Part shown: in pieces, positions 1 to 64,000 of the stretch
Layout: the number at the start of each line of letters is the position of its first letter
Position numbering within the stretch: the stretch's first letter is position 1
Assembly: GCA_025453395.1 (NCBI GenBank)
Contig: JALOQK010000001.1
Location: forward strand, 166,313 to 230,312
Reading direction: 5' to 3'
Source of the DNA: Candidatus Omnitrophota bacterium
GTDB taxonomy: Bacteria > Omnitrophota > Gorgyraeia > Gygaellales > Profunditerraquicolaceae
DNA length: 64,000 nucleotides
Made by a program: the position numbers and the translations under genes
The notes under the pieces: generated by a model
Databases searched by the model: none
The model's input: the letters and a program-made list of their open reading frames with translations, nothing else
What the model was told of the DNA's origin: nothing

Positions 1-377
1 ATGCGGGTTAACAATTCCAAATCTAAGGGCAGGCTTGTTTTTAAAACCGCATCTACCTCATCCGGATGGGTATAATAAAACCTGACATATTCGGCGATGT
101 CAAGAATCATGCCGATCCTGAACCTCTCAACTAAAAGTTTTAAGAAATTACACATATCTTTTGAAACATAACTTGCGGCGATCTTATCAATAAAATCATG
201 CTTTTGGCCCAAGGCAAGCTGTGGGGCGCGCAATAATTCCAATATATCAGGGTTGTTCCTTAATAATTCGCGCAGTTTCTTAAACTCCTGCACTGCCTGC
301 TCTATGGTGGAACTTTCCTTGGCCTGTTTTAAAAAAGCTTCCGCGTATCTTCTCGCCAAAATTTCATTCTTTATCAT
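1..377 (-). CDS. atpH: F0F1 ATP synthase subunit delta (OSCP), 5' partial; the gene runs off the window start
   Basis: Hand translation of the minus strand from the ATG at 377-375, which overlaps the atpF stop as ATGA, gives MIKNEILARRYAEAFLKQAKESSTIEQAVQEFKKL... This is a classic delta/OSCP N-terminus. It follows atpF in canonical operon order. It is not in the supplied ORF track because it lacks a stop inside the window. Confidence 0.7.
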   Translation of the reverse strand, partial: MIKNEILARRYAEAFLKQAKESSTIEQAVQEFKKLRELLRNNPDILELLRAPQLALGQKHDFIDKIAASYVSKDMCNFLKLLVERFRIGMILDIAEYVRFYYTHPDEVDAVLKTSLPLDLELLTR

Positions 378-868
378 TTTTCATCCAGATTGTCCAGAAA
401 ATTCTCCACGATCTTCTTGTCATCCTGTTCAGTAAGCCGCTCTTGAACAAGGTTTTGCGCGGCCAAAAGCGCCATATTCACGATATCCTCTTTTATTTCC
501 TGCTTTGCCTTGTTAAGCTGGTATTTTACGCTTGCGCGGGCATTAGCAATAATATCTTGCGCGTCCTGATACGCCTTCTTTTTAATTTCCTCGGTAAGCT
601 TATGGCCTTCTTCAATAGACTCCCGGATTTTCTGAAGAGCTAATTCTTCAATTTTATCAACTTTATCCTGATAATCCTGTTTAATTTTAGATACATCCAG
701 CTTAGCCTCTTCTATCTGCTTAAGCTCTGTGGCAATGCGCTGCTTCCTGTCATCAAGAAATTTAAGCACCTTTTTCCACAAGAATATGCGCAAACAAAAA
801 AGAAGCAGCAAAAAACTTATTACCTGTGCTAAGACTTCCTGAATGTTAAACAGTTTCGCGCTTTCCAT
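374..868 (-). CDS. atpF: F0F1 ATP synthase subunit b
   Basis: 164 aa with an N-terminal TM helix followed by a long charged coiled coil (KAYQDAQDIIANARASV...). It sits between atpE and atpH. Confidence 0.85.
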   Translation of the reverse strand: MESAKLFNIQEVLAQVISFLLLLFCLRIFLWKKVLKFLDDRKQRIATELKQIEEAKLDVSKIKQDYQDKVDKIEELALQKIRESIEEGHKLTEEIKKKAYQDAQDIIANARASVKYQLNKAKQEIKEDIVNMALLAAQNLVQERLTEQDDKKIVENFLDNLDEK

Positions 869-877
869 TTTACAAAA

Positions 878-1108
878 TTAAAGTTTTCCTGCCATAATAA
901 AACTAAACACCAAAGCGTAAATGGTGATGGTTTCCACGAAAACGCAGCCGATGACCATGTTAAACATGATCTTTCCTGATGCCTCCGGCTGCCTGCCGAT
1001 TGCCTCCATTGCCGATGAAACAGCCCTTCCTAAACCAATTGCCGAACCAACCGCTGTAATACCCAAGCCCAACGGTAATGCCAATGCCAACATCGCTTTG
1101 TAATCCAT
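878..1108 (-). CDS. atpE: F0F1 ATP synthase subunit c (proteolipid)
   Basis: 76 aa, two TM helices and a conserved GRQPE loop (AIGRQPEASG). Confidence 0.9.
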   Translation of the reverse strand: MDYKAMLALALPLGLGITAVGSAIGLGRAVSSAMEAIGRQPEASGKIMFNMVIGCVFVETITIYALVFSFIMAGKL

Positions 1109-1132
1109 AATTTGTTCCTCCTTTTTTTAGCT

Positions 1133-1885
1133 TTATTCCTCATGCACGATAAATATCGCGAAATATATAGTGCTTAAGATACAAAAAACACAGGCCTGTA
1201 TTACCGCGGTCAACAAGCCTGTGGCCATATTAAGAAATAAAAGCGGTATCCCGGGAAAACCAAACTTTGAAATAACCGCTAACAGCGTATCATCACCCCA
1301 GATCACGCTTCTTAAACGTAACGACAGCGTAACCGGTTTGAATAATTCTGAAATAATATGCGAAACAAACATCATCAAAGGCAAAACAATAGTAAAACCA
1401 AGCGCGCCGCGGGGCTTTCCTGCCAAGTGATCAATATACCCCACAAGCCCTAATTCTTTAATTGCGCTATATTGCACATAGAAAAACACGCAAACAGCTA
1501 AAGCAAAGGTAGTAGATAGGTTTATCGTGGGGGCTTTTAAGAAAGGGATAAACCCGATCAAGTTCATGCCCAGTATATAAATAAAAAGCGTCCCGATAAA
1601 AGGCGTGTAGCGCCTGCCATGTTTCCCCAGTATCCCGCAAACAAAATCATCCACTGCCGAAACAAGCGCCTCAAAAAAAGACTGCAACCTGGTGCCACCA
1701 GAGATTTTCATATTGCGCGTCCCCAAATAGACCAGGATGCCGATCAAAAAAATCGTAAAAAGCGAATAGGCCAGGCTTTCCCAGCCATAAAGCCCTTTTA
1801 AAAATAAATCCTTAGGAAAAGAATCCTTCAGTACTGCAAGAATATCGGGTAATTCAGGAGAAATATTCTGCGCCTGTTCTTGCAT
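1133..1885 (-). CDS. atpB: F0F1 ATP synthase subunit a
   Basis: 250 aa polytopic membrane protein with the LSLRL R-containing helix typical of subunit a. It lies directly upstream of atpE. Confidence 0.85.
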   Translation of the reverse strand: MQEQAQNISPELPDILAVLKDSFPKDLFLKGLYGWESLAYSLFTIFLIGILVYLGTRNMKISGGTRLQSFFEALVSAVDDFVCGILGKHGRRYTPFIGTLFIYILGMNLIGFIPFLKAPTINLSTTFALAVCVFFYVQYSAIKELGLVGYIDHLAGKPRGALGFTIVLPLMMFVSHIISELFKPVTLSLRLRSVIWGDDTLLAVISKFGFPGIPLLFLNMATGLLTAVIQACVFCILSTIYFAIFIVHEE

Positions 1886-1888
1886 CTT

Positions 1889-2206
1889 CTAATCCAATCT
1901 TATTTTTGAAATAATTCTTATGAGCCGAACTGCTTCCACGATACCAGCTAACGCCCCTAATCCGATAATTATATAAAACACATATTCTGGAGCATGAAAT
2001 TCTTTCTTAAAAAATTCTGCGATAAAATATCCGGCAAAAACCCCGCTTGCCAACGATACCGGAATAAATAAAGCTATCCCATAAGCCTTAACCCAGGCGT
2101 AAATATTATGAGGCATTGAGCCCTCCGTGTCTATATATAATATCACGATCGAGACCCCGACTACGAATAAGGTGATTGCGTCGGGAAAAGAAAAAACGTC
2201 CGCCAT
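1889..2206 (-). CDS. Small 4-TM membrane protein, putative ATP synthase protein I (AtpI/AtpZ-like)
   Basis: 105 aa hydrophobic protein that is the first gene of the atp operon, 3 bp upstream of atpB. The assignment rests on position and size only. Confidence 0.4.
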   Translation of the reverse strand: MADVFSFPDAITLFVVGVSIVILYIDTEGSMPHNIYAWVKAYGIALFIPVSLASGVFAGYFIAEFFKKEFHAPEYVFYIIIGLGALAGIVEAVRLIRIISKIRLD

Positions 2207-2259
2207 ATTAAAGCGAACGTCAATGTTTTTATCTACTGCGATGTAGGATCAATAGTTAA

Positions 2260-2287
2260 ATATTAGCACCCATAAGGCTGTTGTCAA
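2260..2287 (-). promoter_or_regulatory. Sigma70-type promoter of the atp operon (TTGACA-16 nt-TGcTAATAT, extended -10)
   Basis: The minus strand reads cttcTTGACAacagccttatgggTGcTAATATttaac. The predicted TSS is ~50 nt upstream of the first atp ORF. Confidence 0.4.
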
Positions 2288-2374
2288 GAAGTTTATATAA
2301 ACTTACACGGATGAATAAAACTTCAATGAATTAATGGAAGAACTTTTGCCTTAAGAAAATATCCTGGCTAATAA

Positions 2375-3094
2375 TTACCTCTTATCCTTGGTCTCTTTGA
2401 CCAGAATAACCGCTTCGGCAATTTGGCGCATGGTCTTTCTGGTATCCATGCTCTGTTTTTGAATCAAACGAAAGGCCTCTTGGGAGGAAATATTGGCATC
2501 CTGCGAAAGAATATCCTTAGCGCGCTCAACAAGCTTACGGGTAGTAAGCGCCTCTTCAGCGCTTCTGGCGCGCAAGTCAAGCTCGGCGTTCTCAATAGCC
2601 ACCGCTGCCTGAGAGGCTACAGCGCTTAATACTGAAAGTTCTTCTTTGGTAAACTCGTGTTTCTTATGGGTATAAACATTTAATACCCCGATAACTCTAC
2701 CCTTTACCGCCATTGGGATACTTGCCAAGGAACAAAGATTTTCCTTCTTGGCAACATCACGGCTTAGATAACGCGCGTCTTCCTGCACATCAAGCACACA
2801 AATAGCTTTATTCTCTTTGGCAACTATCCCGGCTATTCCATGGCCTAATTTGATATTAGGTTTTTTATTATAGGCTTCCGATATAGACTGCGTAGCTTTA
2901 ACCACAAGCTCGTTCTTGGATGGGTCAAGAAGCATCAACGAACAGATCTTAGAATGCATGATCTGGGCGGTAATTTCTACGATAATCCTCAACAACTCTT
3001 CAAGATACAAGCCTGAAGTAATTAGGCTTGCCACTTTGGAAAGAAGCTCAATCTGATTAATCAGAGAATCATAAACCTTGGTTTTCTTAGGCAT
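2375..3094 (-). CDS. GAF-ANTAR RNA-binding antitermination regulator
   Basis: N-terminal GAF-like region followed by a C-terminal ANTAR helix region (SQEAFRLIQKQSMDTRKTMRQIAEAV), the AmiR/NasR family. Confidence 0.7.
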   Translation of the reverse strand: MPKKTKVYDSLINQIELLSKVASLITSGLYLEELLRIIVEITAQIMHSKICSLMLLDPSKNELVVKATQSISEAYNKKPNIKLGHGIAGIVAKENKAICVLDVQEDARYLSRDVAKKENLCSLASIPMAVKGRVIGVLNVYTHKKHEFTKEELSVLSAVASQAAVAIENAELDLRARSAEEALTTRKLVERAKDILSQDANISSQEAFRLIQKQSMDTRKTMRQIAEAVILVKETKDKR

Positions 3095-3096
3095 GT

Positions 3097-4245
3097 TTAT
3101 TGAATAAACCTTTGCATGCGCGAAAGCGCCTCTTTTAAATTCTGATAGCTTGAAGCGTATGAAATACGAATATGATCTTCATACTCTTTTCCAAAGGCGC
3201 ATCCGGGTACAACCGCGACTTTTTCCTTTTCCAAAAGCCCTTTAGCAAAATCCATGGCCTTCATACCGGTACTTTTAATCGAAGGAAAAGCATAAAATGC
3301 CCCTTCGGGATTATGGCAGGATAAACCTATATCATTCAAGCCTTGTATTACAAGCTGTCTTCTTCTTTTATATTCGCGCTTCATTTCTTCCACAGATTTT
3401 CTTCCTGTAATTAAAGCCTCACATGCTGCCATCTGGGAAGTAATCGGAACGCACATAATCGTGTATTGATGGATTTTAGTCATGCCCGCAATAATATCTT
3501 TGGGTCCGCAGGCAAATCCCACCCGCCAACCGGTCATGGCATAGCTTTTGGAGAATCCATCCAGATAAACTGTATTTTCTTTTGCCCCCGGAAGCGTGGC
3601 AAATCTTACATGTTCAGAATCATAGGTTAAGTCGCCGTAAACCTCATCGGTAATGCAAAGTATTTTATGTTTTAACAAAACCTTATTTATCTCTGACAAT
3701 TCCTTACGCGAATATGAAGTGCCTGTTGGATTACAAGGGTAATTAAGGATTATCGCCTTGGTTTTTTTATCAATATGCTTCCTTATCGCACTTGGGGTAA
3801 TCCGGAAATTATCACTTTTTGTATCAATACAAACAGGTATTCCTCCTGCCAAATAAGTCATGGGAGCGTAAGAAACATAACTTGGGGTAGGAATCAATAT
3901 TTTGTCGCCCGGATTAATTATCGTTCTTAACACTAGATCTACAGCTTCGCTTACCCCTACAGTAATAAGCATCTCTTCATCCGGGCAATAATCAAGATCA
4001 TAGTGGTGTTTTAAATAACGATTGATACCCAGACGCAGTTTATACAAGCCCTTATTTGAGGTATAAGAGGTAAAACCTTTTTCAAGCGAATAAATGCCGG
4101 CCTCGCGGATGTTCCAGGGAGTGACAAAATCAGGTTCGCCTACCCCCAAAGAAATAACATCCTTCATTCCTAAGACAAGATCAAAAAATGCCCTGATCCC
4201 CGAAGGCTGCATTGCTTCAACTTTTTTAGAAATAAGATTCTTCAT
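3097..4245 (-). CDS. PLP-dependent aminotransferase class I/II (aspartate/aromatic aminotransferase-like)
   Basis: Contains NPTGT and SKSYAMTGWRVGF (PLP lysine motif). The start is placed at the internal MKNLISKKVEAMQPSGIR, because the 21 upstream codons of the 4308 ORF are encoded by intergenic repeat A. Confidence 0.8.
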   Translation of the reverse strand: MKNLISKKVEAMQPSGIRAFFDLVLGMKDVISLGVGEPDFVTPWNIREAGIYSLEKGFTSYTSNKGLYKLRLGINRYLKHHYDLDYCPDEEMLITVGVSEAVDLVLRTIINPGDKILIPTPSYVSYAPMTYLAGGIPVCIDTKSDNFRITPSAIRKHIDKKTKAIILNYPCNPTGTSYSRKELSEINKVLLKHKILCITDEVYGDLTYDSEHVRFATLPGAKENTVYLDGFSKSYAMTGWRVGFACGPKDIIAGMTKIHQYTIMCVPITSQMAACEALITGRKSVEEMKREYKRRRQLVIQGLNDIGLSCHNPEGAFYAFPSIKSTGMKAMDFAKGLLEKEKVAVVPGCAFGKEYEDHIRISYASSYQNLKEALSRMQRFIQ

Positions 4246-4257
4246 GTTCTGTATAAA

Positions 4258-4348
4258 TTTAGCTAAAAATTCAGAGCGAAAAACTAAAAACCATAATTCA
4301 AAACTCAAGATTTTTAATTTTACGCTATCGTTTTACGCTTTGCGCTAA
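4258..4348. repeat. Copy A of an ~90 bp MITE/REP-like intergenic element
   Basis: It shares ...gcgaaaaaCTAAAAAcc-ATAATTCAAAA-TTTTTAATTtTACGCTaTcGTTTTaCGCTTTgCGCT with the copies at 4851-4985, 7738-7832 and 41424-41527. It ends exactly at the Lrp stop codon. Confidence 0.6.
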
Positions 4349-4830
4349 TATGATATTGCTATCCTCTGATTCTCATCTTTGTGTTTTAGAATAACCCCGT
4401 CTTCCTTGTATTTCTTCAAAAGAAAGTGAGTTGCCGTCCCGCGCACATGTTCCGCGCAGGAAAGTTTTTCCGAGACAAAACGCGCAACTGTCTGTAAATC
4501 TTTGCCTTCAACGATTAAAAGCAGGTCATAAGTTCCGGAGATCAGATAACAGCTTGCCACCTCCGGAAAAGAATAGATGCGTTCCGCTATTTTATCAAAA
4601 CCTAAGTCTTTTTGCGGGACGATATTCACCTCAATTAACGCTCTTACTTGCACTTCAGCATCTTTAACTATCTCGCGATTAATTACTGTTTTGTATTTAA
4701 GAATGACCCCGTCTTTTTCATATTTTTTTATGGTTTTCTTAACCGCATCAGGCTTTTTCTTGAGCATCTTGGCAATATCCTCTACTGAAGCACGCGCGTC
4801 TTTCTCTAGAATTTCTAAAATCTCATCCAT
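4345..4830 (-). CDS. Lrp/AsnC family transcriptional regulator
   Basis: 161 aa with an N-terminal HTH (SVEDIAKMLKKKPDAVKKTIKKYEKDGVI) and a RAM-like C-terminal domain. Confidence 0.7.
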   Translation of the reverse strand: MDEILEILEKDARASVEDIAKMLKKKPDAVKKTIKKYEKDGVILKYKTVINREIVKDAEVQVRALIEVNIVPQKDLGFDKIAERIYSFPEVASCYLISGTYDLLLIVEGKDLQTVARFVSEKLSCAEHVRGTATHFLLKKYKEDGVILKHKDENQRIAISY

Positions 4831-4850
4831 ATAAACCCCCCTTGTTGGAG

Positions 4851-4985
4851 AAAAAAACTAAAAACCAAAATCCCAATAGCATCAGAAGCGAAAAGCTTAA
4901 AGCGAAAAATGCAAAACTATAATTCAAAATTAAAAATTTTTAATTCTACGCTGTAGTTTTACGCTTTGCACTTTAAGTTTTTAGC
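4851..4985. repeat. Copy B of the MITE/REP-like element
   Basis: Same core, with an aagcgaaaag...aaagcgaaaaa left arm and a TACGCTgTaGTTTTACGCTTTGCac right arm. Its right end encodes the last ~10 aa of NadE (KAKNLKCKA). Confidence 0.55.
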
Positions 4986-5702
4986 TTTTAAATAACATAT
5001 TTTCGGCCCTTGCCTCTTATGCAAAGAACAGGCCATCATTTTCTTTACCTTATCTACTTTTTGCTTAGAGGTCTTTGGTTTACTTTTATTCTCCATACAT
5101 TCAAGTATGCCATCAAGTTCATTATAAGTAATCCCCATTTCGCCTTCATCGGTCTGGCCCGGCCAAAGCCCGGCAGTAGGGGCCTTGGTGATAATCTTTT
5201 CGGGAATCCCCATTTCCCAAGAAAGGCGCCTAACATCTTTTTTCAGCAAATCTGCTATGGGCAGGATATCTGTTCCTCCGTCGCCATATTTAGTAAAATA
5301 CCCCACGCTTAATTCTGATTTATTGCCTGTTCCGGAAACTAAATACCCGTAGGTATTGGCAAAATAATACAAAGTCATCATCCTTAAGCGCGGTTTCAAA
5401 TTTCCTAAGGCTAATTTGTTGCCTTTGGGCAAAGCATGAAAAAATAATTTATAAACTTTTGATAAATCTACGATCTTATAAGAGATCCCAAGCGCCTTAG
5501 CAGTAAGAAGCGCGTCTTTTAGATCTTGAGGGTTACTTTGTATGGGCATCATCAATCCTAAGACTTTATTTTTCCCTACCGCCTCTTTTGACAATGCTGC
5601 CACAAGCGCGGAATCTATCCCGCCAGACAAGCCTAGAATGATACCCTTGGCACCAGCCTGTTTAACTTGGCTGCGCATCCAATTTATAATCTTCTTTTTC
5701 AT
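4959..5702 (-). CDS. nadE: NH3-dependent NAD+ synthetase
   Basis: PP-loop motif LGLSGGIDSALVAAL and a KYGDGGTDILPIADL block, with a length typical of NadE. The C-terminus extends into repeat B. Confidence 0.75.
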   Translation of the reverse strand: MKKKIINWMRSQVKQAGAKGIILGLSGGIDSALVAALSKEAVGKNKVLGLMMPIQSNPQDLKDALLTAKALGISYKIVDLSKVYKLFFHALPKGNKLALGNLKPRLRMMTLYYFANTYGYLVSGTGNKSELSVGYFTKYGDGGTDILPIADLLKKDVRRLSWEMGIPEKIITKAPTAGLWPGQTDEGEMGITYNELDGILECMENKSKPKTSKQKVDKVKKMMACSLHKRQGPKICYLKAKNLKCKA

Positions 5703-6193
5703 TTATTTCTCTTATACAATCCCATGATCTCTGCCTTAGCTATAACATGAGGCCCCATGGCCTTGTCTAATTCTTCCTTTGAGCACCCATCCATAAGCCC
5801 AAGCTTGTTATCCAAGGCAAATAATTTAAAAAAATAGCGATGTGTCCCTGACGGCGGGCATGGCCCGTGATATTCTTTTCTGCCAGCGCTATTTATCGCC
5901 TGTTTTCCGGGGACAGACGCCTCTCTAATATTGGCAATTACAGGCATGTCAAAAACCAGCCAATGCACCCAAGTCCCCATGGGCGCGTCCGGGTCATCCA
6001 CGATTAAAACTAAACTTTTTGCTGCAGGCGGAACACCCGTTATAGCTAACGCGGGGCTTATGTTGTCCCCATCGCAGGTATATTTAACAGGAATAGAATC
6101 CTTATCCTTAAACGCTGGGCTTGATATTTCCATAGCGAAAATGTTGCTTAAAGAAAAACCTGAAACTAAAAATGCTAAAATAAATTTCTTAAG
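5699..6193 (-). CDS. YbhB/YbcL family PEBP (Raf-kinase-inhibitor-like) protein, secreted
   Basis: Contains DPDAPMGTWVHWLVFDMP and GTHRYFFKLFALD, the PEBP signature. A likely signal peptide starts at MLKKFILAFLVSGFSLSNIFA. The start codon overlaps the nadE stop (ATGA). Confidence 0.75.
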   Translation of the reverse strand, partial: LKKFILAFLVSGFSLSNIFAMEISSPAFKDKDSIPVKYTCDGDNISPALAITGVPPAAKSLVLIVDDPDAPMGTWVHWLVFDMPVIANIREASVPGKQAINSAGRKEYHGPCPPSGTHRYFFKLFALDNKLGLMDGCSKEELDKAMGPHVIAKAEIMGLYKRNK

Positions 6194-6238
6194 CATAATA
6201 GATATATTACCTCTATATGCGGGATCTGTCAACAAAGC

Positions 6239-6898
6239 CTAGCCCCCTTGATGCTTTACTACCTTTGCCTCTACCATGTAAATAACATCTTCAGCGATGT
6301 TTGTGGCATGGTCGCAAATGCGTTCCAAATGGCGGGCAATTAAAAGTAGCGGCACTGCCCTTGAAGCTGTGGAAGGATCGCGCGCCATATAATCATTAAT
6401 AAGCTCATTTTCAACGCACTGCTTAAGCCGGTCTGCTTCCGGCTCCAATTCAACAGCTTTCTTAGCCTGCTGAACATCCCTGCTTACAAACGCATCAATG
6501 GAATATTTTACCATATTCTGGGCGATTACTGAAAGTTTCGGAATATCAATAAGCGGCTTTAATAAAGGCTTATCTACTAATTCCAAAACCCTTTCCGCGA
6601 TATCTACAGCTAAATCTGCTATCCTTTCAAGTTCCGCGTTTATTTTCATACCCACAGTAATAAAGCGCAAATCCCCTGCCATGGGCTGATAACGCGCGAT
6701 AAGGTCTATACAGCGCTCATCAATTAAAAGCTCCAACTGGTCAACTTTATTATCGCAAGAAATAACTTCCTGGGCCTCTTGCCTGCTTTTGTTCTTAAGC
6801 GCCTCTACAGACTTAAAGATCGCCTCTTGCGCGAATATGCCCATCTTAAGTATTTCCTGATGCAATTCTTTTAACTCATCATCAATATGCCTTTGCAT
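6239..6898 (-). CDS. phoU: Phosphate-specific transport system accessory protein PhoU
   Basis: Two PhoU repeats (DLRFITVGMKINAELERIADLAVDIAERV). It lies downstream of pstB. The start is placed at MQRHIDDELKEL. Confidence 0.85.
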   Translation of the reverse strand: MQRHIDDELKELHQEILKMGIFAQEAIFKSVEALKNKSRQEAQEVISCDNKVDQLELLIDERCIDLIARYQPMAGDLRFITVGMKINAELERIADLAVDIAERVLELVDKPLLKPLIDIPKLSVIAQNMVKYSIDAFVSRDVQQAKKAVELEPEADRLKQCVENELINDYMARDPSTASRAVPLLLIARHLERICDHATNIAEDVIYMVEAKVVKHQGG

Positions 6899-6955
6899 AA
6901 AATACCTCCTTGCCCAGAAAGGGCACACCGGCGTAATTCAAGTAAACGCCGGGTG

Positions 6956-7723
6956 TTATCCATATCTACCGGTAATATATTCTTCAGTGCGCCTTTCTTT
7001 AGGTTTAGTAAAAATATTGTGCGTTGTATCAAACTCTACCAATTCCCCCAAAAGCATAAAACCTGTATCATCAGAAACACGCGCTGCCTGTTGCATGTTA
7101 TGGGTAACAATTACTATTGTATACCTGGCTTTAAGCTCACGCATTAATTCTTCTATGCGGCTAGTTGCCTGAGGATCAAGGGTGGAACAGGGCTCATCCA
7201 TCAACAATACATCTGGCTTTACCGCAATCAAACGCGCGATACACAAACGCTGTTTTTCCTCCAACGATAAAGATAAGGCGCTTTTCTTAAGCTTATCCTT
7301 TAGGTCATCCCACAATAAAACCGCTTCCAAGCTTTCCTGCACAATCTGGTCCAGTTTGTCCTTAGGCGCATCCATGTGCACTCTTTGGCCAAAAACAATA
7401 TTTTCATATATGGAAAGTGGAAATGGATTTGGACGCTGAAAAACCATCCCTACTTTCTTGCGCAAAGAAACCAAGTCGGCTTTTGCGTCAAGAATGTTTT
7501 CTTGATCAACAACAATTCTTCCTTCTGTACGCACGCCTTCAATCAAATCATTCATACGGTTAAACACGCGCAGCATCGTAGATTTCCCGCATCCCGAAGG
7601 CCCGATAATCGCGGTAATCTTGCGCGCGCCAAAAGCGCAATTCACATTCTTTAGCGCCTGGAAATTTCCATACCACAAATTCAGATTATCTACTTCTATC
7701 TTCGGCGCATCTTTCTTATTCAT
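6956..7723 (-). CDS. pstB: Phosphate ABC transporter ATP-binding protein, paralog with a degenerate ABC signature (LSLEEKQ instead of LSGGQQQ)
   Basis: Walker A GPSGCGKST, Walker B LLMDEPCSTLD, H-loop VTHNM and the PstB-type C-terminal tail. The C-loop reads SALSLSLEEKQRLCIAR. Confidence 0.85.
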   Translation of the reverse strand: MNKKDAPKIEVDNLNLWYGNFQALKNVNCAFGARKITAIIGPSGCGKSTMLRVFNRMNDLIEGVRTEGRIVVDQENILDAKADLVSLRKKVGMVFQRPNPFPLSIYENIVFGQRVHMDAPKDKLDQIVQESLEAVLLWDDLKDKLKKSALSLSLEEKQRLCIARLIAVKPDVLLMDEPCSTLDPQATSRIEELMRELKARYTIVIVTHNMQQAARVSDDTGFMLLGELVEFDTTHNIFTKPKERRTEEYITGRYG

Positions 7724-7737
7724 AAATATCCCGTTCT

Positions 7738-7832
7738 CGAAGCTAAAAATTAAAAGCGAAAAAGGTAAAGCTATAATTCAAAATTTAAAATTTTTAATTT
7801 TACGCTATAGTTTTTCGCTTTACGCTTTACGC
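7738..7832. repeat. Copy C of the MITE/REP-like element
   Basis: taAAAGCGAAAAAggtaaagcTATAATTCAAAATTTAAAATTTTTAATTTTACGCTATAGTTTTTCGCTTTACGCTTTACGCT. Its terminal inverted repeats are AAAGCGAAAAA and TTTTTCGCTTT. It lies between the two pstB genes. Confidence 0.6.
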
Positions 7833-7836
7833 TCTC

Positions 7837-8583
7837 CTATCCAAACTTGCCGCTTATATAATCATTAGTCCTTTGATCATGCGGAGTAGTAAACATTTTC
7901 TCTGTTTTATCCAATTCAACCAATTCTCCATTTAAGAAAAACGCGGTCTTGTCTCCCACACGCGCGGCTTGTTTTACATTGTTAGTCACCAAAATTATGG
8001 TGTATTTTTCTTTTAGCTTTAACATCGCCTCTTCTACCTTAGCTGTAGAAATTGGGTCCAAGCCAGAACAAGGCTCATCAAAAAGAATGACTTCCGGAGA
8101 AACCGCCAATGTGCGCGCGATACATAAGCGCTGTTGTTGCCCGCCGGATAATTTAAATGCTGACTCATTCAAGCGATCCTTAACCTCATCCCAAATATAA
8201 GCTTTCTTCAAGGAATCCTGAACAATCCCCTCCAGGCTTTCATGTTTATTAATCCCGTTCATTCTTGCTCCATAGGCAACATTGTCAAAAATAGATAGCG
8301 GTAACGGCAAAGGCATGGCAAAAACCATCCCGATCTTTCTTCGTATTTCTTCCGCGGACAAGGAGGATAAATCCAAACTATTATATTGCACACTCCCAGT
8401 CATCTTAAAGCCCACCTGAAGATGATTAAGTTTATTTAGCATGCGCAAAAATGTAGTCTTCCCGCTATTAGCTGGCCCGATGATAGTTAATATCTCGCGC
8501 GCATTTACGTCAATAGTCAAATCACGTAAAACATGAGATTGGCCAAACCAAATATTAAGCTTCTTGACGGAAATACTTACCAT
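7837..8583 (-). CDS. pstB: Phosphate ABC transporter ATP-binding protein (canonical copy)
   Basis: Walker A GPANSGKTT, canonical signature LSGGQQQRLCIAR, Walker B ILFDEPCSGLD. Confidence 0.85.
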   Translation of the reverse strand: MVSISVKKLNIWFGQSHVLRDLTIDVNAREILTIIGPANSGKTTFLRMLNKLNHLQVGFKMTGSVQYNSLDLSSLSAEEIRRKIGMVFAMPLPLPLSIFDNVAYGARMNGINKHESLEGIVQDSLKKAYIWDEVKDRLNESAFKLSGGQQQRLCIARTLAVSPEVILFDEPCSGLDPISTAKVEEAMLKLKEKYTIILVTNNVKQAARVGDKTAFFLNGELVELDKTEKMFTTPHDQRTNDYISGKFG

Positions 8584-9428
8584 TTCTTTCTCTTTCTGAA
8601 TTTAGAGCGGATAATAATCGCAATCAAGTTCATAAAAAGCACCATTACCAAAAGTACCAACGCTGTTCCATAGCGGATCTTTTCATCAACATTGGGGACT
8701 TGAGTTGAAATAACATACAAATGATACGGCAAAGCCATGGCTTGGCTAAATAAAGAATCGGGTAATCTGGGAAGATAAAACGCAGCCACCGTAAAAAGAA
8801 TGGGCGCTGTCTCACCAGCGGCTCTTCCTACACCCAAAATTGTCCCAGTAATAATTCCAGGGATGGCATTGGGTAAAACAATATTCCGGATCGTCTGCCA
8901 CCTTGTTGCTCCTAATGACCAGCTTACCTCGCGAAAAGAATACGGAACACTCTCCAAGGCCTCGCGGCTGGTTGTAATAATAATCGGCAAAATCATAATT
9001 CCTAAGGTCAAAGACCCGGATAAAATAGAAACTCCGAATTTCAAGAAAACAACAAATAACGCCAATCCGAAAAGCCCATAAACTACCGACGGAACACCTG
9101 CTAGATTGACAATCGCAAGCCTTATAAAACGCGTTAACAAATTATCCTTTGAATACTCACTCAAATATATTGCCGCCAAAAGCCCGATAGGCAAAGCAAA
9201 AATAATCGCCCCTGATACTAAATACAATGTCCCGATTATCGCCGGGAATATTCCGCCAGCGCGCATACCCTGCCGAGGTATATCAGTTAAAAATTGCCAA
9301 GTAACCCCTGCGATACCCTTTTGGATAATAATAAACACGATCATCCCTACCGGCACAACAATTAATAACGTGGCCAAGAAAAGAAAAAAGAAGGCGATTT
9401 TTTGTGTTCTATGAACAGATTTTCTCAT
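8577..9428 (-). CDS. pstA: Phosphate ABC transporter permease PstA
   Basis: 283 aa polytopic permease with an EAA-like loop (GATRWQTIRNIVLPNAIPGIITG). Its position follows pstC. Confidence 0.85.
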   Translation of the reverse strand: MRKSVHRTQKIAFFFLFLATLLIVVPVGMIVFIIIQKGIAGVTWQFLTDIPRQGMRAGGIFPAIIGTLYLVSGAIIFALPIGLLAAIYLSEYSKDNLLTRFIRLAIVNLAGVPSVVYGLFGLALFVVFLKFGVSILSGSLTLGIMILPIIITTSREALESVPYSFREVSWSLGATRWQTIRNIVLPNAIPGIITGTILGVGRAAGETAPILFTVAAFYLPRLPDSLFSQAMALPYHLYVISTQVPNVDEKIRYGTALVLLVMVLFMNLIAIIIRSKFRKRKKW

Positions 9429-10291
9429 TTTTCTCTATGCAAAAATAGGTCAGCGGTTATATTAATAGCAAAACTTATAATAAATAAAACAATGCCGATG
9501 GCAAAAAGCGCAAAGTAATGGTCGCTTCCTACTACTGTCTCGCCCATTTCCGCGGCAACTGTAGCTGTAAGGGTGCGCACCGGCTGTAAAATCGTATGCG
9601 GAATAACCGCGGAATTTCCCGTAATCATCATTACCGCCATAGTTTCTCCGATTACTCTTCCTAACCCCAGCATCACCGCAGCTAAAATCCCGGGGCGCGC
9701 CGCAGGAAGGATCACCCTCCAAATCGTCTGCCAATGCGTAGCCCCTAAAGCAAAGGCGCCCTCTTTATAGCTCTTGGGCACAGAATAAAGCGCATCCTCA
9801 GCAATAGAAACTATTGTCGGGGTAGCCATAAAAGCTAACATGATTGACCCGGAAAGAGCAGTTAGGCCAGTAGGTATGTGAAAAATTTGTTTTACCCACG
9901 GCACTAAAGTTACCATCCCGATAAACCCTAAAACAACACTGGGTATTGCTGCCAAAAGTTCTATGCCGGATTTTAAAACTTCTTTAATCTTTGACGGCGC
10001 TACCTCTGCGATATACACTGCGCAGGCAACCCCAATGGGTATGGAAATAACCGCCGCGCCAAAAGTAACAAGAAGCGACCCCATGATAAGCGGCAATATC
10101 CCTAAACTGGGAGGCTCGGATATGGGATACCAGCTTTTTCCGAATAGAAAGGCAAACGGGGAGTAACCTTTAAAAAGAGCCAAGCCCTCTTTTAAAAGAA
10201 ATAGAAAAATAAGTACTACAAAAACTATGGAAGCTAATCCGCAAATAAGGATTAGTTTCTCAATGACGAACTCTTTAATGGTACGGAACAT
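9425..10291 (-). CDS. pstC: Phosphate ABC transporter permease PstC
   Basis: 288 aa permease (GATHWQTIWRVILPAARPGILAA) located between pstS and pstA. Confidence 0.85.
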   Translation of the reverse strand: MFRTIKEFVIEKLILICGLASIVFVVLIFLFLLKEGLALFKGYSPFAFLFGKSWYPISEPPSLGILPLIMGSLLVTFGAAVISIPIGVACAVYIAEVAPSKIKEVLKSGIELLAAIPSVVLGFIGMVTLVPWVKQIFHIPTGLTALSGSIMLAFMATPTIVSIAEDALYSVPKSYKEGAFALGATHWQTIWRVILPAARPGILAAVMLGLGRVIGETMAVMMITGNSAVIPHTILQPVRTLTATVAAEMGETVVGSDHYFALFAIGIVLFIISFAINITADLFLHREK

Positions 10292-10301
10292 AAAAAACCT
10301 T

Positions 10302-10336
10302 TCAGCTGTCAGCTATCAGCTATCAGCTTTCAGCTA
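10302..10336. repeat. Heptamer minisatellite (TCAGCTN)x5
   Basis: tcagctg tcagcta tcagcta tcagctt tcagcta, followed by aaatacataaaactagaaatcgcaa. A second locus is at 24744-24777. Confidence 0.7.
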
Positions 10337-10359
10337 AATACATAAAACTAGAAATCGCA

Positions 10360-10432
10360 ACCCGACCCCCCTACCCTAAACCCGCAACTCACCCCCACCC
10401 CAGACCCATAACCCGCGCCCCACTACTCACCC
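10360..10432. other. About 73 bp C-rich tract, G-rich on the pst mRNA strand, in the pstS-pstC intergenic region
   Basis: cccgacccccctaccctaaacccgcaactcacccccaccccagacccataacccgcgccccactactcaccc. On the transcribed strand this gives G-tracts of 3-7 G (GGGTAGGGGGGTCGGG etc.), a potential G-quadruplex. Confidence 0.5.
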
Positions 10433-10433
10433 T

Positions 10434-11303
10434 TTACTTTTTGATTGGCACAAAGTCTGTTTCTAAAACAATCTTCTGGCCTTCGGCAGACAAAATAAAA
10501 TCAATAAACTTTTTTACCTCTTCTTTGGGCTGGCCATTGGTATATAAAAATAAGGGCCTAGAAATAGGATAGGCGCCTTTTACCACATTGTCTATTGTAG
10601 GCTCAACGTAAGCAGATTTCTCATCCTTTGCCACAGAAACAGCCTTTTGCTTGGAAGAAATATAGCCCATCCCATAATAACCGATACAGCCGGAGTTATT
10701 TGCTACCTCATCGGCAATAGCCTGCGAAGAAGAAAGCATCAGGGCTTCTGGAGCAAATTCTGATTTATCGTTAGGGTCATTGTTCCTTAAAACATGCTCC
10801 TTTAAATATACATGCGTGCCGGAATTTACCTCACGCGAAAGAATAACGATCTTGGAATCGCTTCCTCCTAATTCTTTCCAGTTCTTGACCCTGCCGGTGA
10901 AAATATCAGCCAGTTGTTTCATGGTTAACCGGCCTACCGGGTTAGAAGGATTTACCACTATTGCCAAGCCGTCAAGGGCGGCCTTTATCTGATTGGGCTC
11001 TACGCCTTTTTGCCGGGCAAGCTGAATTTCTTTTTGTTTGATTTCTCTGGAGCTGGCGGCAATATCACAGCTTGAATTAATTAAGCTTGCGATACCAGTC
11101 CCCGAACCGCCCCCCGTAACCGCGATAAATTCATTGGGATTAGTTTCCATGTATTTCTCCGCCCAACTTTGGGCAAGATTAACCATAGTGTCTGAACCTT
11201 TGATCTGGATAGATTGCTGTTTGCCAAAGACAAACGATAGAACAAAACAAGATAAAACTAAAAACACTCCCAAGCTCACCCTCACCCTATCCCCATAACT
11301 CAT
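10434..11303 (-). CDS. pstS: Phosphate ABC transporter substrate-binding protein PstS
   Basis: 289 aa with a signal peptide and a PBP fold. It contains the PstS-type blocks (GSDTMVNLAQSWAEKY; TGGGSGTGIASL; SREVNSGTH). The RBS gagaggtga precedes the ATG. Confidence 0.85.
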   Translation of the reverse strand: MSYGDRVRVSLGVFLVLSCFVLSFVFGKQQSIQIKGSDTMVNLAQSWAEKYMETNPNEFIAVTGGGSGTGIASLINSSCDIAASSREIKQKEIQLARQKGVEPNQIKAALDGLAIVVNPSNPVGRLTMKQLADIFTGRVKNWKELGGSDSKIVILSREVNSGTHVYLKEHVLRNNDPNDKSEFAPEALMLSSSQAIADEVANNSGCIGYYGMGYISSKQKAVSVAKDEKSAYVEPTIDNVVKGAYPISRPLFLYTNGQPKEEVKKFIDFILSAEGQKIVLETDFVPIKK

Positions 11304-11343
11304 GCCTCACCTCTCATTCTTTAATTTATAATTCTACCTTTAA

Positions 11344-12012
11344 CTAACGTGCCTTAATCGCTAATAATTTAATCAGATCTGCCGCATCTTCTATTTTATC
11401 AGTTACTCCTTCAAGGTATTCCGCCAACTGATAACAAAGCAATAAACTGACCGGATCCAAATCAACGCTTATGATGGATTCTATTAAAAGTTTCTTCTGG
11501 TCATCTGCTGCGTGTTCCAAGCGGTCCACTTCCTCACAATCCTGCAGGGCCTTCTTAAGGTCGTTCTTGGTCAGGCTGTCAATGCCGTCTTTAAACTTAG
11601 TAATAGAATCTAAAATAAGTTTTGTCCCGGCGGAAATATTGTCCAGGATATCTTTGGGAAGCTTTTTCTGGATAAAACCTAAAAGCCGCGCGGCGCCGTT
11701 TGTCCAGTCCGCGATTTTATCCAGCGTCTTGACAAAATGCATCAAGTCTTCTCTGTCTGGAGGCAATAAAAGCCCTTCGGAAAGCTCTTTGACCATCTTG
11801 GACCTTAGGATATCCGCCTGATGCTCGCTTTCCGCTACTTTTTCTATGGCCGACTTCTTCACTTCCGCGTCCTGGCGGATAAAGGCAGCAACGGCTTCGG
11901 AAAAATAGGTAACAGTTTTATAGGTTTCCTGGACGTGTTTCTGGGCGTCAATAAGGATAGACTGCTCTTCAGCCATGCCCAGCCACCCAAGGATATTTCT
12001 GGTTTCTTTCAT
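11344..12012 (-). CDS. DUF47-family phosphate transport regulator (PhoU-like, PitA-associated)
   Basis: Helical protein whose FEEQ-like N-terminus matches the DUF47 family, which pairs with PiT transporters. It overlaps the 3' end of pitA. The start is placed at MKETRNILGWLGMAEEQ; the ORF track extends it to 12039. Confidence 0.65.
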   Translation of the reverse strand: MKETRNILGWLGMAEEQSILIDAQKHVQETYKTVTYFSEAVAAFIRQDAEVKKSAIEKVAESEHQADILRSKMVKELSEGLLLPPDREDLMHFVKTLDKIADWTNGAARLLGFIQKKLPKDILDNISAGTKLILDSITKFKDGIDSLTKNDLKKALQDCEEVDRLEHAADDQKKLLIESIISVDLDPVSLLLCYQLAEYLEGVTDKIEDAADLIKLLAIKAR

Positions 12013-12025
12013 TGTGAACCTCCTT

Positions 12026-13006
12026 CTAGATTTTGACAAAATTAATTATTATTTTCAAAATGATAAAACTCATTACCCCGGAAACAAAAGGTGTTGCCAG
12101 CCAGCAGAAAATTATATCTTTAATGATCCTAAAATTAAGCACCCTTATTCCTTTTACCAGGCCCACTCCAAAAATCGCCCCCACAATGGAGTGGCTGGTA
12201 GAAACAGGAATACCAAAAATTGTATAGATATGCACATTAATAGCGCTTGCTAACTGGGCGGAAAAAGCCATTAGCGGCAATAGCCGGGTAATTTCACTTC
12301 CAATAGTTTCAATGACCTTATAACCCCAGGTCACAATGCCTAAAATTATGGCGACACCCCCAATGACCACACTTACCCCGGGAGTTAAAATCCCGCTTCC
12401 GGCAATAACTCCGGTTGCGTTTGCCACATCATTAGCCCCCCAGGTAAAAGCCACATAACAGCCTCCCATAGTAACAAGGGCCGACATCACCGGCTTCACA
12501 AACCTTCTGGGGACTATCCGGTAGAAGATATTTTTAAACACGCTATAGAAAATATACCCCAATACTACAGCCCCCAAAGGGGTAAATACCCAACAAACAA
12601 AGATATCCTGCAATGCTTTCCATTTTATGGGAGCACCAACCGCTAATCCCGCCCCGGCAACCGCCCCGACGATAGAATGGCTTGTGGAAATAGGCATCTT
12701 CCAGTAAGTAGCAAGCGCCACCCAGCAACAGGCCGCAAAACAGGCCACAAGCGCTATGTATAAGGAAATATTCTTGGGCAATTGATCCAAAGGGACGATC
12801 CCTCGCCCAATGGTTTTCACAACCGCTGAACCCTGCAGAAGAGCGCCTAAAAAGCCGAATATACAAATTAAAATTATTGCCTGGCGAAGCGATAAAACAC
12901 GAGAGCCGACTGCCACGCCTAAAGAATTGGCTGCGTCATTAGCCCCGATAGACCAGCCAACCGCTAGCCCCATAAGAATGGTAAAACCGATAAGAAGTAT
13001 GTTCAT
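12026..13006 (-). CDS. pitA: Inorganic phosphate transporter, PiT family
   Basis: Duplicated GANDAANSLG and GANDVANATG motifs within a 326 aa polytopic protein. Confidence 0.85.
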   Translation of the reverse strand: MNILLIGFTILMGLAVGWSIGANDAANSLGVAVGSRVLSLRQAIILICIFGFLGALLQGSAVVKTIGRGIVPLDQLPKNISLYIALVACFAACCWVALATYWKMPISTSHSIVGAVAGAGLAVGAPIKWKALQDIFVCWVFTPLGAVVLGYIFYSVFKNIFYRIVPRRFVKPVMSALVTMGGCYVAFTWGANDVANATGVIAGSGILTPGVSVVIGGVAIILGIVTWGYKVIETIGSEITRLLPLMAFSAQLASAINVHIYTIFGIPVSTSHSIVGAIFGVGLVKGIRVLNFRIIKDIIFCWLATPFVSGVMSFIILKIIINFVKI

Positions 13007-13009
13007 GAT

Positions 13010-13690
13010 TTATTTTGCTTCTTTTTCACCAGCGCATGACTTAACGCAGACTCCGCATATATATTGATCCACCAATCTTTGTTTCTGGAACTGTTTTAAC
13101 TTCTCAAAACATTTCATATGGTCAAAATCTTCTTTTTTCTCTTTAATTGCCTGCGCGGGGCATATTTTCAGGCAAGAAAAGCATTTCCCGCAGGATTCAC
13201 CAGAGGGCTTATCGGCCTTAAGCGGCATATCAGTAAGAATAGTAATAAGGCGCATTTGGCTGCCATATTTCTTATTCACCAAAAGATTATTTCTGCCTAT
13301 CCAGCCTATCCCCGCAAGGGCCGCTATTTTCTTATGCGATAAATGCGCGGACTGCTTTTGCCAATCCACTATCTGGGAGGCGGGAATGCTTAAAGCGCGG
13401 AAACCTTTTTTCTGAATATGCCTGGCAACACGCAAAGATAGCTGATCCAAAAACATATTCACGCTTCGGTAATGATGAAAATAAAGCCGCGTGGGAGCAT
13501 CCTCTATATCTTCAAGAACAGCGCTTGATAAACACACCCCCAAAGATATAGCAAACTTTAACTTTTCTTTGATTTTATTAGACAGAATTAACTCTTCTTT
13601 AAGATGGCCTATATCGCAAACCCCAAAAACATCCGCGCCTGAATCAAGAGAGAATTTCTTAAGCGAAAGGTAAGCTTTAGCCTTATCCAT
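13010..13690 (-). CDS. QueG-like (epoxyqueuosine reductase family) 4Fe-4S protein, short form
   Basis: DUF1730-like block AALAGIGWIGRNNLLVNKKYGSQMRLITILTD and ferredoxin motifs CGKCFSCLKICP and CGVCVKSC. At 226 aa it is shorter than canonical QueG and lacks the C-terminal HEAT region. Confidence 0.5.
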   Translation of the reverse strand: MDKAKAYLSLKKFSLDSGADVFGVCDIGHLKEELILSNKIKEKLKFAISLGVCLSSAVLEDIEDAPTRLYFHHYRSVNMFLDQLSLRVARHIQKKGFRALSIPASQIVDWQKQSAHLSHKKIAALAGIGWIGRNNLLVNKKYGSQMRLITILTDMPLKADKPSGESCGKCFSCLKICPAQAIKEKKEDFDHMKCFEKLKQFQKQRLVDQYICGVCVKSCAGEKEAK

Positions 13691-15596
13691 GATTTTTCTT
13701 CAGGTGAACCATTAAAATAGAGATTGCAACCGGAGTAACCCCGGAAATACGCGAGGCATGCCCTAAATTCAAAGGCTTCAAATTAATAAGCTTCTCTTTT
13801 ATCTCACGCGAAAGCCCGTTAATTGCTTTATAATTTATTTCTTCCGGAATACGGATTTTTTCAAGGTGCTTGAAACGTTGCACCTGCGCAAGCTGCCGCT
13901 TAATAAAACCGCTATATTTTACCTCAATTTCCACTTCCCGCAAAGCAAAATCGGGAATTTCTGATATCTGCGGGGCAAAACTGCCCAAATCCTTAATCCC
14001 CACTTCCGGGCGCTTCAGGATATCTTCCAAAGACGTTGTTTTTTGCAAGCTTCTGGTGCCTAAACTTTCCAATATTTTGTTTATTTTATCTGCCGGCTTA
14101 ACGCGATGACGATTCAATAAATTTATCCCGCTTATTACAGCCTTCTCTTTGGCTTGTGTTTTATTATACTCTTTTTTGCTAACCAAACCCAAATCAAACC
14201 CATGTTTCCTAAGGCGCAAGTCCGCGTTATCCTCGCGGATAATAAGGCGGTATTCCACGCGCGAGGTAAACATCCGGTATGGCTCCTGGGTGCCCTTGAC
14301 CACCAAATCATCAATCAAAACCCCGATGTAACTGGTGCTTCTATCCAAAATAAACCTTTCTCTTTTTTGACAAGACAAACCGGCATTGATCCCGGCAATT
14401 AACCCAAGACTGGCAGCCTCTTCATAACCGGTAGTGCCGTTGATCTGCCCGGCTAAAAAAAGATTTTTAATGCGTTTGGTTTCAAGCGTAGGAAAAAGCT
14501 GTGTTGGAGAAACCACATCGTGCTCAATGCCATAGCCAAAACGCAATACCTTCGCCTCCTCTAAACCCTCTATCGCATGCAAAAACTTAAGCTGCACATC
14601 TTCAGGAAGGCTGGTAGATAAGCCATTAGGATAAATTTCATTGCCTGCTCTTGCTTGCGGCTCTAAAAATATCTGATGCCTGGCGCGCTCGGGAAAACGC
14701 ACGATCTTATCCTCTATTGACGGGCAATAACGCACGCCGGTAGATTTAATAATGCCGGCGTAAAGAGGAGAACGGTTAAGATTATCGGCAATAATTTTAT
14801 GCGCCTTTTGATTGGTATGGGTAATATGGCAGGCAAGCTGTTTTAGATTTATTTTAGAACTGGAAAATGAAAATGGGGCAGGCGGATTATCGCCTTCCTG
14901 GATGATGGTGCGGGAAAAATCTATTGTGTTTTTATCCAAACGCGGGCAAGTCCCGGTCTTAAAACGCAAAATATCAAATCCCAGGGCCTTAAGGTTGTTT
15001 GATAAATCTATTGCCGCCGGCTCATTGATCCTTCCGGCAGAATGATGCTCTAGGCCAATATGCACTATGCCATTTAAAAATGTGCCCGCAGCGATAACTA
15101 CGCAGGATGAATATAATTCTTCCTTGTCAGTTGTTTTAACCCCGCAAACCTTATCCGCTTGAATAATAAGAGAGGAAACTTGCGCTTCTTTTATTGCCAG
15201 GTTCTTCTGCTCTGATAAAAGCTTGCGCATATATTCATTATACGCGTACATGTCTATCTGGGCGCGGGATGACTGCGCTGCCGGGCCCTTTGAAGAATTC
15301 AATATTCTAAATTGTATCGCGCAAAAATCAGCAGCCTTTCCCATCACCCCGCCAAGCGCGTCTATTTCTTTTACAAGCTGGCCCTTGCCTACTCCTCCGA
15401 TAGCCGGGTTACAACTCATCAAGCCTATGTCCTTGGCGCTTAAAGTAATAATTAAAGTCTGGCATCCCATGCGCGCGCAGGCTATGCTCGCTTCAATGCC
15501 GGCGTGGCCGGCGCCGACGACAATCACATCAAAAAAACATGGGGACGGTTCTGTTTTCTTAAAAACAGAACCGTCCCCTTTATTTTTTTCCTTCAT
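13683..15596 (-). CDS. mnmG: tRNA uridine-5-carboxymethylaminomethyl modification enzyme MnmG (GidA)
   Basis: FAD motif DVIVVGAGHAGIEASIACARMG, MnmG length, and the C-terminal GidA-associated domain. The first ~18 codons are encoded by a palindromic repeat (see findings), so the start is uncertain. Confidence 0.9.
   Translation of the reverse strand: MKEKNKGDGSVFKKTEPSPCFFDVIVVGAGHAGIEASIACARMGCQTLIITLSAKDIGLMSCNPAIGGVGKGQLVKEIDALGGVMGKAADFCAIQFRILNSSKGPAAQSSRAQIDMYAYNEYMRKLLSEQKNLAIKEAQVSSLIIQADKVCGVKTTDKEELYSSCVVIAAGTFLNGIVHIGLEHHSAGRINEPAAIDLSNNLKALGFDILRFKTGTCPRLDKNTIDFSRTIIQEGDNPPAPFSFSSSKINLKQLACHITHTNQKAHKIIADNLNRSPLYAGIIKSTGVRYCPSIEDKIVRFPERARHQIFLEPQARAGNEIYPNGLSTSLPEDVQLKFLHAIEGLEEAKVLRFGYGIEHDVVSPTQLFPTLETKRIKNLFLAGQINGTTGYEEAASLGLIAGINAGLSCQKRERFILDRSTSYIGVLIDDLVVKGTQEPYRMFTSRVEYRLIIREDNADLRLRKHGFDLGLVSKKEYNKTQAKEKAVISGINLLNRHRVKPADKINKILESLGTRSLQKTTSLEDILKRPEVGIKDLGSFAPQISEIPDFALREVEIEVKYSGFIKRQLAQVQRFKHLEKIRIPEEINYKAINGLSREIKEKLINLKPLNLGHASRISGVTPVAISILMVHLKKNHG
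15541..15578. repeat. Palindromic hairpin element, copy 1 (GGGGACGGTTCTGTTTT-ctta-AAAACAGAACCGTCCCC)
   Basis: Perfect 17 bp stem. It is flanked by T7 on the minus strand and by TTTATTTTTTT on the plus strand, giving a terminator-like shape in both directions. It lies inside the 5' end of mnmG, 28 nt after the nrdJ stop. Confidence 0.7.
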
Positions 15597-15605
15597 TTCA
15601 AAAAC

Positions 15606-18600
15606 CTAACACTTAGAATAACCGCAATGGCACTTCACGCATCCTTCTTCATGCCGAAGCGTACCTCCGCAATCCGGACAAACCCCCACAATATCAGCGC
15701 CATTATCACTGACAGACGAAGGTTGATCATCATGCGAATGTTTCATGGCAATCTCAGCCATCTCTTGAACTAGTTTTTGAGTAGGGACATTTACCAGCCG
15801 CTTTTCAATAACCCGGGCAATAGCATCAGCGCAGGAAAAGATTCTTTGCCCCTTTTCCCACGAAGGGCTGGGGCAGCGGATATTGCGCAACTGCTCAATA
15901 ATAGATTTTACCTCTACGCCGGCTCTGAAACTCAAAGAAACAAGCCTGCCAATGGCTTCTAATTGCGAACCTGCGCAGCCGCCGGCTTTGCCCATCTGGG
16001 TAAAAAGCTCAAAAGGCCTGGCCTCCTGATCCACGTTAATGGTCACATACAAATTGCCGCAGCCGGTAGCAACTTTAGTGGTAGTGCCACTTATAACTTC
16101 GGGGCGCGGACGAGGGCTTATTTTGCCTGACTCCACAATATTAACCACCATAGACTCTTGAACTTTTTCTTTATCTTTCCTGGCAATATTTAAAACCTGC
16201 TCCTGACGGCTGTTATCGCGGTAAATAGTCAACCCCTTGCAATTTAATTCATAGGCCATCAAATAGGCCTTTCTCACATCTTCAATAGTAGCATCATTTG
16301 GAAAGTTTATCGTCTTAGAAGTAGCATTATGAACGTATTTCTGAAAGGCAGCCTGCATACGCACGTGCCACTCAGGAGTTATGTCATGGGCAGTGACAAA
16401 CACGCGCTTCACATCAGCAGGGACTTCTTCAATATCTTTTAAAGAAGCATGCTCCGCTATTTTCTCCATCAATTCCCGGCTGTAAAACCCTCTTTCCTTG
16501 GCAACTTCTTCAAATAAAGGCTCTACCTCCACAAGTTTATCATTATCCATAACATTTCTATAATAAGAAATCGCGAACAACGGTTCAATCCCAGAAGAAC
16601 AGGGACCGGCAATAATGCTTATCGTCCCGGTGGGAGCGATAGTAGTCAAGGTGGCATTGCGCAAATAAGATCCGCCATCTTTTTTATCATAGATACTTCC
16701 CTTGAATGCCGGGAAAACGCCTCTGTCTTTGGCAAGCTCCTGGGATTTCTTGGTTGCTTCATCAAGAATAAACGCCATGAGTTTCTCAGCTAATTCCACC
16801 GCTTCTTCAGAATTATAAGGAATGCCTAAACGGATTAAAAGGCTGGCCCAGCCCATCACCCCTAAGCCGATTTTACGGGTGCGCTTAGTAGCTCTTTCTA
16901 TATCGGGAAGCGGGAATTTATTTACATCTATAATATTATCCAAGAAATGCACTGCGGTTTGAGTAACCCTTCCTAATCTCTCCCAGTCTATTTCGATCTT
17001 CGCGCCATTTTTCTTATACATAAGGTCCAAATTAATGGAGCCCAAATCACAGCTTTCATAGGGCAAAAGAGGCTGTTCGCCGCAATCAAGTGAAATAAAT
17101 CCATTTGAAATAAAGGTTAGGGTCTGCGGTTCTGTTAAATCGTATACTGTTTCTTCCCCGCATGAAGTTACGCTTTCAACCGTTTCCTCAAAACTATCTT
17201 TAAAATAATCCTTGCTATAAAACTTTGCTGTCTTTTGAGAATGCCTTTCGCACATAAAACCGACTATTTCTAAAAATTTCATAACGCTTTCTCTGGATAT
17301 TTCTAATTCAAAACAAACACCGTCAGTCTTATAATTTTTTTCCTCGCCAGATTTTGTTAAGTAAGCGAAACAAGTTCTTTCCCCCCTATTTCTATCGTAT
17401 ATTCGTGATTTTATCCCCAAATTCAACAAGATAATTTGAACTCCTTTAAGAAGTTTATCGGATTTCGCAGTAAGCCGGACATATGAAGAATGCTCTTCTT
17501 TATAGTTAACCGTCCCGTCGGCAGTAAATAACCCCTGCAGAAAACCAATAATTGCTTCCTTAGGCGCCGTATAAATTGATTCCGGCACTTCTTTGCCTTG
17601 GGCCTTACAAACTTTTACTCCTAACTGCTTAAAGAAATCTACGAAATATTTACTATGATACGAAAGATGATACACATTATTTTCTCTTAATACCTCCTTG
17701 ATATCCTGCCCATAGAAACCATTGAGAATAGGTTTCATATATTCGAGAACGGTTTTATCATCCTGGCTGAATGTGAAACCTGCGCGGCAATTTTTATCGC
17801 CATCCCTTAGCCAACCATCGCCGACAAGCAGCCCTAACACCTGCCCAAGCTGCTTGGACCATTTTTCGGGCAAATTTAATTTATAGCCTCTGCCATTTTC
17901 TCCTTTGAATTCATTACAAACTTCAAAAGGCAGGCTATTGTCGGAATTAAAAGGTATGCCCTGCGGCTGGATAATAACCTTATCTTTATGCAAAGTTAAA
18001 TCTTGAACCTTTACCCAGCCATGCGTAGTCATAAGCTGATGATCCGCGGTGGCAACTAATTCAAACCCGGATTTTGTCGTAACTTTGAAAACTGGCTTAA
18101 CGCCTGTTTTAAAAGCCGCGGAAATCACATTTTGCGAAAGAGCCAATTTTGCCTCTGTGGCTACAGCTGCGTGCTCTTTGCTTCCATAAAGAATTTCTCC
18201 TACCCTATCGTCGGTAAATATAGCTATGCCGCCGGAACTGTAATTCTTGGCCAAATCCCTCATCCTGACTAACCCTTTTTCAGTAGAAATAAAAGTATCC
18301 CCTGTGACGCATGGGTTGGTGCTTTGAATTTGGCCTAATTTCGGAGTGGGATTGCCTTCGTTCATGCGATCAATAAAAATTATGCCGGGTTCTCCATTTT
18401 TATGCGCCTGCTTAACAATCAGATCAAAGACCTCTCTTGCGGAAATCTTCTTTACCAGCTTATCATTATGCGGCTCGCGCACCTCATACTCCTGCCCGCT
18501 TTGAAGCTTATCCATAAACTCGTCGGTAATAGCCACCGAAATATTAAAATTGGTGATCTGGTGGTTATCTTCTTTGCAGGTAATAAATTCTAAGATATCC

Positions 18601-19130
18601 GGATGGTCAACCCTTAAAATACCCATGTTCGCGCCGCGGCGTGTGCCGCCCTGCTTGACTGCTTCGGTAGCTGAATCATAAACTTTCATAAAAGATACCG
18701 GACCCGATGCCACTCCTCCAGTAGTTTTAACCACAGCATTCTTAGCGCGCAATTTAGAGAAAGAAAATCCTGTGCCGCCGCCTGATTTATGGATCATCGC
18801 GGTTGCCTTAAGCGTTTCAAAAATAGATTCCATAGAATCTTCTATCGGCAAGGTAAAGCAGGCGCTTAATTGCCCCAGTTCCCTGCCAGCGTTCATAAGG
18901 CAGGGGGAATTGGGCATGAACTCCAATGAAGCCATCACCTGATAAAAGTTTTTTTGTGTTAAAGCGACGTCTTCATTGCTTGCGCCGTAAAACCTGTCCG
19001 CGGCGGCAATAGCAGAACAGACCCGCTCAAACATCTCTTGCGGGCTCTCAATAACTTTACCGTTTGCATCCTTCTTAAGGTACCTTCTTTCTAATACTTT
19101 CAGGGCATTATCGGAAAGCCGTGTGTTCAT
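15606..19130 (-). CDS. nrdJ: Class II (adenosylcobalamin-dependent) ribonucleotide reductase, intein-containing precursor
   Basis: The exteins carry class II RNR blocks: the STNP|...|CGEQPLLPYESCDLGSINL active-site region and a C-terminal Cys-rich tail CPDCGGTLRHEEGCVKCHCGYSKC. The 1174 aa length is explained by a ~409 aa insertion. Confidence 0.85.
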   Translation of the reverse strand: MNTRLSDNALKVLERRYLKKDANGKVIESPQEMFERVCSAIAAADRFYGASNEDVALTQKNFYQVMASLEFMPNSPCLMNAGRELGQLSACFTLPIEDSMESIFETLKATAMIHKSGGGTGFSFSKLRAKNAVVKTTGGVASGPVSFMKVYDSATEAVKQGGTRRGANMGILRVDHPDILEFITCKEDNHQITNFNISVAITDEFMDKLQSGQEYEVREPHNDKLVKKISAREVFDLIVKQAHKNGEPGIIFIDRMNEGNPTPKLGQIQSTNPCVTGDTFISTEKGLVRMRDLAKNYSSGGIAIFTDDRVGEILYGSKEHAAVATEAKLALSQNVISAAFKTGVKPVFKVTTKSGFELVATADHQLMTTHGWVKVQDLTLHKDKVIIQPQGIPFNSDNSLPFEVCNEFKGENGRGYKLNLPEKWSKQLGQVLGLLVGDGWLRDGDKNCRAGFTFSQDDKTVLEYMKPILNGFYGQDIKEVLRENNVYHLSYHSKYFVDFFKQLGVKVCKAQGKEVPESIYTAPKEAIIGFLQGLFTADGTVNYKEEHSSYVRLTAKSDKLLKGVQIILLNLGIKSRIYDRNRGERTCFAYLTKSGEEKNYKTDGVCFELEISRESVMKFLEIVGFMCERHSQKTAKFYSKDYFKDSFEETVESVTSCGEETVYDLTEPQTLTFISNGFISLDCGEQPLLPYESCDLGSINLDLMYKKNGAKIEIDWERLGRVTQTAVHFLDNIIDVNKFPLPDIERATKRTRKIGLGVMGWASLLIRLGIPYNSEEAVELAEKLMAFILDEATKKSQELAKDRGVFPAFKGSIYDKKDGGSYLRNATLTTIAPTGTISIIAGPCSSGIEPLFAISYYRNVMDNDKLVEVEPLFEEVAKERGFYSRELMEKIAEHASLKDIEEVPADVKRVFVTAHDITPEWHVRMQAAFQKYVHNATSKTINFPNDATIEDVRKAYLMAYELNCKGLTIYRDNSRQEQVLNIARKDKEKVQESMVVNIVESGKISPRPRPEVISGTTTKVATGCGNLYVTINVDQEARPFELFTQMGKAGGCAGSQLEAIGRLVSLSFRAGVEVKSIIEQLRNIRCPSPSWEKGQRIFSCADAIARVIEKRLVNVPTQKLVQEMAEIAMKHSHDDQPSSVSDNGADIVGVCPDCGGTLRHEEGCVKCHCGYSKC
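17085..18311 (-). mobile_element. Intein with a LAGLIDADG homing endonuclease, inserted before the catalytic Cys of the NPCGE motif of NrdJ (aa 274-682)
   Basis: N-terminal splice block CVTGDTFISTEKG, block B ATADHQLMTTHG, LAGLIDADG motifs LGLLVGDGWL and IIGFLQGLFTADGTV, and C-terminal block FISNGFISLD followed by extein Cys. The terminal residues are Leu-Asp rather than the canonical His-Asn. Confidence 0.75.
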
Positions 19131-19214
19131 CTTGTACTCCGCGGTTAATGGGGTGGATAATATTTATTAAGAGGTTTTAATTATAGCACTTGCGCCAAAA
19201 GCTTGTCAAGCAAA

Positions 19215-19261
19215 ATACTATATATGGGGTATTTTTTATTCTATTATACTATAAATTGTGT
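19215..19261. promoter_or_regulatory. Candidate pair of NrdR boxes upstream of nrdJ
   Basis: ATACTATATATGGGGT at 19215-19230 and ATACTATAAATTGTGT at 19246-19261 match the NrdR consensus acaCwAtATaTwGtgt at 13 and 14 of 16 positions. They are spaced 31 bp start to start, the characteristic tandem spacing. Confidence 0.4.
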
Positions 19262-19279
19262 TTGTTCTCCGACGATAAT

Positions 19280-20311
19280 TTACGAGCTGGACAAAGCCCT
19301 GCAGGATTCGCGAATAATTAATTCTGCCGGCAGGGCAATCCTTCTTACCTTGGAAGGTTTTTCCTGATTCATCACGCGGTGTAATTCTTCAACGCTCATC
19401 TGCGCCATTTTTACCAGTGGCTGCCTTACTGTAGTCAAAGAGACCGGCCCATATAACCCTGAAGGATTGTCATCAAAACCAACTATAGATATATCTCTGG
19501 GGATTTGTTTGCCCAGCTCCTTGGCGACTGCCATAACTTCCAAAGCCATGGAATCCGAAGCCACAAATATCGCTGTCGGAGGATCAGGCAGCTTCAACAT
19601 TTTTTCCGCGGCCTGGCGCGCCTGGCCGCGGGAATAATCAGTTCTTATAATATAATCCGGCCGAAGCGCGATATTGTGTTTTTCCAATGCCTGCTTATAA
19701 CCTTCTAAACGTTGCGCGGCAGCTTGCGTAATTAAGTCTCCTGTGATGTGGCCTATTTTCTTATGTTCCAAACTAATAAGATAATTTACCGCTTGTTCTG
19801 CCCCGCCCTGATTATCTATGACAATACAATTAACATCCAGGTCTGACACATAATTATTGATCACCACACATGGGATCTTATTGGCATAGGCATCTTCCAA
19901 TTGATTACGGTTAGCAATGATATCCGCGAAGATAACTCCCCCTACCCCGTTTAATCCCAAAACAGAATTAGCGTCGGAAAGATGCAAAAGAAGGTCTAAT
20001 TTTAAAACCTCGCAAAGCGTGCCAATGCCGCGGATAAGCTCTAAGGCGTAGAATGAATAAAACATGCCTTCATACCGGGGTATGACCAAGGCTACGGTAT
20101 TACTTTTTCCAGTTGCTAAACGTTGGGCGATAATGGAGGGCTGATAATGCATTTGCTTTACCACCTCAAGCACCTTAAGACGGTTCTTGGCCTTTACTGA
20201 TGGTAATTTATTGACAACGCGGGAAACTGTAGCCGGAGAAACGCCTGCGGCGCGCGCCACATCTTCAATGGAAACTGCCTTTAGGGCATTATCTTTTTTC
20301 TTACGGGTCAT
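19280..20311 (-). CDS. LacI family transcriptional regulator
   Basis: N-terminal HTH VSIEDVARAAGVSPATVSRVVN followed by a periplasmic-binding-protein-like sugar-binding domain. Confidence 0.8.
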   Translation of the reverse strand: MTRKKKDNALKAVSIEDVARAAGVSPATVSRVVNKLPSVKAKNRLKVLEVVKQMHYQPSIIAQRLATGKSNTVALVIPRYEGMFYSFYALELIRGIGTLCEVLKLDLLLHLSDANSVLGLNGVGGVIFADIIANRNQLEDAYANKIPCVVINNYVSDLDVNCIVIDNQGGAEQAVNYLISLEHKKIGHITGDLITQAAAQRLEGYKQALEKHNIALRPDYIIRTDYSRGQARQAAEKMLKLPDPPTAIFVASDSMALEVMAVAKELGKQIPRDISIVGFDDNPSGLYGPVSLTTVRQPLVKMAQMSVEELHRVMNQEKPSKVRRIALPAELIIRESCRALSSS

Positions 20312-21499
20312 TTATCTTCTGATGATATCCCCGACTTGGGGCGTATAAGAGTCGTTTAACATGTCGCAAGCGGCTATCGTTTTACTTAAACGGATCACTT
20401 CCAAGACAGAAACTACCTGGTCGTTTTTATAAATATGCAGTTTATCCCCCACTGCCAAACCAGAATTATCTCCAACATCCACAAGGACAAAATTATTATC
20501 TTTGTTCACCGAGATTATTTTTCCTAAACCACCGGGGCTTATCAGGCCCTTGGAAAAAACGGGGTCTTGCTTGCCAACCGCTTCTGAAGGGCGCACAATA
20601 ATGGGAGGCAGCTCTACATTCTCTTTATTCTCTTTTACTTTCTCCGTGCCGTCAACAGTAAAACCTGCGCCCGCAACATTAGTTGACTGAACTGACTTAT
20701 CTTTTACTAAAATATCCATTTCTTTTACTTTCTTCTCAAGCTCTAAATTAATATCCTGAAGCTTCTTGATCTTCTTTTCAAGATCAATCTTGCGGGTGCT
20801 TAGCTGTTGAAGCTGACGGCGCAAGACTTCATTATCGGTCTTCAAAGACTTTGCCGAATCATTGATCTGCAGTTTATCATTCTTCTCGCCCACCAACTCC
20901 AGAGCGATATTATCAACCACCTTCTTATTATAGATAATCTGTTTTTGCGCGTATTCCAGCTGGCGCGCCAGATCCTGCTTTTCCTGGTTTAAACTGTTGA
21001 TCTCCAGCTCGAGAGCGTTTTTCTCACGCTGTAATTGTTCATTGTTTATCTTTAAGTCACGGGAGTCGCTGCGTAAATTTTCCAGCTGCATGGAAATAGC
21101 ATTCTTATCCCTTAAGACGCCTGCCCAATAATCATCATTTGGCGCCTGCGTCTGTTCTCGAGTAACAGGCGCGCTTGCGCTGCTTTCTTGCAATTCTTTG
21201 ATCTTACTGGTAAGCTTCTCCCTGGCCTGCATTAAATCCTCATAGCGTTTTTTAAGCTCATCGCGCTCATCGGTTATCTTGCTTAATTTTGAATTAATGG
21301 AAGAATACTTTGATTCTAGAGTATCGTAATCCTTTTTAAGAGAATTCACCCTGTCGGTTAAGTCTTTATTTTTTACTGACAGGCCTTCTTTCTCTTGTTC
21401 CAGAAGCTGATTAGCGGTAAAGGTCTGGAAAAGCACAAAACCGCAAACAAGAAGAAGGGCCACCAAACTTAAGATTACTATCTTTACTTTTTGTTCCAT
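20312..21499 (-). CDS. Membrane-anchored coiled-coil protein with a C-terminal beta-rich domain, function unknown
   Basis: N-terminal TM helix, ~250 aa of heptad-rich coiled coil (LKKRYEDLMQAREKLTSKIKELQ...), and a C-terminal ~90 aa globular domain (GKIISVNKDNNFVLVDVGDNSGLAVGDKLHIY). Confidence 0.45.
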   Translation of the reverse strand: MEQKVKIVILSLVALLLVCGFVLFQTFTANQLLEQEKEGLSVKNKDLTDRVNSLKKDYDTLESKYSSINSKLSKITDERDELKKRYEDLMQAREKLTSKIKELQESSASAPVTREQTQAPNDDYWAGVLRDKNAISMQLENLRSDSRDLKINNEQLQREKNALELEINSLNQEKQDLARQLEYAQKQIIYNKKVVDNIALELVGEKNDKLQINDSAKSLKTDNEVLRRQLQQLSTRKIDLEKKIKKLQDINLELEKKVKEMDILVKDKSVQSTNVAGAGFTVDGTEKVKENKENVELPPIIVRPSEAVGKQDPVFSKGLISPGGLGKIISVNKDNNFVLVDVGDNSGLAVGDKLHIYKNDQVVSVLEVIRLSKTIAACDMLNDSYTPQVGDIIRR

Positions 21500-21508
21500 T
21501 ACGCCTCC

Positions 21509-22744
21509 TTATAATAATCTAGCAAAGACCCTGTGCATAACTAAGCTGGCCGCGCCTAAGGCGACAGCATTTTCTCTTAATTGCGAATATATTATTTCCA
21601 AATTCTCAGTCATTTCCCTGAATGCCCATTCACGAACGGTGCTGCTGACCTGATTCAAGAATTTATCCCCCGCCTCTTCTAAGCCGCCGCCTAAGATCAC
21701 CGCCTGCGGATTAAGAAAATTAACCATGCAGGCTATTTTTACCCCCAGCCGATAAGCGGCTTTTTCTAAAGCCAGCGCTGCCATCGGATGGTTGGCGCGG
21801 TTTGCGATAAAAACACTCTTTAAGTCCACGTTATTGATGTTGCTGGAAGTAAGAGAGAAAAATTCATCTGCCTTTTTCTTGTCTTGCGCGAGCATTTCTC
21901 TTATGTCATCGATAATGCCCATATCTATTTCCCAGCGCTTGATAAAACAGCTTTTTCCCGCATCACAATTAAACTGGTCCTGCTTGGCGTAATTATAGAT
22001 GGAAACTTCTCCGGCATACCCTTGGGAACCGGTGTATATTTCACCGTTGATCATGATCCCGCAGCCGACCCCGGAAAACATATAAATAATATTCTTAAAA
22101 TCCCGGGTTAAATCCAGCCACTGCTCTCCAAAACAGGCGGCGGTAGCGTCATTTTCGATAAGCGTGGGAAAATTAAATTCCTTTTCAATTATATCGCGCA
22201 GCGGCAAATCCACAGAGGCATAGGTATAATAATGGTCCATCTTCTGCGGCCAATGGATAAGGCCGGTTTTCTTATTTACCAGCCCCGCAATGCCAATTCC
22301 TATACCTTTAATATTAGGGGTGTATTCTTTGGACCTTCTTAAGATCTCACGGATAAGCTGCACCACACATTCAGTTATTTCCTTGACCGATGGCTTAGGC
22401 CGAGCGATCTGGGTCTTGGTTACGATGTTGCCTTTTAAATCCAGCAACACCCCGACCATATTCATTAAATTCAAGCCGATACCTATTATATAACCGGCCT
22501 GTTGATTCAAATCAAGCAGGGTCGGCCTTCTGCCGCCTTCAGAAACATCAAGTTCCCGCTCGTAAACCAAGCGGCCCCTGATAAAATCATCAATATAATT
22601 GGAAATGGTCACCACATTAACGCCCATAAGCCTGGAGATATCAGGCCTGCTTATCGGGCCCTGGCGCCTTAAGATATCCAATATGGAAATATTACGCCTT
22701 TCCTTCTCGGAAAGTTCTTCTTTCTTAAAGTCTATTGGCAGCAT
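21509..22744 (-). CDS. ROK family transcriptional regulator / sugar kinase (NagC/XylR-like)
   Basis: N-terminal wHTH (RRNISILDILRRQGPISRPDISRLMGVNVVTISN), followed by a ROK sugar-kinase-like domain with IGIGIAGLV and DATAACFGE. Confidence 0.8.
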   Translation of the reverse strand: MLPIDFKKEELSEKERRNISILDILRRQGPISRPDISRLMGVNVVTISNYIDDFIRGRLVYERELDVSEGGRRPTLLDLNQQAGYIIGIGLNLMNMVGVLLDLKGNIVTKTQIARPKPSVKEITECVVQLIREILRRSKEYTPNIKGIGIGIAGLVNKKTGLIHWPQKMDHYYTYASVDLPLRDIIEKEFNFPTLIENDATAACFGEQWLDLTRDFKNIIYMFSGVGCGIMINGEIYTGSQGYAGEVSIYNYAKQDQFNCDAGKSCFIKRWEIDMGIIDDIREMLAQDKKKADEFFSLTSSNINNVDLKSVFIANRANHPMAALALEKAAYRLGVKIACMVNFLNPQAVILGGGLEEAGDKFLNQVSSTVREWAFREMTENLEIIYSQLRENAVALGAASLVMHRVFARLL

Positions 22745-22781
22745 AGTATTTGGGAGATATTTGGTTTGTTTATTTTATACT

Positions 22782-22799
22782 ACTAAAGGAACCTTTAGT
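22782..22799. promoter_or_regulatory. 18 bp perfect palindrome ACTAAAGGaaCCTTTAGT in the divergent ROK / HTH-pilN intergenic region, a candidate operator
   Basis: Perfect 8 bp inverted repeat with a 2 nt spacer, located between divergently transcribed regulator and pilus genes. Confidence 0.3.
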
Positions 22800-22902
22800 C
22801 AAGTATTTTAATTTCATAAAGTTACAGAAATTTTACTTGACAAGAAATTTAAATATAGTAATCTATACTTAAATATACCAAGCTATACCAAAGTATATAA
22901 AA

Positions 22903-23094
22903 ATGAACACAAGATACTACACCACCAAAGACGTATTAAAGAAAGTCGGCATCTCGCGCACCACATTATTTTTGTGGCTGTGGAACAAAAAGGTCCCTGA
23001 TGTCAAAAGAAACCGCAATGGCCACAGGGTGTTTACTGAAATCGATATCCAGCGTATTTTAAATTATAAAAATAAGCTTACTCTTCCAGAATAG
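22903..23094 (+). CDS. Small MerR/AlpA-like (HTH_17, excisionase-type) DNA-binding protein
   Basis: 63 aa: YTTKDVLKKVGISRTTLFLWLWNKKVPDVKRNRNGHRVFTEIDIQRILNY matches the MerR/HTH_17 pattern. It ends 4 nt before pilN. Confidence 0.55.
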   Translation: MNTRYYTTKDVLKKVGISRTTLFLWLWNKKVPDVKRNRNGHRVFTEIDIQRILNYKNKLTLPE

Positions 23095-23098
23095 GCCT

Positions 23099-23767
23099 AT
23101 GCCCTTAATAAACCTTTTGCCCAGTGAATTAAGGAAAGCAAAAACAGCCGCCCAGAAAACAACGAAAGCTGCTTCCGGGATCCCCAAGCCGACTATACAT
23201 ATTAAAGTAGACATTTCTTTCTTAAAACCTGTCCTTTGGGTGATACCGGTATTGCTGGCAGTAACTGGCGCTGTCTATGCCCAAGCCTATTTTAAAGAGC
23301 AAAAACTTAAACACCTTGAAGAAAAACTGGGAAACTCCAAAGCGATCTCCAAGAAAATAGCGCAATTAAAACAGGATATAGAAAAGAACGCGCAGGCCTA
23401 TTCTTTTCTGGGCCGGGCAGTAAACAACACAAAATGGTCAGAAAAACTTGAGCGCCTTACTCAAATAATCCCTCCTCAGATATGGTTATCCAAATTAACT
23501 GTTGATTCTTCGACAATTAAGAATTCTCCCGCGGCTAAAGAAAACAGGGATGCGCCTAAGAAATCTGAAAAGATCGTCCTTGAGGGAAGCGCGACCAGCG
23601 TAATAGAAGCAGAAATTATTTCCGCTATAACAAACTTCATAGAAAAAATTAAAGCAAGCCCTGATTTTAATCAAACATTCGCTGTCTTTAAGATGGGGCA
23701 GCTGCAATCAGTCAAAAAAGGCAATTTAACGGTAATGAATTTCACTATTACCTGCTCGTCAGAATAA
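23099..23767 (+). CDS. pilN: Type IV pilus assembly protein PilN
   Basis: N-terminus MPLINLLPSELRK (the PilN INLLP motif), a single TM helix, then a coiled-coil periplasmic region. Confidence 0.7.
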   Translation: MPLINLLPSELRKAKTAAQKTTKAASGIPKPTIHIKVDISFLKPVLWVIPVLLAVTGAVYAQAYFKEQKLKHLEEKLGNSKAISKKIAQLKQDIEKNAQAYSFLGRAVNNTKWSEKLERLTQIIPPQIWLSKLTVDSSTIKNSPAAKENRDAPKKSEKIVLEGSATSVIEAEIISAITNFIEKIKASPDFNQTFAVFKMGQLQSVKKGNLTVMNFTITCSSE

Positions 23768-23768
23768 T

Positions 23769-24344
23769 ATGCAAAGTATAAACGAAATCTTAAATAATCC
23801 CAAGGTCCAGAAAATAATAATCATTATTGTTGCTGCGATATTAGTGGCTGCATATTACCCATTCGCATTATCATTGTGGAATAAAAACAAGGCCATTGAT
23901 GAAAAGATTTCTCTGTCCTTACAACAAATAAATTTAGGCAGCCACATCAACGTTAACCAGCAAGCCACAGAAGAAGAATTTAAAAAATCGCAAAAACAAA
24001 TCTTGCAGTTGGCGGATAAATTCTTCATAAGCGCCGAAGAAATATTTGTTGTGTTAAATAAGATCGCCGCAGCAACAAAGATAAGCTTTAAAAACATCGA
24101 GCCTTTTGAAAGGCAAAAAATGGAAATCCCCAACAGGGATGATATGTATATTGATAATTTACCGGTTAAAGTGGATATTGTCTGCAATTATCATCAATTA
24201 ATCACGCTGTTGGACAAAATAGAAAAAACCGATAAATTCATAAGCGTTGAAGACATAAGGATCCGGGGGGTGCCTTCTAATATATGGGAACATGAGGTGC
24301 AAATTAACCTAAAAGTCCCCCTATTGGTGGCTAATGCTAAATAA
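23769..24344 (+). CDS. pilO: Type IV pilus assembly protein PilO
   Basis: 191 aa with an N-terminal TM helix, a coiled coil and a C-terminal ferredoxin-like region. It sits between pilN and pilP. Confidence 0.6.
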   Translation: MQSINEILNNPKVQKIIIIIVAAILVAAYYPFALSLWNKNKAIDEKISLSLQQINLGSHINVNQQATEEEFKKSQKQILQLADKFFISAEEIFVVLNKIAAATKISFKNIEPFERQKMEIPNRDDMYIDNLPVKVDIVCNYHQLITLLDKIEKTDKFISVEDIRIRGVPSNIWEHEVQINLKVPLLVANAK

Positions 24345-24741
24345 AATGCGCCATAAAATTCATAACATGAAAGCTTTCTTGGTTTTCTTATCCGCTATAA
24401 ATATATTTATAATTGCATTTGCACAAACAAAAGAAATCAATTATAATAGCGCTGAAGAAAGCCGTGATCCTTTTATCCCTTTAGTGGATAATAACGGGAA
24501 CTTGCGCAAAGAGTTTAAGCGGCCGGTTGATGAAGCAAGCATCCCAAAAGTAAACTTAATGGGGATAAGCGACCTCTCCGGAACATTTTACGCGATAATT
24601 GACGGAGAAATGGTCAAAGAAGCAGACACGATCAAAGAGTTAAAAATCGAGAAAATATATTTTGACCGGGTAATTGTAAGTTACGCCGATAAAATATTTG
24701 AATTAAAGTGGGAACAGGAGAAAAATGCAGGGAAAAAATAG
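24334..24741 (+). CDS. pilP: Type IV pilus assembly lipoprotein PilP
   Basis: 135 aa with a signal peptide, an RDPFIPL motif (the conserved PilP RDPF) and a C-terminal beta domain. It lies directly before the secretin gene. Confidence 0.6.
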   Translation: MLNKMRHKIHNMKAFLVFLSAINIFIIAFAQTKEINYNSAEESRDPFIPLVDNNGNLRKEFKRPVDEASIPKVNLMGISDLSGTFYAIIDGEMVKEADTIKELKIEKIYFDRVIVSYADKIFELKWEQEKNAGKK

Positions 24742-26170
24742 TGTCAGCTATCAGCTTTCAGCTTTCAGCTTTCAGCTAAAAACTAAAAAAACAATCGCTA
24801 TAATTACCCTGATCCTATTCTTTATGGGAATGTGCCCGTCTCTTTTACTTTCCCAAGACCAGCAAGAAACAAAAACCGCATCTAATCTTATAAGCCTGAA
24901 TTTGCGCGATGTGAATATTGAAGACGCGCTTAAAGTGATCGCCCAGGCAAGCGGGATGAATGTCATCTTGGATAAAGACGTCAAAGCGACAGTAAATATC
25001 AACCTTAAAAACGTTACCTGGAATACCGCGCTTGACAATATCCTCAAAACCAACCAATTAACCTATAAAATACAGGAAAACATTATCCGGGTGATGACCT
25101 TAGATTCTTTGAAAAAAGAGGACGACACCCTTCCCCTGTCTTTAAAAATCATTTCGCTTAATTTTGCCAGGGCCGATGAAATACAAAAATCATTAACCAA
25201 AATGCTTTCTCCCCGCGGCAATATTGAAATAAACGCCTCCACAAATTCTCTGATCATAAGCGATTCGCAAGAAACATTCCCCAAGCTTGAAGAAGTAATC
25301 TCCAAGCTTGACACCCGCATCCCGCAGGTCATGGTAGAAACCCTGATCGTCAGTTTTAAAGGCAGCAACACCTACCGACAAGGCGTGGATATGACCCTTA
25401 TGAGCAACAAACACGGCACAGACCGCCAATATTGGCAATATCCTGTGGGCGATCAAAACGGAATGGCCGGAGTTATGGATTTTTCCTATGCCAAGCCTAT
25501 TCTATCAGGATTAGACCTAGCCAGCACCTTAAGGCTTTTTTCCGAAGATGCCCGGGTAAACATCCTGGCCAATCCTAAAGTAATGACCCTGGATAACAAA
25601 GAAGCCTCCATAGAAATTCTTGAACAAGTCCCTTATCAATCTCAATCTACCACAGAACAAGGAACCGTGGTCAGCACCTCATTTAAAGATGCTGGCTTAA
25701 AAATATTGGTTACCCCGCATATTACAAAAGATCAGTTTATCTCTTTAGCGGTAAAAGGCGAACACAGTTATATCGCAGCCTACGTTAATAACCAGCCGCA
25801 GATAGATGCCAGAAAAATAGAAACAAATTTCATGCTAAAAGACGGAGAAGTAGCGGTAATCGGTGGTTTACGTAAAAAAGACAAGACTTACACCGTAACT
25901 AAAGTCCCTGTCTTAGGGGATATCCCTTTTATCGGAAAGATTTTATTCAGTAAAATAGTCAAAACAGACGTAGATAATGAATTAATAATTTTTATCTCCC
26001 CGCACATCATGGAAACCAACCTAGCAAGCTCTTCCGAGCAGATAAATTACAAAGGCGCACATGAAGAATTAGTAGGCCTGACAAACAAGAAAAAAGAAGC
26101 ATTAAGAAATCAGGCTATTGAAAATTATTTTCAAACGCAGCAACCGCCTTCCCCAAGAAAGAAGCAATGA
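24725..26170 (+). CDS. pilQ: Type IV pilus secretin PilQ (short form, no AMIN domains)
   Basis: Secretin N-domain (NINLKNVTWNTALDNILKTNQLTYKIQENIIRV) and C-terminal secretin domain (GEVAVIGGLRKKDKTYTVTKVPVLGDIPFIGKLF). The first ~17 codons are the TCAGCTN heptamer repeat. Confidence 0.8.
   Translation: MQGKNSVSYQLSAFSFQLKTKKTIAIITLILFFMGMCPSLLLSQDQQETKTASNLISLNLRDVNIEDALKVIAQASGMNVILDKDVKATVNINLKNVTWNTALDNILKTNQLTYKIQENIIRVMTLDSLKKEDDTLPLSLKIISLNFARADEIQKSLTKMLSPRGNIEINASTNSLIISDSQETFPKLEEVISKLDTRIPQVMVETLIVSFKGSNTYRQGVDMTLMSNKHGTDRQYWQYPVGDQNGMAGVMDFSYAKPILSGLDLASTLRLFSEDARVNILANPKVMTLDNKEASIEILEQVPYQSQSTTEQGTVVSTSFKDAGLKILVTPHITKDQFISLAVKGEHSYIAAYVNNQPQIDARKIETNFMLKDGEVAVIGGLRKKDKTYTVTKVPVLGDIPFIGKILFSKIVKTDVDNELIIFISPHIMETNLASSSEQINYKGAHEELVGLTNKKKEALRNQAIENYFQTQQPPSPRKKQ
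24744..24777. repeat. Heptamer minisatellite (TCAGCTN)x5, second locus
   Basis: tcagcta tcagctt tcagctt tcagctt tcagcta, followed by aaaactaaaaaaacaatcgcta. The flank is similar to the 10302 locus. It is translated as SYQLSAFSFQL at the pilQ N-terminus. Confidence 0.7.
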
Positions 26171-27189
26171 AAATGAAATTCCCTTTCTTCTCCAAAAAGC
26201 CCAGTAAGTCAATCGGCCTGGATATCGGAAGCTCCCAGCTAAAACTTATTGAGCTTGACGCGACAAAAAACTCGGCACAGGTTACATCCATGGCCATGCA
26301 GGATATCCGCCAGTCTAAAAACATATCCGATGAAATAAAAAAGATCTTTAACGATAATAAGATCTCCTCAAGCAAGGTCAACGTGGCTGTTTCCGGAGAT
26401 GGAGTGATCGCTCGGTATTTATCCATGCCCAAGATGAGTTATGATGAATTAAAAAAAGCCATAAGTTACGAGCTTGAGGAACATATACCCTTTAAGCCGG
26501 AAGAAGTATACACGGATTTCTTTATTACCGGAGAGGACACAACAGCTAAGAATAAAATGCATGTCTTTTTGGTAGCCACAAAAAAAGAGCTGTTGGACAA
26601 GTATATTTCAATGCTGGAAAAAGCGGAATTAACGCCCAAGATAATAACTATGGACGCGTTGTGTTTGATGAATATATTCTGCTTTAACTATCCTGATAAA
26701 ATAAAATCTAACGTTACAGTGCTGAATATAGGCGAGAGAACCACTAATCTTATTATCACCAGGGACAAAACTCCCTATTTTGTGCGCGATACCCGCTTTG
26801 GGGGAGAGACTGTTACCTCCATTATCCAGAATAAACTCAATATCGCTAAGGATGCCGCCGAAGAAATAAAATTAAAATTAAGTTCGCAGGATATAGAATT
26901 GGCCAAAACCATAAAAACCACACTAGCCACGCTTCTAAATGAAATATTTGTCTCTATTGATTTTTACGAAAACTTAACCGAGAAAAAGATTGATGAGATT
27001 TATCTGTCCGGTGGGTCATGCTTACTCTATGGCCTTAAGGAATTCCTAAGCGGATATTTGGGCATCCAAATCAACCCTCTTGACCCCTTCAAAAATATCA
27101 CCTTTGCGCCTTCCATAGCAAAAGAGAAGATCGCTGAACAAGCGCCTTTCATGGCAGTTGCCGCGGGTTTAGCCCTAGAAGAAGCATAA
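26167..27189 (+). CDS. pilM: Type IV pilus assembly ATPase-like protein PilM (actin fold)
   Basis: N-terminus SIGLDIGSSQLKLIELD and an actin-like ATPase fold. It overlaps the pilQ stop by 4 nt and is last in the operon, a non-canonical order. Confidence 0.75.
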   Translation: MKMKFPFFSKKPSKSIGLDIGSSQLKLIELDATKNSAQVTSMAMQDIRQSKNISDEIKKIFNDNKISSSKVNVAVSGDGVIARYLSMPKMSYDELKKAISYELEEHIPFKPEEVYTDFFITGEDTTAKNKMHVFLVATKKELLDKYISMLEKAELTPKIITMDALCLMNIFCFNYPDKIKSNVTVLNIGERTTNLIITRDKTPYFVRDTRFGGETVTSIIQNKLNIAKDAAEEIKLKLSSQDIELAKTIKTTLATLLNEIFVSIDFYENLTEKKIDEIYLSGGSCLLYGLKEFLSGYLGIQINPLDPFKNITFAPSIAKEKIAEQAPFMAVAAGLALEEA

Positions 27190-27216
27190 TCCCAAACTTT
27201 ATAAAACGCAGGTTGA

Positions 27217-28431
27217 TTATTTATTTATAAGGGTGGTTAACTGGAATATCGGCATGAACATCGCCACCACAATAAAACCGATAGTTACCCCAAGAAAGGA
27301 AATTATCAAAGGTTCGATCATAGAGGTCATTTCAGACATAGAATCATTGACTTGCGTCTCGTAATAATCTGAAATCTTAGTAAGCATTCTTTCTAATTCG
27401 CCTGTCTGCTCTCCCACGGCTATCATCTTAACTACAAAAGGCGGGAATTTTCCGGTCTCTTCCATCGGCTCTGAAATATTCTCTCCCGCTCGCATGTTTG
27501 ACCTTATCTGCTCGGTAGCCATTTCAATTATTTTGTTTCCTGAAACCTTACCCGCTATTTCAAATGCCTCTAAAATACTTACCCCGCTTTTTACCAATGT
27601 TGCTAATGTGCGGGTAAAGCGACTAATGCAGATTTTACTTATAATCACCCCGAATATAGGCATTTTAAGCTTAAAACTGTCAAAATTTATCCTGCCTGAA
27701 GCAGAGCTGATATACCTGTTCAAGGCCACAATCCCCACAATTACAAGAATAAATAAAACAGGAAAATACCTAACGGATAGGTCGCTGGCTGTAATTAAAA
27801 ATTGGGTAGGAGCCGGAAGGTTTCCTCCCAGGCTAGTAAAGATATTCTTAAAAGTCGGTACCACCTTGATCATCAAGAAAGCTATAATAATGCCCGCCAT
27901 GCCTACAACCAGGGTAGGATAAGTCATGCTGGATTTTACTTTACGTGAAAGGTTTTCCGAACGCTCCAGATAATCTGCGACCCTCTCCAATATTTCATTA
28001 AGGCTGCCGCTTGATTCGCCGGCCTTGATCATGTTTGTGAATATCCCCGGAAATGCCTTGGGATATTTGGCGAAAGAGGCGGAAAGGCTGTTTCCAGACT
28101 CAATATCATTCTTAATGTTCACAATTATCTCTTTTAACTTAGGATTCTCCACTTGATCATGGAGCACATTTAAAGCTGTGATCAGGGATACTCCGGAATC
28201 AATAAGAGTAGCCAGCTGTCGGGAAAAAACAACCAAATCCATGGATTTTATCTTTGCCCCACCAAATGATAGGGAGCTAAATTTCTTTTGCCCCTCGCCT
28301 TCAAAAAGATCAATAATGGTCAAGCCCCGTTTCTTAAGCTCTTTAACGGCAGAGGATTTTTCTTGAGCTTCAATAACCCCGGTTATGGATTGGGCCTTTT
28401 GGTCGCGCGCAGTATAAGTAAATTTTGCCAT
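27217..28431 (-). CDS. pilC: Type IV pilus inner-membrane platform protein PilC (GspF family)
   Basis: 404 aa with duplicated GspF domains and 3 TM segments. The N-terminus MAKFTYTARD... is typical of PilC. Confidence 0.85.
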   Translation of the reverse strand: MAKFTYTARDQKAQSITGVIEAQEKSSAVKELKKRGLTIIDLFEGEGQKKFSSLSFGGAKIKSMDLVVFSRQLATLIDSGVSLITALNVLHDQVENPKLKEIIVNIKNDIESGNSLSASFAKYPKAFPGIFTNMIKAGESSGSLNEILERVADYLERSENLSRKVKSSMTYPTLVVGMAGIIIAFLMIKVVPTFKNIFTSLGGNLPAPTQFLITASDLSVRYFPVLFILVIVGIVALNRYISSASGRINFDSFKLKMPIFGVIISKICISRFTRTLATLVKSGVSILEAFEIAGKVSGNKIIEMATEQIRSNMRAGENISEPMEETGKFPPFVVKMIAVGEQTGELERMLTKISDYYETQVNDSMSEMTSMIEPLIISFLGVTIGFIVVAMFMPIFQLTTLINK

Positions 28432-28445
28432 ATGCGGTTAAAGCC

Positions 28446-28913
28446 TTATTTGTAATATTCTTTTATCACCTTTAGAATCTGTTCCTTGGTTGCGATCATT
28501 GAAACCACCTTGCATCTTGAGCTTTTCTCAACCTCAATTACGGCTTCTTTATCTAAAGGATTGCCCATAGCAACCACAAGGACATTGCCTATTTTCTCCA
28601 AAGGGACGCAAAAATGTTTAGAAGCTATTTCTTTAGGGATAAGCTTTACCAAGTCTTTGGTTATTTTATATTTTTCAATGGGCATATAGATGATCTCCGA
28701 CTGATTAGCAAGCGCCATGCTTAAGGCCTCCTGTGAAATAAACCCCATCTCCACAAGCACCTCTCCCAACATGCCGCCTTTTTGCCTTTGCGCGATAAGC
28801 GCCTGATCAAGCTTTTCAGAAGATATGACCCCCTTATTAACTAAAAGCTGCCCTAAAAGGCTGGTCTTAGCGACAATGCGCTGGGAATGCTCTTGGCTCT
28901 TCCTTTTATACAT
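28446..28913 (-). CDS. Stand-alone T2SSE_N / MshEN-like domain protein (putative c-di-GMP receptor)
   Basis: 155 aa. LLGQLLVNKGVISSEKLDQALIAQRQKGGMLGEVLVEMGFISQEAL is the MshEN-type N-terminal domain found on GspE/PilB/MshE ATPases. Here it is unfused. Confidence 0.6.
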   Translation of the reverse strand: MYKRKSQEHSQRIVAKTSLLGQLLVNKGVISSEKLDQALIAQRQKGGMLGEVLVEMGFISQEALSMALANQSEIIYMPIEKYKITKDLVKLIPKEIASKHFCVPLEKIGNVLVVAMGNPLDKEAVIEVEKSSRCKVVSMIATKEQILKVIKEYYK

Positions 28914-28986
28914 TATTCATCCCTTAAGATTTTACCTCTATAATATTATCTTATTTTGCCAAATATTGCAACACTATTCAACCGTT

Positions 28987-31900
28987 TCACGGCTTCTGCT
29001 CTTTTAGCAGCTCTGAAAGTACCTGCTTAGCAAAACTATCAGGCCTTTCCTGAAGCACATGGATAGCCTGTGAGCGGATATGTCCGGATTCATCCGAAGA
29101 ACAAGACGCGATAAGCTGGGCGCTTCTTAACCCCCGCATTTTGCTTAAAACAAAAATGGCTTTTCTTTTTATATTAATGTCGCTATGATTTAAAGCTGGG
29201 ACCAAGGCATCTAAGGCCTCCTCTCTATCCATCGCCCCCACAAGCTCAATTAAATTTTTTACTACCGCGATATGCACATCATTAAAACGCTCTGCGGGGA
29301 GAAAACGGCACACCAGGTCCACCGGCATAGATGCCAATATCTTCCCAATGGTATGACGGCGTAAATAAGCCTCAAAATATTTGCCTTCCGGAACACCTTT
29401 TTCACATAATGCTTCGTTAACGAGAAAACCTGCGGTGTAATCCTTAAGAAGCATAACCGGCTCTTGTATATCTTGCCAGTCTTTATTAGCGTCTATTCTT
29501 TCCAAAAGCTGCTGAACAAATCTCTCAGCAATAGGCTGGATGCTTTTCTGGGCGTCTTTTGCCGTTTTTTTATCTTCAGATAATAAAGACAACACCTGCT
29601 CCAGCAGCATCGCGTCTTTTTTATCTATTGCTATCTTAAGCAGCTTATCAAGGATGGGTTTTATTATTTCAACTATGAATTTCTTATTATCCTTAAAGTT
29701 TACATTAACCGCGGCAAAACAATCTTTAAGCAATTCTATTTCTGACCTATCAATTAAAATATCAAGCAGGTCTTTGACAAAGCTTAGGAACAGGCTTTCC
29801 GAAAGCGTCTTTTCATTAAACAGGCTTATTATCTTATCAAGCAGAATCTTAACCTTATCTCCGGATTTACTATCTAACAATTGTTTGACCAACAACGCAA
29901 TATCAAAAAGGCAAAGGATTTTTTTTAATTTACTGCCCGGCCAACTTAAGAAAGTATCCAATTTATCTCTTGGGTCTGTTTTTGCCCATAAAGACGGATC
30001 CAGAAACCAGTCGCATTCTTTTTGATTTGCCCCCAGATTTAAGAGTTTTCCCCTTATTACCGGAAGCAGATTTTCTTTTTGCTCCACAGAATTAATCAAA
30101 CGCTTCACTGTTTCATGGAATTTTCTTATATCTGTTTGCGGATTGGCATACTGCTTAATAAGCGTGTCCGTAATAACATCATCGGGCATTTTAAAACTTA
30201 ATTCCTTAACAATATCAACTCCTGCCGAGAAAGAAGCAGGCTTAGCCGAAGGGCCATTTGCTTCTTGCGTAACGTTTGGCCCGGATAAAATATTGGCCCT
30301 TAATGTCGGCTCCATGGAAAGAAGGGTCTTGGCCAGGCTTTCTTTATACTGCGGCCAATTCTTGTCCTGACCTAAGAATTTTTTGCCCATACGCTGAATG
30401 CTCTCGGACATGATCTGCGCTTTTACCTCTTCCTTGTCCCTGCCGGTCTTTGCGCTAACCTGATCCCCAATCTTATCTAACGCCTGCATGATATCTTGCG
30501 CGTGATTGGTAATCTTACCCTGGGGGTCAGTAGCCAAAGGCATTTTCCCCAAAAGATAGTCAATAAGCATAACTTCTTGCAGATTGTCCCTTTCGTGGAT
30601 ACGCTTGCTGGAAAGGTTATATATGGTTTCATGTATTTGTATATGGGTGAATTTACCCTCCCGCATAAGATGCGCTGCTGTTTCTTCGCCCTCGCGGGAG
30701 CCTTTACTTAATAATTCTATAAATAACGTAACTTCTTCAAGGGAAACTTCCTTAGCAAAAGAGGCATTCTCAATATTGACATCCTTAAAGAATTTCACCA
30801 GAGTATTAACAAAAAGGCCTGACAATTCTTTACCTATTCTGCGGTTATTAACGATAATACTCTGCCCTACGACAGCTATGCTTAAAACCCCCGCCTCATT
30901 AAAGATAACTGCCATCTTTTCAAAAAGGTTTTTTATGGAGCGCTGGACCATTTCATTTTGCGCGGGATACAAAATATAATTTTCAACCGCGATGCAAATA
31001 TTGCGTATAAAAGCGGGGATTTCCTGCCATGCCTTTTTGCTTAAAACAACAAGCATCTTATCCTGCACGGCATCCTTTAACAATGAATGGGCGTAATCTA
31101 TGGTGCGGTCATAAAAGATCCCCTTACCTTCGTCAATAATCTTCGCGTACTGTTTGGCGCGCAGGTCATCTTCAGCTTTCTTAAAGTGATAATACAATTC
31201 TCCGGCTATGCCGTTTATCTTATCGGGGTTTAGCTTTTCGGTAACCTTCCCCAAACGCGAATGCAAATCGCGCTCTTTAGCGCCTCCTAAAGCATCCAGA
31301 ATAACATTTCTTATTTTATTGGTAAAAAAACTAAATTCGTCTTTTCCTTGGACGCCTTTTTCATAAACTAAGCCTATTTTCTTGGCAGCCTCCACAAGAT
31401 CCAAAACATAACCCCTGTCTTCACTGTCGATCTTCTGCAGCAAATCTACCTGGAAATCTTCTCCGATGACAGCCGCCTTGGCAATCATATTGCGGGTGTC
31501 TTCATCCAAATCCTCAATACGGGAAATAATAGCTTTTTCTATAGAGCCTGGCAAATCGGCTTCATTGATATCCTTATAGGCCCAAGCGCCGGCGGAATAA
31601 TATATAAACCCTTTTTCAACCATATACTTAATAGACTCTTCAATAAAAAGCGGATTTCCCGCTGTTTTATTGTATAAAAGATCATAAAAACTATCCGGCA
31701 TGTTAAGGCCTTCAATAATGGACTCTACCATTTCTTGTGTTTTAGCTCTATCTAAACCGCTTAAAGACAATAGTTCAAACTGCCCGCCGGAGGCTTTAGT
31801 TTCCAGCAAGCCCTTAAGCGCGGAATCGCCAATTTGGGGAATAACCAGTTCTTCATTAGAAAACGCCCCGATAATAAGCGCCGGAAACCTTATTTTTTCC

Positions 31901-33009
31901 TGAATCATGGACGTAACAACTTGTAAACTATCCGGATCCATATACTGCATATCATCAAAAATAAAACACATCCTTCTGTCTTTGGAAATATTTATAATGA
32001 ATTTAACTAACGCTTGCGACAATAATTCTTTCTGGCCGGCCTGTTCATCATGTCCGATGTCATTTACAGGATGCGCTTTAATCAGTTCGGATAATCCGGG
32101 TATAAAATTAAATAAATAATCTCTTTCCTGCTGGGTAAGCCCTGCTAATGCGTCCGGGGTGAGAACTTCTATATTTGTCAGAAAACTATCTACGGCCTGA
32201 CCAATGGCGTGGAACGGCTGATGCAGCATCTTTTCTACGAGCCGCGCGCTTAAAATCCCTGGATTTACTGATATTGTTGAGGTGGCAGCTAATTTCTCAA
32301 AATTAGCCAAAAGCCTGCTTTTCCCGATACCAGAAGGGCCCTCTATTAAAAGCATGCGCTGCCCGCTTTGAGGCAGAGTATCCAAGGCGTAAATGAAACT
32401 ATTGGTTTCTTTTTCCCGGTTGATAAAAACAGGCGCGGGAAACCTTTCCATAAGGTTCTTTTTCCAAAAGGCTTCGCCGTCAATATCAGAAACAACCGCC
32501 ATGCAGTTCTTGCCTTTTTCCTTGGCCACATACAAGGCTTGATCCGCTAACTTTATAAGCCCAAGGTGTGTTTTGGCATGCGTTGGGAATCCGGCAATTC
32601 CAACGCTTACGGTAATATGGATATCTCTTCCGGAGGACGGCTCTTTAAACCTGTGTTCCGAGATCTTAGAGATAAGCCGTTGGGCGATGTTTTTAACAAT
32701 CTGCTCTTCAACATTAGGAAGGATCACTGTAAATTCATCGCCAGCGTATCTTATCCTTTTATCTACGGCCTTAGTATTATCTTTGATAATTCGGGAAAGC
32801 TCTTTTAAAAGCTGATCTCCTGTTAAGTGGCCATAGGTATCATTGATCATCTTAAAGCCGTCAACATCCAGCATAAACAGCCATATCTTATATCCTGCGC
32901 CCTCGGCTTCCTGTAAAGCTACCGGAAGATATGAATACAGATAGCGGCGGTTAAAAAATCCGGTAAGATCGTCTATATACGCTAAATTTTCATTGCTTTG
33001 GGAGTGCAT
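28987..33009 (-). CDS. GGDEF diguanylate cyclase fused to an AAA/STAND-type NTPase and C-terminal HEAT repeats
   Basis: N-terminal GGDEF domain (DDLTGFFNRRY ... RYAGDEFTVILP, an AGDEF active-site variant). It is followed by Walker A LLIEGPSGIGKSRLL and Walker B MCFIFDDMQYMD (AAA_16/STAND-like), a long helical region, and HEAT/PBS repeats (ALVPALNHSDINIKRKAIFVLSKM, DESGHIRSQAIHVLQE). Confidence 0.75.
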   Translation of the reverse strand: MHSQSNENLAYIDDLTGFFNRRYLYSYLPVALQEAEGAGYKIWLFMLDVDGFKMINDTYGHLTGDQLLKELSRIIKDNTKAVDKRIRYAGDEFTVILPNVEEQIVKNIAQRLISKISEHRFKEPSSGRDIHITVSVGIAGFPTHAKTHLGLIKLADQALYVAKEKGKNCMAVVSDIDGEAFWKKNLMERFPAPVFINREKETNSFIYALDTLPQSGQRMLLIEGPSGIGKSRLLANFEKLAATSTISVNPGILSARLVEKMLHQPFHAIGQAVDSFLTNIEVLTPDALAGLTQQERDYLFNFIPGLSELIKAHPVNDIGHDEQAGQKELLSQALVKFIINISKDRRMCFIFDDMQYMDPDSLQVVTSMIQEKIRFPALIIGAFSNEELVIPQIGDSALKGLLETKASGGQFELLSLSGLDRAKTQEMVESIIEGLNMPDSFYDLLYNKTAGNPLFIEESIKYMVEKGFIYYSAGAWAYKDINEADLPGSIEKAIISRIEDLDEDTRNMIAKAAVIGEDFQVDLLQKIDSEDRGYVLDLVEAAKKIGLVYEKGVQGKDEFSFFTNKIRNVILDALGGAKERDLHSRLGKVTEKLNPDKINGIAGELYYHFKKAEDDLRAKQYAKIIDEGKGIFYDRTIDYAHSLLKDAVQDKMLVVLSKKAWQEIPAFIRNICIAVENYILYPAQNEMVQRSIKNLFEKMAVIFNEAGVLSIAVVGQSIIVNNRRIGKELSGLFVNTLVKFFKDVNIENASFAKEVSLEEVTLFIELLSKGSREGEETAAHLMREGKFTHIQIHETIYNLSSKRIHERDNLQEVMLIDYLLGKMPLATDPQGKITNHAQDIMQALDKIGDQVSAKTGRDKEEVKAQIMSESIQRMGKKFLGQDKNWPQYKESLAKTLLSMEPTLRANILSGPNVTQEANGPSAKPASFSAGVDIVKELSFKMPDDVITDTLIKQYANPQTDIRKFHETVKRLINSVEQKENLLPVIRGKLLNLGANQKECDWFLDPSLWAKTDPRDKLDTFLSWPGSKLKKILCLFDIALLVKQLLDSKSGDKVKILLDKIISLFNEKTLSESLFLSFVKDLLDILIDRSEIELLKDCFAAVNVNFKDNKKFIVEIIKPILDKLLKIAIDKKDAMLLEQVLSLLSEDKKTAKDAQKSIQPIAERFVQQLLERIDANKDWQDIQEPVMLLKDYTAGFLVNEALCEKGVPEGKYFEAYLRRHTIGKILASMPVDLVCRFLPAERFNDVHIAVVKNLIELVGAMDREEALDALVPALNHSDINIKRKAIFVLSKMRGLRSAQLIASCSSDESGHIRSQAIHVLQERPDSFAKQVLSELLKEQKP

Positions 33010-33015
33010 ATTTTC

Positions 33016-34725
33016 TTAGTCCTTAGCTGTTACCCGATATACCTCTTCAAGGGTAGTAACCCCATTAAACACCTTTTCAAACCCGTCCTGACGCAAGGTA
33101 ATAAGCTTTCCGTTTTTTATCGCCTCATCCCTTACTTGCTCTAAAGGCACCTCTCTTATGACTTGGCTTTTAATATAATCGTCAACATTAAACGCTTCTA
33201 AAAGCGCGATCCTGCCCTTATATCCGGTATTTAAACAAGAATTGCATCCGCGGCCATGATAAAACTTTCCAGAACCTGTAACCTTAAGGCCCAATTCTTT
33301 GATCATAAATTCAGGAGCGTCAGTAAATTCCTCCTTGCAATTATCGCAGATCTTACGGCAGAGCCTCTGGGCGCAAACAAGAATAAGTGAAGACGCCACC
33401 AAATACCTCTCTACCCCCATATCAATAAGCCGGGCAAAGGCGCTTACTGAATCATTGGTATGAAGGGTGCTTAATATAAGTTGACCTATAAGCGAAGCCT
33501 TAATAGCGATATCCGCTGTTTCAGTATCGCGGATTTCTCCGATCATGATAATATCCGGGCTTTGCCTTAATACCCCGCGCAGCGCGGTGGCAAAGGTAAA
33601 ATCTATATCCGATCGTATATGCGTCTGGCCAATACCATCCAACTGATATTCAACCGGGTCCTCAATTGTAACCACATGGCGTTCCATAGTATTTAATTCT
33701 TTTAAAACCGAATAAAGCGTAGTAGATTTACCGCTTCCCGTGGGCCCGGTAATCAGGATCATCCCGTGGTCTTTAGACAAAGCTTCCTGCAAAAGCCTCA
33801 AAGACTGCTCTGAAAATCCCAGATCCGTTAAGCTGACCATTGCCTTAGCTTTATCCAGGATCCTTAAAACGAATTTTTCTCCGTAAATAGTGGGAAGCGA
33901 AGAAACACGGAAATCAATCTGTCTGCCATAGGCCACCAATGGGAACCTTCCGTCTTGAGGAAGATAAAATTTAGTAATATCAAGATTGGAAAGTATTTTT
34001 ATGCGCGCGGCAATGCCGCGTTGCACCTTTTTGGGCAGGCCATAAGCTTTGTGCATTATCCCGTCTATGCGGTAGCGCACAGTCAAATCTTCTTCTGTTG
34101 GTTCAAGATGTATATCTGACGCCCTCTGCTGAATAGCTTCGCCTATAATCCGGTTGACCGCCTCTACTATCGGGCCTTTCTGGCTTTCCTGAATAAGATC
34201 CGCGGAATCGCTATCATCCAATTCTTCAGTCCTTATGATCTGCATAGACTTTTCTTTTTCATCGTAAGCTAAAATTTCCGGAAGGCTTTGCAGCTGAGTG
34301 TAGAAATTATTAATGCAGTCATTGACCGCCTTTTCCTTAGCCAAAACCTGTTTTATTTCACACTTCAAAGAAAGGCGCAGGTTATCCAAAGTAATAATAT
34401 CCATGGGCTCCGCGATAGCCACAAGAAGGGTATCCCCTATCTTGTAAAGCGGCAGAAAAGAATATTTACGCACTATTTCTTCGGGAATAGAAGCTACAAG
34501 CCGCGGGTCAAGCTCATATTTGTAAGGATCAATAAAAGGCACATTCAAATGATACGCCACTAAAGAAAGAAGGTCTTCCTCATTAATAAAACCTTCAGAG
34601 ATAAGCACTTCTTTTATTTCCTTGCCGGTCTTTCTTTGAATAGAAATTGCCTTCTCTATATCTTCGGTGGTTATCTTATTGGCATCGGTTAAGATCTTGA
34701 TAAAATTTAATTTGGTTTTGCCCAT
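33016..34725 (-). CDS. pilB: Type IV pilus assembly ATPase PilB/GspE family
   Basis: T2SSE_N N-terminal domain, Walker A ILITGPTGSGKSTTLYS, a tetracysteine motif (CRKICDNC...GRGCNSC), and a 569 aa length that is PilB-like rather than PilT. Confidence 0.85.
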   Translation of the reverse strand: MGKTKLNFIKILTDANKITTEDIEKAISIQRKTGKEIKEVLISEGFINEEDLLSLVAYHLNVPFIDPYKYELDPRLVASIPEEIVRKYSFLPLYKIGDTLLVAIAEPMDIITLDNLRLSLKCEIKQVLAKEKAVNDCINNFYTQLQSLPEILAYDEKEKSMQIIRTEELDDSDSADLIQESQKGPIVEAVNRIIGEAIQQRASDIHLEPTEEDLTVRYRIDGIMHKAYGLPKKVQRGIAARIKILSNLDITKFYLPQDGRFPLVAYGRQIDFRVSSLPTIYGEKFVLRILDKAKAMVSLTDLGFSEQSLRLLQEALSKDHGMILITGPTGSGKSTTLYSVLKELNTMERHVVTIEDPVEYQLDGIGQTHIRSDIDFTFATALRGVLRQSPDIIMIGEIRDTETADIAIKASLIGQLILSTLHTNDSVSAFARLIDMGVERYLVASSLILVCAQRLCRKICDNCKEEFTDAPEFMIKELGLKVTGSGKFYHGRGCNSCLNTGYKGRIALLEAFNVDDYIKSQVIREVPLEQVRDEAIKNGKLITLRQDGFEKVFNGVTTLEEVYRVTAKD

Positions 34726-34730
34726 ATTTT

Positions 34731-36404
34731 CTAATCCGCAGGGGTTACCCGCAAGACCTCTTCTATAGTTATTATGCCGGCGCGGGCTAATTCCTGCGCC
34801 TCTTCCCTTAAAGTGCGCATGCCTTCCTTGCGGGCTATTTCTTTAATCACCTTCTCTTCAATATTCTTGCCCACGATAGCATCTTTAATCACGGCTGTTA
34901 GATGTAAAACCTCGGCCAATAAAATCCGCCCCTTATATCCTGTACCCATGCATTCTTTACAGCCTTTCCCGCGAAAATACGGCTGCGATGGAACAGGCTC
35001 TTTGCAATGTACGCAGATCCTGCGCGCTAATCTTTGTGAAACAATGGCGATCAATGAAGCGTTAATCAAGAATGACTCCACCCCCATATCCAACAGGCGC
35101 ACTACCGACCCGGCAGCAGTAGTAGTATGAAGCGTGCTTAAAACCAAATGCCCGGTTAACGCCGCTTTAATAGCGATATCTACAGTCTCAAAATCTCGGA
35201 TCTCGCCGATCATGATAATATCTGGGTCTTGCCTTAGAATAGAACGTAGGCAACGGCTAAAGTTCAGCCCAGTTTTGATATTAATAGACACCTGGTTAAT
35301 CCCTTTTAGCTGATATTCAACAGGATCTTCAACGGTAATAATATTTTTTTCTGGGGTATGCACATATTTTAATAAAGAATACAAAGTAGAGGTTTTGCCT
35401 GAACCTGTGGGCCCACAAACCAAAAGCATGCCGTGGGGCAATTGGGCGGCTTTTTTAAGCCCGGATATAACCGCATCTGTTAAGCCTAACTTATTTAAAT
35501 CCAATAACCCTAAAGATTTATCCAATATCCTGATCGCCACTTTCTCGCCCAATATCGTTGGGTATGATGAAACACGAAAATCAACTTCCTTGTCTTTTCT
35601 TCTAATCTTAAACTGGCCATCTTGAGGGAAACGGTGCTCCGCTATATCCAGATCCGATATGACCTTAATGCGCGACACAATAAAAGGATGAAAAGCCCGC
35701 GGCAGGCTTTCTATATGCCGGTATACCCCATCAATACGGAAACGTATCCTAGTTGCCCCTTCCAAAGGCTCAATCAACACATCGCTTGCCTTTGCGTCAA
35801 TAGCTTTATCCATAATAAAATTTGTCGCTTTAACAATGGGCATCTCCTGGGTAATCTGCGCCAGGTCTTGCGCGTCAAACTCACCTCTTGTCTTAATGGA
35901 AATATCCGAAAGGCTATCTCCTAAGATATCTTCCATTTCCATATTTGCTTCTTCGGGCTTATCTCCCAGCTGAACGCCGTAATAATGATGCAATAATTTA
36001 TCCATTTCAGCGCCAGCTATAACAACTGGATTGATTTTATGGCCTGATGCCTCTTGAATATCCTCTAAATCAACAACGGTGCTGAGATTTGCTATAGCTA
36101 AAAGAATCCCGTTTTCAGTCTTTATTAAGGGGAAAATACGGTATTTGCGCGCATTCTGCTCTGATACGAAACTTAATGTTTCGGCTCGGATAGTAAGCTG
36201 GGAAATGTCAAATTCGGGAACGGGGCAATTGGATTTGATAAAACCTTCAAGCTTCTGCTTATTGATCAGAATATCCTCTGTTAAAACCAGGCTTAAAGGC
36301 TTATTATTGGCAGCCTGCAGAGAAAAAACCTCGCCAACCTGGGAGGCCTTTAACAACCCATTCTGGGCGAGAAGCTGGATGATCTGACGCTTGGGATAAA
36401 TCAT
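34731..36404 (-). CDS. Second PilB/GspE family secretion ATPase paralog
   Basis: Walker A LLVCGPTGSGKTSTLYS, a tetracysteine motif (CVHCKEP...GKGCKEC) and an N-terminal T2SSE_N domain, 557 aa. Confidence 0.85.
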   Translation of the reverse strand: MIYPKRQIIQLLAQNGLLKASQVGEVFSLQAANNKPLSLVLTEDILINKQKLEGFIKSNCPVPEFDISQLTIRAETLSFVSEQNARKYRIFPLIKTENGILLAIANLSTVVDLEDIQEASGHKINPVVIAGAEMDKLLHHYYGVQLGDKPEEANMEMEDILGDSLSDISIKTRGEFDAQDLAQITQEMPIVKATNFIMDKAIDAKASDVLIEPLEGATRIRFRIDGVYRHIESLPRAFHPFIVSRIKVISDLDIAEHRFPQDGQFKIRRKDKEVDFRVSSYPTILGEKVAIRILDKSLGLLDLNKLGLTDAVISGLKKAAQLPHGMLLVCGPTGSGKTSTLYSLLKYVHTPEKNIITVEDPVEYQLKGINQVSINIKTGLNFSRCLRSILRQDPDIIMIGEIRDFETVDIAIKAALTGHLVLSTLHTTTAAGSVVRLLDMGVESFLINASLIAIVSQRLARRICVHCKEPVPSQPYFRGKGCKECMGTGYKGRILLAEVLHLTAVIKDAIVGKNIEEKVIKEIARKEGMRTLREEAQELARAGIITIEEVLRVTPAD

Positions 36405-36428
36405 TCAAGATTTATAGGTTAATAAAAA

Positions 36429-36457
36429 ATTATAACCAATCACGAGGGGATAGTCAA
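36429..36457 (-). promoter_or_regulatory. Sigma70 consensus promoter (TTGACT-17 nt-TATAAT) driving the pilB paralogs
   Basis: The minus strand reads cTTGACTatcccctcgtgattggtTATAATttttt, with the -10 ending ~25 nt upstream of the 36404 ATG. There is no obvious Shine-Dalgarno sequence. Confidence 0.5.
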
Positions 36458-36591
36458 GCGGTATTGCTTAGGGCGACTTACCTGCAAATCCGCTTGCGGA
36501 AGAAACCGCTAAATTGACAAGTTTTGTTCCCGGGCTGGTGTGGAAAATATCGCGCCTTAAGATGAAACACAAAGCGCGCCTTTTCATGCAA

Positions 36592-37854
36592 TTACCTCTT
36601 TTTATTGGTCGAACTGGCTTCTTGAGGATTTTTCCAAAATTCCCTGATCACATAATAAGCCTGACGGGGAATCCTTTTATTTAAACCCTGCCCGCCGGCA
36701 GACTGTGCGCCTTCTGTTTCTTCGGACAATCCCACGATCCCAAACCATTCCTCATTCATATTCTTATTCCCGGGCGCCTGGTTATCAAAATAATAACTTC
36801 CGTTAGACCAGTTGGAACCGGTGTCATGAACTTTCCAGCTGCCGGGGTTAGATTCATTATTCTTCCACCATTCATCAGTCCATTCAAACATAAAACCGCC
36901 CAAACAATTTCCTTCTCCTTGGCTGCTGGAATAAAGATTGTTGTAGATCTGCCGCCACTGTGATTCCAAAAAGAATGCCTGCATCTGCTGGTCTTCTTTT
37001 TGGTTGTAGGCGTCATAACAATCTGCGCCAAACTCAGATAAGAATACCGGAAGGTCAAAAGTTGTCTTTAAAGAGCTAAAGAAATTACCGAAACTTTTCC
37101 CTCGGTAAATAATACAAGCAATAATATCAATGTCTTTACAAACCAAAGAAGCAGTATCAAGGCCAAACAATTCACCGTTTCCTAAGGCAACCGGATGGGC
37201 TGTGTCAATTTTCTTTATTTCCCGGGCTATATCATTAACATACGAATAATAAATCTTGGCGCGCATAGATTGCTGGGCACGGGGGTCTTTTTCATTGTCT
37301 ATTTCTTCTGTGGACCACGGGTTAACCCTGCCCAAACAGGAATAATTATTTTCGTTACCCAAGATCCAGCACAACACCCCGGGTTCATCTTTGTAAAGGC
37401 GCACCATTTCCAAGACTTCATTCTTTATTTTTTTCTGGAATTCTTGATTTCCGTAGAATGGACAGGGATAATTCCAAAACCCCAGCCAGCTTCCTAACGC
37501 GGTGCGAATACCAAATTTCTCATAGAGATCTCTTATGACAAGCCTGACTTTCTCCGGGTCTTCGCCTGATTCATACAAGCGCACTGCGTTAATGCCCATA
37601 TCCTGCATTAGTTTGCCGTCTACCAACCACGGCTTATGGGGGTCCTGATACCATTCATATTCATGGCCTTGCCCCACAGAAACAGGATTATAGCAAACCC
37701 CTTTGATAACAAATGGTTTTCCATCTACCATTAATTGATACCGGCTATTCGTTGATTTTTTTATATAAACAGAGGGCTTAGGCGCAGCAAAAGAAACACC
37801 AAAAGATACCGCCAAAAAGAACAGAAACAAGGGGACGGTTCTATTTTTCAGCAT
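36592..37854 (-). CDS. Secreted clan GH-A (TIM-barrel) glycoside hydrolase
   Basis: Signal peptide MLKNRTVPLFLFFLAVSFGVSFAAP. Catalytic blocks GINAVRLY, WILGNENNY (acid/base NE) and FLSEFGADCYD (nucleophile E). The ORF track extends it to 37929 through the hairpin repeat; the start is placed at the ATG in the hairpin loop (37854). Confidence 0.7.
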   Translation of the reverse strand: MLKNRTVPLFLFFLAVSFGVSFAAPKPSVYIKKSTNSRYQLMVDGKPFVIKGVCYNPVSVGQGHEYEWYQDPHKPWLVDGKLMQDMGINAVRLYESGEDPEKVRLVIRDLYEKFGIRTALGSWLGFWNYPCPFYGNQEFQKKIKNEVLEMVRLYKDEPGVLCWILGNENNYSCLGRVNPWSTEEIDNEKDPRAQQSMRAKIYYSYVNDIAREIKKIDTAHPVALGNGELFGLDTASLVCKDIDIIACIIYRGKSFGNFFSSLKTTFDLPVFLSEFGADCYDAYNQKEDQQMQAFFLESQWRQIYNNLYSSSQGEGNCLGGFMFEWTDEWWKNNESNPGSWKVHDTGSNWSNGSYYFDNQAPGNKNMNEEWFGIVGLSEETEGAQSAGGQGLNKRIPRQAYYVIREFWKNPQEASSTNKKR

Positions 37855-37900
37855 AAAAATAGAACCGTCCCCTTTATTCGAACCGTCCCCTTTATTCGAA
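37831..37900. repeat. Palindromic hairpin element, copy 2 (GGGGACGGTTCTATTTTT-cagcat-AAAAATAGAACCGTCCCC), plus a duplicated cgaaccgtcccctttatt tail
   Basis: Perfect 18 bp stem. The loop contains the probable GH start codon (the minus strand reads ...TATTTTTATGCTGAAAAATAGAACCGTCCCC). Confidence 0.7.
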
Positions 37901-37921
37901 TTCCGAATCCTAAATTCTGTT

Positions 37922-39100
37922 TTATTCATACTTTATTTCATCAAGAGAGAATACTACGCCGTCAGGATTAACATCAAGATTAGTCGCCCAGCAAAAACCT
38001 CCAATAATATAAGAAAGATCCTTTCCTTTCAAATCAATTGTGTACTGGGTCCATTCTTTATTTAATATAACTGGACCTATTCCGGAGCTATCAGAATCAG
38101 AGAATTCACCCATAATGCCTCCTAGCTTGAATTCTTCAATTCTTTCTCCGCCTTTTTCACCGCGCGCCCAGAAAGTAACTTTGACAGCTTTAGAAAGATC
38201 ATACCCGGCATCTACGCTTCCCCAGTTATTCGCTGGATTCTGCCAATAAGTCCCTGCCCAGCGCGAACCTTGAGTAGCTTTATTGTTATAGGTAATCTTA
38301 ATACAGGTATCGCCTAAATAGGGATCTTCTTTGCTGTTAGTATCGATCTTGATATCGCTGTAATCGCCCATCCATCCCGCTGGAATAAAATGATTCTTGG
38401 CTGACGAACGGTCTGAAAACACGTAAAAAGGCATAGCTTCCTGTTTTCTTCCCTCTGGCTTCAAAGTCGGGTCCATTTCAAATCTAATATCATCAATATA
38501 AAATGTAGCGCCGTTAGGATTGACATCAGCGTTAGTCACCCAGCCAAAACCTGCGCTTATATAAGAAAGGTCTTTGCCGGCTAAATTAATGCTGTATTCT
38601 TTCCATGCGTCAGTTAATTCCACAGGGCCCATCTCAACAGTAGCAGAATCAGGATATGTTCCTTTAATGCCTCCTAAAATAAACTTCTGGATAACTTCTC
38701 CGCCTTTTTCACCGCGCGCCCAGAAAACAATCTTGTTCATGCCGGTTAAATCAAAGCCGCCTTTTTTAGAACCCCAGTTATTCGCTGGATTCTGCCAATA
38801 AACCCCTACCCAGCCCTGGCCTTGGGATCTTTTCGCAGAATAAATAAATTTCAGGCAGCTTGCGCCAGAATGGGCATTGTTCATTTCCTGATCATTCATG
38901 ATCACATCACCCGTATCTCCCATCCAACCAGAAGGGATATAGTGGTTTTCTGGAGAACGCTTATCCGCATAAACACCAAACACCTTGTCCGTTGAGGCCA
39001 GCGCAGGCGCGGCAGCCGGCGCAGACTCTTCAGCAACAGCCACAGAGACTATCCCTACCAAGCCTAACACGGCAATTGCCATTAATGCCAATTTCTTCAT
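37922..39100 (-). CDS. Secreted protein with two tandem ~170 aa beta-rich domains (putative carbohydrate-binding modules)
   Basis: Signal peptide MKKLALMAIAVLGLVGIVSVAVA. There is an internal duplication: HYIPSGWMGD...YWQNPANNWGSKKGGFDLTGMNKIVFWARGEKGGEVIQKFILGGIKG versus HFIPAGWMGD...YWQNPANNWGSVDAGYDLSKAVKVTFWARGEKGGERIEEFKLGGIMG. Confidence 0.55.
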   Translation of the reverse strand: MKKLALMAIAVLGLVGIVSVAVAEESAPAAAPALASTDKVFGVYADKRSPENHYIPSGWMGDTGDVIMNDQEMNNAHSGASCLKFIYSAKRSQGQGWVGVYWQNPANNWGSKKGGFDLTGMNKIVFWARGEKGGEVIQKFILGGIKGTYPDSATVEMGPVELTDAWKEYSINLAGKDLSYISAGFGWVTNADVNPNGATFYIDDIRFEMDPTLKPEGRKQEAMPFYVFSDRSSAKNHFIPAGWMGDYSDIKIDTNSKEDPYLGDTCIKITYNNKATQGSRWAGTYWQNPANNWGSVDAGYDLSKAVKVTFWARGEKGGERIEEFKLGGIMGEFSDSDSSGIGPVILNKEWTQYTIDLKGKDLSYIIGGFCWATNLDVNPDGVVFSLDEIKYE

Positions 39101-39159
39101 TTTACTTCCTCCTTTTTATTTTTATCTATTTTAAGCACTCTTTTCTGTTTTTATTCTCT

Positions 39160-39200
39160 AATTTTGAATTTTTAGTTTTTAGTTTTGAACTTTTAATCCC
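39160..39200. repeat. Partial, inverted copy (E) of the MITE/REP-like element, left half only
   Basis: The reverse complement ttaaaagttcaaaactaaaaactaaaaattcaaaattagag matches the ctaaaaac...ataattcaaaa half of copies A-D. Confidence 0.4.
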
Positions 39201-39205
39201 CCTTT

Positions 39206-41527
39206 CTACCTCCAAAGCTTTTGATATAAATAATAAGATTTGCGTAAATGCCTCAAGAATGGGCTATCTTTGCCTTGGCCTTGCGAACAAAGGCCAAACC
39301 ATTCTTCATAGTAATATCCGTCCGGAAACGGGCCTATAGCGATACCTTTAGTATCATGCAGGCTTGGCTCATAAGCCTTCCACCATTCATCCACCCACTC
39401 AAAAACTACTGCCCCGATAGAATTACCGGCGCCTTCTTGAAAAGCCATATTCATAGCGATATCTTCCCATGCTGCCTTATGGTAGTTAGCCTGAAGCTGT
39501 TCGCCTTCTTCTGGTAACCTGCCTTGAGAATAAGCAGGACAGCCGTATTCTGTGATAAATACCGGGACATCTGCTGCTTCTTTTACCTGCTTCCACAAAA
39601 ATCCAAAGCCATAATCCCCCCTGTAGGCATTAATGCCGAAAATGTCCACAGCTGGGGCGTTCTTAGAGAAACTATTTAAGTATAGCACATCTCCGTTGCA
39701 AATAGCAACCGGATGGGCTGTGTCAATAGATTTGATCATTTCCGCCGCCTGGTTGACAAAAGAAAAATAAGCGTCCGGCTCTTTGTCCGCGTTGCAAGCA
39801 TAACCATAGACATTTTCATTTCCCAAAAGCCAAAACAAAATATAAGGCTCATTTTTATATTCTTCCACCATTTTTCTCACAGATGCGAGCATATTCTTTT
39901 TATGCTCCGGGTTCTTGTAATCTGTCCCCGGATTCCAGGAGGCCCCTGAACCAATGGCATATTTACCCAAGAAATCCCCCATGATTACTCTTATGCCGTA
40001 TTTCTCATACATCTGGCGCAATATTTGTTTATCCGGCTGAAATGGCTGATGATATATCCTCATGGTATTTACGCCCATCATCTTCATCAGCCTAAAATCC
40101 CCAACTGAAGGCTCATTGGAATCTTGTTTGCCGTTATTATTACGGTCCACATAGGCGTCATACGGCCCATCAATCTTACCGTTTTTATTAAAATCACTCT
40201 TCATCCAATCACTCAATGTTTTGTCATCCGGGGATTCGCCTATCTTTGTGGGGGCATAAGTGATGCCTTTTATAATATAAGGCCTGCCATCAACTATCAT
40301 CTGCCAATCGCCGTTCTTATACTGGATAAGATGCACCTTGCCTTTACCGCGGCGCCTTTTAATGTTCAATAAATCATACGCCGGGCGAGGGGTAATCTTT
40401 TGCAGAAAGGTCACCTTTTCAAACTTGCCCGGGTTGGCAATCACAATGTCATTAGCAACACTATTATCATAACCATTTATTATCTTAATATCCAGGCCTG
40501 TAAGCCGATAGCCGATTTGAGGGTTGCTGCGCAAAAGAGAAATTACTTTACTTGCGGCGGCCTGCCCTATGTACCAAGGCGTATGCCAATAGGTCCAACC
40601 GTAACTGCCCGGAAAATGCACCACAATGGCGTAATAACATTTGATCGCCTGCTTGATTAACCCCGACTTTTCAAACATCAATCCTGTATAAAACAGTTTG
40701 GTGGCCGGCGATTCCGGAGCAGTAGCCCATTTTAAGAAAGCCGCCTCCAGGTCCGGAGAATGCACAAAATCCCAGTGGCTTCCCTCAAGCCGTTTCTCTT
40801 TAAGGGCCTTTTTATACTCCGGGTCCCAGCGCACAGAAGTAGTATTAGGATAAATGCCTTCGCCAACAGCCGCGCTTAATCCCTCTTGATCATTAATCAC
40901 ATATTTATAATCTTTTGTGCCCGCCCCAATAAATTGGCCATATTTAGCATAATCCACAAATTCTTCCCTGCCCGCGTCATAAAGGATTATTTTTGTGACC
41001 AACTGGCTGACTTGAGGTTTTTGCTCTTGCCCAATAACACCTGTATTGATTTTCTCAAGGCTCTTTTTACTGGCGTCAGCAATCTGCCAATACCATCCGC
41101 GCGGATCCCAGCTTTGCGCAAAAGAATATTTATCAATAATAAGCTGAAAGGTTTTCTTGGCATCCTCAATTTTATCCTGGCGCATATAACTTTCAGCCTG
41201 GATAAAATAGGCCACCGCCACATCATTTAGCGCCTGGACGGAAGCGATTTCTTTATCTTTAGGAAGGCTTGTTAATGACGCCTGCTCTTGGGCCGCTTCT
41301 TGCTTATATAACTGGATACACTGATTGGTATATTGGAAAGTCGCCTCTACATCATACTTACCATGCGCTTCCCAAGCTTTAGTAATTAATTCACTGGAAG
41401 ATGGCTTATCTTCTGCAAGCGCAAAATGTAAAGCGAAAAACGCAAAACCAAAACTTAAAACTAAAAGTTTTAAATTTTGAATTATAATTTTACGCTTTGC
41501 GCTTTTCGTTTTTCGCTGAAATTTCAT
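39206..41527 (-). CDS. Secreted multidomain clan GH-A glycoside hydrolase with a helical/TPR-like N-terminal region and a Ca-binding (dockerin/EF-hand-like) loop
   Basis: C-terminal TIM-barrel blocks GVNTMRIYHQ, WLLGNENVYGYACN and FITEYGCPAYS are homologous to the 36592 GH. It also carries DFNKNGKIDGPYDAYVDRNNNGKQDSNE, a DxNxNGxID-type repeat. The N-terminal 40 aa are encoded by repeat D and look like a signal peptide (KRK-LLVLSFGFAFFALHFALA-ED). Confidence 0.7.
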   Translation of the reverse strand: MKFQRKTKSAKRKIIIQNLKLLVLSFGFAFFALHFALAEDKPSSSELITKAWEAHGKYDVEATFQYTNQCIQLYKQEAAQEQASLTSLPKDKEIASVQALNDVAVAYFIQAESYMRQDKIEDAKKTFQLIIDKYSFAQSWDPRGWYWQIADASKKSLEKINTGVIGQEQKPQVSQLVTKIILYDAGREEFVDYAKYGQFIGAGTKDYKYVINDQEGLSAAVGEGIYPNTTSVRWDPEYKKALKEKRLEGSHWDFVHSPDLEAAFLKWATAPESPATKLFYTGLMFEKSGLIKQAIKCYYAIVVHFPGSYGWTYWHTPWYIGQAAASKVISLLRSNPQIGYRLTGLDIKIINGYDNSVANDIVIANPGKFEKVTFLQKITPRPAYDLLNIKRRRGKGKVHLIQYKNGDWQMIVDGRPYIIKGITYAPTKIGESPDDKTLSDWMKSDFNKNGKIDGPYDAYVDRNNNGKQDSNEPSVGDFRLMKMMGVNTMRIYHQPFQPDKQILRQMYEKYGIRVIMGDFLGKYAIGSGASWNPGTDYKNPEHKKNMLASVRKMVEEYKNEPYILFWLLGNENVYGYACNADKEPDAYFSFVNQAAEMIKSIDTAHPVAICNGDVLYLNSFSKNAPAVDIFGINAYRGDYGFGFLWKQVKEAADVPVFITEYGCPAYSQGRLPEEGEQLQANYHKAAWEDIAMNMAFQEGAGNSIGAVVFEWVDEWWKAYEPSLHDTKGIAIGPFPDGYYYEEWFGLCSQGQGKDSPFLRHLRKSYYLYQKLWR
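41424..41527. repeat. Copy D of the MITE/REP-like element
   Basis: gtaAAGCGAAAAAcgcaaaaccaaaacttaaaactaaaagttttaaattttgaATTATAATTTTACGCTTTGCGCTTTTCGTTTTTCGCTg. The terminal inverted repeats are conserved. Confidence 0.55.
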
Positions 41528-41542
41528 TTTACAATCACTCCT

Positions 41543-43036
41543 CTAGTCACGTCTTTCTTTTCTGCGCTTTTCTTCTTCAACTCGCTTTTCTTCGCTTCGT
41601 CTTTCTCCTCTTCGCCTTTCAACCTGCATGCGAACGTCATGGCACTTAGCCTCTGACATGTCAAAAGTCATAATAATAAAAATTGCCGCCAGGGAAGTAA
41701 CAATCGGAATGCCGATATCGCACAGGCGCATATACAATAAAGCCTTGGGCGTCTGGTTGGCGGCTAACGCGATATTAAAGCCGGTTACATTTAAGAGAAC
41801 CCCGGAGAGAACCGAGGCGCCTGCCTGCCCGAGTTTTTGTATCCACCAATAAATACCGCTAAACATACCTTCTCTGCGGGTGCCGGTTTGCAGTTCGTCC
41901 AGATCGCAGACATCAGCAACCATGGAAGGAACCATGGTAAAAAGCGCCCCCAGATGAAATGCCAGAAACGGGACAGCGATCATCAATAAATAGGGATGTT
42001 GAGGATTATACCCTATCCATTTCAAGGCATAACCAAAAATTGCCAGGCACATGGCAATTAAAAAGGTCTTTCTTTTCCCAAGCTTTGTGGAAATCCAGGT
42101 AGTCAAAGAAATTGCAATAAAAGTACAGATGGAACTAGCCGTTCCAAACCAACCCAATAATGTTCCGCCTTTACCCCAATCTCCAGCATAAACATAATAT
42201 ACAATAACATACAGCGTAAAGGCGCTGGCTAACATGAATCCGTTGAAGATCAAGAATGTTACCGCGATAAGCTTAACAAAGGGAATGCACTTTAAAGAAG
42301 TCGCGCAATTGCTCAACAGTCCCTTTATAACATTCCAATATCCCTTTTCTTTCTTAGGCCTGGGCAAATCAGCGAATTGCTCTTTATTAAAAATAGCCGG
42401 AAGAATGCCTCCAACTATGATAAAAACCCCAACCATAATAGATATAGACCGCGCTCCATGGACAATATCCGTAAACATCGCTTTGTTATTCATCAGCTTA
42501 AAAAACCAGGGCGCGACAAGCCAGGCAATTTGAGCGAAAAAATTGCTGAATCCCTGCAAGCGGGTACGCTCATGATAATCAGGCGTCATTTCATACCCTA
42601 GCGCGATCCAGGGGATAGAATAACAGGCAAAAGAAATAACAAAGAAACATTGGATTATTAAAAAGTACCAAAAATAGAAACTTTCAACATGCCCCTTATG
42701 CAGCTGGAACATGAGCGCGAATAAAACACCCGAAGTAACAGCCCCAAAAAATATCCAAGGCTTACGTCGCCCCCAGCGGGTCCGGGTATTGTCTGAACTA
42801 TGGCCGATCAATGGATCTGAAAAGGCATCAATAAGCCGCGGGATGGCCCCAATCAAGCCCACTAAAGCCGGGTTCATGCCTAACCCTAAGTTTAAAACAA
42901 TAACCAGCGATCCAATAGCCGCGGCCTGGAATTGATTAACCAGCGACCCTATGCTATATGCTAATTTCTGAAAAATAGAAATACGGTCTTTGCTAGCTGT
43001 AGTATGGTGTTTTAACTTACCGGCTGATTGTTCCAT
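41543..43036 (-). CDS. GPH-family (MelB-like) glycoside:cation symporter, MFS superfamily
   Basis: 12-TM transporter carrying the GPH family DxxxGxxxD/E-type motif (LIDAFSDPLIGHSSD), plus a highly charged Arg/Glu-rich C-terminal tail. Confidence 0.75.
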   Translation of the reverse strand: MEQSAGKLKHHTTASKDRISIFQKLAYSIGSLVNQFQAAAIGSLVIVLNLGLGMNPALVGLIGAIPRLIDAFSDPLIGHSSDNTRTRWGRRKPWIFFGAVTSGVLFALMFQLHKGHVESFYFWYFLIIQCFFVISFACYSIPWIALGYEMTPDYHERTRLQGFSNFFAQIAWLVAPWFFKLMNNKAMFTDIVHGARSISIMVGVFIIVGGILPAIFNKEQFADLPRPKKEKGYWNVIKGLLSNCATSLKCIPFVKLIAVTFLIFNGFMLASAFTLYVIVYYVYAGDWGKGGTLLGWFGTASSICTFIAISLTTWISTKLGKRKTFLIAMCLAIFGYALKWIGYNPQHPYLLMIAVPFLAFHLGALFTMVPSMVADVCDLDELQTGTRREGMFSGIYWWIQKLGQAGASVLSGVLLNVTGFNIALAANQTPKALLYMRLCDIGIPIVTSLAAIFIIMTFDMSEAKCHDVRMQVERRRGERRSEEKRVEEEKRRKERRD

Positions 43037-43139
43037 TAATTAACCTTTCTGTTTTTGATTAAAACCCCTTTTAACGACAAGTGTTGCATTATAACAAATA
43101 TATCCGCCCTAAGCAATGTTATTGTCCGCCCTTAAAAGC

Positions 43140-43988
43140 TTATTCAAATACGCTGGCTTGGATCACTCCCCTGACAATATGCTTCTGCATTAATAAATAC
43201 ACTATAATTATAGGAAGCGCGGTTATAGTCAATCCCGCCATCAAAAGCGGGTAATTAGTCAAAAATTCCCCCTGAAACAAAACTAATGCCCGCTGAAGCG
43301 GCATCAGGCTTTTATTGTCAAATATCACAAGGGCCAAAACATATTCATTCCAAACATTAAGCGCGTTAAAAACCACCACCACCGCAATCATCGGCCTGGC
43401 AAAAGGCAATGCCACATGCCACCAGATGCCGATTTTGGAACAACCATCAATGCGCGCGGCGTCCTCAAGCTCTTTTGGCATCTTGTCAAAAAAGGTTTTA
43501 AGCAGGAATATGCTGCTTGATAAGCCAACATTGATCATGCATAAAATATAACCGATAGAGGTATCTCTTAATTGTAATTTATTTAAGAGCACGTATAGCG
43601 CCACAAAGCTTCCTGGAATAGGGATCATCATCGCCGCTATAAAAGTTAAAAACATCACATTCTTCCCGGGAAAACGAAAACGGGAAAAAGCATACCCCGC
43701 CAGAGAAGCAATAACCACGATCCCAAGCACAACCGAAACAGTATAGAAAATACTGTTTAAGAAATTCCCCCCGAATCCGCCTTGTTGCCAGGCATTAAAA
43801 TAGTTTTCAAAATGAAATTTACGCGGGATCAGTGAACCGCTTGAAAAAATCGTATCTTGCGTCTTGAAACTTGCGCAAACCATCCACAATAACGGATAAA
43901 GGCAGGTAATAGCCACACTAATAAGAAATAAGTGGATGAAGGAATTTAAAATGGCTTTCTTTATCTTGTAATAAGCGCTGTTTTTCAT
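43140..43988 (-). CDS. Carbohydrate ABC transporter permease (inner-membrane component)
   Basis: EAA loop ELEDAARIDGCSKIGIWWHVALPFARP, 6 TM segments, and the MalG/UgpE-like position. Confidence 0.85.
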   Translation of the reverse strand: MKNSAYYKIKKAILNSFIHLFLISVAITCLYPLLWMVCASFKTQDTIFSSGSLIPRKFHFENYFNAWQQGGFGGNFLNSIFYTVSVVLGIVVIASLAGYAFSRFRFPGKNVMFLTFIAAMMIPIPGSFVALYVLLNKLQLRDTSIGYILCMINVGLSSSIFLLKTFFDKMPKELEDAARIDGCSKIGIWWHVALPFARPMIAVVVVFNALNVWNEYVLALVIFDNKSLMPLQRALVLFQGEFLTNYPLLMAGLTITALPIIIVYLLMQKHIVRGVIQASVFE

Positions 43989-44872
43989 TCTCGTGTTTTT
44001 ACTTTGACAGAAAAACGATACTGGATAAATGAAATAGCCACCAGAACCAACCCAAAGGTAACCCCTTGCGCGCAGGCATAGCCAAAACGCGAGCTGCCGC
44101 GCATTGAAGCTAAAATCCTTAAGACCGGCACTGACGTATGCCCGGCGAATTCTCCTGCTACCAATCCAATGATCAAGGCAAACACCTGCATACTGCCTAA
44201 GACCGTGAGTATCCCCACTAAAACAATAACCGGCAGCATCAAGGGGACTGTAATCTTGCGAAAAGACTGCCAGGCATTTGCTCCGTCAACGCGCGCCGCT
44301 TCATAAAGTTCGCGCGGAATAGTTTGCAACCCCGCCAAGAATATAAGAAACCCCCAACCAAACCCCTTCCAGCAATGCACTATTGCTACGGTAGTAAGCA
44401 CAGTCTTAGGATCAGACAACCAGTTGTGCGCTAAATTAGATAAACCAACCTGAATAAGCATGCGGTTAATAATATTTGCTCCGTCAATATCATTGATAAT
44501 AAAACGCCCCACCATGCCCACTACTATTTCCGATAATATGGGAGGAATGAAAAATATCAAGCGATACCAATTTTTCATCCGGATTTCACGGTCACACGCC
44601 CAGGCCAGCATAAATGCCAATATGTTCTGAAAGGTAAGCGCGATCAAAGTAATATACCCGGCATTGCCCATCGCCTGCCACCAACTCGCATCCTGAAAGA
44701 ATATTTCTTTAAAATTAGCCAGGCCCACAAAAACACGTGTGAGCGATATCCCATCCCATTCATAAAGCCCGAGTTGAAAAACCCAGATAAACGGAATTAT
44801 ATAAAATACAGAAAAAATCGCCACCGCCGGCAGCACAAAGGCATAATTTTCTAAAGTAGATTTTATCCGCAT
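43985..44872 (-). CDS. Carbohydrate ABC transporter permease (MalF/UgpA-like)
   Basis: EAA loop ELYEAARVDGANAWQSFRKITVPLMLP, 6 TM segments. Confidence 0.85.
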   Translation of the reverse strand: MRIKSTLENYAFVLPAVAIFSVFYIIPFIWVFQLGLYEWDGISLTRVFVGLANFKEIFFQDASWWQAMGNAGYITLIALTFQNILAFMLAWACDREIRMKNWYRLIFFIPPILSEIVVGMVGRFIINDIDGANIINRMLIQVGLSNLAHNWLSDPKTVLTTVAIVHCWKGFGWGFLIFLAGLQTIPRELYEAARVDGANAWQSFRKITVPLMLPVIVLVGILTVLGSMQVFALIIGLVAGEFAGHTSVPVLRILASMRGSSRFGYACAQGVTFGLVLVAISFIQYRFSVKVKTRE

Positions 44873-46173
44873 CAGCGTTTCTTTTTCAGTTCGCGTTGCT
44901 TAATCTTCTGCACTTGGCTTGCCACCTGTTCGGGGGTTTTTTCTCCCAGAACAATCGACTGCAATCCCCTGTCCAGATTCTCCAGCACCAAAGGAAATTC
45001 CGAAACATCCCAAACATTAGGATGCGTGGTTAATTCTATATTATTGGCAAACTGCGCTAAATTCGCAGAGATCTTGCCCATCGCCTCTTTATTCGCCGGA
45101 AGATTTAAAGTCATTTCTGCCAAATATGCCTGCTGATCAACATAAGTCAACCACTTTAAGAATTTTACCGCCTCTTCTTTATTTTTTGATTTAGCATTGA
45201 CCATAAATGAGGAGCCCGCGCCTCCCCAGATGCTCATGGGAAATTTGTCTGAAAACTTGGGCGGAAGCATTGCGGCGTAATCTAAAGACGGATTCATTGA
45301 TTTATATACATTCACGCACCACGAACCGTTAAAAGCAAAAACAGCCCTTTGATTAGAAAACAGCTGTTCCGCGGTTTTGTTCTCCATGGTCAAGATCCCG
45401 TCGGAAACAATGCCGGAATCCTTCATCTGTTTAAACAAAGTAAACACCTTTATCCAGTCAGGATCCGTGTAAGCAACCTCTCCCCGGATGGTAGCTAAGA
45501 CTTTATCTTTACCCATGATATTAAAAGCATAATTATTAGCAAAACAATCTATCATCCAGGCATCGCCCCATCCGGAAACCAGGCCCTGTAATTTGGCTTC
45601 TTTGATCCTCTTGCCCATTTCAAGCCATTGCGTAAAGGTTTGAGGCGCCAGCTGCGGGTTAAACCCCAATTGCTTTAATAAAGTTTTATTATAGACCATC
45701 TGGATAGTCATAATATCCAGCGGCACGCCGTAAATCCCCGGCCTGACATCATAAATATTTCCTTCGATAAATTCATTTACTGCCAAGGCCTTGGCAAAAA
45801 ATTTATTTCTCCACGCGCCAAAGCCATCATCCATATAAGCAGTTAGGTCTAAAATATGGCCGGCCTTGATAAAAGAAGCAAAATCCCTCTTCTGGCCCAA
45901 AACGCCAAAAATATCCGGCAGAGTCGCGCCCTGAGCGGCGCCGCGCACTTTCTGCGAATAGGCGTCCGATGGGGCATAAAGCTCAAAGTTAACTTTGATA
46001 CCGGTTTTTTCCTGATAACGTTTAGCTAATTCCTGAAAGGCGGGGTCACGGTCAGTCATCCAATGCCAGACTGTGATAGTGTTGGTTTTATTTTGCGCAG
46101 GGCTGGTGCATCCGGCAAATAATAACAATGCCACTAGCAAAATAAATCTCATCCTAAAAAATAACTGCCTCAT
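44872..46173 (-). CDS. Extracellular solute-binding protein family 1 (sugar ABC substrate-binding lipoprotein)
   Basis: Lipoprotein signal peptide (LLFAGC) and an SBP_bac_1-like sequence. It is first in the ABC operon. Confidence 0.8.
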   Translation of the reverse strand: MRQLFFRMRFILLVALLLFAGCTSPAQNKTNTITVWHWMTDRDPAFQELAKRYQEKTGIKVNFELYAPSDAYSQKVRGAAQGATLPDIFGVLGQKRDFASFIKAGHILDLTAYMDDGFGAWRNKFFAKALAVNEFIEGNIYDVRPGIYGVPLDIMTIQMVYNKTLLKQLGFNPQLAPQTFTQWLEMGKRIKEAKLQGLVSGWGDAWMIDCFANNYAFNIMGKDKVLATIRGEVAYTDPDWIKVFTLFKQMKDSGIVSDGILTMENKTAEQLFSNQRAVFAFNGSWCVNVYKSMNPSLDYAAMLPPKFSDKFPMSIWGGAGSSFMVNAKSKNKEEAVKFLKWLTYVDQQAYLAEMTLNLPANKEAMGKISANLAQFANNIELTTHPNVWDVSEFPLVLENLDRGLQSIVLGEKTPEQVASQVQKIKQRELKKKR

Positions 46174-46344
46174 CTGTCCGTCATTCCTTTGGTTTAAGGT
46201 ATTAGGATTTCGGAAACGAATACGGCTAAATAATGGTTTTTCGCAAGGTTTGTTACCCTACGGGGGGAATATATATATTTAACATATTATTATCAGCTTT
46301 TCAAGAAAAATCTATATATAATTATATCTTAAATGCCCTTTAAG

Positions 46345-47052
46345 TTACGGCCTTAAAAGCCGCGCCAAATTCATAAAATCCGCCTTCTCAAGATTTATGC
46401 CAGAGTGAAAATCATTGTTAATCATCTTTGACCAAGAAACCATGCCGCGGGCATATACCGGCTCTTGGCGCGCTGAGGCATGGATCCATAGCTCCAAAGC
46501 GCTGTTAATTGGGATAAGGGTATTGCTTAAAATCCTTAAGCCTTTAGCGCTTATATCTTGGGTCTTGGCTTCGCCCTCTTGATTAAAATCCGGGCTTAAG
46601 AATTTAACTGTAAAATCCGCCGGGAAACGCGCGAAGACCCTCTGATCCTGGGGAATTTTATCATGCGAGAACTGGTCATCAGCGTTATTAGAAACGTTGT
46701 CCTTCCACCATTTCCTATCCACTTGCTGCGGAAAATCCGCTCTTAAGAATTGGTAGATTTTTTCTTTATCTTGGTCGCTTATCTTAGTAAAATATACGCC
46801 ATAGGTATTCTCACCGTCAATAAGCCTATGCCAAATGATCCAGGCATCAACATTTAGGATAATATCATCGGAAAGGCTAAGCTGCATTTTAAAAAGGCGC
46901 TGATAGGGAAGACGGGCGTCTAAAACAACCTGCATGCCCTTAAGATTCAAGTCTTTAAGCACCCCCTCATAAACACTGGGCGCGGTATTATCCAGCTTGA
47001 TTTTAATATTACGCTTAATCTGCCATCGGGTTAACTGCCGGCCTTCTTGCAT
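46345..47052 (-). CDS. Tandem PilZ-domain protein (putative c-di-GMP effector)
   Basis: The C-terminal domain has canonical RVFAR (RxxxR) followed by DISAKG (DxSxxG). The N-terminal domain has RQLTR and a degenerate DLNLKG. Confidence 0.55.
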   Translation of the reverse strand: MQEGRQLTRWQIKRNIKIKLDNTAPSVYEGVLKDLNLKGMQVVLDARLPYQRLFKMQLSLSDDIILNVDAWIIWHRLIDGENTYGVYFTKISDQDKEKIYQFLRADFPQQVDRKWWKDNVSNNADDQFSHDKIPQDQRVFARFPADFTVKFLSPDFNQEGEAKTQDISAKGLRILSNTLIPINSALELWIHASARQEPVYARGMVSWSKMINNDFHSGINLEKADFMNLARLLRP

Positions 47053-47176
47053 TTTATTTTTCCTCTTAATAAAGGACTCTAAACATATGTGTCTTAAACA
47101 AGTTAAATCTTTCGCGCCTATTTAAAGTATATGGTAAAAATAATCAAATTGCAACCGTTTTCTTTTCCCCATTAGT

Positions 47177-47326
47177 GGTAGACGCTTTAGCTAAAGTATT
47201 GCAATGCAATAACTTATGAAACAATTCCGGGTATGCATAAAAATATTTTTCCCTCATATTTAATTCATCGCACCCGGATTTTAATTGTAACATCATACAC
47301 CGCAGGTATTTAGATAAAGCGTCTAC
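47177..47326. repeat. About 150 bp element bounded by 19 bp imperfect inverted repeats (GGTAGACGCTTTAGCTAAAG ... TTTAGATAAAGCGTCTACC), 3 nt downstream of the giant gene stop
   Basis: A nested second inverted repeat (aattccgggt ... acccggattt) and a near-palindromic ttgcaatgcaa run lie inside it. It could be a structured 3' element or a MITE. Confidence 0.5.
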
Positions 47327-47329
47327 CTT

Positions 47330-50300
47330 TTACAACCAAATCGCTGCCCTGCGCGGATAATTTCTATCTGCGTTGATTAACCAAAAATAATATTTATCAA
47401 AATCCATGTCGTGTTTATCTCTCGCAAAACGCACAAACCCGCCGCGGTTTAAGCCTCGCCTGGATATCAATTTCTGCCCGTCCCCGGGAGCGCCGTCGCG
47501 GTTGGAAAAAGCGTCTTTTTGGAAAACATCCTCATTGCGTGTACCTGTTCTCAACAAAATAAGATTCCTGTAGAATAATTCCTGCAGCAGGCTGACCGGA
47601 TGGGAAAAATACTTTCTTTGCGTAGTATCCGGGAATCCTTTCATAAAATATTCAGTAAGATATTTTATGGCGCTGCGCACTAAATCTTTACTCTGACTAC
47701 TTAGGTCAACCCGCCAAAAACAAACATCTAAAGATACGGTTTCTTCTTTTTCATTTTTCTTCTCAATAAATTCAATCCTGACTAAAAGTTCATTTTTAAG
47801 CCACGCCTCAAATATATTATTATGGAATTCTTTAATTTCTACTTTCGTTCCAGAAAATTCTATAACTTCAACGCGCTTAGGTAAAGTCATGCTATCTGAA
47901 TCTGTGTCGGGAGGCATAGCTCTATTCTTAGAGAAAATTGCCATCAGGCCAAGCGCTACTATAATTGTTAATAATACGGGTAAAAGGTAAGGTGGGAATG
48001 AAACAAATTGAGTATGCTGCACCGGCGCTCCGGTAGGCTGGGCTTGCGCCAGATACGCTCCAGCGGCAAAAAGGTCTTTCGCGCCTAAGGCAATAAACGC
48101 TGCGGTAAAAGGAATAAGCATATTACGGATAACCGGGCTACTGTTTGTCCCAAGCGCGCCGCCGATTTTTTTGTCCTGCGCCGGACTGCCGGATACCTCC
48201 TTAGAATTAAGTATCGTATCCCCGAAATCGAATTTCTTGCCTGTTTTATTCGCCTCAACAACGCTGGTAAAATATGGCCTAAATTGTTCGCACGAAGAAA
48301 AACGATAGCCTATCCTGTCTAAACTGATTATATGAGCAATCCCGGATGAACCCAGCATACGCAACATCGCGTTGGACATACCCATAAACAATGACTGATT
48401 TGCTTTCTGATAAATGTAATATTGATTTTTTGGCCGCGCGTGAAAATAAAAATCCGCGATATGATTAACTGACGGAAAAAGAAGAAATCTTTTTATATCT
48501 TCAAATATAATTTTGAGGCGCTTATCTGTATTCCCAATACTATCCTCAAAGGACCCGGCAATACCTCTTACTTTAGCATCTTTATCTTCGGCATAAACGC
48601 ATCCTTCAAAAAGAGAGTGGTCAAATGTCGGAGGGATATAAATACAATTACCGTCTTTGCCAGTAAGCATAATCCTATTAAGCTCTATAATTCTTTTTTT
48701 AAAGTCTAAAAAGTTAGTTAAGGCGCCGTTGTGTATTTCTTTTAATAACTGCACGAATTCTTCGCGCACCTGTTTTTGATTATGGAAATAATTTTTTTCG
48801 TTTTCTGATGCCGGGCCTGCGGCTTGCGCCTTACGATCGCACACTGCTTCATTCCAGGGAGCCTCTAAGGCGTTCTCCCAATCAAACTGCTTAATATTAT
48901 GTTTTCCTTGAAATAACTTCTGAAGGTAACGGAAGGCTTTTATCGCTAGGACAAATAGAAAAGGCACGGTCATCACCGGATACAGCGAGGCGCGCCCTAA
49001 ATGCGAATCCGGCGGGCCGGTAGACTGAGCTTGCGTCAGGTATGCGCCTGCGACAACCACCGCGCCAAGGCAAACTACACCAAGCATTGTGCAAACTTCT
49101 CCGAGGCCTTTTTTAGCGCCGCCGGGAGCGCCAACAAATTTGATATTCTGTTTTCCTTTTTCTGCCGCCTCATCCAATGCCCTCTTGGCAAAAAGCAAGG
49201 CGCTTTTATCAGTAGTGCCTTCTTTAAGCGCTTGCCGCAATAAATATAAAAGCCACGGCCAATCTTTAATCTTTACGACAAGCCCTATAATGCCAGATAA
49301 GGTTTTACCGTGTAGATCGCTGTGATAAATAATCATTTTCTTAACATATTCTTTACGGTCTAATTTGCCAAAAATCCTCTCCCATTCTTCAATCCTAAAA
49401 TCATCACCGCGGTTGTCTACAGTAACAGGTACAGGTTTTAAGCGTTTGGCAACCTTGAATTCATCCGTCTTCTGAATGGCGATTTGTTTAACCTCAACAA
49501 CTGCCTCATCTTGTTTTGCTTGAATCTTCAACCCAGACGGCGCGCCCACTGGCTCTTGCTGCGCTTTTTTTTCTTTTAATATAGCGTTAAACTCTTTTCT
49601 TAATATTATAAATTCGCCTCCGGTATTTTCTTTGCAGAGCTCAACGAGTAGGTCTCTTACTTTTTCTCTCCCCTGACTTAATTCTTTTCTTGAAGAGAAA
49701 TTACCCGCCTTAAACTTAAGTAAGGCTTCTTTTATCCGGGCGGACAGGCTTTCTATTTCAGGTGAAGTTTTACGCACCCCTGTCTCCGGTAAGGTTGCGA
49801 TTATGCCTTTTTTACGCAGTTCCTCCACAGGGTCAATACCGGCCTTACGCAAGCGCGCTAATATATTGGAAAAAGTAGAGGGGTGTTTTTTCATGTTCAT
49901 TTTATCCCGAATTTCCATAAGCGGGAATTTCTTACTTCCTTTATCTTTTGCTACTTCTTCGGCGGCTTTAATAAACTTAGCCAAAGAAACTTTACTCCCC
50001 CTTTCTGCGCTGCTTACGCCTTCTAAAATAACCCCCTTTTCTTTCTTCCATCGCCACAAGGTGCAATACTTAAAGCCTGCTAACTTAGCTAATTGCGTAA
50101 GCAATATTTTTTCACCGGGATGATTTTTCAGGAAATCTGCCGTAATTTGTTCTAATCGAGCTTTTCTATCTTCCCTGCCTTCTGCCCCGCTTCCATCGGC
50201 AAATAGATAACGAAATTTTCCGCCATAAAAAGGATGCCCGATTAGATTTTTATCTTGCGCCCCCAGATAATTCGGCCCCAGCCTGCCGCCAATTCCTAAA

Positions 50301-53300
50301 TCAGGGCCTGATTGAGAATAATGAGCTTTATCCCCGTTACATCCCTTCTCAATAGGATGGATAACCGCCTTGTAACACATCCTAAGCGGTAAATTTAATT
50401 CTAAATACCAAGATAGCGCCATAGAGTGGCCTTTGGACCTTCTCGGAAAGTATTTACCATAATAAAAAAATCCACTATTTGTTTTTAGCGATGGCATAAA
50501 TCTAAAGGTATTAATTCTGGGAGACATGCCCCATAGGGCATTAACAAAAGAATCCATAAGCTTACTGCCAATGCCATTTCTCTGGAAAGCTGGTAAAATA
50601 GCCAATTCTTGTAAATTGGCTATAGTTTCTTTATAAATAGAAAAACGGATAAACCCTACAATATCACCTTTTTCAACCGCCAAATAAACATAGTTATCTA
50701 ATAAGCGCTTTTTATACTCTTCTACTAAATGCTGCGCAGGATTAACTATTTTGGGTTTAGTCGCGGGATTAGAAAAAACTAATTTTTCTATACAGAGCAT
50801 CGCTCTTGCGGTTTTATCTAAGCGTTCAGGGCCGAGCTTAACGATATCCGCCGCGTTATAAATCCCGTCATCTAAATTAGCCCTTAATATACCGGCTTTT
50901 CTGACGACAGATGATTTATTAAGCAGATACTCGCCATAAGACAATATTGCAATGAATATAAATACGATAAGAAATGGCAATTTGCTTAGCCATGTATCAA
51001 GATGGTTAGCCGCCAAAAGCGCCGCAAGGCCGATGAACACAGGAGATTGTAAAACAACGCCTTCGCCGGAAGAAGGTGTTTGTTTACTCCCGGGCGCACC
51101 GCTGGGAAAATACTGGCGCCGCAACCCTCCTACTTGTTCTTGCGCTAATGTTTTCATTTGGGAATTACTTAAATTTGAAAAAGCGCCTTGCCCGAGAAAA
51201 CCCGCCTTACTATACTCATTAAGGAATCTGTATGTTATATATAATTTCCTTTCCGGGCTTGAGAATAACCAATAGAAAAATGTTAATAACGTACCCGGCC
51301 TGCCCTGATTAATCCTTTCAACAATCCCCTCGCAATACTCATCAGCAAATTTTAATATTCTCTGCGAGTCACTAATAAAACCCAAGAATAGAGGATCCTT
51401 TCTTAATCTGAAAATAATGCTCCCCCATTTTTCCTGAAGCGCGTTGCCGAAAACTAACGGGCTATGATCAACAAGATACATATCGGCAAAACTGACATCG
51501 CCGCGGTAATCAAAAGCTAATGTCGTACCCGGATAATAACGCTTCTTCGTTTCGCTAAGTTCGCATTGCTCAAAAACAGAATCAGGATACACATCTAAAG
51601 CTCTGCCAATCCTGCTTAACTGGCTTATCCTCAGCGCCCTTCTTATTACTTGTTCATTTTTTTCAACAAAACTGTGTTGCATTTGAAAACTAACTCCCAA
51701 ACCACGGCTTGATAGTTCCTGAAAGAAATTCCAAGTCGTCTGGCCAGAGGTTATATTGATTAATGTATTAATGATAATATCCGCTTCGGGGTAATACCGG
51801 ATAACTGCCTCCGCGAGGTTAGCTATCTTGATAAGCGAAATTGCCGGCCTCGCCAAATGGCTATCATCCAAAGAAATTCTAAAGGTAAACTTACTATCAC
51901 TACCTCTTGATTTCTTAATCATGAGCACAAATTCTCGCGCTTTTTCTGGAGTAACCATCAAAGAAGCATTGGTAGTTAACGAACAAACATTACGCTCAGC
52001 GATTATTTCATGGAGGTCTTTGCGTAAAGAAAGCTCTCCTCCGGAAATATACAAAGAGGGGTCCCTTATGCCCATGCCGCTGAAATCTGTCGCGCGGTAG
52101 AAATCCACCAAAACCATTTCTCTTTTCCTCCCGCTGTCGCAGGAAAACATACAGATATCGCAACCACTGTTACAGGTAAGCGAAAGAACACAAAGAATCC
52201 TTTTAGGAACCCAATTTGAATACGGATTAATTCGAATATCAAGGTTGGCGAACTGTTCTCTTCTTAAAAACTCTACCCGCTGTTGAAAACTATAATCTAA
52301 ATCAGAGATGTCTTCAATAACCTGCGACCCAAAAATCTCCCTGACTTTAGACGCCCCGCTCCCATCGGCAAACAGATAACGAAACTTTCCGCCATAAAAA
52401 GGATGCCCGATTAAATTTTTATCGCGCGCCCCCAGAAAATTCGGCCCCAGCCTGCCGCCAAAATCAATATCAATATCGGATAACGACGGCAGATGATGAA
52501 AAAGCGAACTCCCCGTCGCACCCAAACCCCGCCCGCCCGCGCCGCTGGCATTCGCCTTATTTACCGTTTCTAACCTCGTAGGTTGAATCGTTTGCTTCTT
52601 TATCTTTGGCCGCTCCGGGCTGCAGGCCGGCGAAGTGAGAGCGCCGCGATCAATATTACTATCTGCTAGGGACACTTCTGGCGAAAGTTGTTGCGGTGTT
52701 TTAGCTTTAGAGAAAACGGTCTGGTTAATTCGGTAAATTCTCCAGGGTTTAATATAAGATCTCCAATAGCTAAAGCAGGTATTCGGCATTATGTTGGCCG
52801 CCCATTCAATATCACGCGACAGATGAGGCTGTCTGGTCGTCTGTTCGCTGACAATAAGATATCCGCCGCGTAAAACCTGGATTTTGACCTTTTTCCAGAA
52901 ATAACTTTTTTTGGAAATACGCCCGGCCATCCCCGGCCCCTGAACATAAACAATCCCGTATTTGTTTTGATTTTGCATAAAATCATTAATCTGATATAAA
53001 ATCTTTATATTTTGTCTTCCCAAAAGTGCCCGCATCTTATCGTTTAATCCGATATTTATTTCCAATAAAGCAGGATCAATAACCTTAACGGCCATTTCCC
53101 CCAAGGCTTCCCCCACCCAGTTAAAATATTCGCTTAATTGTTTGATAATTCCCTGAATATCCTGCTTATCGGGAATACTCACAGACATTTCCTTCTGAAC
53201 AAAATTATCGTTAAAAATAAAACAGCGCGCCGAAGGAAACAAGTTCACCAAGGCCATAAAACTTACCGCGTCATGACCGGCGCAGGGATAATAAACATCC

Positions 53301-56300
53301 CCTTTATATATCCTAAAGGCATCTCTTAAATCCGCTCCGCCGAGAATTTCAGCTTGTTTGTATTTAGGCGCGATGTATAGCTTGCAAAACCGCGGCATAA
53401 TCTCTTGCTCGATAACCGCATTTTCAGATGAAAGCATTTCTGAAATCTGGCCCGCATGAACAAGGCTTATCCTTTTTTCTAAAAGCAACTGCGGCCTCTC
53501 CTGCAGGAATAAATCCTTTAACGCCTGCTCATAATCAGCGCGGATGATTATTTTGTTTTTATATTCTTGATCAAACTGGCCGTAGGCGCTATCAATAAAA
53601 AACTTTTCATTGCCATCATAGAGAACAATCCAATAGTGATGAGAACCATTTTTAAGCGCGGGGCCGCTGTAAAAACCCGGCATAATTTCCAGATGTGCGC
53701 CCCGATTCTTTCCGATCGGTAAATCAAACTTAGCAGAGAGCATCTTAGCCAAAAGCACATTGCTTGTAATGCATGAAGCGTATGTAAATTCAAGCAATTT
53801 TTTATCCGCAATTACCCCAAAAAACCAATCCTGGATAAGCGCGATAAAATCAGCATGTTGAAATCTCCGAAAGATTCCCTCAAAGCCCCCCATTTTAATC
53901 TCCGGGAGCGTTAGATTAAATCCGTCTGAATAAGCTTGTTGAAATAATTGCCTCTGGCAGCACATATTCGCATATATATTTTTCTGCCTCATATCTTCTG
54001 ATAAATGAATGCCCGCTGGCAACATCCGCCAGCCAAGCATATTTGGCGAAGTGGGCGCGTTGCCGCGGTTCAAAAGGGTGTCCCCTTGGGGAACGTCCCC
54101 ATTTCCATTTCCGGAATTCTCTGATCCCACATAAGCCACGCGAGGATTAGAGATAGCTCCTAAAAGTATCGCACCTTCTGTTTCCGGCTCAACAACATGA
54201 TAAATGTCGCAAAAAGCTCCTTTAATCATTTTTACTTCCTGCCACTTAACGCAAATTTTATCCTGAATATCGCTGGAAACAATCAAGCCTAATTTATTGT
54301 AAACCGCATAAAGATTATAAGCGCTTCTGTCAAATATGATTTCCGCTCTAAGATTATTCTCTATTTTAGAAGCCTCTCGGGCATACCCTAAAGCTTTAAG
54401 CTTTTCAGTAAAACACCCTGCTGGCTGAACACCGAACCAATAATCGCAAATAAGTTTTCTTATTGCCGGCCTAAAGATGTGGAATTTAGCCGTTAATAAA
54501 CACGCCAAGAAGATAAAATATAAGGTAAACCCAAATAGAGGAAATTTCGCGGCAAGTGCCAGCGGAACAAAAGTTACCAGCGCGCAGGATGCGAAAATAT
54601 GCGGAATACTTATGCGCCTCATGCCTAAATAAGGAATAATATCTTTATTGATACCCTCGGAACGGATGATAAAATCTACATTAAGCTTACGGAAGATTTT
54701 TTCTTTTTCAGGATCAGTAACAATTACCGCGGTTAAAGCGCCTGCACTTTTAGCTTCTCTTGCGCCTTGCGCTTGGTCTTCAAACAAAATAATCTCATTA
54801 AGCGCAAGGCCGTATTTCTTCCTTAAAGCAATAATCTGTGTTTTTTTATCGTGCGGTATACCGCTTTTCAGGGGATATGCTCCGTAAATCTGGTCATAGA
54901 AATACTCCATGCCCAAAATCCTGATTGTTTCCTTTAAAGAAACACTTGGCTGGCCGCTTGTCTGAATAATCCTTACTCCCGGAAACTTGCGCCTGATTTC
55001 ACACAAGGCTTTTACTGTTTCCGGAATAACAATATTGTCGCCTCTTCCTATTTTCTCTTTAACACTTTTTAAAATCAAATCGCAGAATTCATCAACATAC
55101 TCCTGATTTGTCCTTAGGTTTCTAACTTTTTTTGTGCGCGCCCTTGCTATGACATCGCCAATTTGAGCATACAAAGAACCTCCGCCACATGCATTAACAT
55201 AATCTATGCCATTCTTAAGGCCTTCTTTTGTGGGGATATAGCTTCGGCTTTCGCCTTTCATGATCCGGTCATACATTGCCCCCCAGACAAAGAAAACACA
55301 ATCCAGGCTGTCCACCACTACCCCATCCCAAACCAAAACAATCACTTTTATTCTTGGCTTAACATCCGTAATTTTAATAACCTTTGCCGGATGTTTTGAA
55401 CGCATCCGCGAGAAAATACTGGATAAATACGGACGCGCGCTAAATAATAGACAAAATAATATTGTCAATGCCCAGAATCCTTTTGGGAGCGAAACAAGCA
55501 TCTCTTGCGGCCAGAAATCAGCCGGCATTAAACTTATTAAAAAGAATGCCGAAAGAATATGGCTGAATGTTTTTATGCCGCGGGGCGTTAATGCTGCCAG
55601 GCCCTTCTGGCTTTCTTTTATTAAAGAAGCGGCGGCGTCCAACTTTTTTTTGGTTGCCGGGTCATCGCCACCTTGCTTATTATTTTTTGCCGTCATCGCC
55701 TGGTCAGCAAATAACGCCAGCCCTTGCGATAGCATCGACAGACGAATCTCAAAAATTCTTTGGATATATTTCGCATGAATAGCTACCGCCAAATCTTCAT
55801 GATTAACAAAACTATTCACAACAATTAACGCATAACCAATACTCTCAACATCACGGCATTTTTCGGCCAAGCCCGAAAGAAAACTAAACGTTTCATATCT
55901 AATAACATTCTGGCTACAAATCACTGAATCTTTTGTTGTTTTTTGTACAGCGGCATCTTTCTGCTGCGCAGGAATAATATCAAATTTCTTTGAACCGTTG
56001 TCCTGGAGCGCTTTAATATTATTTACCGTTTCTAACCTCGTAGGCTGAATCGGTAGCTGGGCTACCGATGCCGGGCTGTTGAATTGCCTTTCACGGTAGA
56101 AGACCGAATATTGTGTTGCCCCTGAGACAAATCCCTTAGATTCCAAAACTCTCTCTATCAAAAGATAAGGGAATTTGATATCTTCTTGCTTTTTAAACCT
56201 TAAATATGGGGCCATACGATATGTCTTTACAATGCTGCTAGTGAATTGTTTAACAAAATATTGGATTGCTGATAAATCATTTATTCTGATACTCAGCGGA

Positions 56301-59300
56301 TAAAGAACGCAATAGACAAAACCGTCTATTCTACATACGCGCAGAGCTTCTTTTAAAGCTGAATACTTGTCTTTGATATACTCCATCACCGCACTGCCAA
56401 AAATGACAACATCAAAACTGTTATCGGCAAAAGGAATGCCCTTTTCCATATCGTAGATAATCTGGCGGGATTTTAGCCTATTGATATATTCTTGGGCTTC
56501 TGAGACAGTAATTGCCATTCCCGTTTCGGAAAAATTATGGAATCTATCTTGCAGGTCTTCAGGATTACTATAAATTAGGTCTTCCTTTGCCAGCGCCGTA
56601 ATATCAACATTATTGCCGCAGGTTGCCATAAGCCCAAAAGCTTCAAATCCTCTCCCGGGACCGATCAATAACACTCTAACAACTCTCTGCCCTATAGAAA
56701 TTTTAATTGTCTGTATGTCCATTGTTATGTCGCCATCAAAAAGCATATTGAGGCCCCAAAAATCCCTATTAATATTTTTCTCGCAATCATATGGGTTCTT
56801 CCTCACCGTATCAACCAATCCATTTTTTTCGCCTTCTATTAACTTTCCTTCTATGCTCCCATCGGCAAAAAACCAGCCGAATTTGTGGCTTTCGTAAAGC
56901 GGATCTCTTACTCCGTCAAACGCCCGTGCCCCCAGATAATTCGGCCCCAGCCTGCCGCCAAAACCAAAACTAAAATCAATATCCGCAGGCGACGGCTGAT
57001 GATGAAAAAGCGGGCTTCCTGCCGCGCCTGTTACCTGCCCCCCGAGCGCGCCGCCGCGGTTCAAAAGGGTGCCTTTTTGGGGAACGTCCCCATTTCCATG
57101 CGCCGGGCTGTTTGCTTTCATTGCTTTAAAACGCCATGCAAACAGACTTAAGATATAATAAATTAAATTGCTGAAAACTGGGATGCGCTCGTTATAAGTA
57201 AAGGATATAAAAGCTATGCTGATAAAAAATATAACGGTATAAGCTAACATTCCAAATGCAGAAATATCCGATAAGCCGTCTGTATCAGCAAACGATCCGT
57301 AAACAATCGCCGCAAGTAAAGAGAAGATATTCAGTAGCGAAAAAATAATTTGTTCAAAATTGACAAAACGCGCTTGCGCTTTCACGGTAGATTTTACAGC
57401 CAATTGTGAAATAAAAGAAAACCGTACTTTTTCCGTATGTTTTCTCATTTGCCCAAAGATAAAATCATTAAGCGCGGGGCTTTCCTGAAAAAATATAAAA
57501 CGCGCCAAAAGCTCCTCAAGCTTATCTATCTGCTGTATTTCTTTGCTGAAAACCTGATCCATATAATAACCGGCCTCAAGCGGCATGCCGCAAGAAGCAA
57601 AATAAACAGCTAATACAAGCCAAGCCAAAGTTCCCTCATCAAAATAATTGAAGCGACGAATAATATTTTCATATCTGCTTTTCAACAGTTTATCCAGAAA
57701 AAGTGAAGCCATAGATTCTTCTGAAACATTCCCGATAACAGAGTTAGAAATAAGATTCTTAAATTCCTTTCTTTCCTGCATAGCCATATAAGCAACATGG
57801 TCACAAATAACAAGATTGCCCTGCGGATCAACAAAAAACATCATTTTGTCAAGGTCGCGCGCATGCTCCTGTATATCGGCAAAACTAAGCCGTAGGCTAT
57901 AGGATTCGTTCTTAACGGCATTACCTTGCCCGATGATACGATTAATAAATGTCTTTGTTTTTCCTAATCCATAAAAGTCTAAAGACCCCAAAGAAACAAC
58001 AAATAATAACAATTTTAATACCAAAGATGGAAAGCTGGGCCTTATCCCTAAACGCCAGGTCATATCATCTACTTCACGGCCTGTTTTATTGGCATAGCGG
58101 ACATTAAACATTAGTTTTATCTTTCCGCGGCGCGCCAGTTTATTCATTGTTTTTATAACCTCGGAAAGCTGCTTGCCTGTTTTTTCGCGCATCTCTTTTT
58201 CATGATATTCGTCCGCAGAAACAAGCCAAACCACATTCTTAGGGAATTGCGCGAAGAATTCTTTTGCTACTTTTATATCTTCGGGAACAAGATAAGCGTT
58301 TGTAACAATGCGCACAACCTCAATCCTTTGGGCGGCATAACGGACCACATCCAGAAAATCCCGGCTTACGCCGCCTTCAAAATATTTGTCCTTGCCATAA
58401 CAAAGCGGCTCTCCGGTGCCAACAATATGCACAAGCTTACATCCTCTTAACTGCTCAAAAAGCGAGTAGAGCGCTTCTTTAGGGACATCCCAAAAACCAC
58501 CTTCCTTACAGGCGCAAGCCGCCAAGCAATCCGCGCAATTAAAACAACATTTATAGGTAACCATAACATTAATATCTTCCGCCACGCGCCCATCCATAAT
58601 TGCATTAAGGATACGCAAAGCTATAGTCGCGGTGCCGATGCCGTTTTTGGACTTAAAAGAAAACGGTATTTTCAATAAAGATTCGTCCGAAGTTCCTACA
58701 GGATCAAGATCAGGTTTATTTCTCAAGGAAGGCCCGTATAGAAAAATTACAGCGATAATTACTAATAAAACAGGAAATAACAAGCATAAATAAAATGGGA
58801 ACGCCTGCCCCGGCGGAGCTGGAATATTCTGGGCAGTTAAAACCTGCCCCGCGCTAACTGCACCAACTAACGAAAGAAATAATGTAGCAATTACCGGCGG
58901 GATAAGATTTGTCATCGGCCTGCCGTGGGATTTCTTTTCATATCTTTGCTGAACCCTTAACAGCCTGCTTTGATACCCACGGACTTCCCCCATTGGTAAT
59001 GATTTCTCAAGTGAGGCCAAGCGAAATAATGCGTCCTTGCATAAACTTATTGCGGTTGCCGGACTTAATTTTTCTGTTTCTAAAGTAAGGATTTGCTCTT
59101 CAAGAATAAGGATACCGCTCTTTTCAACCTCTGCCTTTTTAATCTCTACCTCCGGCTTAATTGGTTGTTGCGCGGTAGGCTTTGGTAAAGGGTTCCTAAA
59201 ATGCTGCGCCTGATAAGGAAAATCTCGTTTTATCCTATCATCCGCGTCAGCCGGCCAATCATCCTGAAAGATCCATTCCGCGTTTTTTTCTAAATAGTTT

Positions 59301-62300
59301 TTTATTACCCGCAACACATTATTCTTTATATTTTCTCGCAACCCTGCTTCTTCGTGGATAGTTGGATTGAGCGCTTTGTAAATCTGGACTAAACTTTTAA
59401 CAGGATTATTAGCTTGTGGGTTGTTTATCTGCGCGCACCATAATAAAAGTTTACCTCTACCGCTATAACCTGGATCTGAAATATTGAGCAAACTTGTGAC
59501 TTTAAGCTTTAAAATAGCCGAAGCAGCCCTGGCCTTTTCTCTTTCCCGCGCCATTTCAATCGCGGCTTGAAGGCTTTGTTTTTTATCTTCCTGCCACTTT
59601 TGATATTGCGCGTATTCTCCCCAAGAACTATCCCGAGCATGAATAAACGCCAGCATTTCCACTGTTTGGGCTAAGGAATTTTTTGCTATTTCTAACTCTG
59701 GGATAAAAGCTTTTTCTAGATTAAGCGCGTCTATGTCCTTACGCGCCTGCGTTAATTCTTTTATCTTAATTTTAACTTCTTTATCAATAGTTGTATACCG
59801 CTGGTCAATAACCGCAATTACCCTATTAATGACACTAGACATTTCAACTTTAGACGCCGCAGACTGAAAAGAATATTCATTGCATAATTTACGGCACATC
59901 CCTGCGGCGCTTTGCATTGCTTTTATCACGCAAAGGTTTAATTCTACCAAAACCTTGCTCTCCATATTAAGCAAACTGCCGCGCAGGTATTTAGCTAACC
60001 AGCAGTCATAAGTAAGATAATTCAGAAGCCTCTCCTCGGGCGGGAGGCTTCTGAATAATCCCGGGATAAAATTGCGCGCTTTTTCTTTTATGTTTCCTTG
60101 CCCGTCTTCACATAAGCTGCCTGCGCCTGCTTGGTCAATTATATCTTTCGGGTTAACTGCCAAGGCATTCTCTACTTTAGAAATCAAAGGATCAAATTCC
60201 GGGAAAAATTCGCCTTCCTGCATTTTTGCTTTAATTTGCTCAAAAGGTAAACCTTCAATAAGCCAAGAGATAAACAAATCAAAGTCCTGCCGCAGTTTAT
60301 ATTCATAAATAAGCTTATCCCGCTCAACAATGATATTTTTCATAAGCCCAAGGCATACTGCGTATTTGTTTTCGCGCAGGCCATTTTCCTCAAGATGTTT
60401 TTTCAAGGTGCTCTCCACCAAATCAAACAAAAGCTTATTTTCTGCATATTTCGCGTTTTCCAAAAATTCCTGCACAATTTTCATTGGCACATGTTTACGC
60501 GGAATAACATTTAAAACCCGCTGACAAATTGCGGATACCCCTTGATTAAGCGCATCAAGAGAAATAAAACTATCCGCGCGCAAGGCGTCCAGCTCTGCGT
60601 ATGCCTTTTTAACGGCATTGACAATTTTTCCATTAATATTCTCTGCGTTCTGTATTTTGGCCCTTGAAGTATCGCTGTCGATTTTCTTGCACGCAAGAAA
60701 CTTGCCTGTATCTTCCCGGAACTTCTCGATCTGCGGAAGCCTTTGGAAATCTTTCGGAAACCTTTTAAGTATGTTCATTAATTGCGCCTCAAATTGCCCC
60801 AATGGTTCTAATCCCGAAAGCCCGGCCTTTAAATTTTCTAACTCTTGAGATAGAGCAGCTTTCTGCTCTTTCCGCAACTGCTGCGCGGGTTTTGATAAAG
60901 CCGCGTCTTGCCTTTGCTGTTCTGTCAACCGTATTGCGCGTAAAATACATTCATTGGTTTGATTTAATAAAGATTCTCTTAACTGCTTTATATCCGGATC
61001 GTCAGTTAAATGCTCCGGAATCTCTTTCTCTAAAACCTGCTGATAGAAAATTATGCTTTCCGGTTTATCAGAATTATGCCTGCGCATCCTTCGCATCGTA
61101 TCCTGTTTTTCCTGAAACGCCTTTTTCTCTGCCATTTGTTTTTCATTTTGCGGCGCCTGAAGTATTCGAAGCAGACTTTTGCCGATACCCAACCGGGATA
61201 ATCTGCCAATCGCGCAATTAATCAAGGCTGAAACATTAAATACCTTTGCGCCAAGGCTCAAAATACCCACAGATAAAACAAAAGCCAGTAATTTAGAAGG
61301 GATAAATATAAAAGCTGCTGTAGCCGCAGATAAGAAAAATATTATAAAACCGAAAGATATAGCCTGCTCTTTTCCTGCGGAACAGGTTTGCTTAAAATCT
61401 TCCCAAAAAGTTTTTAAATCACAGGCGCATACTTGCCAGATTAATAATAGGCTGGCTGCGGCGCCTGTACTGATTAAAATACTTGCGTTATCGCTATACT
61501 CAAAAACGTTTTTAAGGGCTGTTCCTAAAATCACAGTTATTGCTAAAACAAAAAGCACAAAAATTAATTGCCCTTGGGAAAAGGCTTTATCAGAAATATC
61601 CTGACCGGCTTTCCGGTTTAATTTACCATATGCTGCAGCAATATTTATGATTTCCTGCCTGCACGCTAAAGCATGTTTATTGTTCAGCCTTAACAACTCC
61701 CCTAATTTAGATTTTGACAAATCCCTATCTCTCGCATTTTCCCCTTTAGCTAATAATATTAAGATCCTTACTGCTTCATATGTTCCGATAAGAGTTAAAC
61801 ATCTTATAATTGCTGAACGTTCTTCCTCGTTTATCTTCGGCCATAATCCGGCGGTTTTATCCACCCTTAACCTCTGCGCTAAGGCATAAAGGGCAAGAAT
61901 ATAGCTTTTTGATGAAGGCTCAAACCTCTTATCTATTTTTAAAAGCATCGCGTCAACTGCTTTATCAGGTTCTCCCAGCTCAATTATCTTTATTACTCTG
62001 ATGACTTCATCCGGCTTGGCTTTTTCCTCTTCCAATACGGAAATAAGCTGCAACTTTGCCAATTCCGCGATCCTGGGGCTATCAGGATAAGCCTTTAATG
62101 CTTCAAAGGCAGCTTGGCTTGATTCATCCTCTACTGATGCGGCCAATTCTATAACAGAAGCCAACGCCTCTTCTATCCCCATGGCAAGAAGGCCAGAAAT
62201 TAAAAATGATTTTTCCTGCTCTGTATTACAAAGCTTGACGCGAGAAATGAATTTATCTACATAACACAATTTATCCTGCTGGGGCATATTCTTTAAAATA

Positions 62301-64000
62301 TCCACAGCCCAAACGCGTTGCGCCTCCAAACTGGAAATTAATCGCTTCAAGATAACGCAGAAACGCAGATTCCTTAAAATAATATCAACCCCCTGCTCCA
62401 TACGGGCCAATCCACACCTAGGCCCATACTTATGTTCCTGAAGGCCTTGTTTATAATCTTTATCTAAGCAGCCTAAAACTGCGGCTATGGTTTCCCGAAC
62501 ACCTATATCTGCCTCCATTAAAGCCTGCCTAATCATTGCTTCGCCTTGTTCGCCGGAAACTATTTGCTCTTCCATCTCGGCTATCCTTTTTTCAAGCGGT
62601 TCTCCACCCGGCAACTGCGCAAACCCGCGGTATTTCAATCTCTGCCTGAAAGTTAGAATAAAGGAGACGGTTCTATTTTCTAGAAAACGCCAGAGGTAAA
62701 TATAAACGGGGACTGCGATAATAAATAACAGGGGAATAAATAACAGGTATGGCGAGATAGCAGCTGTCTGCATCGCATCTACCGGCGCTCCGGTAGGCTG
62801 GGCAGGAATAAGGTATCTACTTGCGGCAACCGCCGCGCCAAGACAAGCTACGCTCAGCATTATGTAAACTTCTCCGAGGCCTTTTTCTTTTCTGTCCCCG
62901 TCCGCGCCGGAGCTAATAGCATTAGTAGAAACTTCAAGAACAGCCATTTTAATTTTATTCGATATAAAGCTATACTGTTGGCGTATTTCGCTTTTTTCTT
63001 TTTCAATGAATATGACATTATTCAGCTTCGCAATAAGCTGCTTCACGCACCCGGGTATGGAATTTCCCCAAGGATTACGTAAGCTGAAAAAATATTTATT
63101 ATAAATATCGTCCAACTGTTGTGCCGCAAGCTTAAATAAATTAAGCTTTAACAAATCTTCTAGGTTAAAATTTGCCCAAGACTGGGCAAGCGCATGTAGT
63201 ATATCAAAAGGCATTTCGCCGAAATGGCCTTCTTCTAAGAATAATTTTGCCGCGCCTTCTAAGGCATCCTTTACGGATATCTGCCCTTTCTTCAGCCGAC
63301 AGAGAATTTTGGAAAAATCAGCACAAAGGGCATCCACAATTTCCCTTCTTTCTTCTTTAGAAAGCTGGAATAAATAAGTACGATTAGCGCTAATCTTTTC
63401 TACTGCCGCATAAATAGCGCTTCCTTTAAGCAGAATATGACTGTTGAGCGCAAAATCTAATTTTTCTAAATTATGGATTTGGTAGAGGCGGGTAACAGCT
63501 TCAAAAGCCGGCAATTTACGGGAAACAAATATAACTCTAAAGAAATACGCCCAAAGCCGCGGCGAACCGCGCACAAAATTATTTGTAATTGCGAATTCTC
63601 TGTAAACATTAAAAAATACCTCTGTTTTTTCTTTATTTATTCCGTTTAAGCGATTCCTGCGCCACGCTTTAGAGAAAACTTTCCTAAACTCTACCAAATA
63701 ATTAGCATCTTTAGCCTGCCTAAGCATATAGCACAAAATCACATCTAACTCCCGAGTATATTTTGCCTTATTCCGCAGCATTCCCCCAATTTGCCCGAGG
63801 AAGGTATGGAATCCAGTGAATTCCGGCTCCTCCTCTTTAATTGCAGGCTCATTAATCAGGCCTATTTTCTTGGCATAAATACAAACTGAAGTTTTCTTGC
63901 GAATTAATTCCGTTAATTTTTCTTCAATACGTTTATTCCTCTGCCATACCCCGGCGCAACGCATAAGAAACTTTCTATTTTCTGCCCTAAAGATAAAACG
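47330..64000 (-). CDS. Giant ORF (at least 5544 aa, 5' end probably beyond the window) encoding a membrane-anchored multi-enzyme protein with radical SAM x2, SAM-methyltransferase, HAD, GNAT and HEAT-like motifs
   Basis: A single uninterrupted reading frame of 16.6 kb in AT-rich DNA. The motifs found are:
- CxxxCxxC radical-SAM cores at ~58524-58550 (VTYKCCFNCADC) and ~52139-52180 (LTCNSGCDIC).
- Methyltransferase motif I VLLIGPGRGFEA at ~56641-56680, with FDVVIF downstream.
- HAD motif VLVWDGVVVDS at ~55305-55340.
- GNAT motif FQRNGIGSKLM at ~50556-50595.
- Four copies of a 2-TM anchor module, G(L/A)GEV..ML.V.CLGA...A..YL..AQ(P/S)TG(A/P)P + TM, at ~62700-62900, 58790-58915, 48960-49110 and 47960-48110.
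There is no stop codon in the 36 nt upstream of the first in-window ATG (63964). Confidence 0.8.
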   Translation of the reverse strand, partial: RFIFRAENRKFLMRCAGVWQRNKRIEEKLTELIRKKTSVCIYAKKIGLINEPAIKEEEPEFTGFHTFLGQIGGMLRNKAKYTRELDVILCYMLRQAKDANYLVEFRKVFSKAWRRNRLNGINKEKTEVFFNVYREFAITNNFVRGSPRLWAYFFRVIFVSRKLPAFEAVTRLYQIHNLEKLDFALNSHILLKGSAIYAAVEKISANRTYLFQLSKEERREIVDALCADFSKILCRLKKGQISVKDALEGAAKLFLEEGHFGEMPFDILHALAQSWANFNLEDLLKLNLFKLAAQQLDDIYNKYFFSLRNPWGNSIPGCVKQLIAKLNNVIFIEKEKSEIRQQYSFISNKIKMAVLEVSTNAISSGADGDRKEKGLGEVYIMLSVACLGAAVAASRYLIPAQPTGAPVDAMQTAAISPYLLFIPLLFIIAVPVYIYLWRFLENRTVSFILTFRQRLKYRGFAQLPGGEPLEKRIAEMEEQIVSGEQGEAMIRQALMEADIGVRETIAAVLGCLDKDYKQGLQEHKYGPRCGLARMEQGVDIILRNLRFCVILKRLISSLEAQRVWAVDILKNMPQQDKLCYVDKFISRVKLCNTEQEKSFLISGLLAMGIEEALASVIELAASVEDESSQAAFEALKAYPDSPRIAELAKLQLISVLEEEKAKPDEVIRVIKIIELGEPDKAVDAMLLKIDKRFEPSSKSYILALYALAQRLRVDKTAGLWPKINEEERSAIIRCLTLIGTYEAVRILILLAKGENARDRDLSKSKLGELLRLNNKHALACRQEIINIAAAYGKLNRKAGQDISDKAFSQGQLIFVLFVLAITVILGTALKNVFEYSDNASILISTGAAASLLLIWQVCACDLKTFWEDFKQTCSAGKEQAISFGFIIFFLSAATAAFIFIPSKLLAFVLSVGILSLGAKVFNVSALINCAIGRLSRLGIGKSLLRILQAPQNEKQMAEKKAFQEKQDTMRRMRRHNSDKPESIIFYQQVLEKEIPEHLTDDPDIKQLRESLLNQTNECILRAIRLTEQQRQDAALSKPAQQLRKEQKAALSQELENLKAGLSGLEPLGQFEAQLMNILKRFPKDFQRLPQIEKFREDTGKFLACKKIDSDTSRAKIQNAENINGKIVNAVKKAYAELDALRADSFISLDALNQGVSAICQRVLNVIPRKHVPMKIVQEFLENAKYAENKLLFDLVESTLKKHLEENGLRENKYAVCLGLMKNIIVERDKLIYEYKLRQDFDLFISWLIEGLPFEQIKAKMQEGEFFPEFDPLISKVENALAVNPKDIIDQAGAGSLCEDGQGNIKEKARNFIPGLFRSLPPEERLLNYLTYDCWLAKYLRGSLLNMESKVLVELNLCVIKAMQSAAGMCRKLCNEYSFQSAASKVEMSSVINRVIAVIDQRYTTIDKEVKIKIKELTQARKDIDALNLEKAFIPELEIAKNSLAQTVEMLAFIHARDSSWGEYAQYQKWQEDKKQSLQAAIEMAREREKARAASAILKLKVTSLLNISDPGYSGRGKLLLWCAQINNPQANNPVKSLVQIYKALNPTIHEEAGLRENIKNNVLRVIKNYLEKNAEWIFQDDWPADADDRIKRDFPYQAQHFRNPLPKPTAQQPIKPEVEIKKAEVEKSGILILEEQILTLETEKLSPATAISLCKDALFRLASLEKSLPMGEVRGYQSRLLRVQQRYEKKSHGRPMTNLIPPVIATLFLSLVGAVSAGQVLTAQNIPAPPGQAFPFYLCLLFPVLLVIIAVIFLYGPSLRNKPDLDPVGTSDESLLKIPFSFKSKNGIGTATIALRILNAIMDGRVAEDINVMVTYKCCFNCADCLAACACKEGGFWDVPKEALYSLFEQLRGCKLVHIVGTGEPLCYGKDKYFEGGVSRDFLDVVRYAAQRIEVVRIVTNAYLVPEDIKVAKEFFAQFPKNVVWLVSADEYHEKEMREKTGKQLSEVIKTMNKLARRGKIKLMFNVRYANKTGREVDDMTWRLGIRPSFPSLVLKLLLFVVSLGSLDFYGLGKTKTFINRIIGQGNAVKNESYSLRLSFADIQEHARDLDKMMFFVDPQGNLVICDHVAYMAMQERKEFKNLISNSVIGNVSEESMASLFLDKLLKSRYENIIRRFNYFDEGTLAWLVLAVYFASCGMPLEAGYYMDQVFSKEIQQIDKLEELLARFIFFQESPALNDFIFGQMRKHTEKVRFSFISQLAVKSTVKAQARFVNFEQIIFSLLNIFSLLAAIVYGSFADTDGLSDISAFGMLAYTVIFFISIAFISFTYNERIPVFSNLIYYILSLFAWRFKAMKANSPAHGNGDVPQKGTLLNRGGALGGQVTGAAGSPLFHHQPSPADIDFSFGFGGRLGPNYLGARAFDGVRDPLYESHKFGWFFADGSIEGKLIEGEKNGLVDTVRKNPYDCEKNINRDFWGLNMLFDGDITMDIQTIKISIGQRVVRVLLIGPGRGFEAFGLMATCGNNVDITALAKEDLIYSNPEDLQDRFHNFSETGMAITVSEAQEYINRLKSRQIIYDMEKGIPFADNSFDVVIFGSAVMEYIKDKYSALKEALRVCRIDGFVYCVLYPLSIRINDLSAIQYFVKQFTSSIVKTYRMAPYLRFKKQEDIKFPYLLIERVLESKGFVSGATQYSVFYRERQFNSPASVAQLPIQPTRLETVNNIKALQDNGSKKFDIIPAQQKDAAVQKTTKDSVICSQNVIRYETFSFLSGLAEKCRDVESIGYALIVVNSFVNHEDLAVAIHAKYIQRIFEIRLSMLSQGLALFADQAMTAKNNKQGGDDPATKKKLDAAASLIKESQKGLAALTPRGIKTFSHILSAFFLISLMPADFWPQEMLVSLPKGFWALTILFCLLFSARPYLSSIFSRMRSKHPAKVIKITDVKPRIKVIVLVWDGVVVDSLDCVFFVWGAMYDRIMKGESRSYIPTKEGLKNGIDYVNACGGGSLYAQIGDVIARARTKKVRNLRTNQEYVDEFCDLILKSVKEKIGRGDNIVIPETVKALCEIRRKFPGVRIIQTSGQPSVSLKETIRILGMEYFYDQIYGAYPLKSGIPHDKKTQIIALRKKYGLALNEIILFEDQAQGAREAKSAGALTAVIVTDPEKEKIFRKLNVDFIIRSEGINKDIIPYLGMRRISIPHIFASCALVTFVPLALAAKFPLFGFTLYFIFLACLLTAKFHIFRPAIRKLICDYWFGVQPAGCFTEKLKALGYAREASKIENNLRAEIIFDRSAYNLYAVYNKLGLIVSSDIQDKICVKWQEVKMIKGAFCDIYHVVEPETEGAILLGAISNPRVAYVGSENSGNGNGDVPQGDTLLNRGNAPTSPNMLGWRMLPAGIHLSEDMRQKNIYANMCCQRQLFQQAYSDGFNLTLPEIKMGGFEGIFRRFQHADFIALIQDWFFGVIADKKLLEFTYASCITSNVLLAKMLSAKFDLPIGKNRGAHLEIMPGFYSGPALKNGSHHYWIVLYDGNEKFFIDSAYGQFDQEYKNKIIIRADYEQALKDLFLQERPQLLLEKRISLVHAGQISEMLSSENAVIEQEIMPRFCKLYIAPKYKQAEILGGADLRDAFRIYKGDVYYPCAGHDAVSFMALVNLFPSARCFIFNDNFVQKEMSVSIPDKQDIQGIIKQLSEYFNWVGEALGEMAVKVIDPALLEINIGLNDKMRALLGRQNIKILYQINDFMQNQNKYGIVYVQGPGMAGRISKKSYFWKKVKIQVLRGGYLIVSEQTTRQPHLSRDIEWAANIMPNTCFSYWRSYIKPWRIYRINQTVFSKAKTPQQLSPEVSLADSNIDRGALTSPACSPERPKIKKQTIQPTRLETVNKANASGAGGRGLGATGSSLFHHLPSLSDIDIDFGGRLGPNFLGARDKNLIGHPFYGGKFRYLFADGSGASKVREIFGSQVIEDISDLDYSFQQRVEFLRREQFANLDIRINPYSNWVPKRILCVLSLTCNSGCDICMFSCDSGRKREMVLVDFYRATDFSGMGIRDPSLYISGGELSLRKDLHEIIAERNVCSLTTNASLMVTPEKAREFVLMIKKSRGSDSKFTFRISLDDSHLARPAISLIKIANLAEAVIRYYPEADIIINTLINITSGQTTWNFFQELSSRGLGVSFQMQHSFVEKNEQVIRRALRISQLSRIGRALDVYPDSVFEQCELSETKKRYYPGTTLAFDYRGDVSFADMYLVDHSPLVFGNALQEKWGSIIFRLRKDPLFLGFISDSQRILKFADEYCEGIVERINQGRPGTLLTFFYWLFSSPERKLYITYRFLNEYSKAGFLGQGAFSNLSNSQMKTLAQEQVGGLRRQYFPSGAPGSKQTPSSGEGVVLQSPVFIGLAALLAANHLDTWLSKLPFLIVFIFIAILSYGEYLLNKSSVVRKAGILRANLDDGIYNAADIVKLGPERLDKTARAMLCIEKLVFSNPATKPKIVNPAQHLVEEYKKRLLDNYVYLAVEKGDIVGFIRFSIYKETIANLQELAILPAFQRNGIGSKLMDSFVNALWGMSPRINTFRFMPSLKTNSGFFYYGKYFPRRSKGHSMALSWYLELNLPLRMCYKAVIHPIEKGCNGDKAHYSQSGPDLGIGGRLGPNYLGAQDKNLIGHPFYGGKFRYLFADGSGAEGREDRKARLEQITADFLKNHPGEKILLTQLAKLAGFKYCTLWRWKKEKGVILEGVSSAERGSKVSLAKFIKAAEEVAKDKGSKKFPLMEIRDKMNMKKHPSTFSNILARLRKAGIDPVEELRKKGIIATLPETGVRKTSPEIESLSARIKEALLKFKAGNFSSRKELSQGREKVRDLLVELCKENTGGEFIILRKEFNAILKEKKAQQEPVGAPSGLKIQAKQDEAVVEVKQIAIQKTDEFKVAKRLKPVPVTVDNRGDDFRIEEWERIFGKLDRKEYVKKMIIYHSDLHGKTLSGIIGLVVKIKDWPWLLYLLRQALKEGTTDKSALLFAKRALDEAAEKGKQNIKFVGAPGGAKKGLGEVCTMLGVVCLGAVVVAGAYLTQAQSTGPPDSHLGRASLYPVMTVPFLFVLAIKAFRYLQKLFQGKHNIKQFDWENALEAPWNEAVCDRKAQAAGPASENEKNYFHNQKQVREEFVQLLKEIHNGALTNFLDFKKRIIELNRIMLTGKDGNCIYIPPTFDHSLFEGCVYAEDKDAKVRGIAGSFEDSIGNTDKRLKIIFEDIKRFLLFPSVNHIADFYFHARPKNQYYIYQKANQSLFMGMSNAMLRMLGSSGIAHIISLDRIGYRFSSCEQFRPYFTSVVEANKTGKKFDFGDTILNSKEVSGSPAQDKKIGGALGTNSSPVIRNMLIPFTAAFIALGAKDLFAAGAYLAQAQPTGAPVQHTQFVSFPPYLLPVLLTIIVALGLMAIFSKNRAMPPDTDSDSMTLPKRVEVIEFSGTKVEIKEFHNNIFEAWLKNELLVRIEFIEKKNEKEETVSLDVCFWRVDLSSQSKDLVRSAIKYLTEYFMKGFPDTTQRKYFSHPVSLLQELFYRNLILLRTGTRNEDVFQKDAFSNRDGAPGDGQKLISRRGLNRGGFVRFARDKHDMDFDKYYFWLINADRNYPRRAAIWL

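Follow-up and report, generated by a model that had tools for sequence, protein, structure and literature searches.

The dispersed repeats found in the window, i.e. in the whole stretch of 64 kb of DNA that was analysed, are probably members of a family of hairpin-ended cassettes; they have no open reading frame (ORF) themselves, and their longer relatives carry a PF05635 gene. The transcripts of these elements may be cut by RNase III, and the elements appear to be essentially selfish or neutral.

A repeat search of the window revealed one family of four members (101 nt; 75–80% identity) at 4260–4360, 4886–4986, 7740–7840 and 41417–41517, which also match one another in inverted orientation, i.e. 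they are palindromes. All four copies (A–D) were matched exactly by a degenerate arm pattern of 31 nt (0.00 matches expected from 100 shuffles) and were detected with an HMM of the arm (E 1e-11 to 1e-12). Furthermore, long hairpins with AU-rich stems of 30–45 bp were predicted for each of them, with z values of −2.2 to −3.9 on the transcribed strand for A, B and D and a weaker value for C. A preliminary description of this DNA had proposed a dispersed, palindromic and hairpin-forming repeat family, which is verified by these results. It had listed five loci, of which four are solid copies; the fifth, a half copy at 39160–39200, did not reach significance with the arm HMM (E 0.42, 7 bits) and was rejected. 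This tract resembles the heptamers, is rich in A on the transcribed strand and lacks a partner arm.

The position of the copies at gene boundaries, as described previously, agrees with the Pfam domains of the flanking genes (NAD synthase; two pstB-like ABC_tran genes, then PhoU; MFS_2; Glyco_hydro_2_C), and the neighbours of copy A were identified as AsnC/Lrp and an aminotransferase. Copy A (4258–4346) fills the spacer between the latter two genes; its last bases overlap the stop codon of Lrp (4345–4347), and it ends 12 nt short of the ATG of the aminotransferase (4245). Copy B (4884–4989) lies in the interval between nadE and Lrp and possesses a nested outer stem, which is formed by an extra partial arm (4848–4876) pairing with 4975–4990. 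Copy C (7735–7835) fills the spacer of the two pstB-like ABC ATPase genes. These three copies consist of arms only, and copy D (41412–41521) is a heptamer palindrome situated wholly within the 5' end of a gene for a GH2-like protein.

Each copy is an imperfect palindrome of degenerate 7-nt units, AAAGCGN in one arm and its complement in the other. The autocorrelation at lag 7 was 0.58 in comparison to 0.31 in shuffled sequences (z = 54 in a set of 53 hairpins and z = 12 in the copies of the window), and the palindrome centre is conserved across non-orthologous loci. This periodicity of 7 nt, which is absent from the preliminary description, is the key to the identity of the element. The inverted termini AAAGCGAAAAA/TTTTTCGCTTT given there are present, but they are internal repeat units and not the ends of the element; the true ends are AGC(G/T)...(A/C)GCT, and the arms between them are degenerate heptamer arrays. 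Like known heptamer repeats, the units stand in tandem in intergenic DNA, although they are degenerate rather than perfect.

Further copies were detected at more than 120 loci in other genomes; the search pattern was derived from the copies in the window and the matches listed are lower bounds, so that the counts per taxon are biased. The taxon labels Eudoraea, Gammaproteobacteria and Dehalococcoidia are probably binning errors. At the gathering threshold no Rfam family, rRNA included, was matched in the window, and below it only generic miRNA-precursor hairpins were; a tRNA scan gave no hit. No intrinsic terminator (short GC-rich stem plus U tract) was present at any copy, and a scan for terminators and promoters showed no enrichment at the elements. 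In 2.9 million viral contigs, neither the arm pattern nor the protein described below was found, and thus no vector for a spread across phyla was detected. A classification as REP/BIME, i.e. as GC-rich palindromes of 20–40 nt, was rejected on sequence features, as the element is about 100 nt long and AU-rich and has no GTAG/CGTC head.

The identity of the element emerges from other genomes, as the window itself contains no PF05635 gene. The same arms flank PF05635 genes in Atribacterota (L008), in CPR (L051 and L093) and in L052. These ORFs were assigned to PF05635 with E values of 1e-21 to 2e-22 and to TIGR02436 with 1e-25, the closest solved structure of the protein is 2RLD, and the proteins are 58–67% identical across Atribacterota, CPR and Omnitrophota. 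The PF05635/TIGR02436 family is known from intervening sequences within 23S rRNA, and Avd of the diversity-generating retroelements is a related protein. A full-length cassette has about 460–480 bp and consists of a 5' arm with six to seven degenerate A-rich heptamers (AAAGCGN...), the gene for a four-helix-bundle protein of about 115 amino acids and a complementary T-rich 3' arm. At four further loci (L008:7657, L058, L085 and L096) just the last 20–31 codons are retained between the arms. These remnants between intact arms are truncated intermediates, which link the full form to the arms-only form of the window. In addition, a cassette on an apparently related Omnitrophota contig (L151) is complete, and the sequence of its 5' arm, GCGTAAAGCGTAAAGCGAAAAAC, agrees with copy C.

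The association holds for a larger set of cassettes. In 70 distinct metagenome cassettes, an excess of the lag-7 signal above 0.2 occurred in 76% of the flanks in comparison to 1.4% of control segments (p = 2e-56), and the duplex energy of the upstream and downstream flanks was −26 kcal/mol (shuffles −14 kcal/mol; p = 9e-13). Where a cassette lies between two co-directional genes, its ORF is in sense orientation in 40 cases and in antisense orientation in none. From the cassette ORF to its two neighbours the median distances are 64 and 68 nt, and the cassette starts at the upstream stop codon or no more than a few bases away from it. When fixed flanks of 65 nt were analysed for 14 PF05635 genes of other subfamilies or cultured organisms, eight showed clear inverted complementarity (z below about −2.3; six of them very strong), and the arrays of the remaining six were short, offset, one-sided or direct. 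On visual inspection, each of the 14 genes has heptamer arrays nearby, and the other subfamilies possess heptamer units of their own. A literature search, which most subscription journals lay outside, yielded no paper that ties heptamer arrays to PF05635 genes outside rRNA.

Among the matches listed, all 48 arms-only hairpins lie outside gene bodies, i.e. in spacers or overlapping a gene end only; 35 of the 48 are flanked by co-directional genes and four lie between divergent genes. Orthologous sites are polymorphic. The spacer between Lrp and the aminotransferase is empty in L129 (25 nt) and contains other heptamer palindromes in L126–L128; the pstB/pstB junction, orthologous to the site of copy C, has 0 nt in L128, and the spacer between nadE and Lrp has 13–15 nt in L127 and L128. 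Likewise, one orthologous spacer in Atribacterota is empty in one species (L080, 21 nt) and filled in others. With empty and filled orthologous sites and a centre conserved at non-orthologous loci, the repeat behaves as a miniature non-autonomous element, which supports this part of the earlier proposal.

Three copies had been considered as sources of coding sequence, and these cases turned out differently. Copy D really does encode the predicted signal peptide of the GH2-like protein: codons 1–38 (MKFQRKTKSAKRKIIIQNLKLLVLSFGFAFFALHFALA; 41414–41527, minus strand) are supplied by the element. An AGGAG Shine-Dalgarno sequence lies 8 nt upstream of the ATG at 41527, and the motif A-L-A is located just before the conserved mature N-terminus EDKPSS. 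The hairpin of copy D is retained in five orthologues of the gene (z −2.5 to −6.7), with a consensus stem of 36 bp and five compensatory pairs in diverged orthologues. The nucleotide identity of the element segment is 0.83–0.88, in comparison to 0.68 across the remaining gene, and exceeds its amino acid identity. In other lineages the same gene start appears to possess other repeat-derived leaders.

Copy B does provide the C-terminus of NadE as described, but solely as a tail of nine amino acids (KAKNLKCKA and the stop codon; 4959–4988, minus strand), which is read from an arm of the copy and represents a trivial co-option. NadE orthologues terminate with GPAICFI, and the Pfam NAD_synthase domain already stops at residue 233 of 247; a 2-nt indel put the ancestral TAA out of frame. 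The extension of 21 amino acids at the N-terminus of the aminotransferase, which had been ascribed to copy A, arises from an ORF opened at a TTG further upstream. Four orthologues have the conserved start in common, namely the ATG at 4245 (MKNLISKK), and the extension is an artefact of ORF calling.

From these data the following course of events is probable. Cassettes occupy transcribed operon spacers with their gene in sense to the operon, and loss of the gene would leave a palindrome of about 100 nt with a family-specific centre. The arms-only palindrome itself has probably multiplied within genomes, perhaps by mobilisation in trans. In the transcript the arms would pair as an AU-rich duplex of 30–45 bp; by analogy with the intervening sequences (IVSs) of rRNA, RNase III would cut this duplex and split the polycistronic mRNA at the element. 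A copy located in frame at a gene start would be translated: the A-rich arm may provide an n-region rich in Lys and Arg, the T-rich arm an h-region rich in Phe, Leu and Ala, and the terminal ...GCGCTTGCA the A-L-A cleavage motif of the putative signal peptide of the GH2-like protein.

The presence of differing heptamer palindromes at the same orthologous spacer could also mean that selection acts on the hairpin itself, which would not be selfish in that case. It would then be a cis-acting RNA structure maintained by the host, e.g. an RNase III processing or stability site uncoupling cistrons, and the similarity between the copies would be secondary. In four lineages, the spacer between Lrp and the aminotransferase indeed bears long heptamer hairpins whose sequences differ, and the hairpin is retained with the compensatory changes mentioned above within the coding region of the GH2-like protein. 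Moreover, a comparison of the strands gave a modest signal, which would also fit cutting by RNase III: of the arms-only copies, 23 have the more stable hairpin on the sense strand and 10 have the less stable one there (p = 0.016), a bias that strand composition could cause; full cassettes show no such asymmetry between sense and antisense, and the polarity of arms-only copies relative to the host genes (GAATTAT marker; 14 vs 7) is not significant. This explanation is nevertheless unlikely: close relatives manage with the empty spacers of L129, L128 and L080, arms that are almost identical are found across phyla and in operons unrelated to each other, and they flank a gene of their own, and the overlaps with gene ends are haphazard and yield tails of K and R.

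A classical MITE, i.e. a deletion derivative of a transposase-encoding IS that is mobilised in trans via its terminal inverted repeats, would likewise be small, AT-rich, palindromic, intergenic and present in many copies. Like MITEs, the elements are miniature and non-coding, show presence/absence polymorphism at orthologous sites and have a longer gene-bearing relative; terminal inverted repeats are given by the imperfect palindrome that spans the whole element. Unlike MITEs, none of the four copies is bordered by a target-site duplication (flanks ATTT|AATA, CAGA|TTTA, TCGA|CTCC and TGCA|GAAA), neither a transposase between or near the arms nor a recombinase was found in about 200 loci, and the longer relatives that share these ends carry a PF05635 gene and no transposase. 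The arms in L047, which are 2 kb apart and were considered as ends of a transposase-bearing element, belong to two separate elements around an ordinary gene. A transposase-type origin of the MITE-like element suggested in the preliminary description is thus very improbable.

It is similarly hard to credit that the palindromes are independent and that the PF05635 gene is the mobile part, which homes into hairpin loops, with the copies in the window being unoccupied targets. Known IVSs sit on the tips of hairpins, namely helices 25 and 45 of 23S rRNA (PMC4990558). The ORF abuts the arms nearly without a spacer, and arms-only copies outnumber gene-bearing ones among the genome loci listed (48 vs 4). 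However, the truncated ORF remnants between intact arms indicate decay in place, and arms of the AAAGCG type accompany the related proteins in all three phyla. That other PF05635 subfamilies have heptamer units of their own also fits arms which are part of the element. Finally, a transcription terminator or insulator, as also suggested earlier, and simple-sequence repeats formed by slippage in place can practically be dismissed: the hairpin at gene boundaries, its A-rich 5' flank and U-rich 3' side and the differing unit numbers of the arrays would fit, but the AU-rich stems lack any terminator-like site, copies lie between co-transcribed genes (the pstB-like pair; an ATP-synthase-type operon neighbourhood), between divergent genes (the four listed above) and once inside an ORF, and slippage cannot yield the same ordered series of different heptamers around the same centre at unrelated loci and in different phyla.

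The interpretation as ORF-less members of the PF05635 cassette family brings together two old puzzles, the IVSs of rRNA with their orphan protein (S23p/Avd-like) and the intergenic heptamer repeats that are over-represented in bacteria, as one type of element, which would be open to study in operon spacers. It would also reveal a major cause of the assembly breaks at repeats and of the spurious ORFs that affect MAGs of Omnitrophota, Atribacterota and CPR, and it offers a concrete, testable case of a predicted signal peptide made from a palindromic repeat. As a tentative generalisation, which may well prove too broad, PF05635/TIGR02436 genes and the inverted heptamer arrays beside them might constitute one unrecognised and very widespread class of selfish cassettes. 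This class would include the IVSs of rRNA and would always lie in sense in transcribed spacers of Cyanobacteria, Bacteroidota, Chloroflexota, Spirochaetota, Bacillota, Atribacterota, CPR and Omnitrophota. STRR, TAACTGA and GGGAATC repeats as well as the present palindromes would then represent the termini or traces of such cassettes. The units of 7 nt would be recognised by the pentameric protein, and the A-rich and T-rich arms would, as a side effect, repeatedly provide material from which new signal peptides arise.

Among known systems, the IVSs in the 23S rRNA of Coxiella burnetii and Leptospira (PMC4990558) are comparable in many respects. In Coxiella, the terminal inverted repeats of the IVS form a stem of 28 bp that is cut by RNase III, the S23p ORF is located in the loop, and tandem heptamers adjoin it (PMC4990558). 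In rRNA genes of CPR, 23S_rRNA_IVP ORFs occur beside short insertions without an ORF (PMC11270868). Terminal inverted repeats with a stem of about 30 bp, tandem heptamers adjoining the ORF, a size of about 430–480 nt, short versions without an ORF and a sporadic distribution across lineages, for which horizontal transfer is suspected, are common to both; the same applies to the four-helix-bundle ORF (PF05635/S23p), which lies within the loop, has the orientation of the host transcript and is present here in the full-length relatives only. Unlike the IVSs of helices 25 and 45, the present elements are located in spacers of mRNA operons and, in one case, within a coding region; no rRNA is encoded in the window, where the copies lie between or inside protein genes. 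Their arms consist entirely of degenerate heptamer arrays, they occur in many copies per genome, and RNase III excision, which is known for the IVSs, is proposed for them by analogy.

A unit of 7 nt, an intergenic location often just upstream of start codons, a puzzling distribution across phyla and inverted pairs able to form stem-loops are shared with the cyanobacterial STRR, the TAACTGA repeats of Beggiatoaceae, Cyanobacteria and Bacteroidetes (PMC4679880) and the GGGAATC repeats of Xanthomonas with about 70 inverted pairs (PMC4692102). Those repeats form tandem arrays that are nearly perfect, and they were described without a gene belonging to them. The degenerate units of the present elements, in contrast, stand in a defined order, always form the two arms of a palindrome and are tied to PF05635 in the full form. 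As in BOX and BIME, spacers can be mosaics of short repeat modules, and in Atribacterota the arm joins other modules; the modules differ, however, and BIME/REP are GC-rich and associated with RAYT. The palindromic elements of Rickettsia and the enterobacterial RU/ERIC within ORFs (PMC2759123) are likewise palindromic repeats translated in frame. They belong to an unrelated sequence family and provide an internal surface segment, whereas copy D provides a complete, predicted N-terminal signal peptide.

The repeat search returned an imperfect palindrome of ~100 nt with four copies in the window (4260-4360, 4886-4986, 7740-7840 and 41417-41517; 75-80% identity), which were also called as mutual inverted repeats. 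These copies A to D (4258-4346, 4884-4989, 7735-7835 and 41412-41521) were all matched exactly by a degenerate 31-nt pattern of one arm (0.00 matches expected in shuffles) and scored E values of 1e-11 to 1e-12 with an HMM of the arm. The dispersed, hairpin-forming repeat of the preliminary description was thereby borne out; its additional half copy at 39160-39200 reached only E 0.42 with the arm HMM and was not confirmed. RNA folding and a search for target-site duplications had been proposed as checks. All four copies folded into long hairpins, the transcribed strand folding better than shuffles in A (z -2.2), B (z -3.9) and D (z -3.5), with z -0.6 for C, and no duplication of target bases was present at the ends of the window copies. 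The family had no match in Rfam.

Each arm consists of a series of degenerate heptamers, a 7-nt periodicity that had been overlooked at first reading. At lag 7 the autocorrelation was 0.58, compared with 0.29-0.31 after shuffling (z = 12 across the window copies, z = 54 across 53 members of the family), and it peaked again at lag 14. The first arm reads AAAGCGN AAAAACN AAAACCA TAATTCA AAAYTNA, the second arm complements it apart from deviations compatible with G-U pairing, and the elements end in AGC(G/T)...(A/C)GCT. A second heptamer family is present in the window as tandem arrays of TCAGCT[A/T/G] with 5-6 units each (10294-10349 and 24740-24798). On the minus strand, the AGCTGA[A/T/C] heptamer array is immediately preceded, within one spacer, by a G-rich tract of GGGT/GGGG units (10350-10433). 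The repeat search also detected a palindrome with a GC core (AAAACAGAACCGTCCCC / GGGGACGGTTCTGTTTT) between runs of A and T, present three times (15531-15588, 37816-37883 and 62652-62679), which looks like a repeated bidirectional terminator hairpin, and several direct repeats of 50-120 nt with 73-90% identity (50184-50303, 52353-52537, 54055-54108 and 56855-57099), which suggest a locally duplicated gene family.

Copies A to D are all on the non-coding-strand side of genes on the minus strand; Pfam confirmed the identities of these genes. On the transcribed strand, each copy begins at, or at most ~25 nt from, the upstream stop codon, copy A sharing the AG of the Lrp TAG stop, and copies A to C fill their spacers as far as the next ribosome-binding site. 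An N-terminal extension of the aminotransferase had been ascribed to copy A; the conserved start, common to four orthologues, is MKNLISKK at 4245, without any extension. Of the NadE C-terminus ascribed to copy B, only a tail of 9 amino acids stood: the orthologues terminate in ...GPAICFI*, and the tail arose because a 2-nt indel shifted the ancestral TAA out of frame. Beside copy C, two neighbouring ABC_tran ATPase (pstB-like) genes are located upstream of phoU (6956-8583), an arrangement conserved in the related locus L128.

Copy D, in contrast to these spacer copies, lies wholly within a GH2-like gene (GH) and encodes residues 1-38, that is, the predicted signal peptide, as had been proposed. 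An AGGAG motif stands 8 nt before the ATG at 41527, which is the only start ahead of the conserved mature sequence. The leader comprises eight K/R in residues 5-13, a hydrophobic core of 18 residues and A-L-A followed by EDKPSS, the position of ...FA|Q(E/D)KPSSGEL in orthologues whose leaders are short and canonical. Among 120 orthologues (P0001-P0120), the N-terminus was hypervariable. Several (P0011, P0019, P0016 and P0002) share the copy-D-type leader, and many others resemble translated A-rich/T-rich repeats (e.g. MTKSKIQNKSKIP...FVICHLCFVICH), which suggests that the signal peptide was repeatedly replaced by different repeat families at one gene start. Leaders such as KSKIQNKSKIP...FVICHLCFVICH and CNVKSVKCKV...LHLTPYTLH resemble other A-rich/T-rich heptamer palindromes in translation.

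Conservation of a repeat-encoded terminus among orthologues had been named as evidence against co-option, and the GH leader appears to be such a case only superficially, since its nucleotide identity exceeds its amino-acid identity and hairpin and compensatory pairs were kept. The DNA of four of these orthologues aligns with the intergenic copies A to C, and the long hairpin was retained in all five genes (z -2.5 to -6.7). Compared with the window gene, nucleotide identity reached 0.83-0.88 over the leader and 0.68 over the remainder; the consensus stem of 36 bp contains five compensatory pairs. By this comparison, it is the palindrome that the orthologues conserve.

At orthologous Omnitrophota loci (Lrp 83-84% identical), the order pstB-pstB-phoU-...-nadE-lrp-aminotransferase was kept and the spacers differed. 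The Lrp-aminotransferase spacer was empty (25 nt) in L129, and contained a TCAGCTT-type palindrome in L128 and AAATCCG/AAACTCG-type palindromes in L126 and L127. The nadE-lrp spacer measured 13-15 nt in L127 and L128, and the pstB genes of L128 abut (0 nt). One orthologous Atribacterota spacer was 21 nt long in one species, held an AAAGCG palindrome in three and a different heptamer palindrome in one. Judged from these loci, the history of the element is one of presence/absence and replacement, and not that of an ancient fixed feature. Contigs with Lrp orthologues (L001, P0123-P0240) were mostly < 2 kb; L001, a Logan contig, stops exactly at copy B. Evidently, the repeats break short-read assemblies.

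Further copies outside the window were found when species-representative genomes were scanned with the arm pattern, whose design biases the scan; at least 120 stretches matched. Among the matches listed, ~73 belonged to Atribacterota, 10 to Omnitrophota, 14 to eight CPR lineages, 4 to Planctomycetota and one each to Schekmanbacteria, Aminicenantes, Aerophobetes and others, the taxon labels of some MAGs being doubtful. Conservation extends to positions not constrained by the pattern and to the flanks, and, for instance, no free position of copy A departs from the Atribacterota consensus AGCGAAAAACTAAAAACCATAATTCAAAACTC. According to a crude longest-ORF caller, none of the 48 complete hairpins among the matches listed fell within a gene body: they occupied spacers or overlapped no more than a gene end, 35 of them between co-directional, 4 between divergent and 3 between convergent genes. 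Several upstream genes reading into the A-rich arm gained K/R tails, and a hydrophobic leader encoded by an element also occurs in one further Omnitrophota protein (L011).

The Atribacterota spacers (L002-L121) are mosaics built from numerous heptamer families, among them AGCGTAT, GGTTAGC, TATCTCG and AGTTGCA (e.g. L005:4293-4736, L032:5879-6352 and L078:530-876), and also contain GC hairpins such as TGTAGGGGTCGGATTTATCCGACCCG. Their lengths at orthologous positions vary among species by hundreds of nt. In L047, an AAAGCG-type element encloses a different widespread repeat, GTCATTCCCACGAAAGTGGGAATCCAGG, between its two arms (5860-5920).

The A-rich and T-rich arms surround an ORF of ~115 amino acids in loci from Atribacterota (L008) and CPR (L051 and L093) and in L052. 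The encoded four-helix-bundle proteins (PF05635/TIGR02436) are 58-67% identical despite different phyla, with weak similarity to the diversity-generating-retroelement protein Avd and 2RLD as closest solved structure. In 80 loci from a metagenome scan that used the alignment of these proteins as query, the A-rich arm nearly always adjoined the 5' side of the ORF and the complementary T-rich arm its 3' side. For 70 distinct cassettes, a lag-7 excess >0.2 occurred in 76% of the flanks (1.4% of control segments; p=2e-56), and the flanks paired with -26 kcal/mol (-14 in shuffles; p=9e-13). With the same crude gene calls, the ORF was co-oriented with both same-direction neighbours in 40 cases versus 0, at gaps of 64 and 68 nt, about one arm length. 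The 5' arm GCGTAAAGCGTAAAGCGAAAAAC of one full cassette (L151) matches copy C; no PF05635 gene was detected within the 64-kb window. Elsewhere (L008:7657, L058, L085 and L096), only the last 20-31 codons remain between intact arms, a deletion series towards the arms-only form. Copies A to C share the centre ATAATTCAAAAYTNAARATTTTTAATTYTACGCT at three unrelated loci and the Atribacterota copies have their own common loop, an argument for multiplication of the arms-only form as one unit.

Other PF05635 subfamilies have arms built from different heptamers (GTGATGA/TCATCAC in L101, AGAAGGT/CGACCTT in L012 and GGTAATC in L124). In cultured organisms, plasmid genes annotated as 'four helix bundle protein' lie within operons and have heptamer arrays at their borders: CAATTCG x4 and GCGAATT x4 in Nostoc punctiforme, AATTCGT and ACGAATT in Nostoc C052, AATCCCC/AATCGTA and TACGATT/GGGATTT in Planktothrix and a TCACTGG array in Euhalothece. 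Arrays also occur in Gloeocapsa, Chlorohelix, Monoglobus, Bernardetia, Chondrinema, Treponema and Anabaena. A strict fixed-window test of these two groups of genes gave clear inverted complementarity in 8 of 14; in the remaining 6, the arrays were short, offset, one-sided or direct. Several operons holding such plasmid-borne TIGR02436 genes (4HB; L210-L220) are defence-related. The gene lies between hsdS and hsdR in Monoglobus, a helicase and an N6-methylase gene in Chlorohelix, DUF1156 and Swt1-HEPN in Gloeocapsa, cas2 and cas1 in Anabaena, and an RND adaptor and permease in Chondrinema.

Beyond the established architecture, relatives, position, orientation and polymorphism of the elements and the translation of copy D, a mode of action can be proposed. 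An RNA duplex of 30-45 bp is a substrate of RNase III. Because of this duplex, and because a homologous architecture is excised from 23S rRNA, RNase III would be expected to cut the operon transcript at each copy. The intervening sequence (IVS) of 23S rRNA has a 28-bp terminal stem, the ORF of the PF05635-type protein S23p in the loop and adjacent heptamers, and RNase III cuts it out of the rRNA of Coxiella, Leptospira and Salmonella (PMC4990558). The terminator role suggested in the preliminary description is unlikely: a terminator scan gave no support, and the copies lie within operons, one of them inside an ORF. That the ORF form runs strictly in sense would fit either a dependence on read-through transcription from the host or insertion through an RNA-linked step. 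Given the relationship to Avd (PMC10053308), a reverse-transcriptase-assisted route is conceivable; no reverse transcriptase gene was noticed in an unsystematic look at the cassette flanks.

CPR rRNA genes contain 23S_rRNA_IVP ORFs as well as short ORF-less insertions (PMC11270868). A literature search of incomplete coverage revealed no paper connecting heptamer arrays with PF05635 cassettes outside rRNA, and no description of arms-only derivatives or signal-peptide exaptation of these cassettes. The papers on heptamer repeats (PMC4679880, PMC4692102) mention no associated gene. The MITE-like reading of the preliminary description holds insofar as the elements are miniature derivatives, but they lack two hallmarks of MITEs. 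Their mode of working would be that of the rRNA IVSs, which differ in location, the present elements being found outside rRNA. They belong with the intergenic heptamer repeats of cyanobacteria, Beggiatoaceae and Xanthomonas.

What the first reader, a model, noticed from the sequence alone, without database searches (positions are those of the whole stretch)
6956..8583. Tandem pstB paralogs, one with a degenerate ABC signature motif (LSLEEKQ)
Two full-length PstB ATPases sit head-to-tail with MITE copy C between them. The upstream one (7837-8583) has canonical LSGGQQQRL. The downstream one (6956-7723) reads LSLSLEEKQRL while keeping Walker A, Walker B and the H-loop. This predicts an asymmetric PstB heterodimer with one catalytically compromised site, as in heterodimeric ABC exporters, instead of the usual PstB homodimer.
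Basis: partly seen in the sequence, partly recalled or inferred. Interest (0 to 1): 0.5.

Follow-up and report, generated by a model that had tools for sequence, protein, structure and literature searches.

The report
Two-subunit phosphate-pump ATPase, one odd site
This phosphate-uptake operon carries two different PstB ATPase genes whose unusual residues all fall in the same one of the two ATP pockets they would form together, and the same gene pair recurs in many bacterial phyla, so it is probably a conserved pump motor with only one fully working ATP site.

Summary
Two full-length, 46% identical pstB genes sit head-to-tail on the minus strand between pstA and phoU, and a roughly 100-nt repeat (4 copies in the window) lies in the 113-nt spacer.

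The downstream copy has LSLEE in place of LSGGQ. Its Walker A, Q-loop, Walker B and H-loop are intact. It keeps LSGGQ, the Walker A Lys and the Walker B Asp-Glu.

In a head-to-tail ABC dimer, all three changes fall in one composite ATP site. The other site is fully canonical. Either homodimer would have two defective sites.

The pair is old and conserved. Close homologues keep each pattern. A motif scan of species-representative genomes hit its 120-locus limit across Omnitrophota, Planctomycetota, Aminicenantes/Acidobacteriota, Desulfobacterota, Elusimicrobiota, Ignavibacteriota and others. Gene order was the same in 95 of 96 paired loci, and the two genes are co-inherited.

The most likely reading is an obligate PstB heterodimer with one consensus and one degenerate ATP site. 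Such asymmetry is known from ABC exporters. I found no description of it for Pst in the papers searched. The biochemistry is untested.

The parts
7837..8583 (-). pstB-up: PstB paralogue of 248 aa. Walker A is GPANSGKTT (K42). The Q-loop has Ala (A89, codon 8319-8317). The signature LSGGQ is canonical (8151-8137). Walker B is D169-E170 and the D-loop is SGLD. The H-loop has Asn (N201, codon 7983-7981), followed by K204. Its start codon overlaps the pstA stop codon (ATGGTAA).
6956..7723 (-). pstB-down: PstB paralogue of 255 aa. Walker A is GPSGCGKST (K47) and the Q-loop has Q96. The signature is LSLEE (7270-7256); E155 (codon 7261-7259) replaces the second Gly of LSGGQ. Walker B is D176-E177 and the D-loop is STLD. 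The H-loop has H208 (codon 7102-7100).
7724..7836 (-). 113-nt spacer between the two pstB genes. It holds one copy (7740-7840) of a 4-copy, roughly 100-nt AT-rich repeat. In 97 related loci the median distance from the upstream stop codon to the downstream conserved core is 18 nt, against 137 nt here, so the spacer is a lineage-specific insertion.
8577..9428 (-). pstA permease (context: one of the two membrane subunits on which the ATPase subunits dock).
   Evidence: TIGR00974, 300.7 bits
9425..10291 (-). pstC permease (context).
   Evidence: TIGR02138, 296.9 bits
10434..11303 (-). pstS phosphate-binding protein (context).
   Evidence: TIGR02136, 260.8 bits
6239..6928 (-). phoU, immediately downstream of pstB-down (context). 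The listed GTG start is probably too far upstream.
   Evidence: TIGR02135, 194.1 bits

Best explanation
The two genes encode the two non-identical ATPase subunits of one PstS-PstC-PstA phosphate importer. ABC ATPase domains dimerise head to tail, so each ATP site is built from the Walker A, Walker B, Q-loop and H-loop of one subunit and the signature motif of the other.

Site I is made of pstB-down K47, Q96, D176-E177 and H208 together with pstB-up LSGGQ. It is fully canonical and is predicted to hydrolyse ATP and drive transport.

Site II is made of pstB-up K42 and D169-E170, with A89 in place of the Q-loop Gln and N201 in place of the H-loop His, together with pstB-down LSLEE. It collects every family-specific deviation. 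It probably still binds nucleotide, because the P-loop Lys and the Walker B Asp-Glu are invariant. The Glu at the second signature Gly would put a negative charge next to the gamma-phosphate, and the Gln and His that sense and position the gamma-phosphate are gone. Closure and hydrolysis at site II are therefore predicted to be weak or absent. The importer would then run on about one ATP per cycle, with site II acting as a structural or regulatory site.

What is shown: the sequence pattern, its conservation, the gene order and the co-inheritance. What is inferred: the heterodimer itself, the mapping onto sites (by homology to ABC dimers, including E. coli PstB), and the loss of catalysis.
For: (1) The motif assignment comes from direct alignment to solved E. 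coli PstB and from a multiple alignment. (2) In E. coli PstSCAB, ATP is bound by Walker A and B of one PstB and LSGGQ of the other (PMC12976172). (3) All 120 of the best homologues of pstB-down (76-82% identical) have L[ST]LE[QE] with the other motifs intact, apart from one with Asn in the H-loop. Of the 120 best homologues of pstB-up, 117 have VTNN and 108 have A in the Q-loop, with LSGGQ and DEP intact. (4) A genome scan for L[ST]xE[QE][KR]QRLCIAR reached its 120-locus limit across many phyla. In 95 of 96 loci with two same-strand PstB ORFs, the no-Q/no-H copy is upstream and the degenerate-signature copy is downstream. (5) Among the 94 upstream-type proteins in those loci, the Walker A Lys is present in 94 of 94, Walker B DE in 94 of 94, and a Q-loop Gln in 0 of 94. 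Among the 110 downstream-type proteins, K, Q and DE are present in 110 of 110. (6) In the reverse check, 3 of 3 upstream-type proteins picked by homology alone have an L[ST]LEQ copy immediately downstream. (7) With the motif columns masked, the upstream type forms a pure clade of 99 of 99 with bootstrap support of 39 of 40. Pairwise distances of the two genes correlate across 86 loci (r = 0.70; 0 of 999 Mantel permutations reached it). (8) None of 96 canonical PstB sequences has anything but G, Q and H at these three positions. (9) By logic, either homodimer would carry two defective sites; only the heterodimer gives one intact site. (10) In CFTR, G551D or G551E at the same signature Gly blocks ATP-driven dimerisation by charge repulsion with the gamma-phosphate (PMC4178940). 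Yeast Pdr5's degenerate site has the signature LNVEQ, with the same Glu (PMC7756269). (11) One lineage (L005) has also lost the Walker A Lys and the catalytic Glu in the upstream-type partner, as expected if site II need not hydrolyse ATP.
Against: There is no biochemical, structural or expression data for any member. The hallmark of classical degenerate sites, loss of the Walker B catalytic Glu, is absent: Glu is invariant in the upstream type, so slow hydrolysis at site II is possible. In MRP1, changing the H-loop His to Asn or Gln preserved transport (PMC7756269), so N201 alone need not inactivate the site. The genome scan required Glu at signature position 4, so the association was ascertained from the downstream gene; only 3 loci test the reverse direction. 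Monophyly of the downstream type is weak under bootstrap (13 of 40). Some Elusimicrobiota loci (L046, L110) have the degenerate-signature copy next to phoU without an adjacent partner. I could not model the heterodimer.
Confidence: 0.75

Rival explanations
1. The two proteins form a heterodimer, but both ATP sites remain catalytically active. The substitutions (Asn for His, Ala for Gln, Glu for Gly) are tolerated or mutually compensating, so there is sequence asymmetry without functional asymmetry.
For: The Walker A Lys and the Walker B Asp-Glu of the upstream type are invariant (94 of 94). H-loop Asn or Gln mutants of MRP1 NBD2 keep transport (PMC7756269). Signature position 3 of the downstream type varies together with P-loop position 4 of the upstream type by lineage (L with N 58 times, E with K 10 times, G with R 8 times), which could reflect a remodelled but working site.
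Against: An acidic side chain at the second signature Gly is strongly disruptive in CFTR (G551D and G551E, PMC4178940). Three independent gamma-phosphate contacts are changed in the same site. One lineage has additionally lost the Walker A Lys and the catalytic Glu (L005). No canonical PstB among the 96 sampled shows any of these changes.
Confidence: 0.13
2. pstB-up is not a motor subunit. It would be a regulatory PstB-like protein, for example one that signals with PhoU and the Pho two-component system, while pstB-down homodimers power transport.
For: E. coli PstB takes part in PhoU/PhoR signalling (cited in PMC12976172). In E. faecalis, tandem pstB1 and pstB2 have non-equivalent roles (PMC12096839). 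In L046 and L110 the downstream type sits with phoU and without an adjacent partner.
Against: A pstB-down homodimer would have LSLEE in both sites, and so no canonical site at all. The only canonical signature in the operon is on pstB-up and is invariant (93 of 94 LSGGQ). The genes usually abut or overlap (median 18 nt) and are co-inherited, as expected for 1:1 subunits.
Confidence: 0.08
3. One copy is a decaying duplicate, that is, a pseudo-ATPase remnant or a recent pseudogenising duplication.
For: There are non-consensus motifs in both copies. A repeat element is inserted between them.
Against: Both ORFs are full length and align end to end with PstB. They are only 46% identical. Each variant pattern is conserved in more than 100 genomes of many phyla, with invariant ATP-binding residues.
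Confidence: 0.01

Closest known systems
Heterodimeric ABC exporters with one consensus and one degenerate nucleotide-binding site (TM287/288, BmrCD, TAP1/2, CFTR, MRP1, Pdr5)
   Same: There are two non-identical ATPase domains. The non-consensus residues of one domain (H-loop and others) and the non-consensus signature of the other domain combine in a single composite site, and the other site is canonical. Pdr5's degenerate signature LNVEQ even shares the Glu at position 4 (PMC7756269; PMC3971661).
   Different: Here the transporter is a type I importer that depends on a binding protein, with free-standing ATPase subunits. The Walker B catalytic Glu, whose loss is the usual hallmark of a degenerate site, is retained. 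The Q-loop Gln is lost instead. This is not homology beyond the shared ABC domain: the pair arose inside the PstB family.
Tandem pstB1/pstB2 (pstBA/pstBB) of Firmicutes (Enterococcus faecalis, Bacillus subtilis)
   Same: Two adjacent pstB paralogues sit inside a pst-phoU operon. The E. faecalis genes have non-equivalent roles (PMC12096839). B. subtilis is modelled as PstBA-PstBB-PstC-PstA-PstS (PMC11466899).
   Different: [quoted passage not shown] A run-together Bacillus PstB-PstB sequence (P0122) likewise has canonical LSGGQ and VTHN in both halves. The pair here has complementary non-canonical motifs, and the upstream type forms its own clade apart from canonical PstB.
Canonical homodimeric PstB of E. 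coli PstSCAB (PDB 9k3x, 9k3s)
   Same: The fold and length are the same, the operon context (pstSCAB-phoU) is the same, and the best structural relative by sequence is this protein (E = 1.4e-93 for pstB-down and 3.1e-70 for pstB-up).
   Different: E. coli uses two identical PstB subunits and two identical ATP sites (PMC12976172). Here there are two genes and two unlike sites.
Fused-ATPase sugar and nucleoside importers with one degenerate site (RbsA, NupO)
   Same: They are ABC importers in which one ATP site deviates from consensus (PMC11466899).
   Different: They belong to a different class of importer, they have two ATPase domains fused in one polypeptide, and the deviations include loss of the Walker A Lys. 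They are not part of the PstB family.

Membership tests
PstB, phosphate ABC transporter ATP-binding protein (NCBIfam TIGR00972) | Full-length match to the PstB profile at or above the curated cut-off (343.2 bits) | tested here: met
   pstB-down scores 374 bits over profile positions 2-248 of 248.
PstB, phosphate ABC transporter ATP-binding protein (NCBIfam TIGR00972) | The same criterion applied to pstB-up | tested here: not met
   pstB-up scores 334.6 bits, just under 343.2. PstB is still by far its best family and the match is full length. It is a divergent PstB paralogue, which explains why public records name it only 'phosphate ABC transporter ATP-binding protein'.
PstB, phosphate ABC transporter ATP-binding protein (NCBIfam TIGR00972) | Encoded in a pstS-pstC-pstA-pstB-phoU operon | tested here: met
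   pstS, pstC, pstA and phoU were all identified above their cut-offs on the same strand and flank the two genes.
PstB, phosphate ABC transporter ATP-binding protein (NCBIfam TIGR00972) | Canonical catalytic motifs (Q-loop Gln, LSGGQ, H-loop His), invariant in 96 canonical PstB sequences | tested here: not met
   pstB-up lacks the Gln and the His. pstB-down lacks the second signature Gly.
ABC heterodimer with one degenerate nucleotide-binding site (functional class) | Two non-identical ATPase domains that are co-encoded and co-inherited | tested here: met
   The copies are 46% identical. Gene order is fixed in 95 of 96 loci. The mirror-tree correlation is r = 0.70.
ABC heterodimer with one degenerate nucleotide-binding site (functional class) | All non-consensus residues fall in one composite site and the other site is consensus | tested here: met
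   Shown by motif mapping onto the head-to-tail ABC dimer (dimer geometry from PMC12976172 and PMC7756269). This is a homology inference; no model of this pair was obtained.
ABC heterodimer with one degenerate nucleotide-binding site (functional class) | Replacement of the Walker B catalytic Glu in the degenerate site (the usual hallmark, PMC7544095 abstract) | tested here: not met
   pstB-up keeps D169-E170, and DE is present in 94 of 94 relatives. The only exception is L005, which has DRP.
ABC heterodimer with one degenerate nucleotide-binding site (functional class) | The degenerate site binds ATP but does not hydrolyse it at a useful rate | not testable with these tools
   This needs ATPase and nucleotide-trapping assays on the purified complex.
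Firmicute-type tandem pstB1/pstB2 | [quoted passage not shown] | tested here: not met
   See the motifs above. E. faecalis and Bacillus pairs are canonical.

The most novel reading that the evidence does not exclude
A widespread and ancient branch of Pst phosphate importers, present in at least ten phyla, would be a natural type I ABC importer with a single working ATP site, and its second site would have been converted into something new. The signature Glu of one subunit would pair with residues of the partner, such as the Lys or Arg at P-loop position 4 or the conserved Lys three residues after the H-loop Asn. This contact would latch the dimer or sense nucleotide or phosphate status, setting a cost of one ATP per phosphate and feeding the PhoU signal.
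Probability: 0.15. Interest if true: 0.75.

Novelty: new variant of a known kind. Interest (0 to 1): 0.55.

Why it matters
How many ATP molecules an ABC importer must hydrolyse per transport cycle, and whether both sites are needed, is an old question. So far it has been addressed mostly with engineered mutants of homodimeric importers such as HisP and MalK (PMC3971661). If this reading holds, nature has already fixed a one-good-site version of a well-understood importer for which an E. coli structure now exists. That version occurs in many phyla, several of them little-studied groups known here only from metagenome assemblies. It gives a clean natural system for testing the role of a degenerate site outside the exporters. 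The finding also matters for annotation. The upstream-type subunit falls just under the PstB model cut-off, and neither gene is flagged as part of a heterodimer.

Tried and rejected
1. Heterodimer modelling. The structure tools return no coordinates, so inter-subunit distances could not be measured. I did not run monomer models because the end-to-end alignments to solved PstB already show intact domains.

2. Prevalence. The search of 50%-identity cluster representatives returned mostly canonical PstB, with about 10 upstream-type and 2 downstream-type representatives among 150. This is too coarse to count the family, although it did supply canonical sequences for the tree.

3. Origin of the pair. 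I tested whether the two types are sister clades from a single duplication. This was not supported (0 of 40 bootstrap replicates). The downstream type sits among canonical PstB, and the upstream type is the distinct clade.

4. Spacer as a structured RNA or terminator. The fold is not better than shuffled sequence, and no terminator-like site was found in the spacer on the coding strand. The spacer of the relative L123 is unrelated in sequence.

5. A cultured host. A third homologue search, started from a Planctomycetaceae upstream-type protein, returned only metagenome-derived entries.

6. Literature. Searches on PstB1/PstB2, on PstB with degenerate signature motifs and heterodimers, on degenerate sites in ABC importers, on PstSCAB cryo-EM, and on the Synechocystis tandem pstB genes sll0683/sll0684 found no description of a degenerate PstB pair. 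The library is incomplete, so this is not proof of absence. I could not retrieve the cyanobacterial tandem pstB sequences to check their motifs.

7. Other copies in the window. No other PstB-like or ABC ATPase ORF is present in the 64 kb.
Full report
**What is in the window.**
The minus strand carries a phosphate-uptake cluster. In order, it contains:
- a PHO4/Pit-like permease (12026-13006);
- a PhoU-like TIGR00153 protein (11344-12039);
- pstS (10434-11303), pstC (9425-10291) and pstA (8577-9428);
- a first PstB-like gene, here called pstB-up (7837-8583, 248 aa);
- a 113-nt spacer;
- a second PstB-like gene, pstB-down (6956-7723, 255 aa);
- phoU (6239-6928).

For both ATPases the best family is TIGR00972 PstB over the whole profile. 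pstB-down scores 374 bits, above the 343.2 cut-off, and pstB-up scores 334.6 bits, just below it. Both align end to end with the solved E. coli PstB of PDB 9k3x (E = 1.4e-93 and 3.1e-70). They are 46% identical to each other. No other ABC ATPase is encoded in the 64 kb. Identical proteins in public data come from a 272-kb contig of a Candidatus Omnitrophica (Omnitrophota) metagenome-assembled genome.

**Checking the observation.**
pstB-down reads L152-S-L-E155-E156 where E. coli PstB has LSGGQ. It keeps Walker A GPSGCGKST (K47), Q-loop Q96, Walker B D176-E177 and H-loop H208. pstB-up has LSGGQ (residues 145-149).

- its Q-loop is GMVFAMP, with A89 where Gln is expected;
- its H-loop is VTNN, with N201 where His is expected;
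- its Walker A is GPANSGKTT and its D-loop is SGLD.

It retains K42 and D169-E170.

The spacer holds one of four copies of a roughly 100-nt AT-rich repeat (4260-4360, 4886-4986, 7740-7840, 41417-41517). Whether that repeat is a MITE was not established, and its RNA fold is unremarkable.

**Why the two sets of changes belong together.**
ABC ATPase domains dimerise head to tail. Each ATP is held by the Walker A, Walker B, Q-loop and H-loop of one subunit and the signature of the other (PMC7756269). This geometry has been seen directly for E. coli PstB (PMC12976172).

Applied to this pair, there are two composite sites:
- Site I is built from the pstB-down catalytic motifs and the pstB-up LSGGQ. 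It is entirely canonical.
- Site II is built from the pstB-up catalytic motifs and the pstB-down LSLEE. It receives all three deviations: A89, N201 and E155.

A pstB-down homodimer would have a bad signature in both sites. A pstB-up homodimer would lack the Gln and the His in both sites. Only the heterodimer yields one intact site.

**Conservation.**
Every one of the 120 best database homologues of pstB-down (76-82% identical) has L[ST]LE[QE][KR]Q with the other motifs intact, apart from one that has Asn in the H-loop. Among the 120 best homologues of pstB-up:
- 117 have VTNN;
- 108 have Ala in the Q-loop (10 more were not captured by the motif pattern);
- 118 have LSGGQ (two of these are the canonical sequences described next), and nearly all have DEP.

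Two of the remaining sequences are run-together canonical PstB-PstB sequences, one of them from a Bacillus.

By submitters' labels (my hand count) the loci are:

| Label | Loci |
|---|---|
| Omnitrophota | 28 |
| Planctomycetota | 25 |
| Aminicenantes/Acidobacteriota | 18 |
| Desulfobacterota or 'delta' | 14 |
| Elusimicrobiota/Endomicrobia | 8 |
| Ignavibacteriota/Bacteroidota | 7 |
| Firmicute-labelled | 4 |
| unclassified | 7 |
| single loci: Gemmatimonadales, Longimicrobiales, 'Proteobacteria', Nitrospirota, Firestonebacteria, Actinomycetota, Chlamydiae, Gottesmanbacteria, WOR-3 | 9 |

All are metagenome-assembled genomes, so the single-locus labels could reflect binning errors.

Ninety-six loci contained two same-strand PstB ORFs. 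In 95 of them the order is the same as in the window, with the canonical-signature, no-Gln, no-His copy first and the degenerate-signature copy second.

Residue counts in these loci are as follows:
- Among the 94 upstream-type proteins, the Walker A Lys is present in 94 of 94, Walker B Asp-Glu in 94 of 94, LSGGQ in 93 of 94, and a Q-loop Gln in 0 of 94 (84 Ala, 9 Ser, 1 Asp).
- Among the 110 downstream-type proteins, Lys, Gln and Asp-Glu are present in 110 of 110.
- The downstream signatures are LSLEQ (56), LTLEQ (19), LTEEQ (11), LSGEQ (11) and LTGEQ (7), plus rarer forms.

The scan required Glu at signature position 4, so I also checked the opposite direction. Three upstream-type proteins chosen by homology alone all have an L[ST]LEQ gene immediately downstream within pstSCA-...-phoU.

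Compared with 96 canonical PstB sequences, the family-specific differences are few. In E. coli numbering:
- the upstream type has C47S, Q98A, F103L, A183G, H210N and Q213K;
- the downstream type has A137V and G157E.

Positions 98, 157 and 210 are 100% Gln, Gly and His in the canonical set.

**Evolution.**
I built a neighbour-joining tree with all motif columns masked. The upstream type forms a pure clade (99 of 99) and the downstream type a nearly pure one (104 of 106). On a subsample, bootstrap support is 39 of 40 for the upstream clade but only 13 of 40 for the downstream clade. The two types are never sister groups (0 of 40). The upstream type is therefore an old, distinct PstB lineage, while the downstream type is a lightly modified canonical PstB.

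Pairwise distances of the two genes correlate across 86 loci (r = 0.70; 0 of 999 Mantel permutations reached this value), so they are inherited together. The upstream type evolves about 1.2 times faster.

In relatives the genes normally abut or overlap. The median distance from the upstream stop codon to the downstream conserved core is 18 nt, against 137 nt here. The repeat-bearing spacer in this genome is therefore a secondary insertion into a tightly coupled gene pair.

**Mechanism and how sure it is.**
I consider an obligate heterodimer very likely. That site II is catalytically impaired is likely but not shown.

In favour of impairment:
- The second signature Gly contacts the gamma-phosphate through its backbone. 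In CFTR, G551D and G551E, but not G551S or G551K, block ATP-driven dimerisation by charge repulsion (PMC4178940).
- Pdr5's degenerate site has the signature LNVEQ, with the same Glu (PMC7756269).
- The Q-loop Gln and the H-loop His both sense or position the gamma-phosphate.
- One Erysipelotrichaceae-labelled locus (L005) has gone further. Its partner has GPANSGITT (no Walker A Lys) and LLDRP (no catalytic Glu).

Against impairment:
- The catalytic Glu, whose loss is the usual hallmark of degenerate sites, is invariant in the upstream type.
- His-to-Asn or His-to-Gln changes in the H-loop of MRP1 preserved transport.

A remodelled but still active site therefore remains possible. I give that rival 0.13.

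One suggestive observation concerns residues that would face each other across site II. Signature position 3 of the downstream type varies with P-loop position 4 of the upstream type by lineage (Leu with Asn 58 times, Glu with Lys 10 times, Gly with Arg 8 times). This is confounded by shared ancestry and counts only as a hint of direct contact.

**Comparison with what is known.**
Degenerate sites are described as frequent in ABC exporters (PMC3971661; PMC7756269). Among importers, the literature I could search mentions only the fused-ATPase RbsA and NupO (PMC11466899).

Tandem pstB genes are known in Firmicutes, but both E. faecalis proteins have identical canonical motifs. The 2025 study of them states that no earlier work on tandem pstB paralogues had been published (PMC12096839).

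The E. coli PstSCAB structure paper treats PstB as a homodimer. I found no paper describing a PstB pair with complementary degenerate motifs. The library is incomplete, and I could not examine the cyanobacterial tandem pstB genes.

**Verdict.**
This is a new variant of a known kind: a consensus/degenerate ATPase heterodimer inside the Pst type I importer family. It is of moderate to good interest because it offers a natural single-consensus-site importer in a system that now has a reference structure.

Noticed in passing
window 4260-4360, 4886-4986, 7740-7840, 41417-41517: There are four intergenic copies of a roughly 100-nt AT-rich, partly palindromic repeat (75-80% identical). One copy separates the two pstB genes, which abut in most relatives. 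The RNA fold of the pstB copy is not better than shuffled sequence, and no transposon-like ends were examined.
   Followed up: partly
window 10292-10347 and 24734-24803: A tandem heptamer array (TCAGCTn, about 5 units) lies in the pstS-pstC intergenic region and occurs again about 14 kb away. In the pstS-pstC gap it overlaps two terminator-like hairpins on the coding strand (10370-10350, 10322-10303). This would fit attenuation after pstS.
   Followed up: no
window 7258-7256 (E156 of pstB-down): This genome's signature is LSLEE. Only 2 of the other 119 close homologues have Glu at the fifth position; the rest read LSLEQ or LTLEQ. This copy therefore carries one extra deviation from the family norm.
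   Followed up: partly
L005 600-4656 (Erysipelotrichaceae-labelled MAG): The operon is rearranged: the degenerate-signature PstB (LTTEQ) comes first, then pstS, pstC and pstA, then a partner that has lost the Walker A Lys (GPANSGITT) and the catalytic Glu (LLDRP) but keeps the H-loop His, then phoU.
   Followed up: partly
L046 1209-2666 and L110 190-1753 (Endomicrobium / Elusimicrobiota MAGs): The degenerate-signature PstB (LTLEQ or LSLEQ) sits directly upstream of phoU, with unrelated genes on the other side and no adjacent partner or pstSCA. The partner may be encoded elsewhere in these genomes. L081 (Endomicrobiellum) does have the pair.
   Followed up: partly
L024 68-994, L109 6585-7400, L121 1-323: Some genomes carry a further PstB gene within a few kb of the degenerate pair. 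It is fully canonical in L024 and L109. In L121 it is cut by the locus end and is followed by a second phoU. This suggests that two Pst systems coexist.
   Followed up: no
window 11344-13006; L123 6510-8209: A PHO4/Pit-like permease gene and a PhoU-like DUF47/TIGR00153 gene overlap each other and lie directly upstream of pstS. The same two genes lie downstream of phoU in the related locus L123, so a low-affinity phosphate carrier travels with the Pst cluster in this lineage.
   Followed up: no
window 47488-57099 and 33458-35236, 38220-38824, 49009-62886: Several other direct-repeat families of 40-120 nt (63-93% identical) cluster in the 47-63 kb part of the window. This suggests paralogous genes or repeated modules there.
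   Followed up: no
window 7837-8583: pstB-up scores 334.6 bits against TIGR00972, just under the 343.2 cut-off. Public records therefore call its relatives only 'phosphate ABC transporter ATP-binding protein', while the downstream copy is named PstB. No dedicated family model appears to exist for the upstream type.
   Followed up: partly

Follow-up and report, generated by a model that had tools for sequence, protein, structure and literature searches.

The window analysed here, by which we mean the whole stretch of 64,000 nucleotides from a Candidatus Omnitrophota genome, harbors on its minus strand an nrdJ-type ribonucleotide reductase gene and the open reading frame (ORF) called for mnmG, with a hairpin, here termed copy 1, at the junction of the two (Table 1). 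The sequence at 15541-15578 reads GGGGACGGTTCTGTTTT-CTTA-AAAACAGAACCGTCCCC, which is, in keeping with the original prediction, a perfect GC-rich stem of 17 bp without mismatch, closed by a 4-nt loop and followed by TTTATTTTTTT on the plus strand and by ATGTTTTTTT on the minus strand. Its outer arms measure 27 nt and are 89% complementary in a repeat search of the window, and its outer flanks are common to the loci L070 and L051. Folding of copy 1 as RNA gives -37.2 kcal/mol for the minus strand and -32.1 kcal/mol for the plus strand (z of -7.1 and -8.1, respectively, against shuffles), that is, a highly stable structure. The bidirectional terminator-like shape attributed to copy 1 is borne out by a pattern scan, which is positive on both strands, and the same scan marks a second hairpin (copy 2) on the minus strand. 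Two positional details had to be amended: the nrdJ stop codon (15606-15608) lies 27 nt from the stem instead of 28, and the homopolymer placed at 15527-15533 runs in fact from 15531 to 15537.

Copy 2 was likewise recovered where it had been announced, as a perfect hairpin of 18 bp accompanied by an extra tandem arm. An 18-nt unit, GAACCGTCCCCTTTATTC, which comprises the 3' arm and its tail, is present twice in tandem at this site, the first unit (37862-37879) providing the arm that closes the hairpin and the second following directly at 37880-37897; a core with one mismatch falls at 37879-37890, within this tandem region. Tandem arm arrays are also found in L012 and L122. The GH2-TIM-barrel-like gene that overlaps copy 2 probably starts at an in-frame ATG in the hairpin loop (37854-37852), giving MLKNRTVPLFLFFLAVSFGVSFA, in which case the charged N-terminal residues of a signal peptide would be specified by the 3' arm of copy 2. 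The element described as a half-decayed relic inside the giant gene is confirmed as a solo arm, identical to the arm and tail of copy 2 at 23 of 25 positions.

Table 1. Features of the repeat family and of the adjacent genes, in window coordinates.
Feature	Position	Strand	Remarks
mnmG ORF as called, 637 aa	13683..15596	-	crosses copy 1 (codons 7-19)
Copy 1, whole element	15531..15588		A/T-rich outer arms AAAAAAACAT … TTTATTTTTT (+ strand) around the 38-nt perfect hairpin 15541-15578
Copy 1, forward core GGGGACGGTTCT	15541..15552	+	
Copy 1, reverse core AGAACCGTCCCC	15567..15578	+	
nrdJ-type ribonucleotide reductase gene	15606..19130	-	stop codon 27 nt upstream of copy 1 (transcription direction)
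GH2-TIM-barrel-like gene, from its probable start	36592..37854	-	listed ORF reaches 37929
Copy 2	37831..37872		perfect 18-bp stem, 6-nt loop: GGGGACGGTTCTATTTTT CAGCAT AAAAATAGAACCGTCCCC
Copy 2 tail TTTATTC (37873-37879) and second tandem GAACCGTCCCCTTTATTC (37880-37897)	37873..37897	+	
Solo arm (GGAGACGGTTCTATTTTC and tail on opposite strand)	62663..62687	+	in frame inside 5544-aa giant ORF, encodes ENRTVSFI

The repeats constitute a real family, as had been proposed on the grounds that their likeness exceeds chance: with up to one mismatch, the core 12-mer occurs six times in the window against 0.09 expected occurrences, and none of 100 shuffles reached six. Beyond the window, the inverted pair GGGGACGGTTCT…AGAACCGTCCCC, which amounts to 24 specified bases, was located at no fewer than 120 loci from at least eight phylum-level groups. 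The flanks of the pair are lineage-specific and in line with host composition, and some genomes present several copies per locus; in L046, six hairpins fall within 8 kb. The core is directly followed by NTG in 34% of 262 flanks (about 6% expected), stems of at least 5 bp surround it in 33% of copies (5.7% in shuffled pairings), and in many copies each half consists of a short stem made of a lineage-specific word, with the invariant core in the loop. Rfam returned no match at the gathering threshold for the window and eight repeat-rich loci, the hits around copy 1 being generic hairpin models far below threshold, and a full-text literature search for the core string retrieved only unrelated primers.

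The ORFs called in the window do run through the hairpins, as mnmG does through copy 1, and the original prediction had taken an embedding in gene starts to be typical of the family. This does not extend to other genomes, in which only 12 of 98 hairpins (12%) lie inside long open frames, compared with 61% of random positions. The core is free of stop codons in all frames, so that ORFs readily continue through the element, as seen for P0015 ('MRTVPNN') and for the ORF at 59-892 of L046. Hence, the hairpins lie predominantly between genes, and their apparent placement in gene starts seems to stem mainly from the lack of stop codons. This explains a recurrent annotation artefact, by which ORFs running through stop-free hairpins acquire false N-termini with GDGS, EPSP or RTVP.

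The original prediction was right in recognizing a repeat family, but it missed its nature, namely that of the probable cognate repeat of one clade of Y1 transposases with members in several phyla. The hairpins are no private terminator family, and it is likely that their arms are the terminal repeats that bracket a Y1 transposase gene in many phyla. In the related Omnitrophota contig L121, a Y1_Tnp gene (Pfam PF01797, E = 4e-19) sits between inverted cores. The best NCBIfam match of its product is the REP-associated tyrosine transposase (RAYT) and its best PDB match is TnpA-REP (4ER8), the latter being the sole hit, and a weak one, of the alignment profile; phmmer of the L046 Y1 protein against PDB gave no match. 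The Y1 proteins score 54-78 bits with the NCBIfam RAYT model, below its cut-off of 80, and 22-30 bits with the IS200 model, far under its cut-off of 55. Their motifs are NHVH, WQ and YIETKP in L121, NHVH, FQ and YVHQNP in L012, and NHVH, FQ and YILQNP in L046; the L012 (258 aa) and L046 (263 aa) proteins possess a C-terminal tail with a segment that, judged by eye, resembles a helix-turn-helix (HTH), and those of L121 and L122 (about 158 aa) have no such tail.

The converse test comprised 84 Y1 loci, 80 of them from a protein-only metagenome scan and the remainder being L121, L012, L046 and L209. The sequence GGGACGGTTC is present in 11 of the 84, with roughly 0.1 occurrences expected by chance. 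In all 11 the forward core precedes the Y1 start, by 62-331 nt, and none shows the opposite geometry; in six of the nine loci with enough sequence, the reverse core is found near the Y1 stop, in the interval from 20 nt before it to 218 nt past it. Nearly all other Y1 relatives are bracketed by inverted repeats starting with GGGG(A/T)C, the distance from repeat to gene upstream is fairly constant (about 45-100 nt) in most Y1 loci, and the repeat sub-type tracks the Y1 protein tree. L012 and L046, which have homologous Y1 genes, are the two genome loci richest in cores. In the cultured isolate Acetoanaerobium noterae (L209) the Y1 gene is bracketed in the same manner, nine copies occur in the 40 kb around it, and the commonest 12-mers of the region all derive from the element. 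The Y1 proteins associated with the invariant 12-mer are only about 40% identical to one another, and the persistence of an invariant 12-mer beside them is not fully explained. No Y1 gene lies within the window. The order of forward core, gene and reverse core is also the one expected if the gene had inserted in the middle of a hairpin.

Taken together, we consider it quite probable that the hairpins of the window are REPIN-like, gene-less copies of the ends of a Y1 unit of the TIRYT type (TnpA-Y1 subclass 2.1, group 1 RAYT). Each arm would correspond to a terminal repeat of a single-gene Y1 (HUH tyrosine) transposase unit, with the forward core GGGGACGGTTCT upstream of the gene and the reverse core past its stop, and each hairpin of the window would represent both ends meeting head to head without an intervening gene. 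By analogy with the IS200/IS605 TnpA and with the E. coli TnpA-REP, the Y1 enzyme may recognize a folded single strand, cut it and rejoin it, and its action could thus generate and maintain the dispersed copies as singles, inverted dimers and tandem arrays. Mobility of the repeats through Y1 is, in this sense, postulated from related enzymes. At the junction studied here, copy 1 would have taken the site upstream of mnmG and displaced the usual mnmG start, and MnmG would be made from the upstream ATG with some 20 element-encoded residues. Plasmids and phages were rejected as vehicles of the spread across phyla, given that the Y1 type is rare there (12 of 72,556 plasmid records and one phage record) and that the hairpin occurs on only six viral contigs.

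Several other readings of the hairpins can be weighed against this one. In the window, both copies occupy gaps between co-directional genes, 27-50 nt past a stop codon; the pattern scan marks both as terminator-like and their folds are very stable, as would be expected if they were only intrinsic terminators evolved by the host and owed their likeness to local duplication or convergence. Such an origin is highly improbable in view of the identical 12-mer pair in at least eight phyla, of its fixed orientation around Y1 transposase genes and of the existence of solo arms and tandem arm arrays. Moreover, hairpins of lineages that are not AT-rich lack the T-runs, and the terminator pattern is not general in the family; the dimer is shaped as a bidirectional intrinsic terminator because its flanking words are A-runs and T-runs in the AT-rich Omnitrophota lineage. 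The mobile-repeat evidence therefore refutes the notion that the hairpins are nothing more than terminators, although they may have a secondary terminator role, and hairpin dimers probably attenuate or terminate transcription between co-directional genes as a by-product. Alternatively, the hairpins might be independent of the Y1 gene and merely constitute its preferred insertion target, as REPs do for some insertion sequences; entry into the center of a dimer would yield exactly the observed arrangement. We deem this unlikely, for the repeat sub-type co-varies with protein clade throughout the family and all sub-types begin alike with GGGG(A/T)C, the gene is the sole cargo, and the upstream distance is fairly constant in most loci. 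Nor would an insertion target account for the origin of an identical core in unrelated phyla, and the Y1 group is low-copy and not IS-like (Bertels et al. 2017, PMC5581495).

A short, invariant core within variable surroundings, frequently present as inverted pairs, is also reminiscent of DNA uptake sequences, which are likewise paired as terminators, and the core could accordingly serve a host factor as a signal for binding or uptake instead of being a transposase substrate. Uptake sequences are, however, lineage-specific and far denser, and the association with the Y1 gene together with the co-variation with Y1 phylogeny favors the transposase, so that a host signal appears extremely unlikely; we know of no single host factor that these phyla would share. 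DNA uptake sequences as such, CRISPR-like arrays, mimicry of the tRNA T-arm (suggested by GGTTCGAAT in the duplicated arm) and parS half-sites (suggested by TGTTTCAC words in some loci) were all discarded as fitting neither the variable words nor the link to Y1.

The consequences of copy 1 for mnmG can be approached by comparison with related genomes. The gene order around nrdJ in the window agrees with that of L121 and L208, and in L121 and L122 a complete Y1 element occupies the position of copy 1, immediately upstream of mnmG; the order downstream in L121 (mnmG-Fer4-PHO4-PhoU) equals that of the window, and an extra phosphomutase-family gene lies between nrdJ and the Y1 element. L208 carries a variant hairpin at the same nrdJ-mnmG junction, and its MnmG (P0241), which belongs to the 90% cluster of P0083, begins normally, with MHNFDV, 30 nt downstream of this hairpin; the usual start is therefore missing in the window and in P0083. 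The latter, a MnmG from a second genome (65% identical, independent assembly), bears the same extension, MKKNGDGSVFFKKTEPSPCFYDV, differing by one codon in the loop (VFKKT versus VFFKKT). A search with the N-terminal 68 residues revealed no further MnmG with the extension, which is therefore lineage-restricted.

Of the three explanations that the original prediction had offered for this N-terminus, namely a miscalled homopolymer, an insertion creating a new N-terminus and a regulated start, the insertion is retained as the most likely. With T6 in place of T7, the ATG after the stem would give MFFDVIVVGAGHAG and a protein of 618 aa, as is typical of MnmG relatives (617-619 aa). We nonetheless find such a sequencing error very unlikely. 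The idea fails because the ATG and the T7 after copy 1 belong to the element: the flanks AAAAATAAA-core…core'-ATGTTTT recur at an unrelated locus of another Omnitrophota genome (L070), the ATG and T-run in the outer arm recur in L051 as well, and NTG after the core is enriched in the family at large. The ATG at 15540-15538 is thus part of the element and out of the mnmG frame; in P0083, which carries the extension as …KKTEPSPCFYDV, any back-translation again leaves the post-core ATG out of frame, and in each of the two genomes the long ORF stays open and keeps its frame.

Judging from the reading frames, the most likely start of mnmG is the upstream ATG, with the frame continuing through the hairpin. 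In a broader form, compatible with an origin from Y1 ends, copy 1 would be translated as about 20 element residues of a MnmG starting at ATG 15596, the 3' arm of copy 2 would supply the charged N-terminal residues of a signal peptide, and the giant protein would include the translated relic, in the manner of the Rickettsia palindromic elements (RPEs). We lean slightly towards this view. The only in-frame starts of mnmG are the ATG at 15596-15594, upstream of the element, and the GTG at 15527-15525, from which the product (MIVVGAGHAG) would fall short of all 120 relatives in length; P0083 preserves the frame despite the difference in the loop, the normal start of L208 reveals the loss of the usual one, a typical signal peptide can be read from the loop ATG of copy 2, the relic is in frame, and there are published cases of REPs at the N-termini of ORFs (Di Nocera et al. 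2013, PMC3733652). Against it, a run of 22 open codons may be fortuitous, the two genomes do not count as independent cases, mnmG could start at the GTG, and the family as a whole avoids coding sequence.

The TIRtrons/TIRYTs are the same group as TnpA-Y1 subclass 2.1, described by Quentin et al. 2018 (PMC6006769), and as the group 1 RAYTs. TIRYTs have in common a GGGGWSAS terminal motif, with repeats found as singles, dimers and clusters (Di Nocera et al. 2013, PMC3733652), and group 1 RAYTs occur in 21 bacterial classes, their flanking 16-mers recurring some 12 times per replicon (Bertels et al. 2017, PMC5581495). The present elements resemble them in the single Y1 HUH gene with motifs NHVH, WQ/FQ and Y(I/V)xxNP and often a C-terminal tail that resembles an HTH, in the inverted repeats starting with GGGG(A/T)C around the gene, in the dispersal of repeats as singles, dimers and clusters at moderate copy number, and in a wide and patchy taxonomic spread. 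Most repeats of the relatives fit GGGGWSAS (GGGGTCAG…, GGGGACAG…, GGGACACA…), whereas the sub-type of the window, GGGGACGGTTCT, reads GGGGACGG and departs from the motif at position 7, with G instead of A. The present sub-type further differs in being documented in Omnitrophota and in many Bacillota, Bacteroidota and Actinomycetota, in its Omnitrophota Y1 proteins of 158 aa without HTH tail (the subclass 2.1 median is 238 aa, with an HTH-like extension), and in its dispersed copies, which are perfect hairpins, whereas no REP-like hairpins were found for subclass 2.1 (Quentin et al. 2018, PMC6006769). These hairpins touch a gap in the literature, subclass 2.1 being the largest RAYT-like group and reported without cognate REP-like hairpins; if our reading is true, the group 1 RAYTs, the largest and least understood, do maintain REPIN-like hairpins far outside the Proteobacteria, and orphan 'terminators' of Omnitrophota, many Firmicutes and Bacteroidota would be assigned to one Y1 transposase clade. 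The co-variation of protein clade and repeat sub-type also supplies a ready series for the study of how HUH enzymes read DNA. More speculatively, it might be suggested that the repeat sub-types on protein clades form a natural 'recognition code' series, that group 1/subclass 2.1 keeps REPIN-like hairpins beyond the Proteobacteria, and that the Omnitrophota have co-opted them as a bidirectional terminator and coding module (MnmG N-terminus, signal-peptide head), a tentative composite that could well fail.

The REP/REPIN-RAYT systems of the γ-Proteobacteria (E. coli TnpA-REP, Pseudomonas REPINs) share with the present family short extragenic palindromes repeated above chance, inverted doublets that fold into a longer hairpin (copies 1 and 2 of the window), a Y1 gene flanked by inverted repeats (REPtron; in 11 of the 84 Y1 loci of other genomes) and sites between co-directional or convergent genes. 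The present repeats, on the other hand, lack a conserved 5' GTAG/GTGG at the hairpin foot, their flanks displaying only a compositional bias and the NTG after the core; their conserved part is a 12-mer maintained across phyla, in contrast to the species-specific classical REPs, and their Y1 belongs to another subclass, under the NCBIfam RAYT cut-off. The IS200/IS605 family and its gene-less derivatives (PATEs) have a Y1 HUH enzyme, presumably acting on folded single-stranded ends, and short non-autonomous derivatives of the two ends. They differ in their tyrosine motif (Y…Q, here of the Y…NP/KP type) and in having two different subterminal hairpins, the ends being here mutually inverted, and the present Y1 gene is low-copy and chromosomal and has no tnpB partner, none being called next to it in L121. 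As regards the RPEs and intragenic REPs, the likeness lies in an in-frame, stop-free palindrome that adds some 20 residues to an ORF, and such intragenic inserts are commoner at N-termini (Di Nocera et al. 2013, PMC3733652); in the present family in-frame placement is exceptional, at 12% of copies, and its translation is putative. Finally, the present core contains CGTC (AGAAC-CGTC-CCC) and in this respect resembles the CGTC-tagged REPs, which have been reported without a dedicated transposase and which show an unpaired CGTC at one end of a stem of 8-9 bp, together with a CCA tail and a loop of 4-5 nt (Di Nocera et al. 2013, PMC3733652). By that textual description, they are set apart from the present repeats, in which CGTC is internal to the 12-nt core, stems and loops are different and there is no CCA tail, and the likeness is probably coincidental.

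The hairpins of the window and the repeat family to which they belong, both part of the original prediction, were borne out, as a 12-mer matched with at most one mismatch occurs six times in the window against 0.09 expected. RNA folding on the coding-sense strand, proposed earlier as a check, yields very stable structures for copies 1 and 2 (-37 and -48 kcal/mol, respectively; z of about -6 to -7), and a terminator pattern scan flags both copies, detecting copy 1 on both strands in agreement with the bidirectional terminator shape ascribed to it. Every gene adjoining these two copies is carried by the minus strand. The stop of the nrdJ-type reductase gene is 27 nt before copy 1, which falls within the first 19 codons of the called mnmG ORF; copy 2 follows the stop of a 392-aa gene by 50 nt and falls within the first 33 codons of a called GH2-like ORF; and the solo arm is in frame within a giant ORF, about 430 codons in and right after a hydrophobic stretch. 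The feature is real, and was seen correctly but interpreted only partly correctly.

Features of the window, in window coordinates
Feature	Position	Strand	Description
Copy 1	15541-15578		GGGGACGGTTCTGTTTT-CTTA-AAAACAGAACCGTCCCC; perfect 17-bp stem
Copy 2	37831-37872		perfect 18-bp stem, loop of 6 nt
Tandem unit	37862-37879, 37880-37897		18-nt GAACCGTCCCCTTTATTC (3' arm of copy 2 plus tail), two copies
10-mer after copy 2	37897-37906		GAATTCCGAA; also in Actinomycetota arrays, possibly by chance
Solo arm (relic)	62663-62687		23 of 25 positions identical to arm plus tail of copy 2
Giant ORF	47330-63964	-	5544 aa; no Pfam match among first 800 residues
nrdJ-type reductase ORF	15606-19130	-	1174 aa; intein-like insertion from …NPCVTGDTFISTEKG… to …TFISNGFISLDCGEQ… (translation by eye only)
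mnmG in-frame ATG	15596	-	
mnmG in-frame GTG	15527	-	
In-frame ATG in copy 2 loop	37854	-	leads to MLKNRTVPLFLFFLAVSFGVSFA
Unrelated palindrome family	4886-4987		AAAGCGAAAAA…TATAATTCAAAATT
Unrelated palindrome family	7741-7821		AATTTTTAATT…CGCTTT

The palindromes of the second family are AT-rich and imperfect, measure about 100 nt and fill two intergenic spacers; the two copies can be aligned to each other in either orientation.

When searched with one genome per species, the pattern GGGGACGGTTCT-N6-30-AGAACCGTCCCC is present in at least 120 loci, those listed including Bacillota (Lachnospiraceae, Syntrophomonas, Neobacillus and others), Bacteroidota, Actinomycetota, Omnitrophota, Planctomycetota, Elusimicrobiota, Aminicenantes and one δ-proteobacterium. 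Hence, the hairpin family is common to several phyla and not private to the window genome. The hairpin occurs in only six viral contigs; L205, a 6.1 kb IMG/VR contig classed as viral, has five complete hairpins within 6 kb. The core is invariant and is flanked on both sides by lineage-specific words (TGTCTC, TGACTC, TGTCAC), which are A/T runs in AT-rich genomes and whose orientation alternates from one occurrence to the next; tandem arrays and nested palindromes are also seen, and L046, like some other genomes, holds several identical hairpin copies inside 8 kb. In Micropruina and other Actinomycetota (L021, L037, L093, L102), a direct repeat some 22-25 nt long (e.g. CGCGCATGCGAATTCCGAACGCG) alternates with cores of either orientation, a layout of arrays and not of simple hairpins. 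Stems of at least 5 bp enclose the core in 33% of family copies versus 5.7% in shuffled pairings, and a cultured isolate, Acetoanaerobium noterae, harbors nine monomers in 40 kb, each a short lineage-word stem with the core in its loop. Taken together, these observations identify the long hairpins of the window as inverted dimers of that unit, which is the architecture of a REPIN. PLSDB lists the isolate sequence (NZ_CP154629.1, 2.63 Mb, only four annotated features) among plasmids, but it looks like a chromosome. No Rfam family matches the hairpin repeat, and a full-text literature search did not return the core string in this context.

The link to a transposase emerges from the relatives of MnmG, the closest of which is 68% identical to that of the window, itself part of an Omnitrophota genome. 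The annotated start of one relative (P0015) reads MRTVPNN, in which RTVP is the translated core, and its contig (L121, Omnitrophota) carries directly upstream of mnmG, and divergent from it, a 158-aa Y1_Tnp gene flanked by two imperfect core-bearing hairpins inverted to each other. Among the matches listed, homologues of this HUH tyrosine transposase (Y1) are present in exactly the two most core-rich genome loci: L012, where the Y1 gene has six tandem forward cores to one side and four reverse cores to the other, and L046, with a complete hairpin on either side. The Y1 proteins present NHVH, WQ/FQ and Y(I/V)xxNP/KP motifs, with a C-terminal tail in Firmicutes that looks HTH-like by eye; their best NCBIfam match is the REP-associated tyrosine transposase, at a score under the cut-off, and in the PDB they match E. 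coli TnpA-REP (4ER8) alone. At L126 (339-704) the Y1 frame ends after about 121 codons while homology runs on and cores still flank it, so that this is probably a decayed gene.

The converse analysis took 80 metagenomic loci chosen by Y1-protein similarity alone. Inverted repeats beginning GGGG(A/T)C bracket nearly all of their Y1 genes, at a distance of about 45-100 nt ahead of the start and again just past the stop, and the repeat sub-type (GGGGTCAGGYCTTG, GGGGACAGGCTACTT, GGGACACATCCC, GGGGACGGAGTAG, GGGGACGTTCACC or the window-type GGGGACGGTTCTC) tracks the Y1 protein tree. With L121, L012, L046 and the A. noterae locus (L209) added, GGGACGGTTC occurs in 11 of 84 Y1 loci, about 0.1 occurrences being expected by chance. 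In all 11, the forward core precedes the Y1 start by 62-331 nt, and in six of the nine with enough sequence the reverse core falls in the interval from 20 nt ahead of the stop to 218 nt past it; none of the 11 shows the opposite geometry, and the isolate Y1 gene is bracketed in the same way. The repeat family exists across phyla, is physically and phylogenetically tied to one Y1 clade, and is extragenic, with a monomer/dimer architecture.

IS200/IS605 TnpA and E. coli TnpA-REP recognize single-strand hairpins and act through a 5'-phosphotyrosine intermediate, and by analogy the Y1 enzyme may generate and maintain the repeat copies. The Y1 proteins are only about 40% identical to one another, yet the 12-nt core is invariant; the reverse relationship, in which the Y1 gene targets hairpins that existed before it, seems to us improbable. 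The AT-rich words of this lineage would turn dimers into bidirectional terminator-shaped structures, and copy 1 may act as a terminator or attenuator between nrdJ and mnmG. Since T-runs are not general to the family, any such effect would have arisen as a by-product or through local co-option.

The closest description is that of the TIRtron/TIRYT elements, with GGGGWSAS repeats of which some moderately abundant families occur as singles, dimers and clusters (Di Nocera et al. 2013, PMC3733652). These were assigned to TnpA-Y1 subclass 2.1, for which REP-like hairpins were not found (Quentin et al. 2018, PMC6006769), and are also equated with the group 1 RAYTs, reported from 21 bacterial classes including Clostridia with flanking 16-mers at about 12 per replicon (Bertels et al. 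2017, PMC5581495). The present family fits this class, although it differs from GGGGWSAS at one position and, unlike subclass 2.1 as described, has perfect hairpin dimers; in contrast to classical REPs, it lacks GTAG. The class now reaches the Omnitrophota and many gut and rumen Firmicutes and Bacteroidota.

That the hairpins are embedded in gene starts holds for the called ORFs of the window. As a property of the family, however, it is mostly an annotation effect: of 98 hairpins, just 12% are located within long open frames, whereas 61% of positions drawn at random from these loci are. All frames of the core are free of stop codons, and ORF callers consequently run neighbouring genes through hairpins: public gene calls begin inside or upstream of them at P0015 (L121 4001) and at L046 (ORF 59-892), with spurious N-termini such as MRTVPNN… and …TTGDGSRRREPSPVD…. 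Hairpin-extended gene calls are an annotation artefact that this repeat family produces systematically.

At the mnmG junction, two Omnitrophota contigs (L121 and L122) carry a complete Y1 unit directly upstream of mnmG. The gene order in L121 is nrdJ, a phosphomutase-family gene, Y1, mnmG, Fer4, PHO4 and PhoU, and in the window nrdJ, copy 1, mnmG, Fer4, PHO4, PhoU and PstS; copy 1 thus occupies a site that holds the full element in related Omnitrophota, and is either a remnant after gene loss or a copy without the gene that lies at a favoured site. Among MnmG relatives, 94 of 120 start MxxYDVIVIG, to which the long mnmG ORF of the window adds 19-20 residues. A homopolymer miscall (T7 for T6) had been suggested as a cause. 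On the minus strand copy 1 reads gaaaaaaataaa-core…core'-atgttttttt, and an unrelated locus of another Omnitrophota genome (L070) reads gaaaaataaa-core…core'-atgttttaaaa, with the same outer flanks, which L051 also shares; moreover, 34% of 262 flanks have NTG after the core. The ATG and T7 are therefore part of the element and not a shifted native start. In addition, an independent assembly (P0083) has the same extension, MKKNGDGSVFFKKTEPSPCFYDV, in frame and with a one-codon loop difference, which makes a miscall unlikely; P0083 is known as a peptide, and every back-translation puts the post-core ATG out of frame.

The MnmG of another locus (L208) belongs to the same 90% cluster as P0083. Its nrdJ-mnmG junction harbors a symmetric variant hairpin (168-220; GGGACCGTTTCT…AGAAACGGTCCC) with a normal start, MHNFDV, 30 nt beyond it, so the junction turns over between close relatives and the usual start is absent in the window and in P0083. 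The L208 arms differ from the canonical core by one substitution and a 1-nt insertion, mirrored exactly in both arms, which points to homogenisation between the arms or to a separate sub-family. The window mnmG has only two in-frame starts. Starting at the GTG, the protein would have a shorter N-terminus than any of the 120 relatives, and the ATG lies upstream of the element in an A/U-rich unstructured stretch; we lean slightly towards translation from this ATG, through the hairpin. At copy 2, the product of the in-frame ATG in the loop would be a typical signal peptide, the charged head of which would be encoded by the 3' arm.
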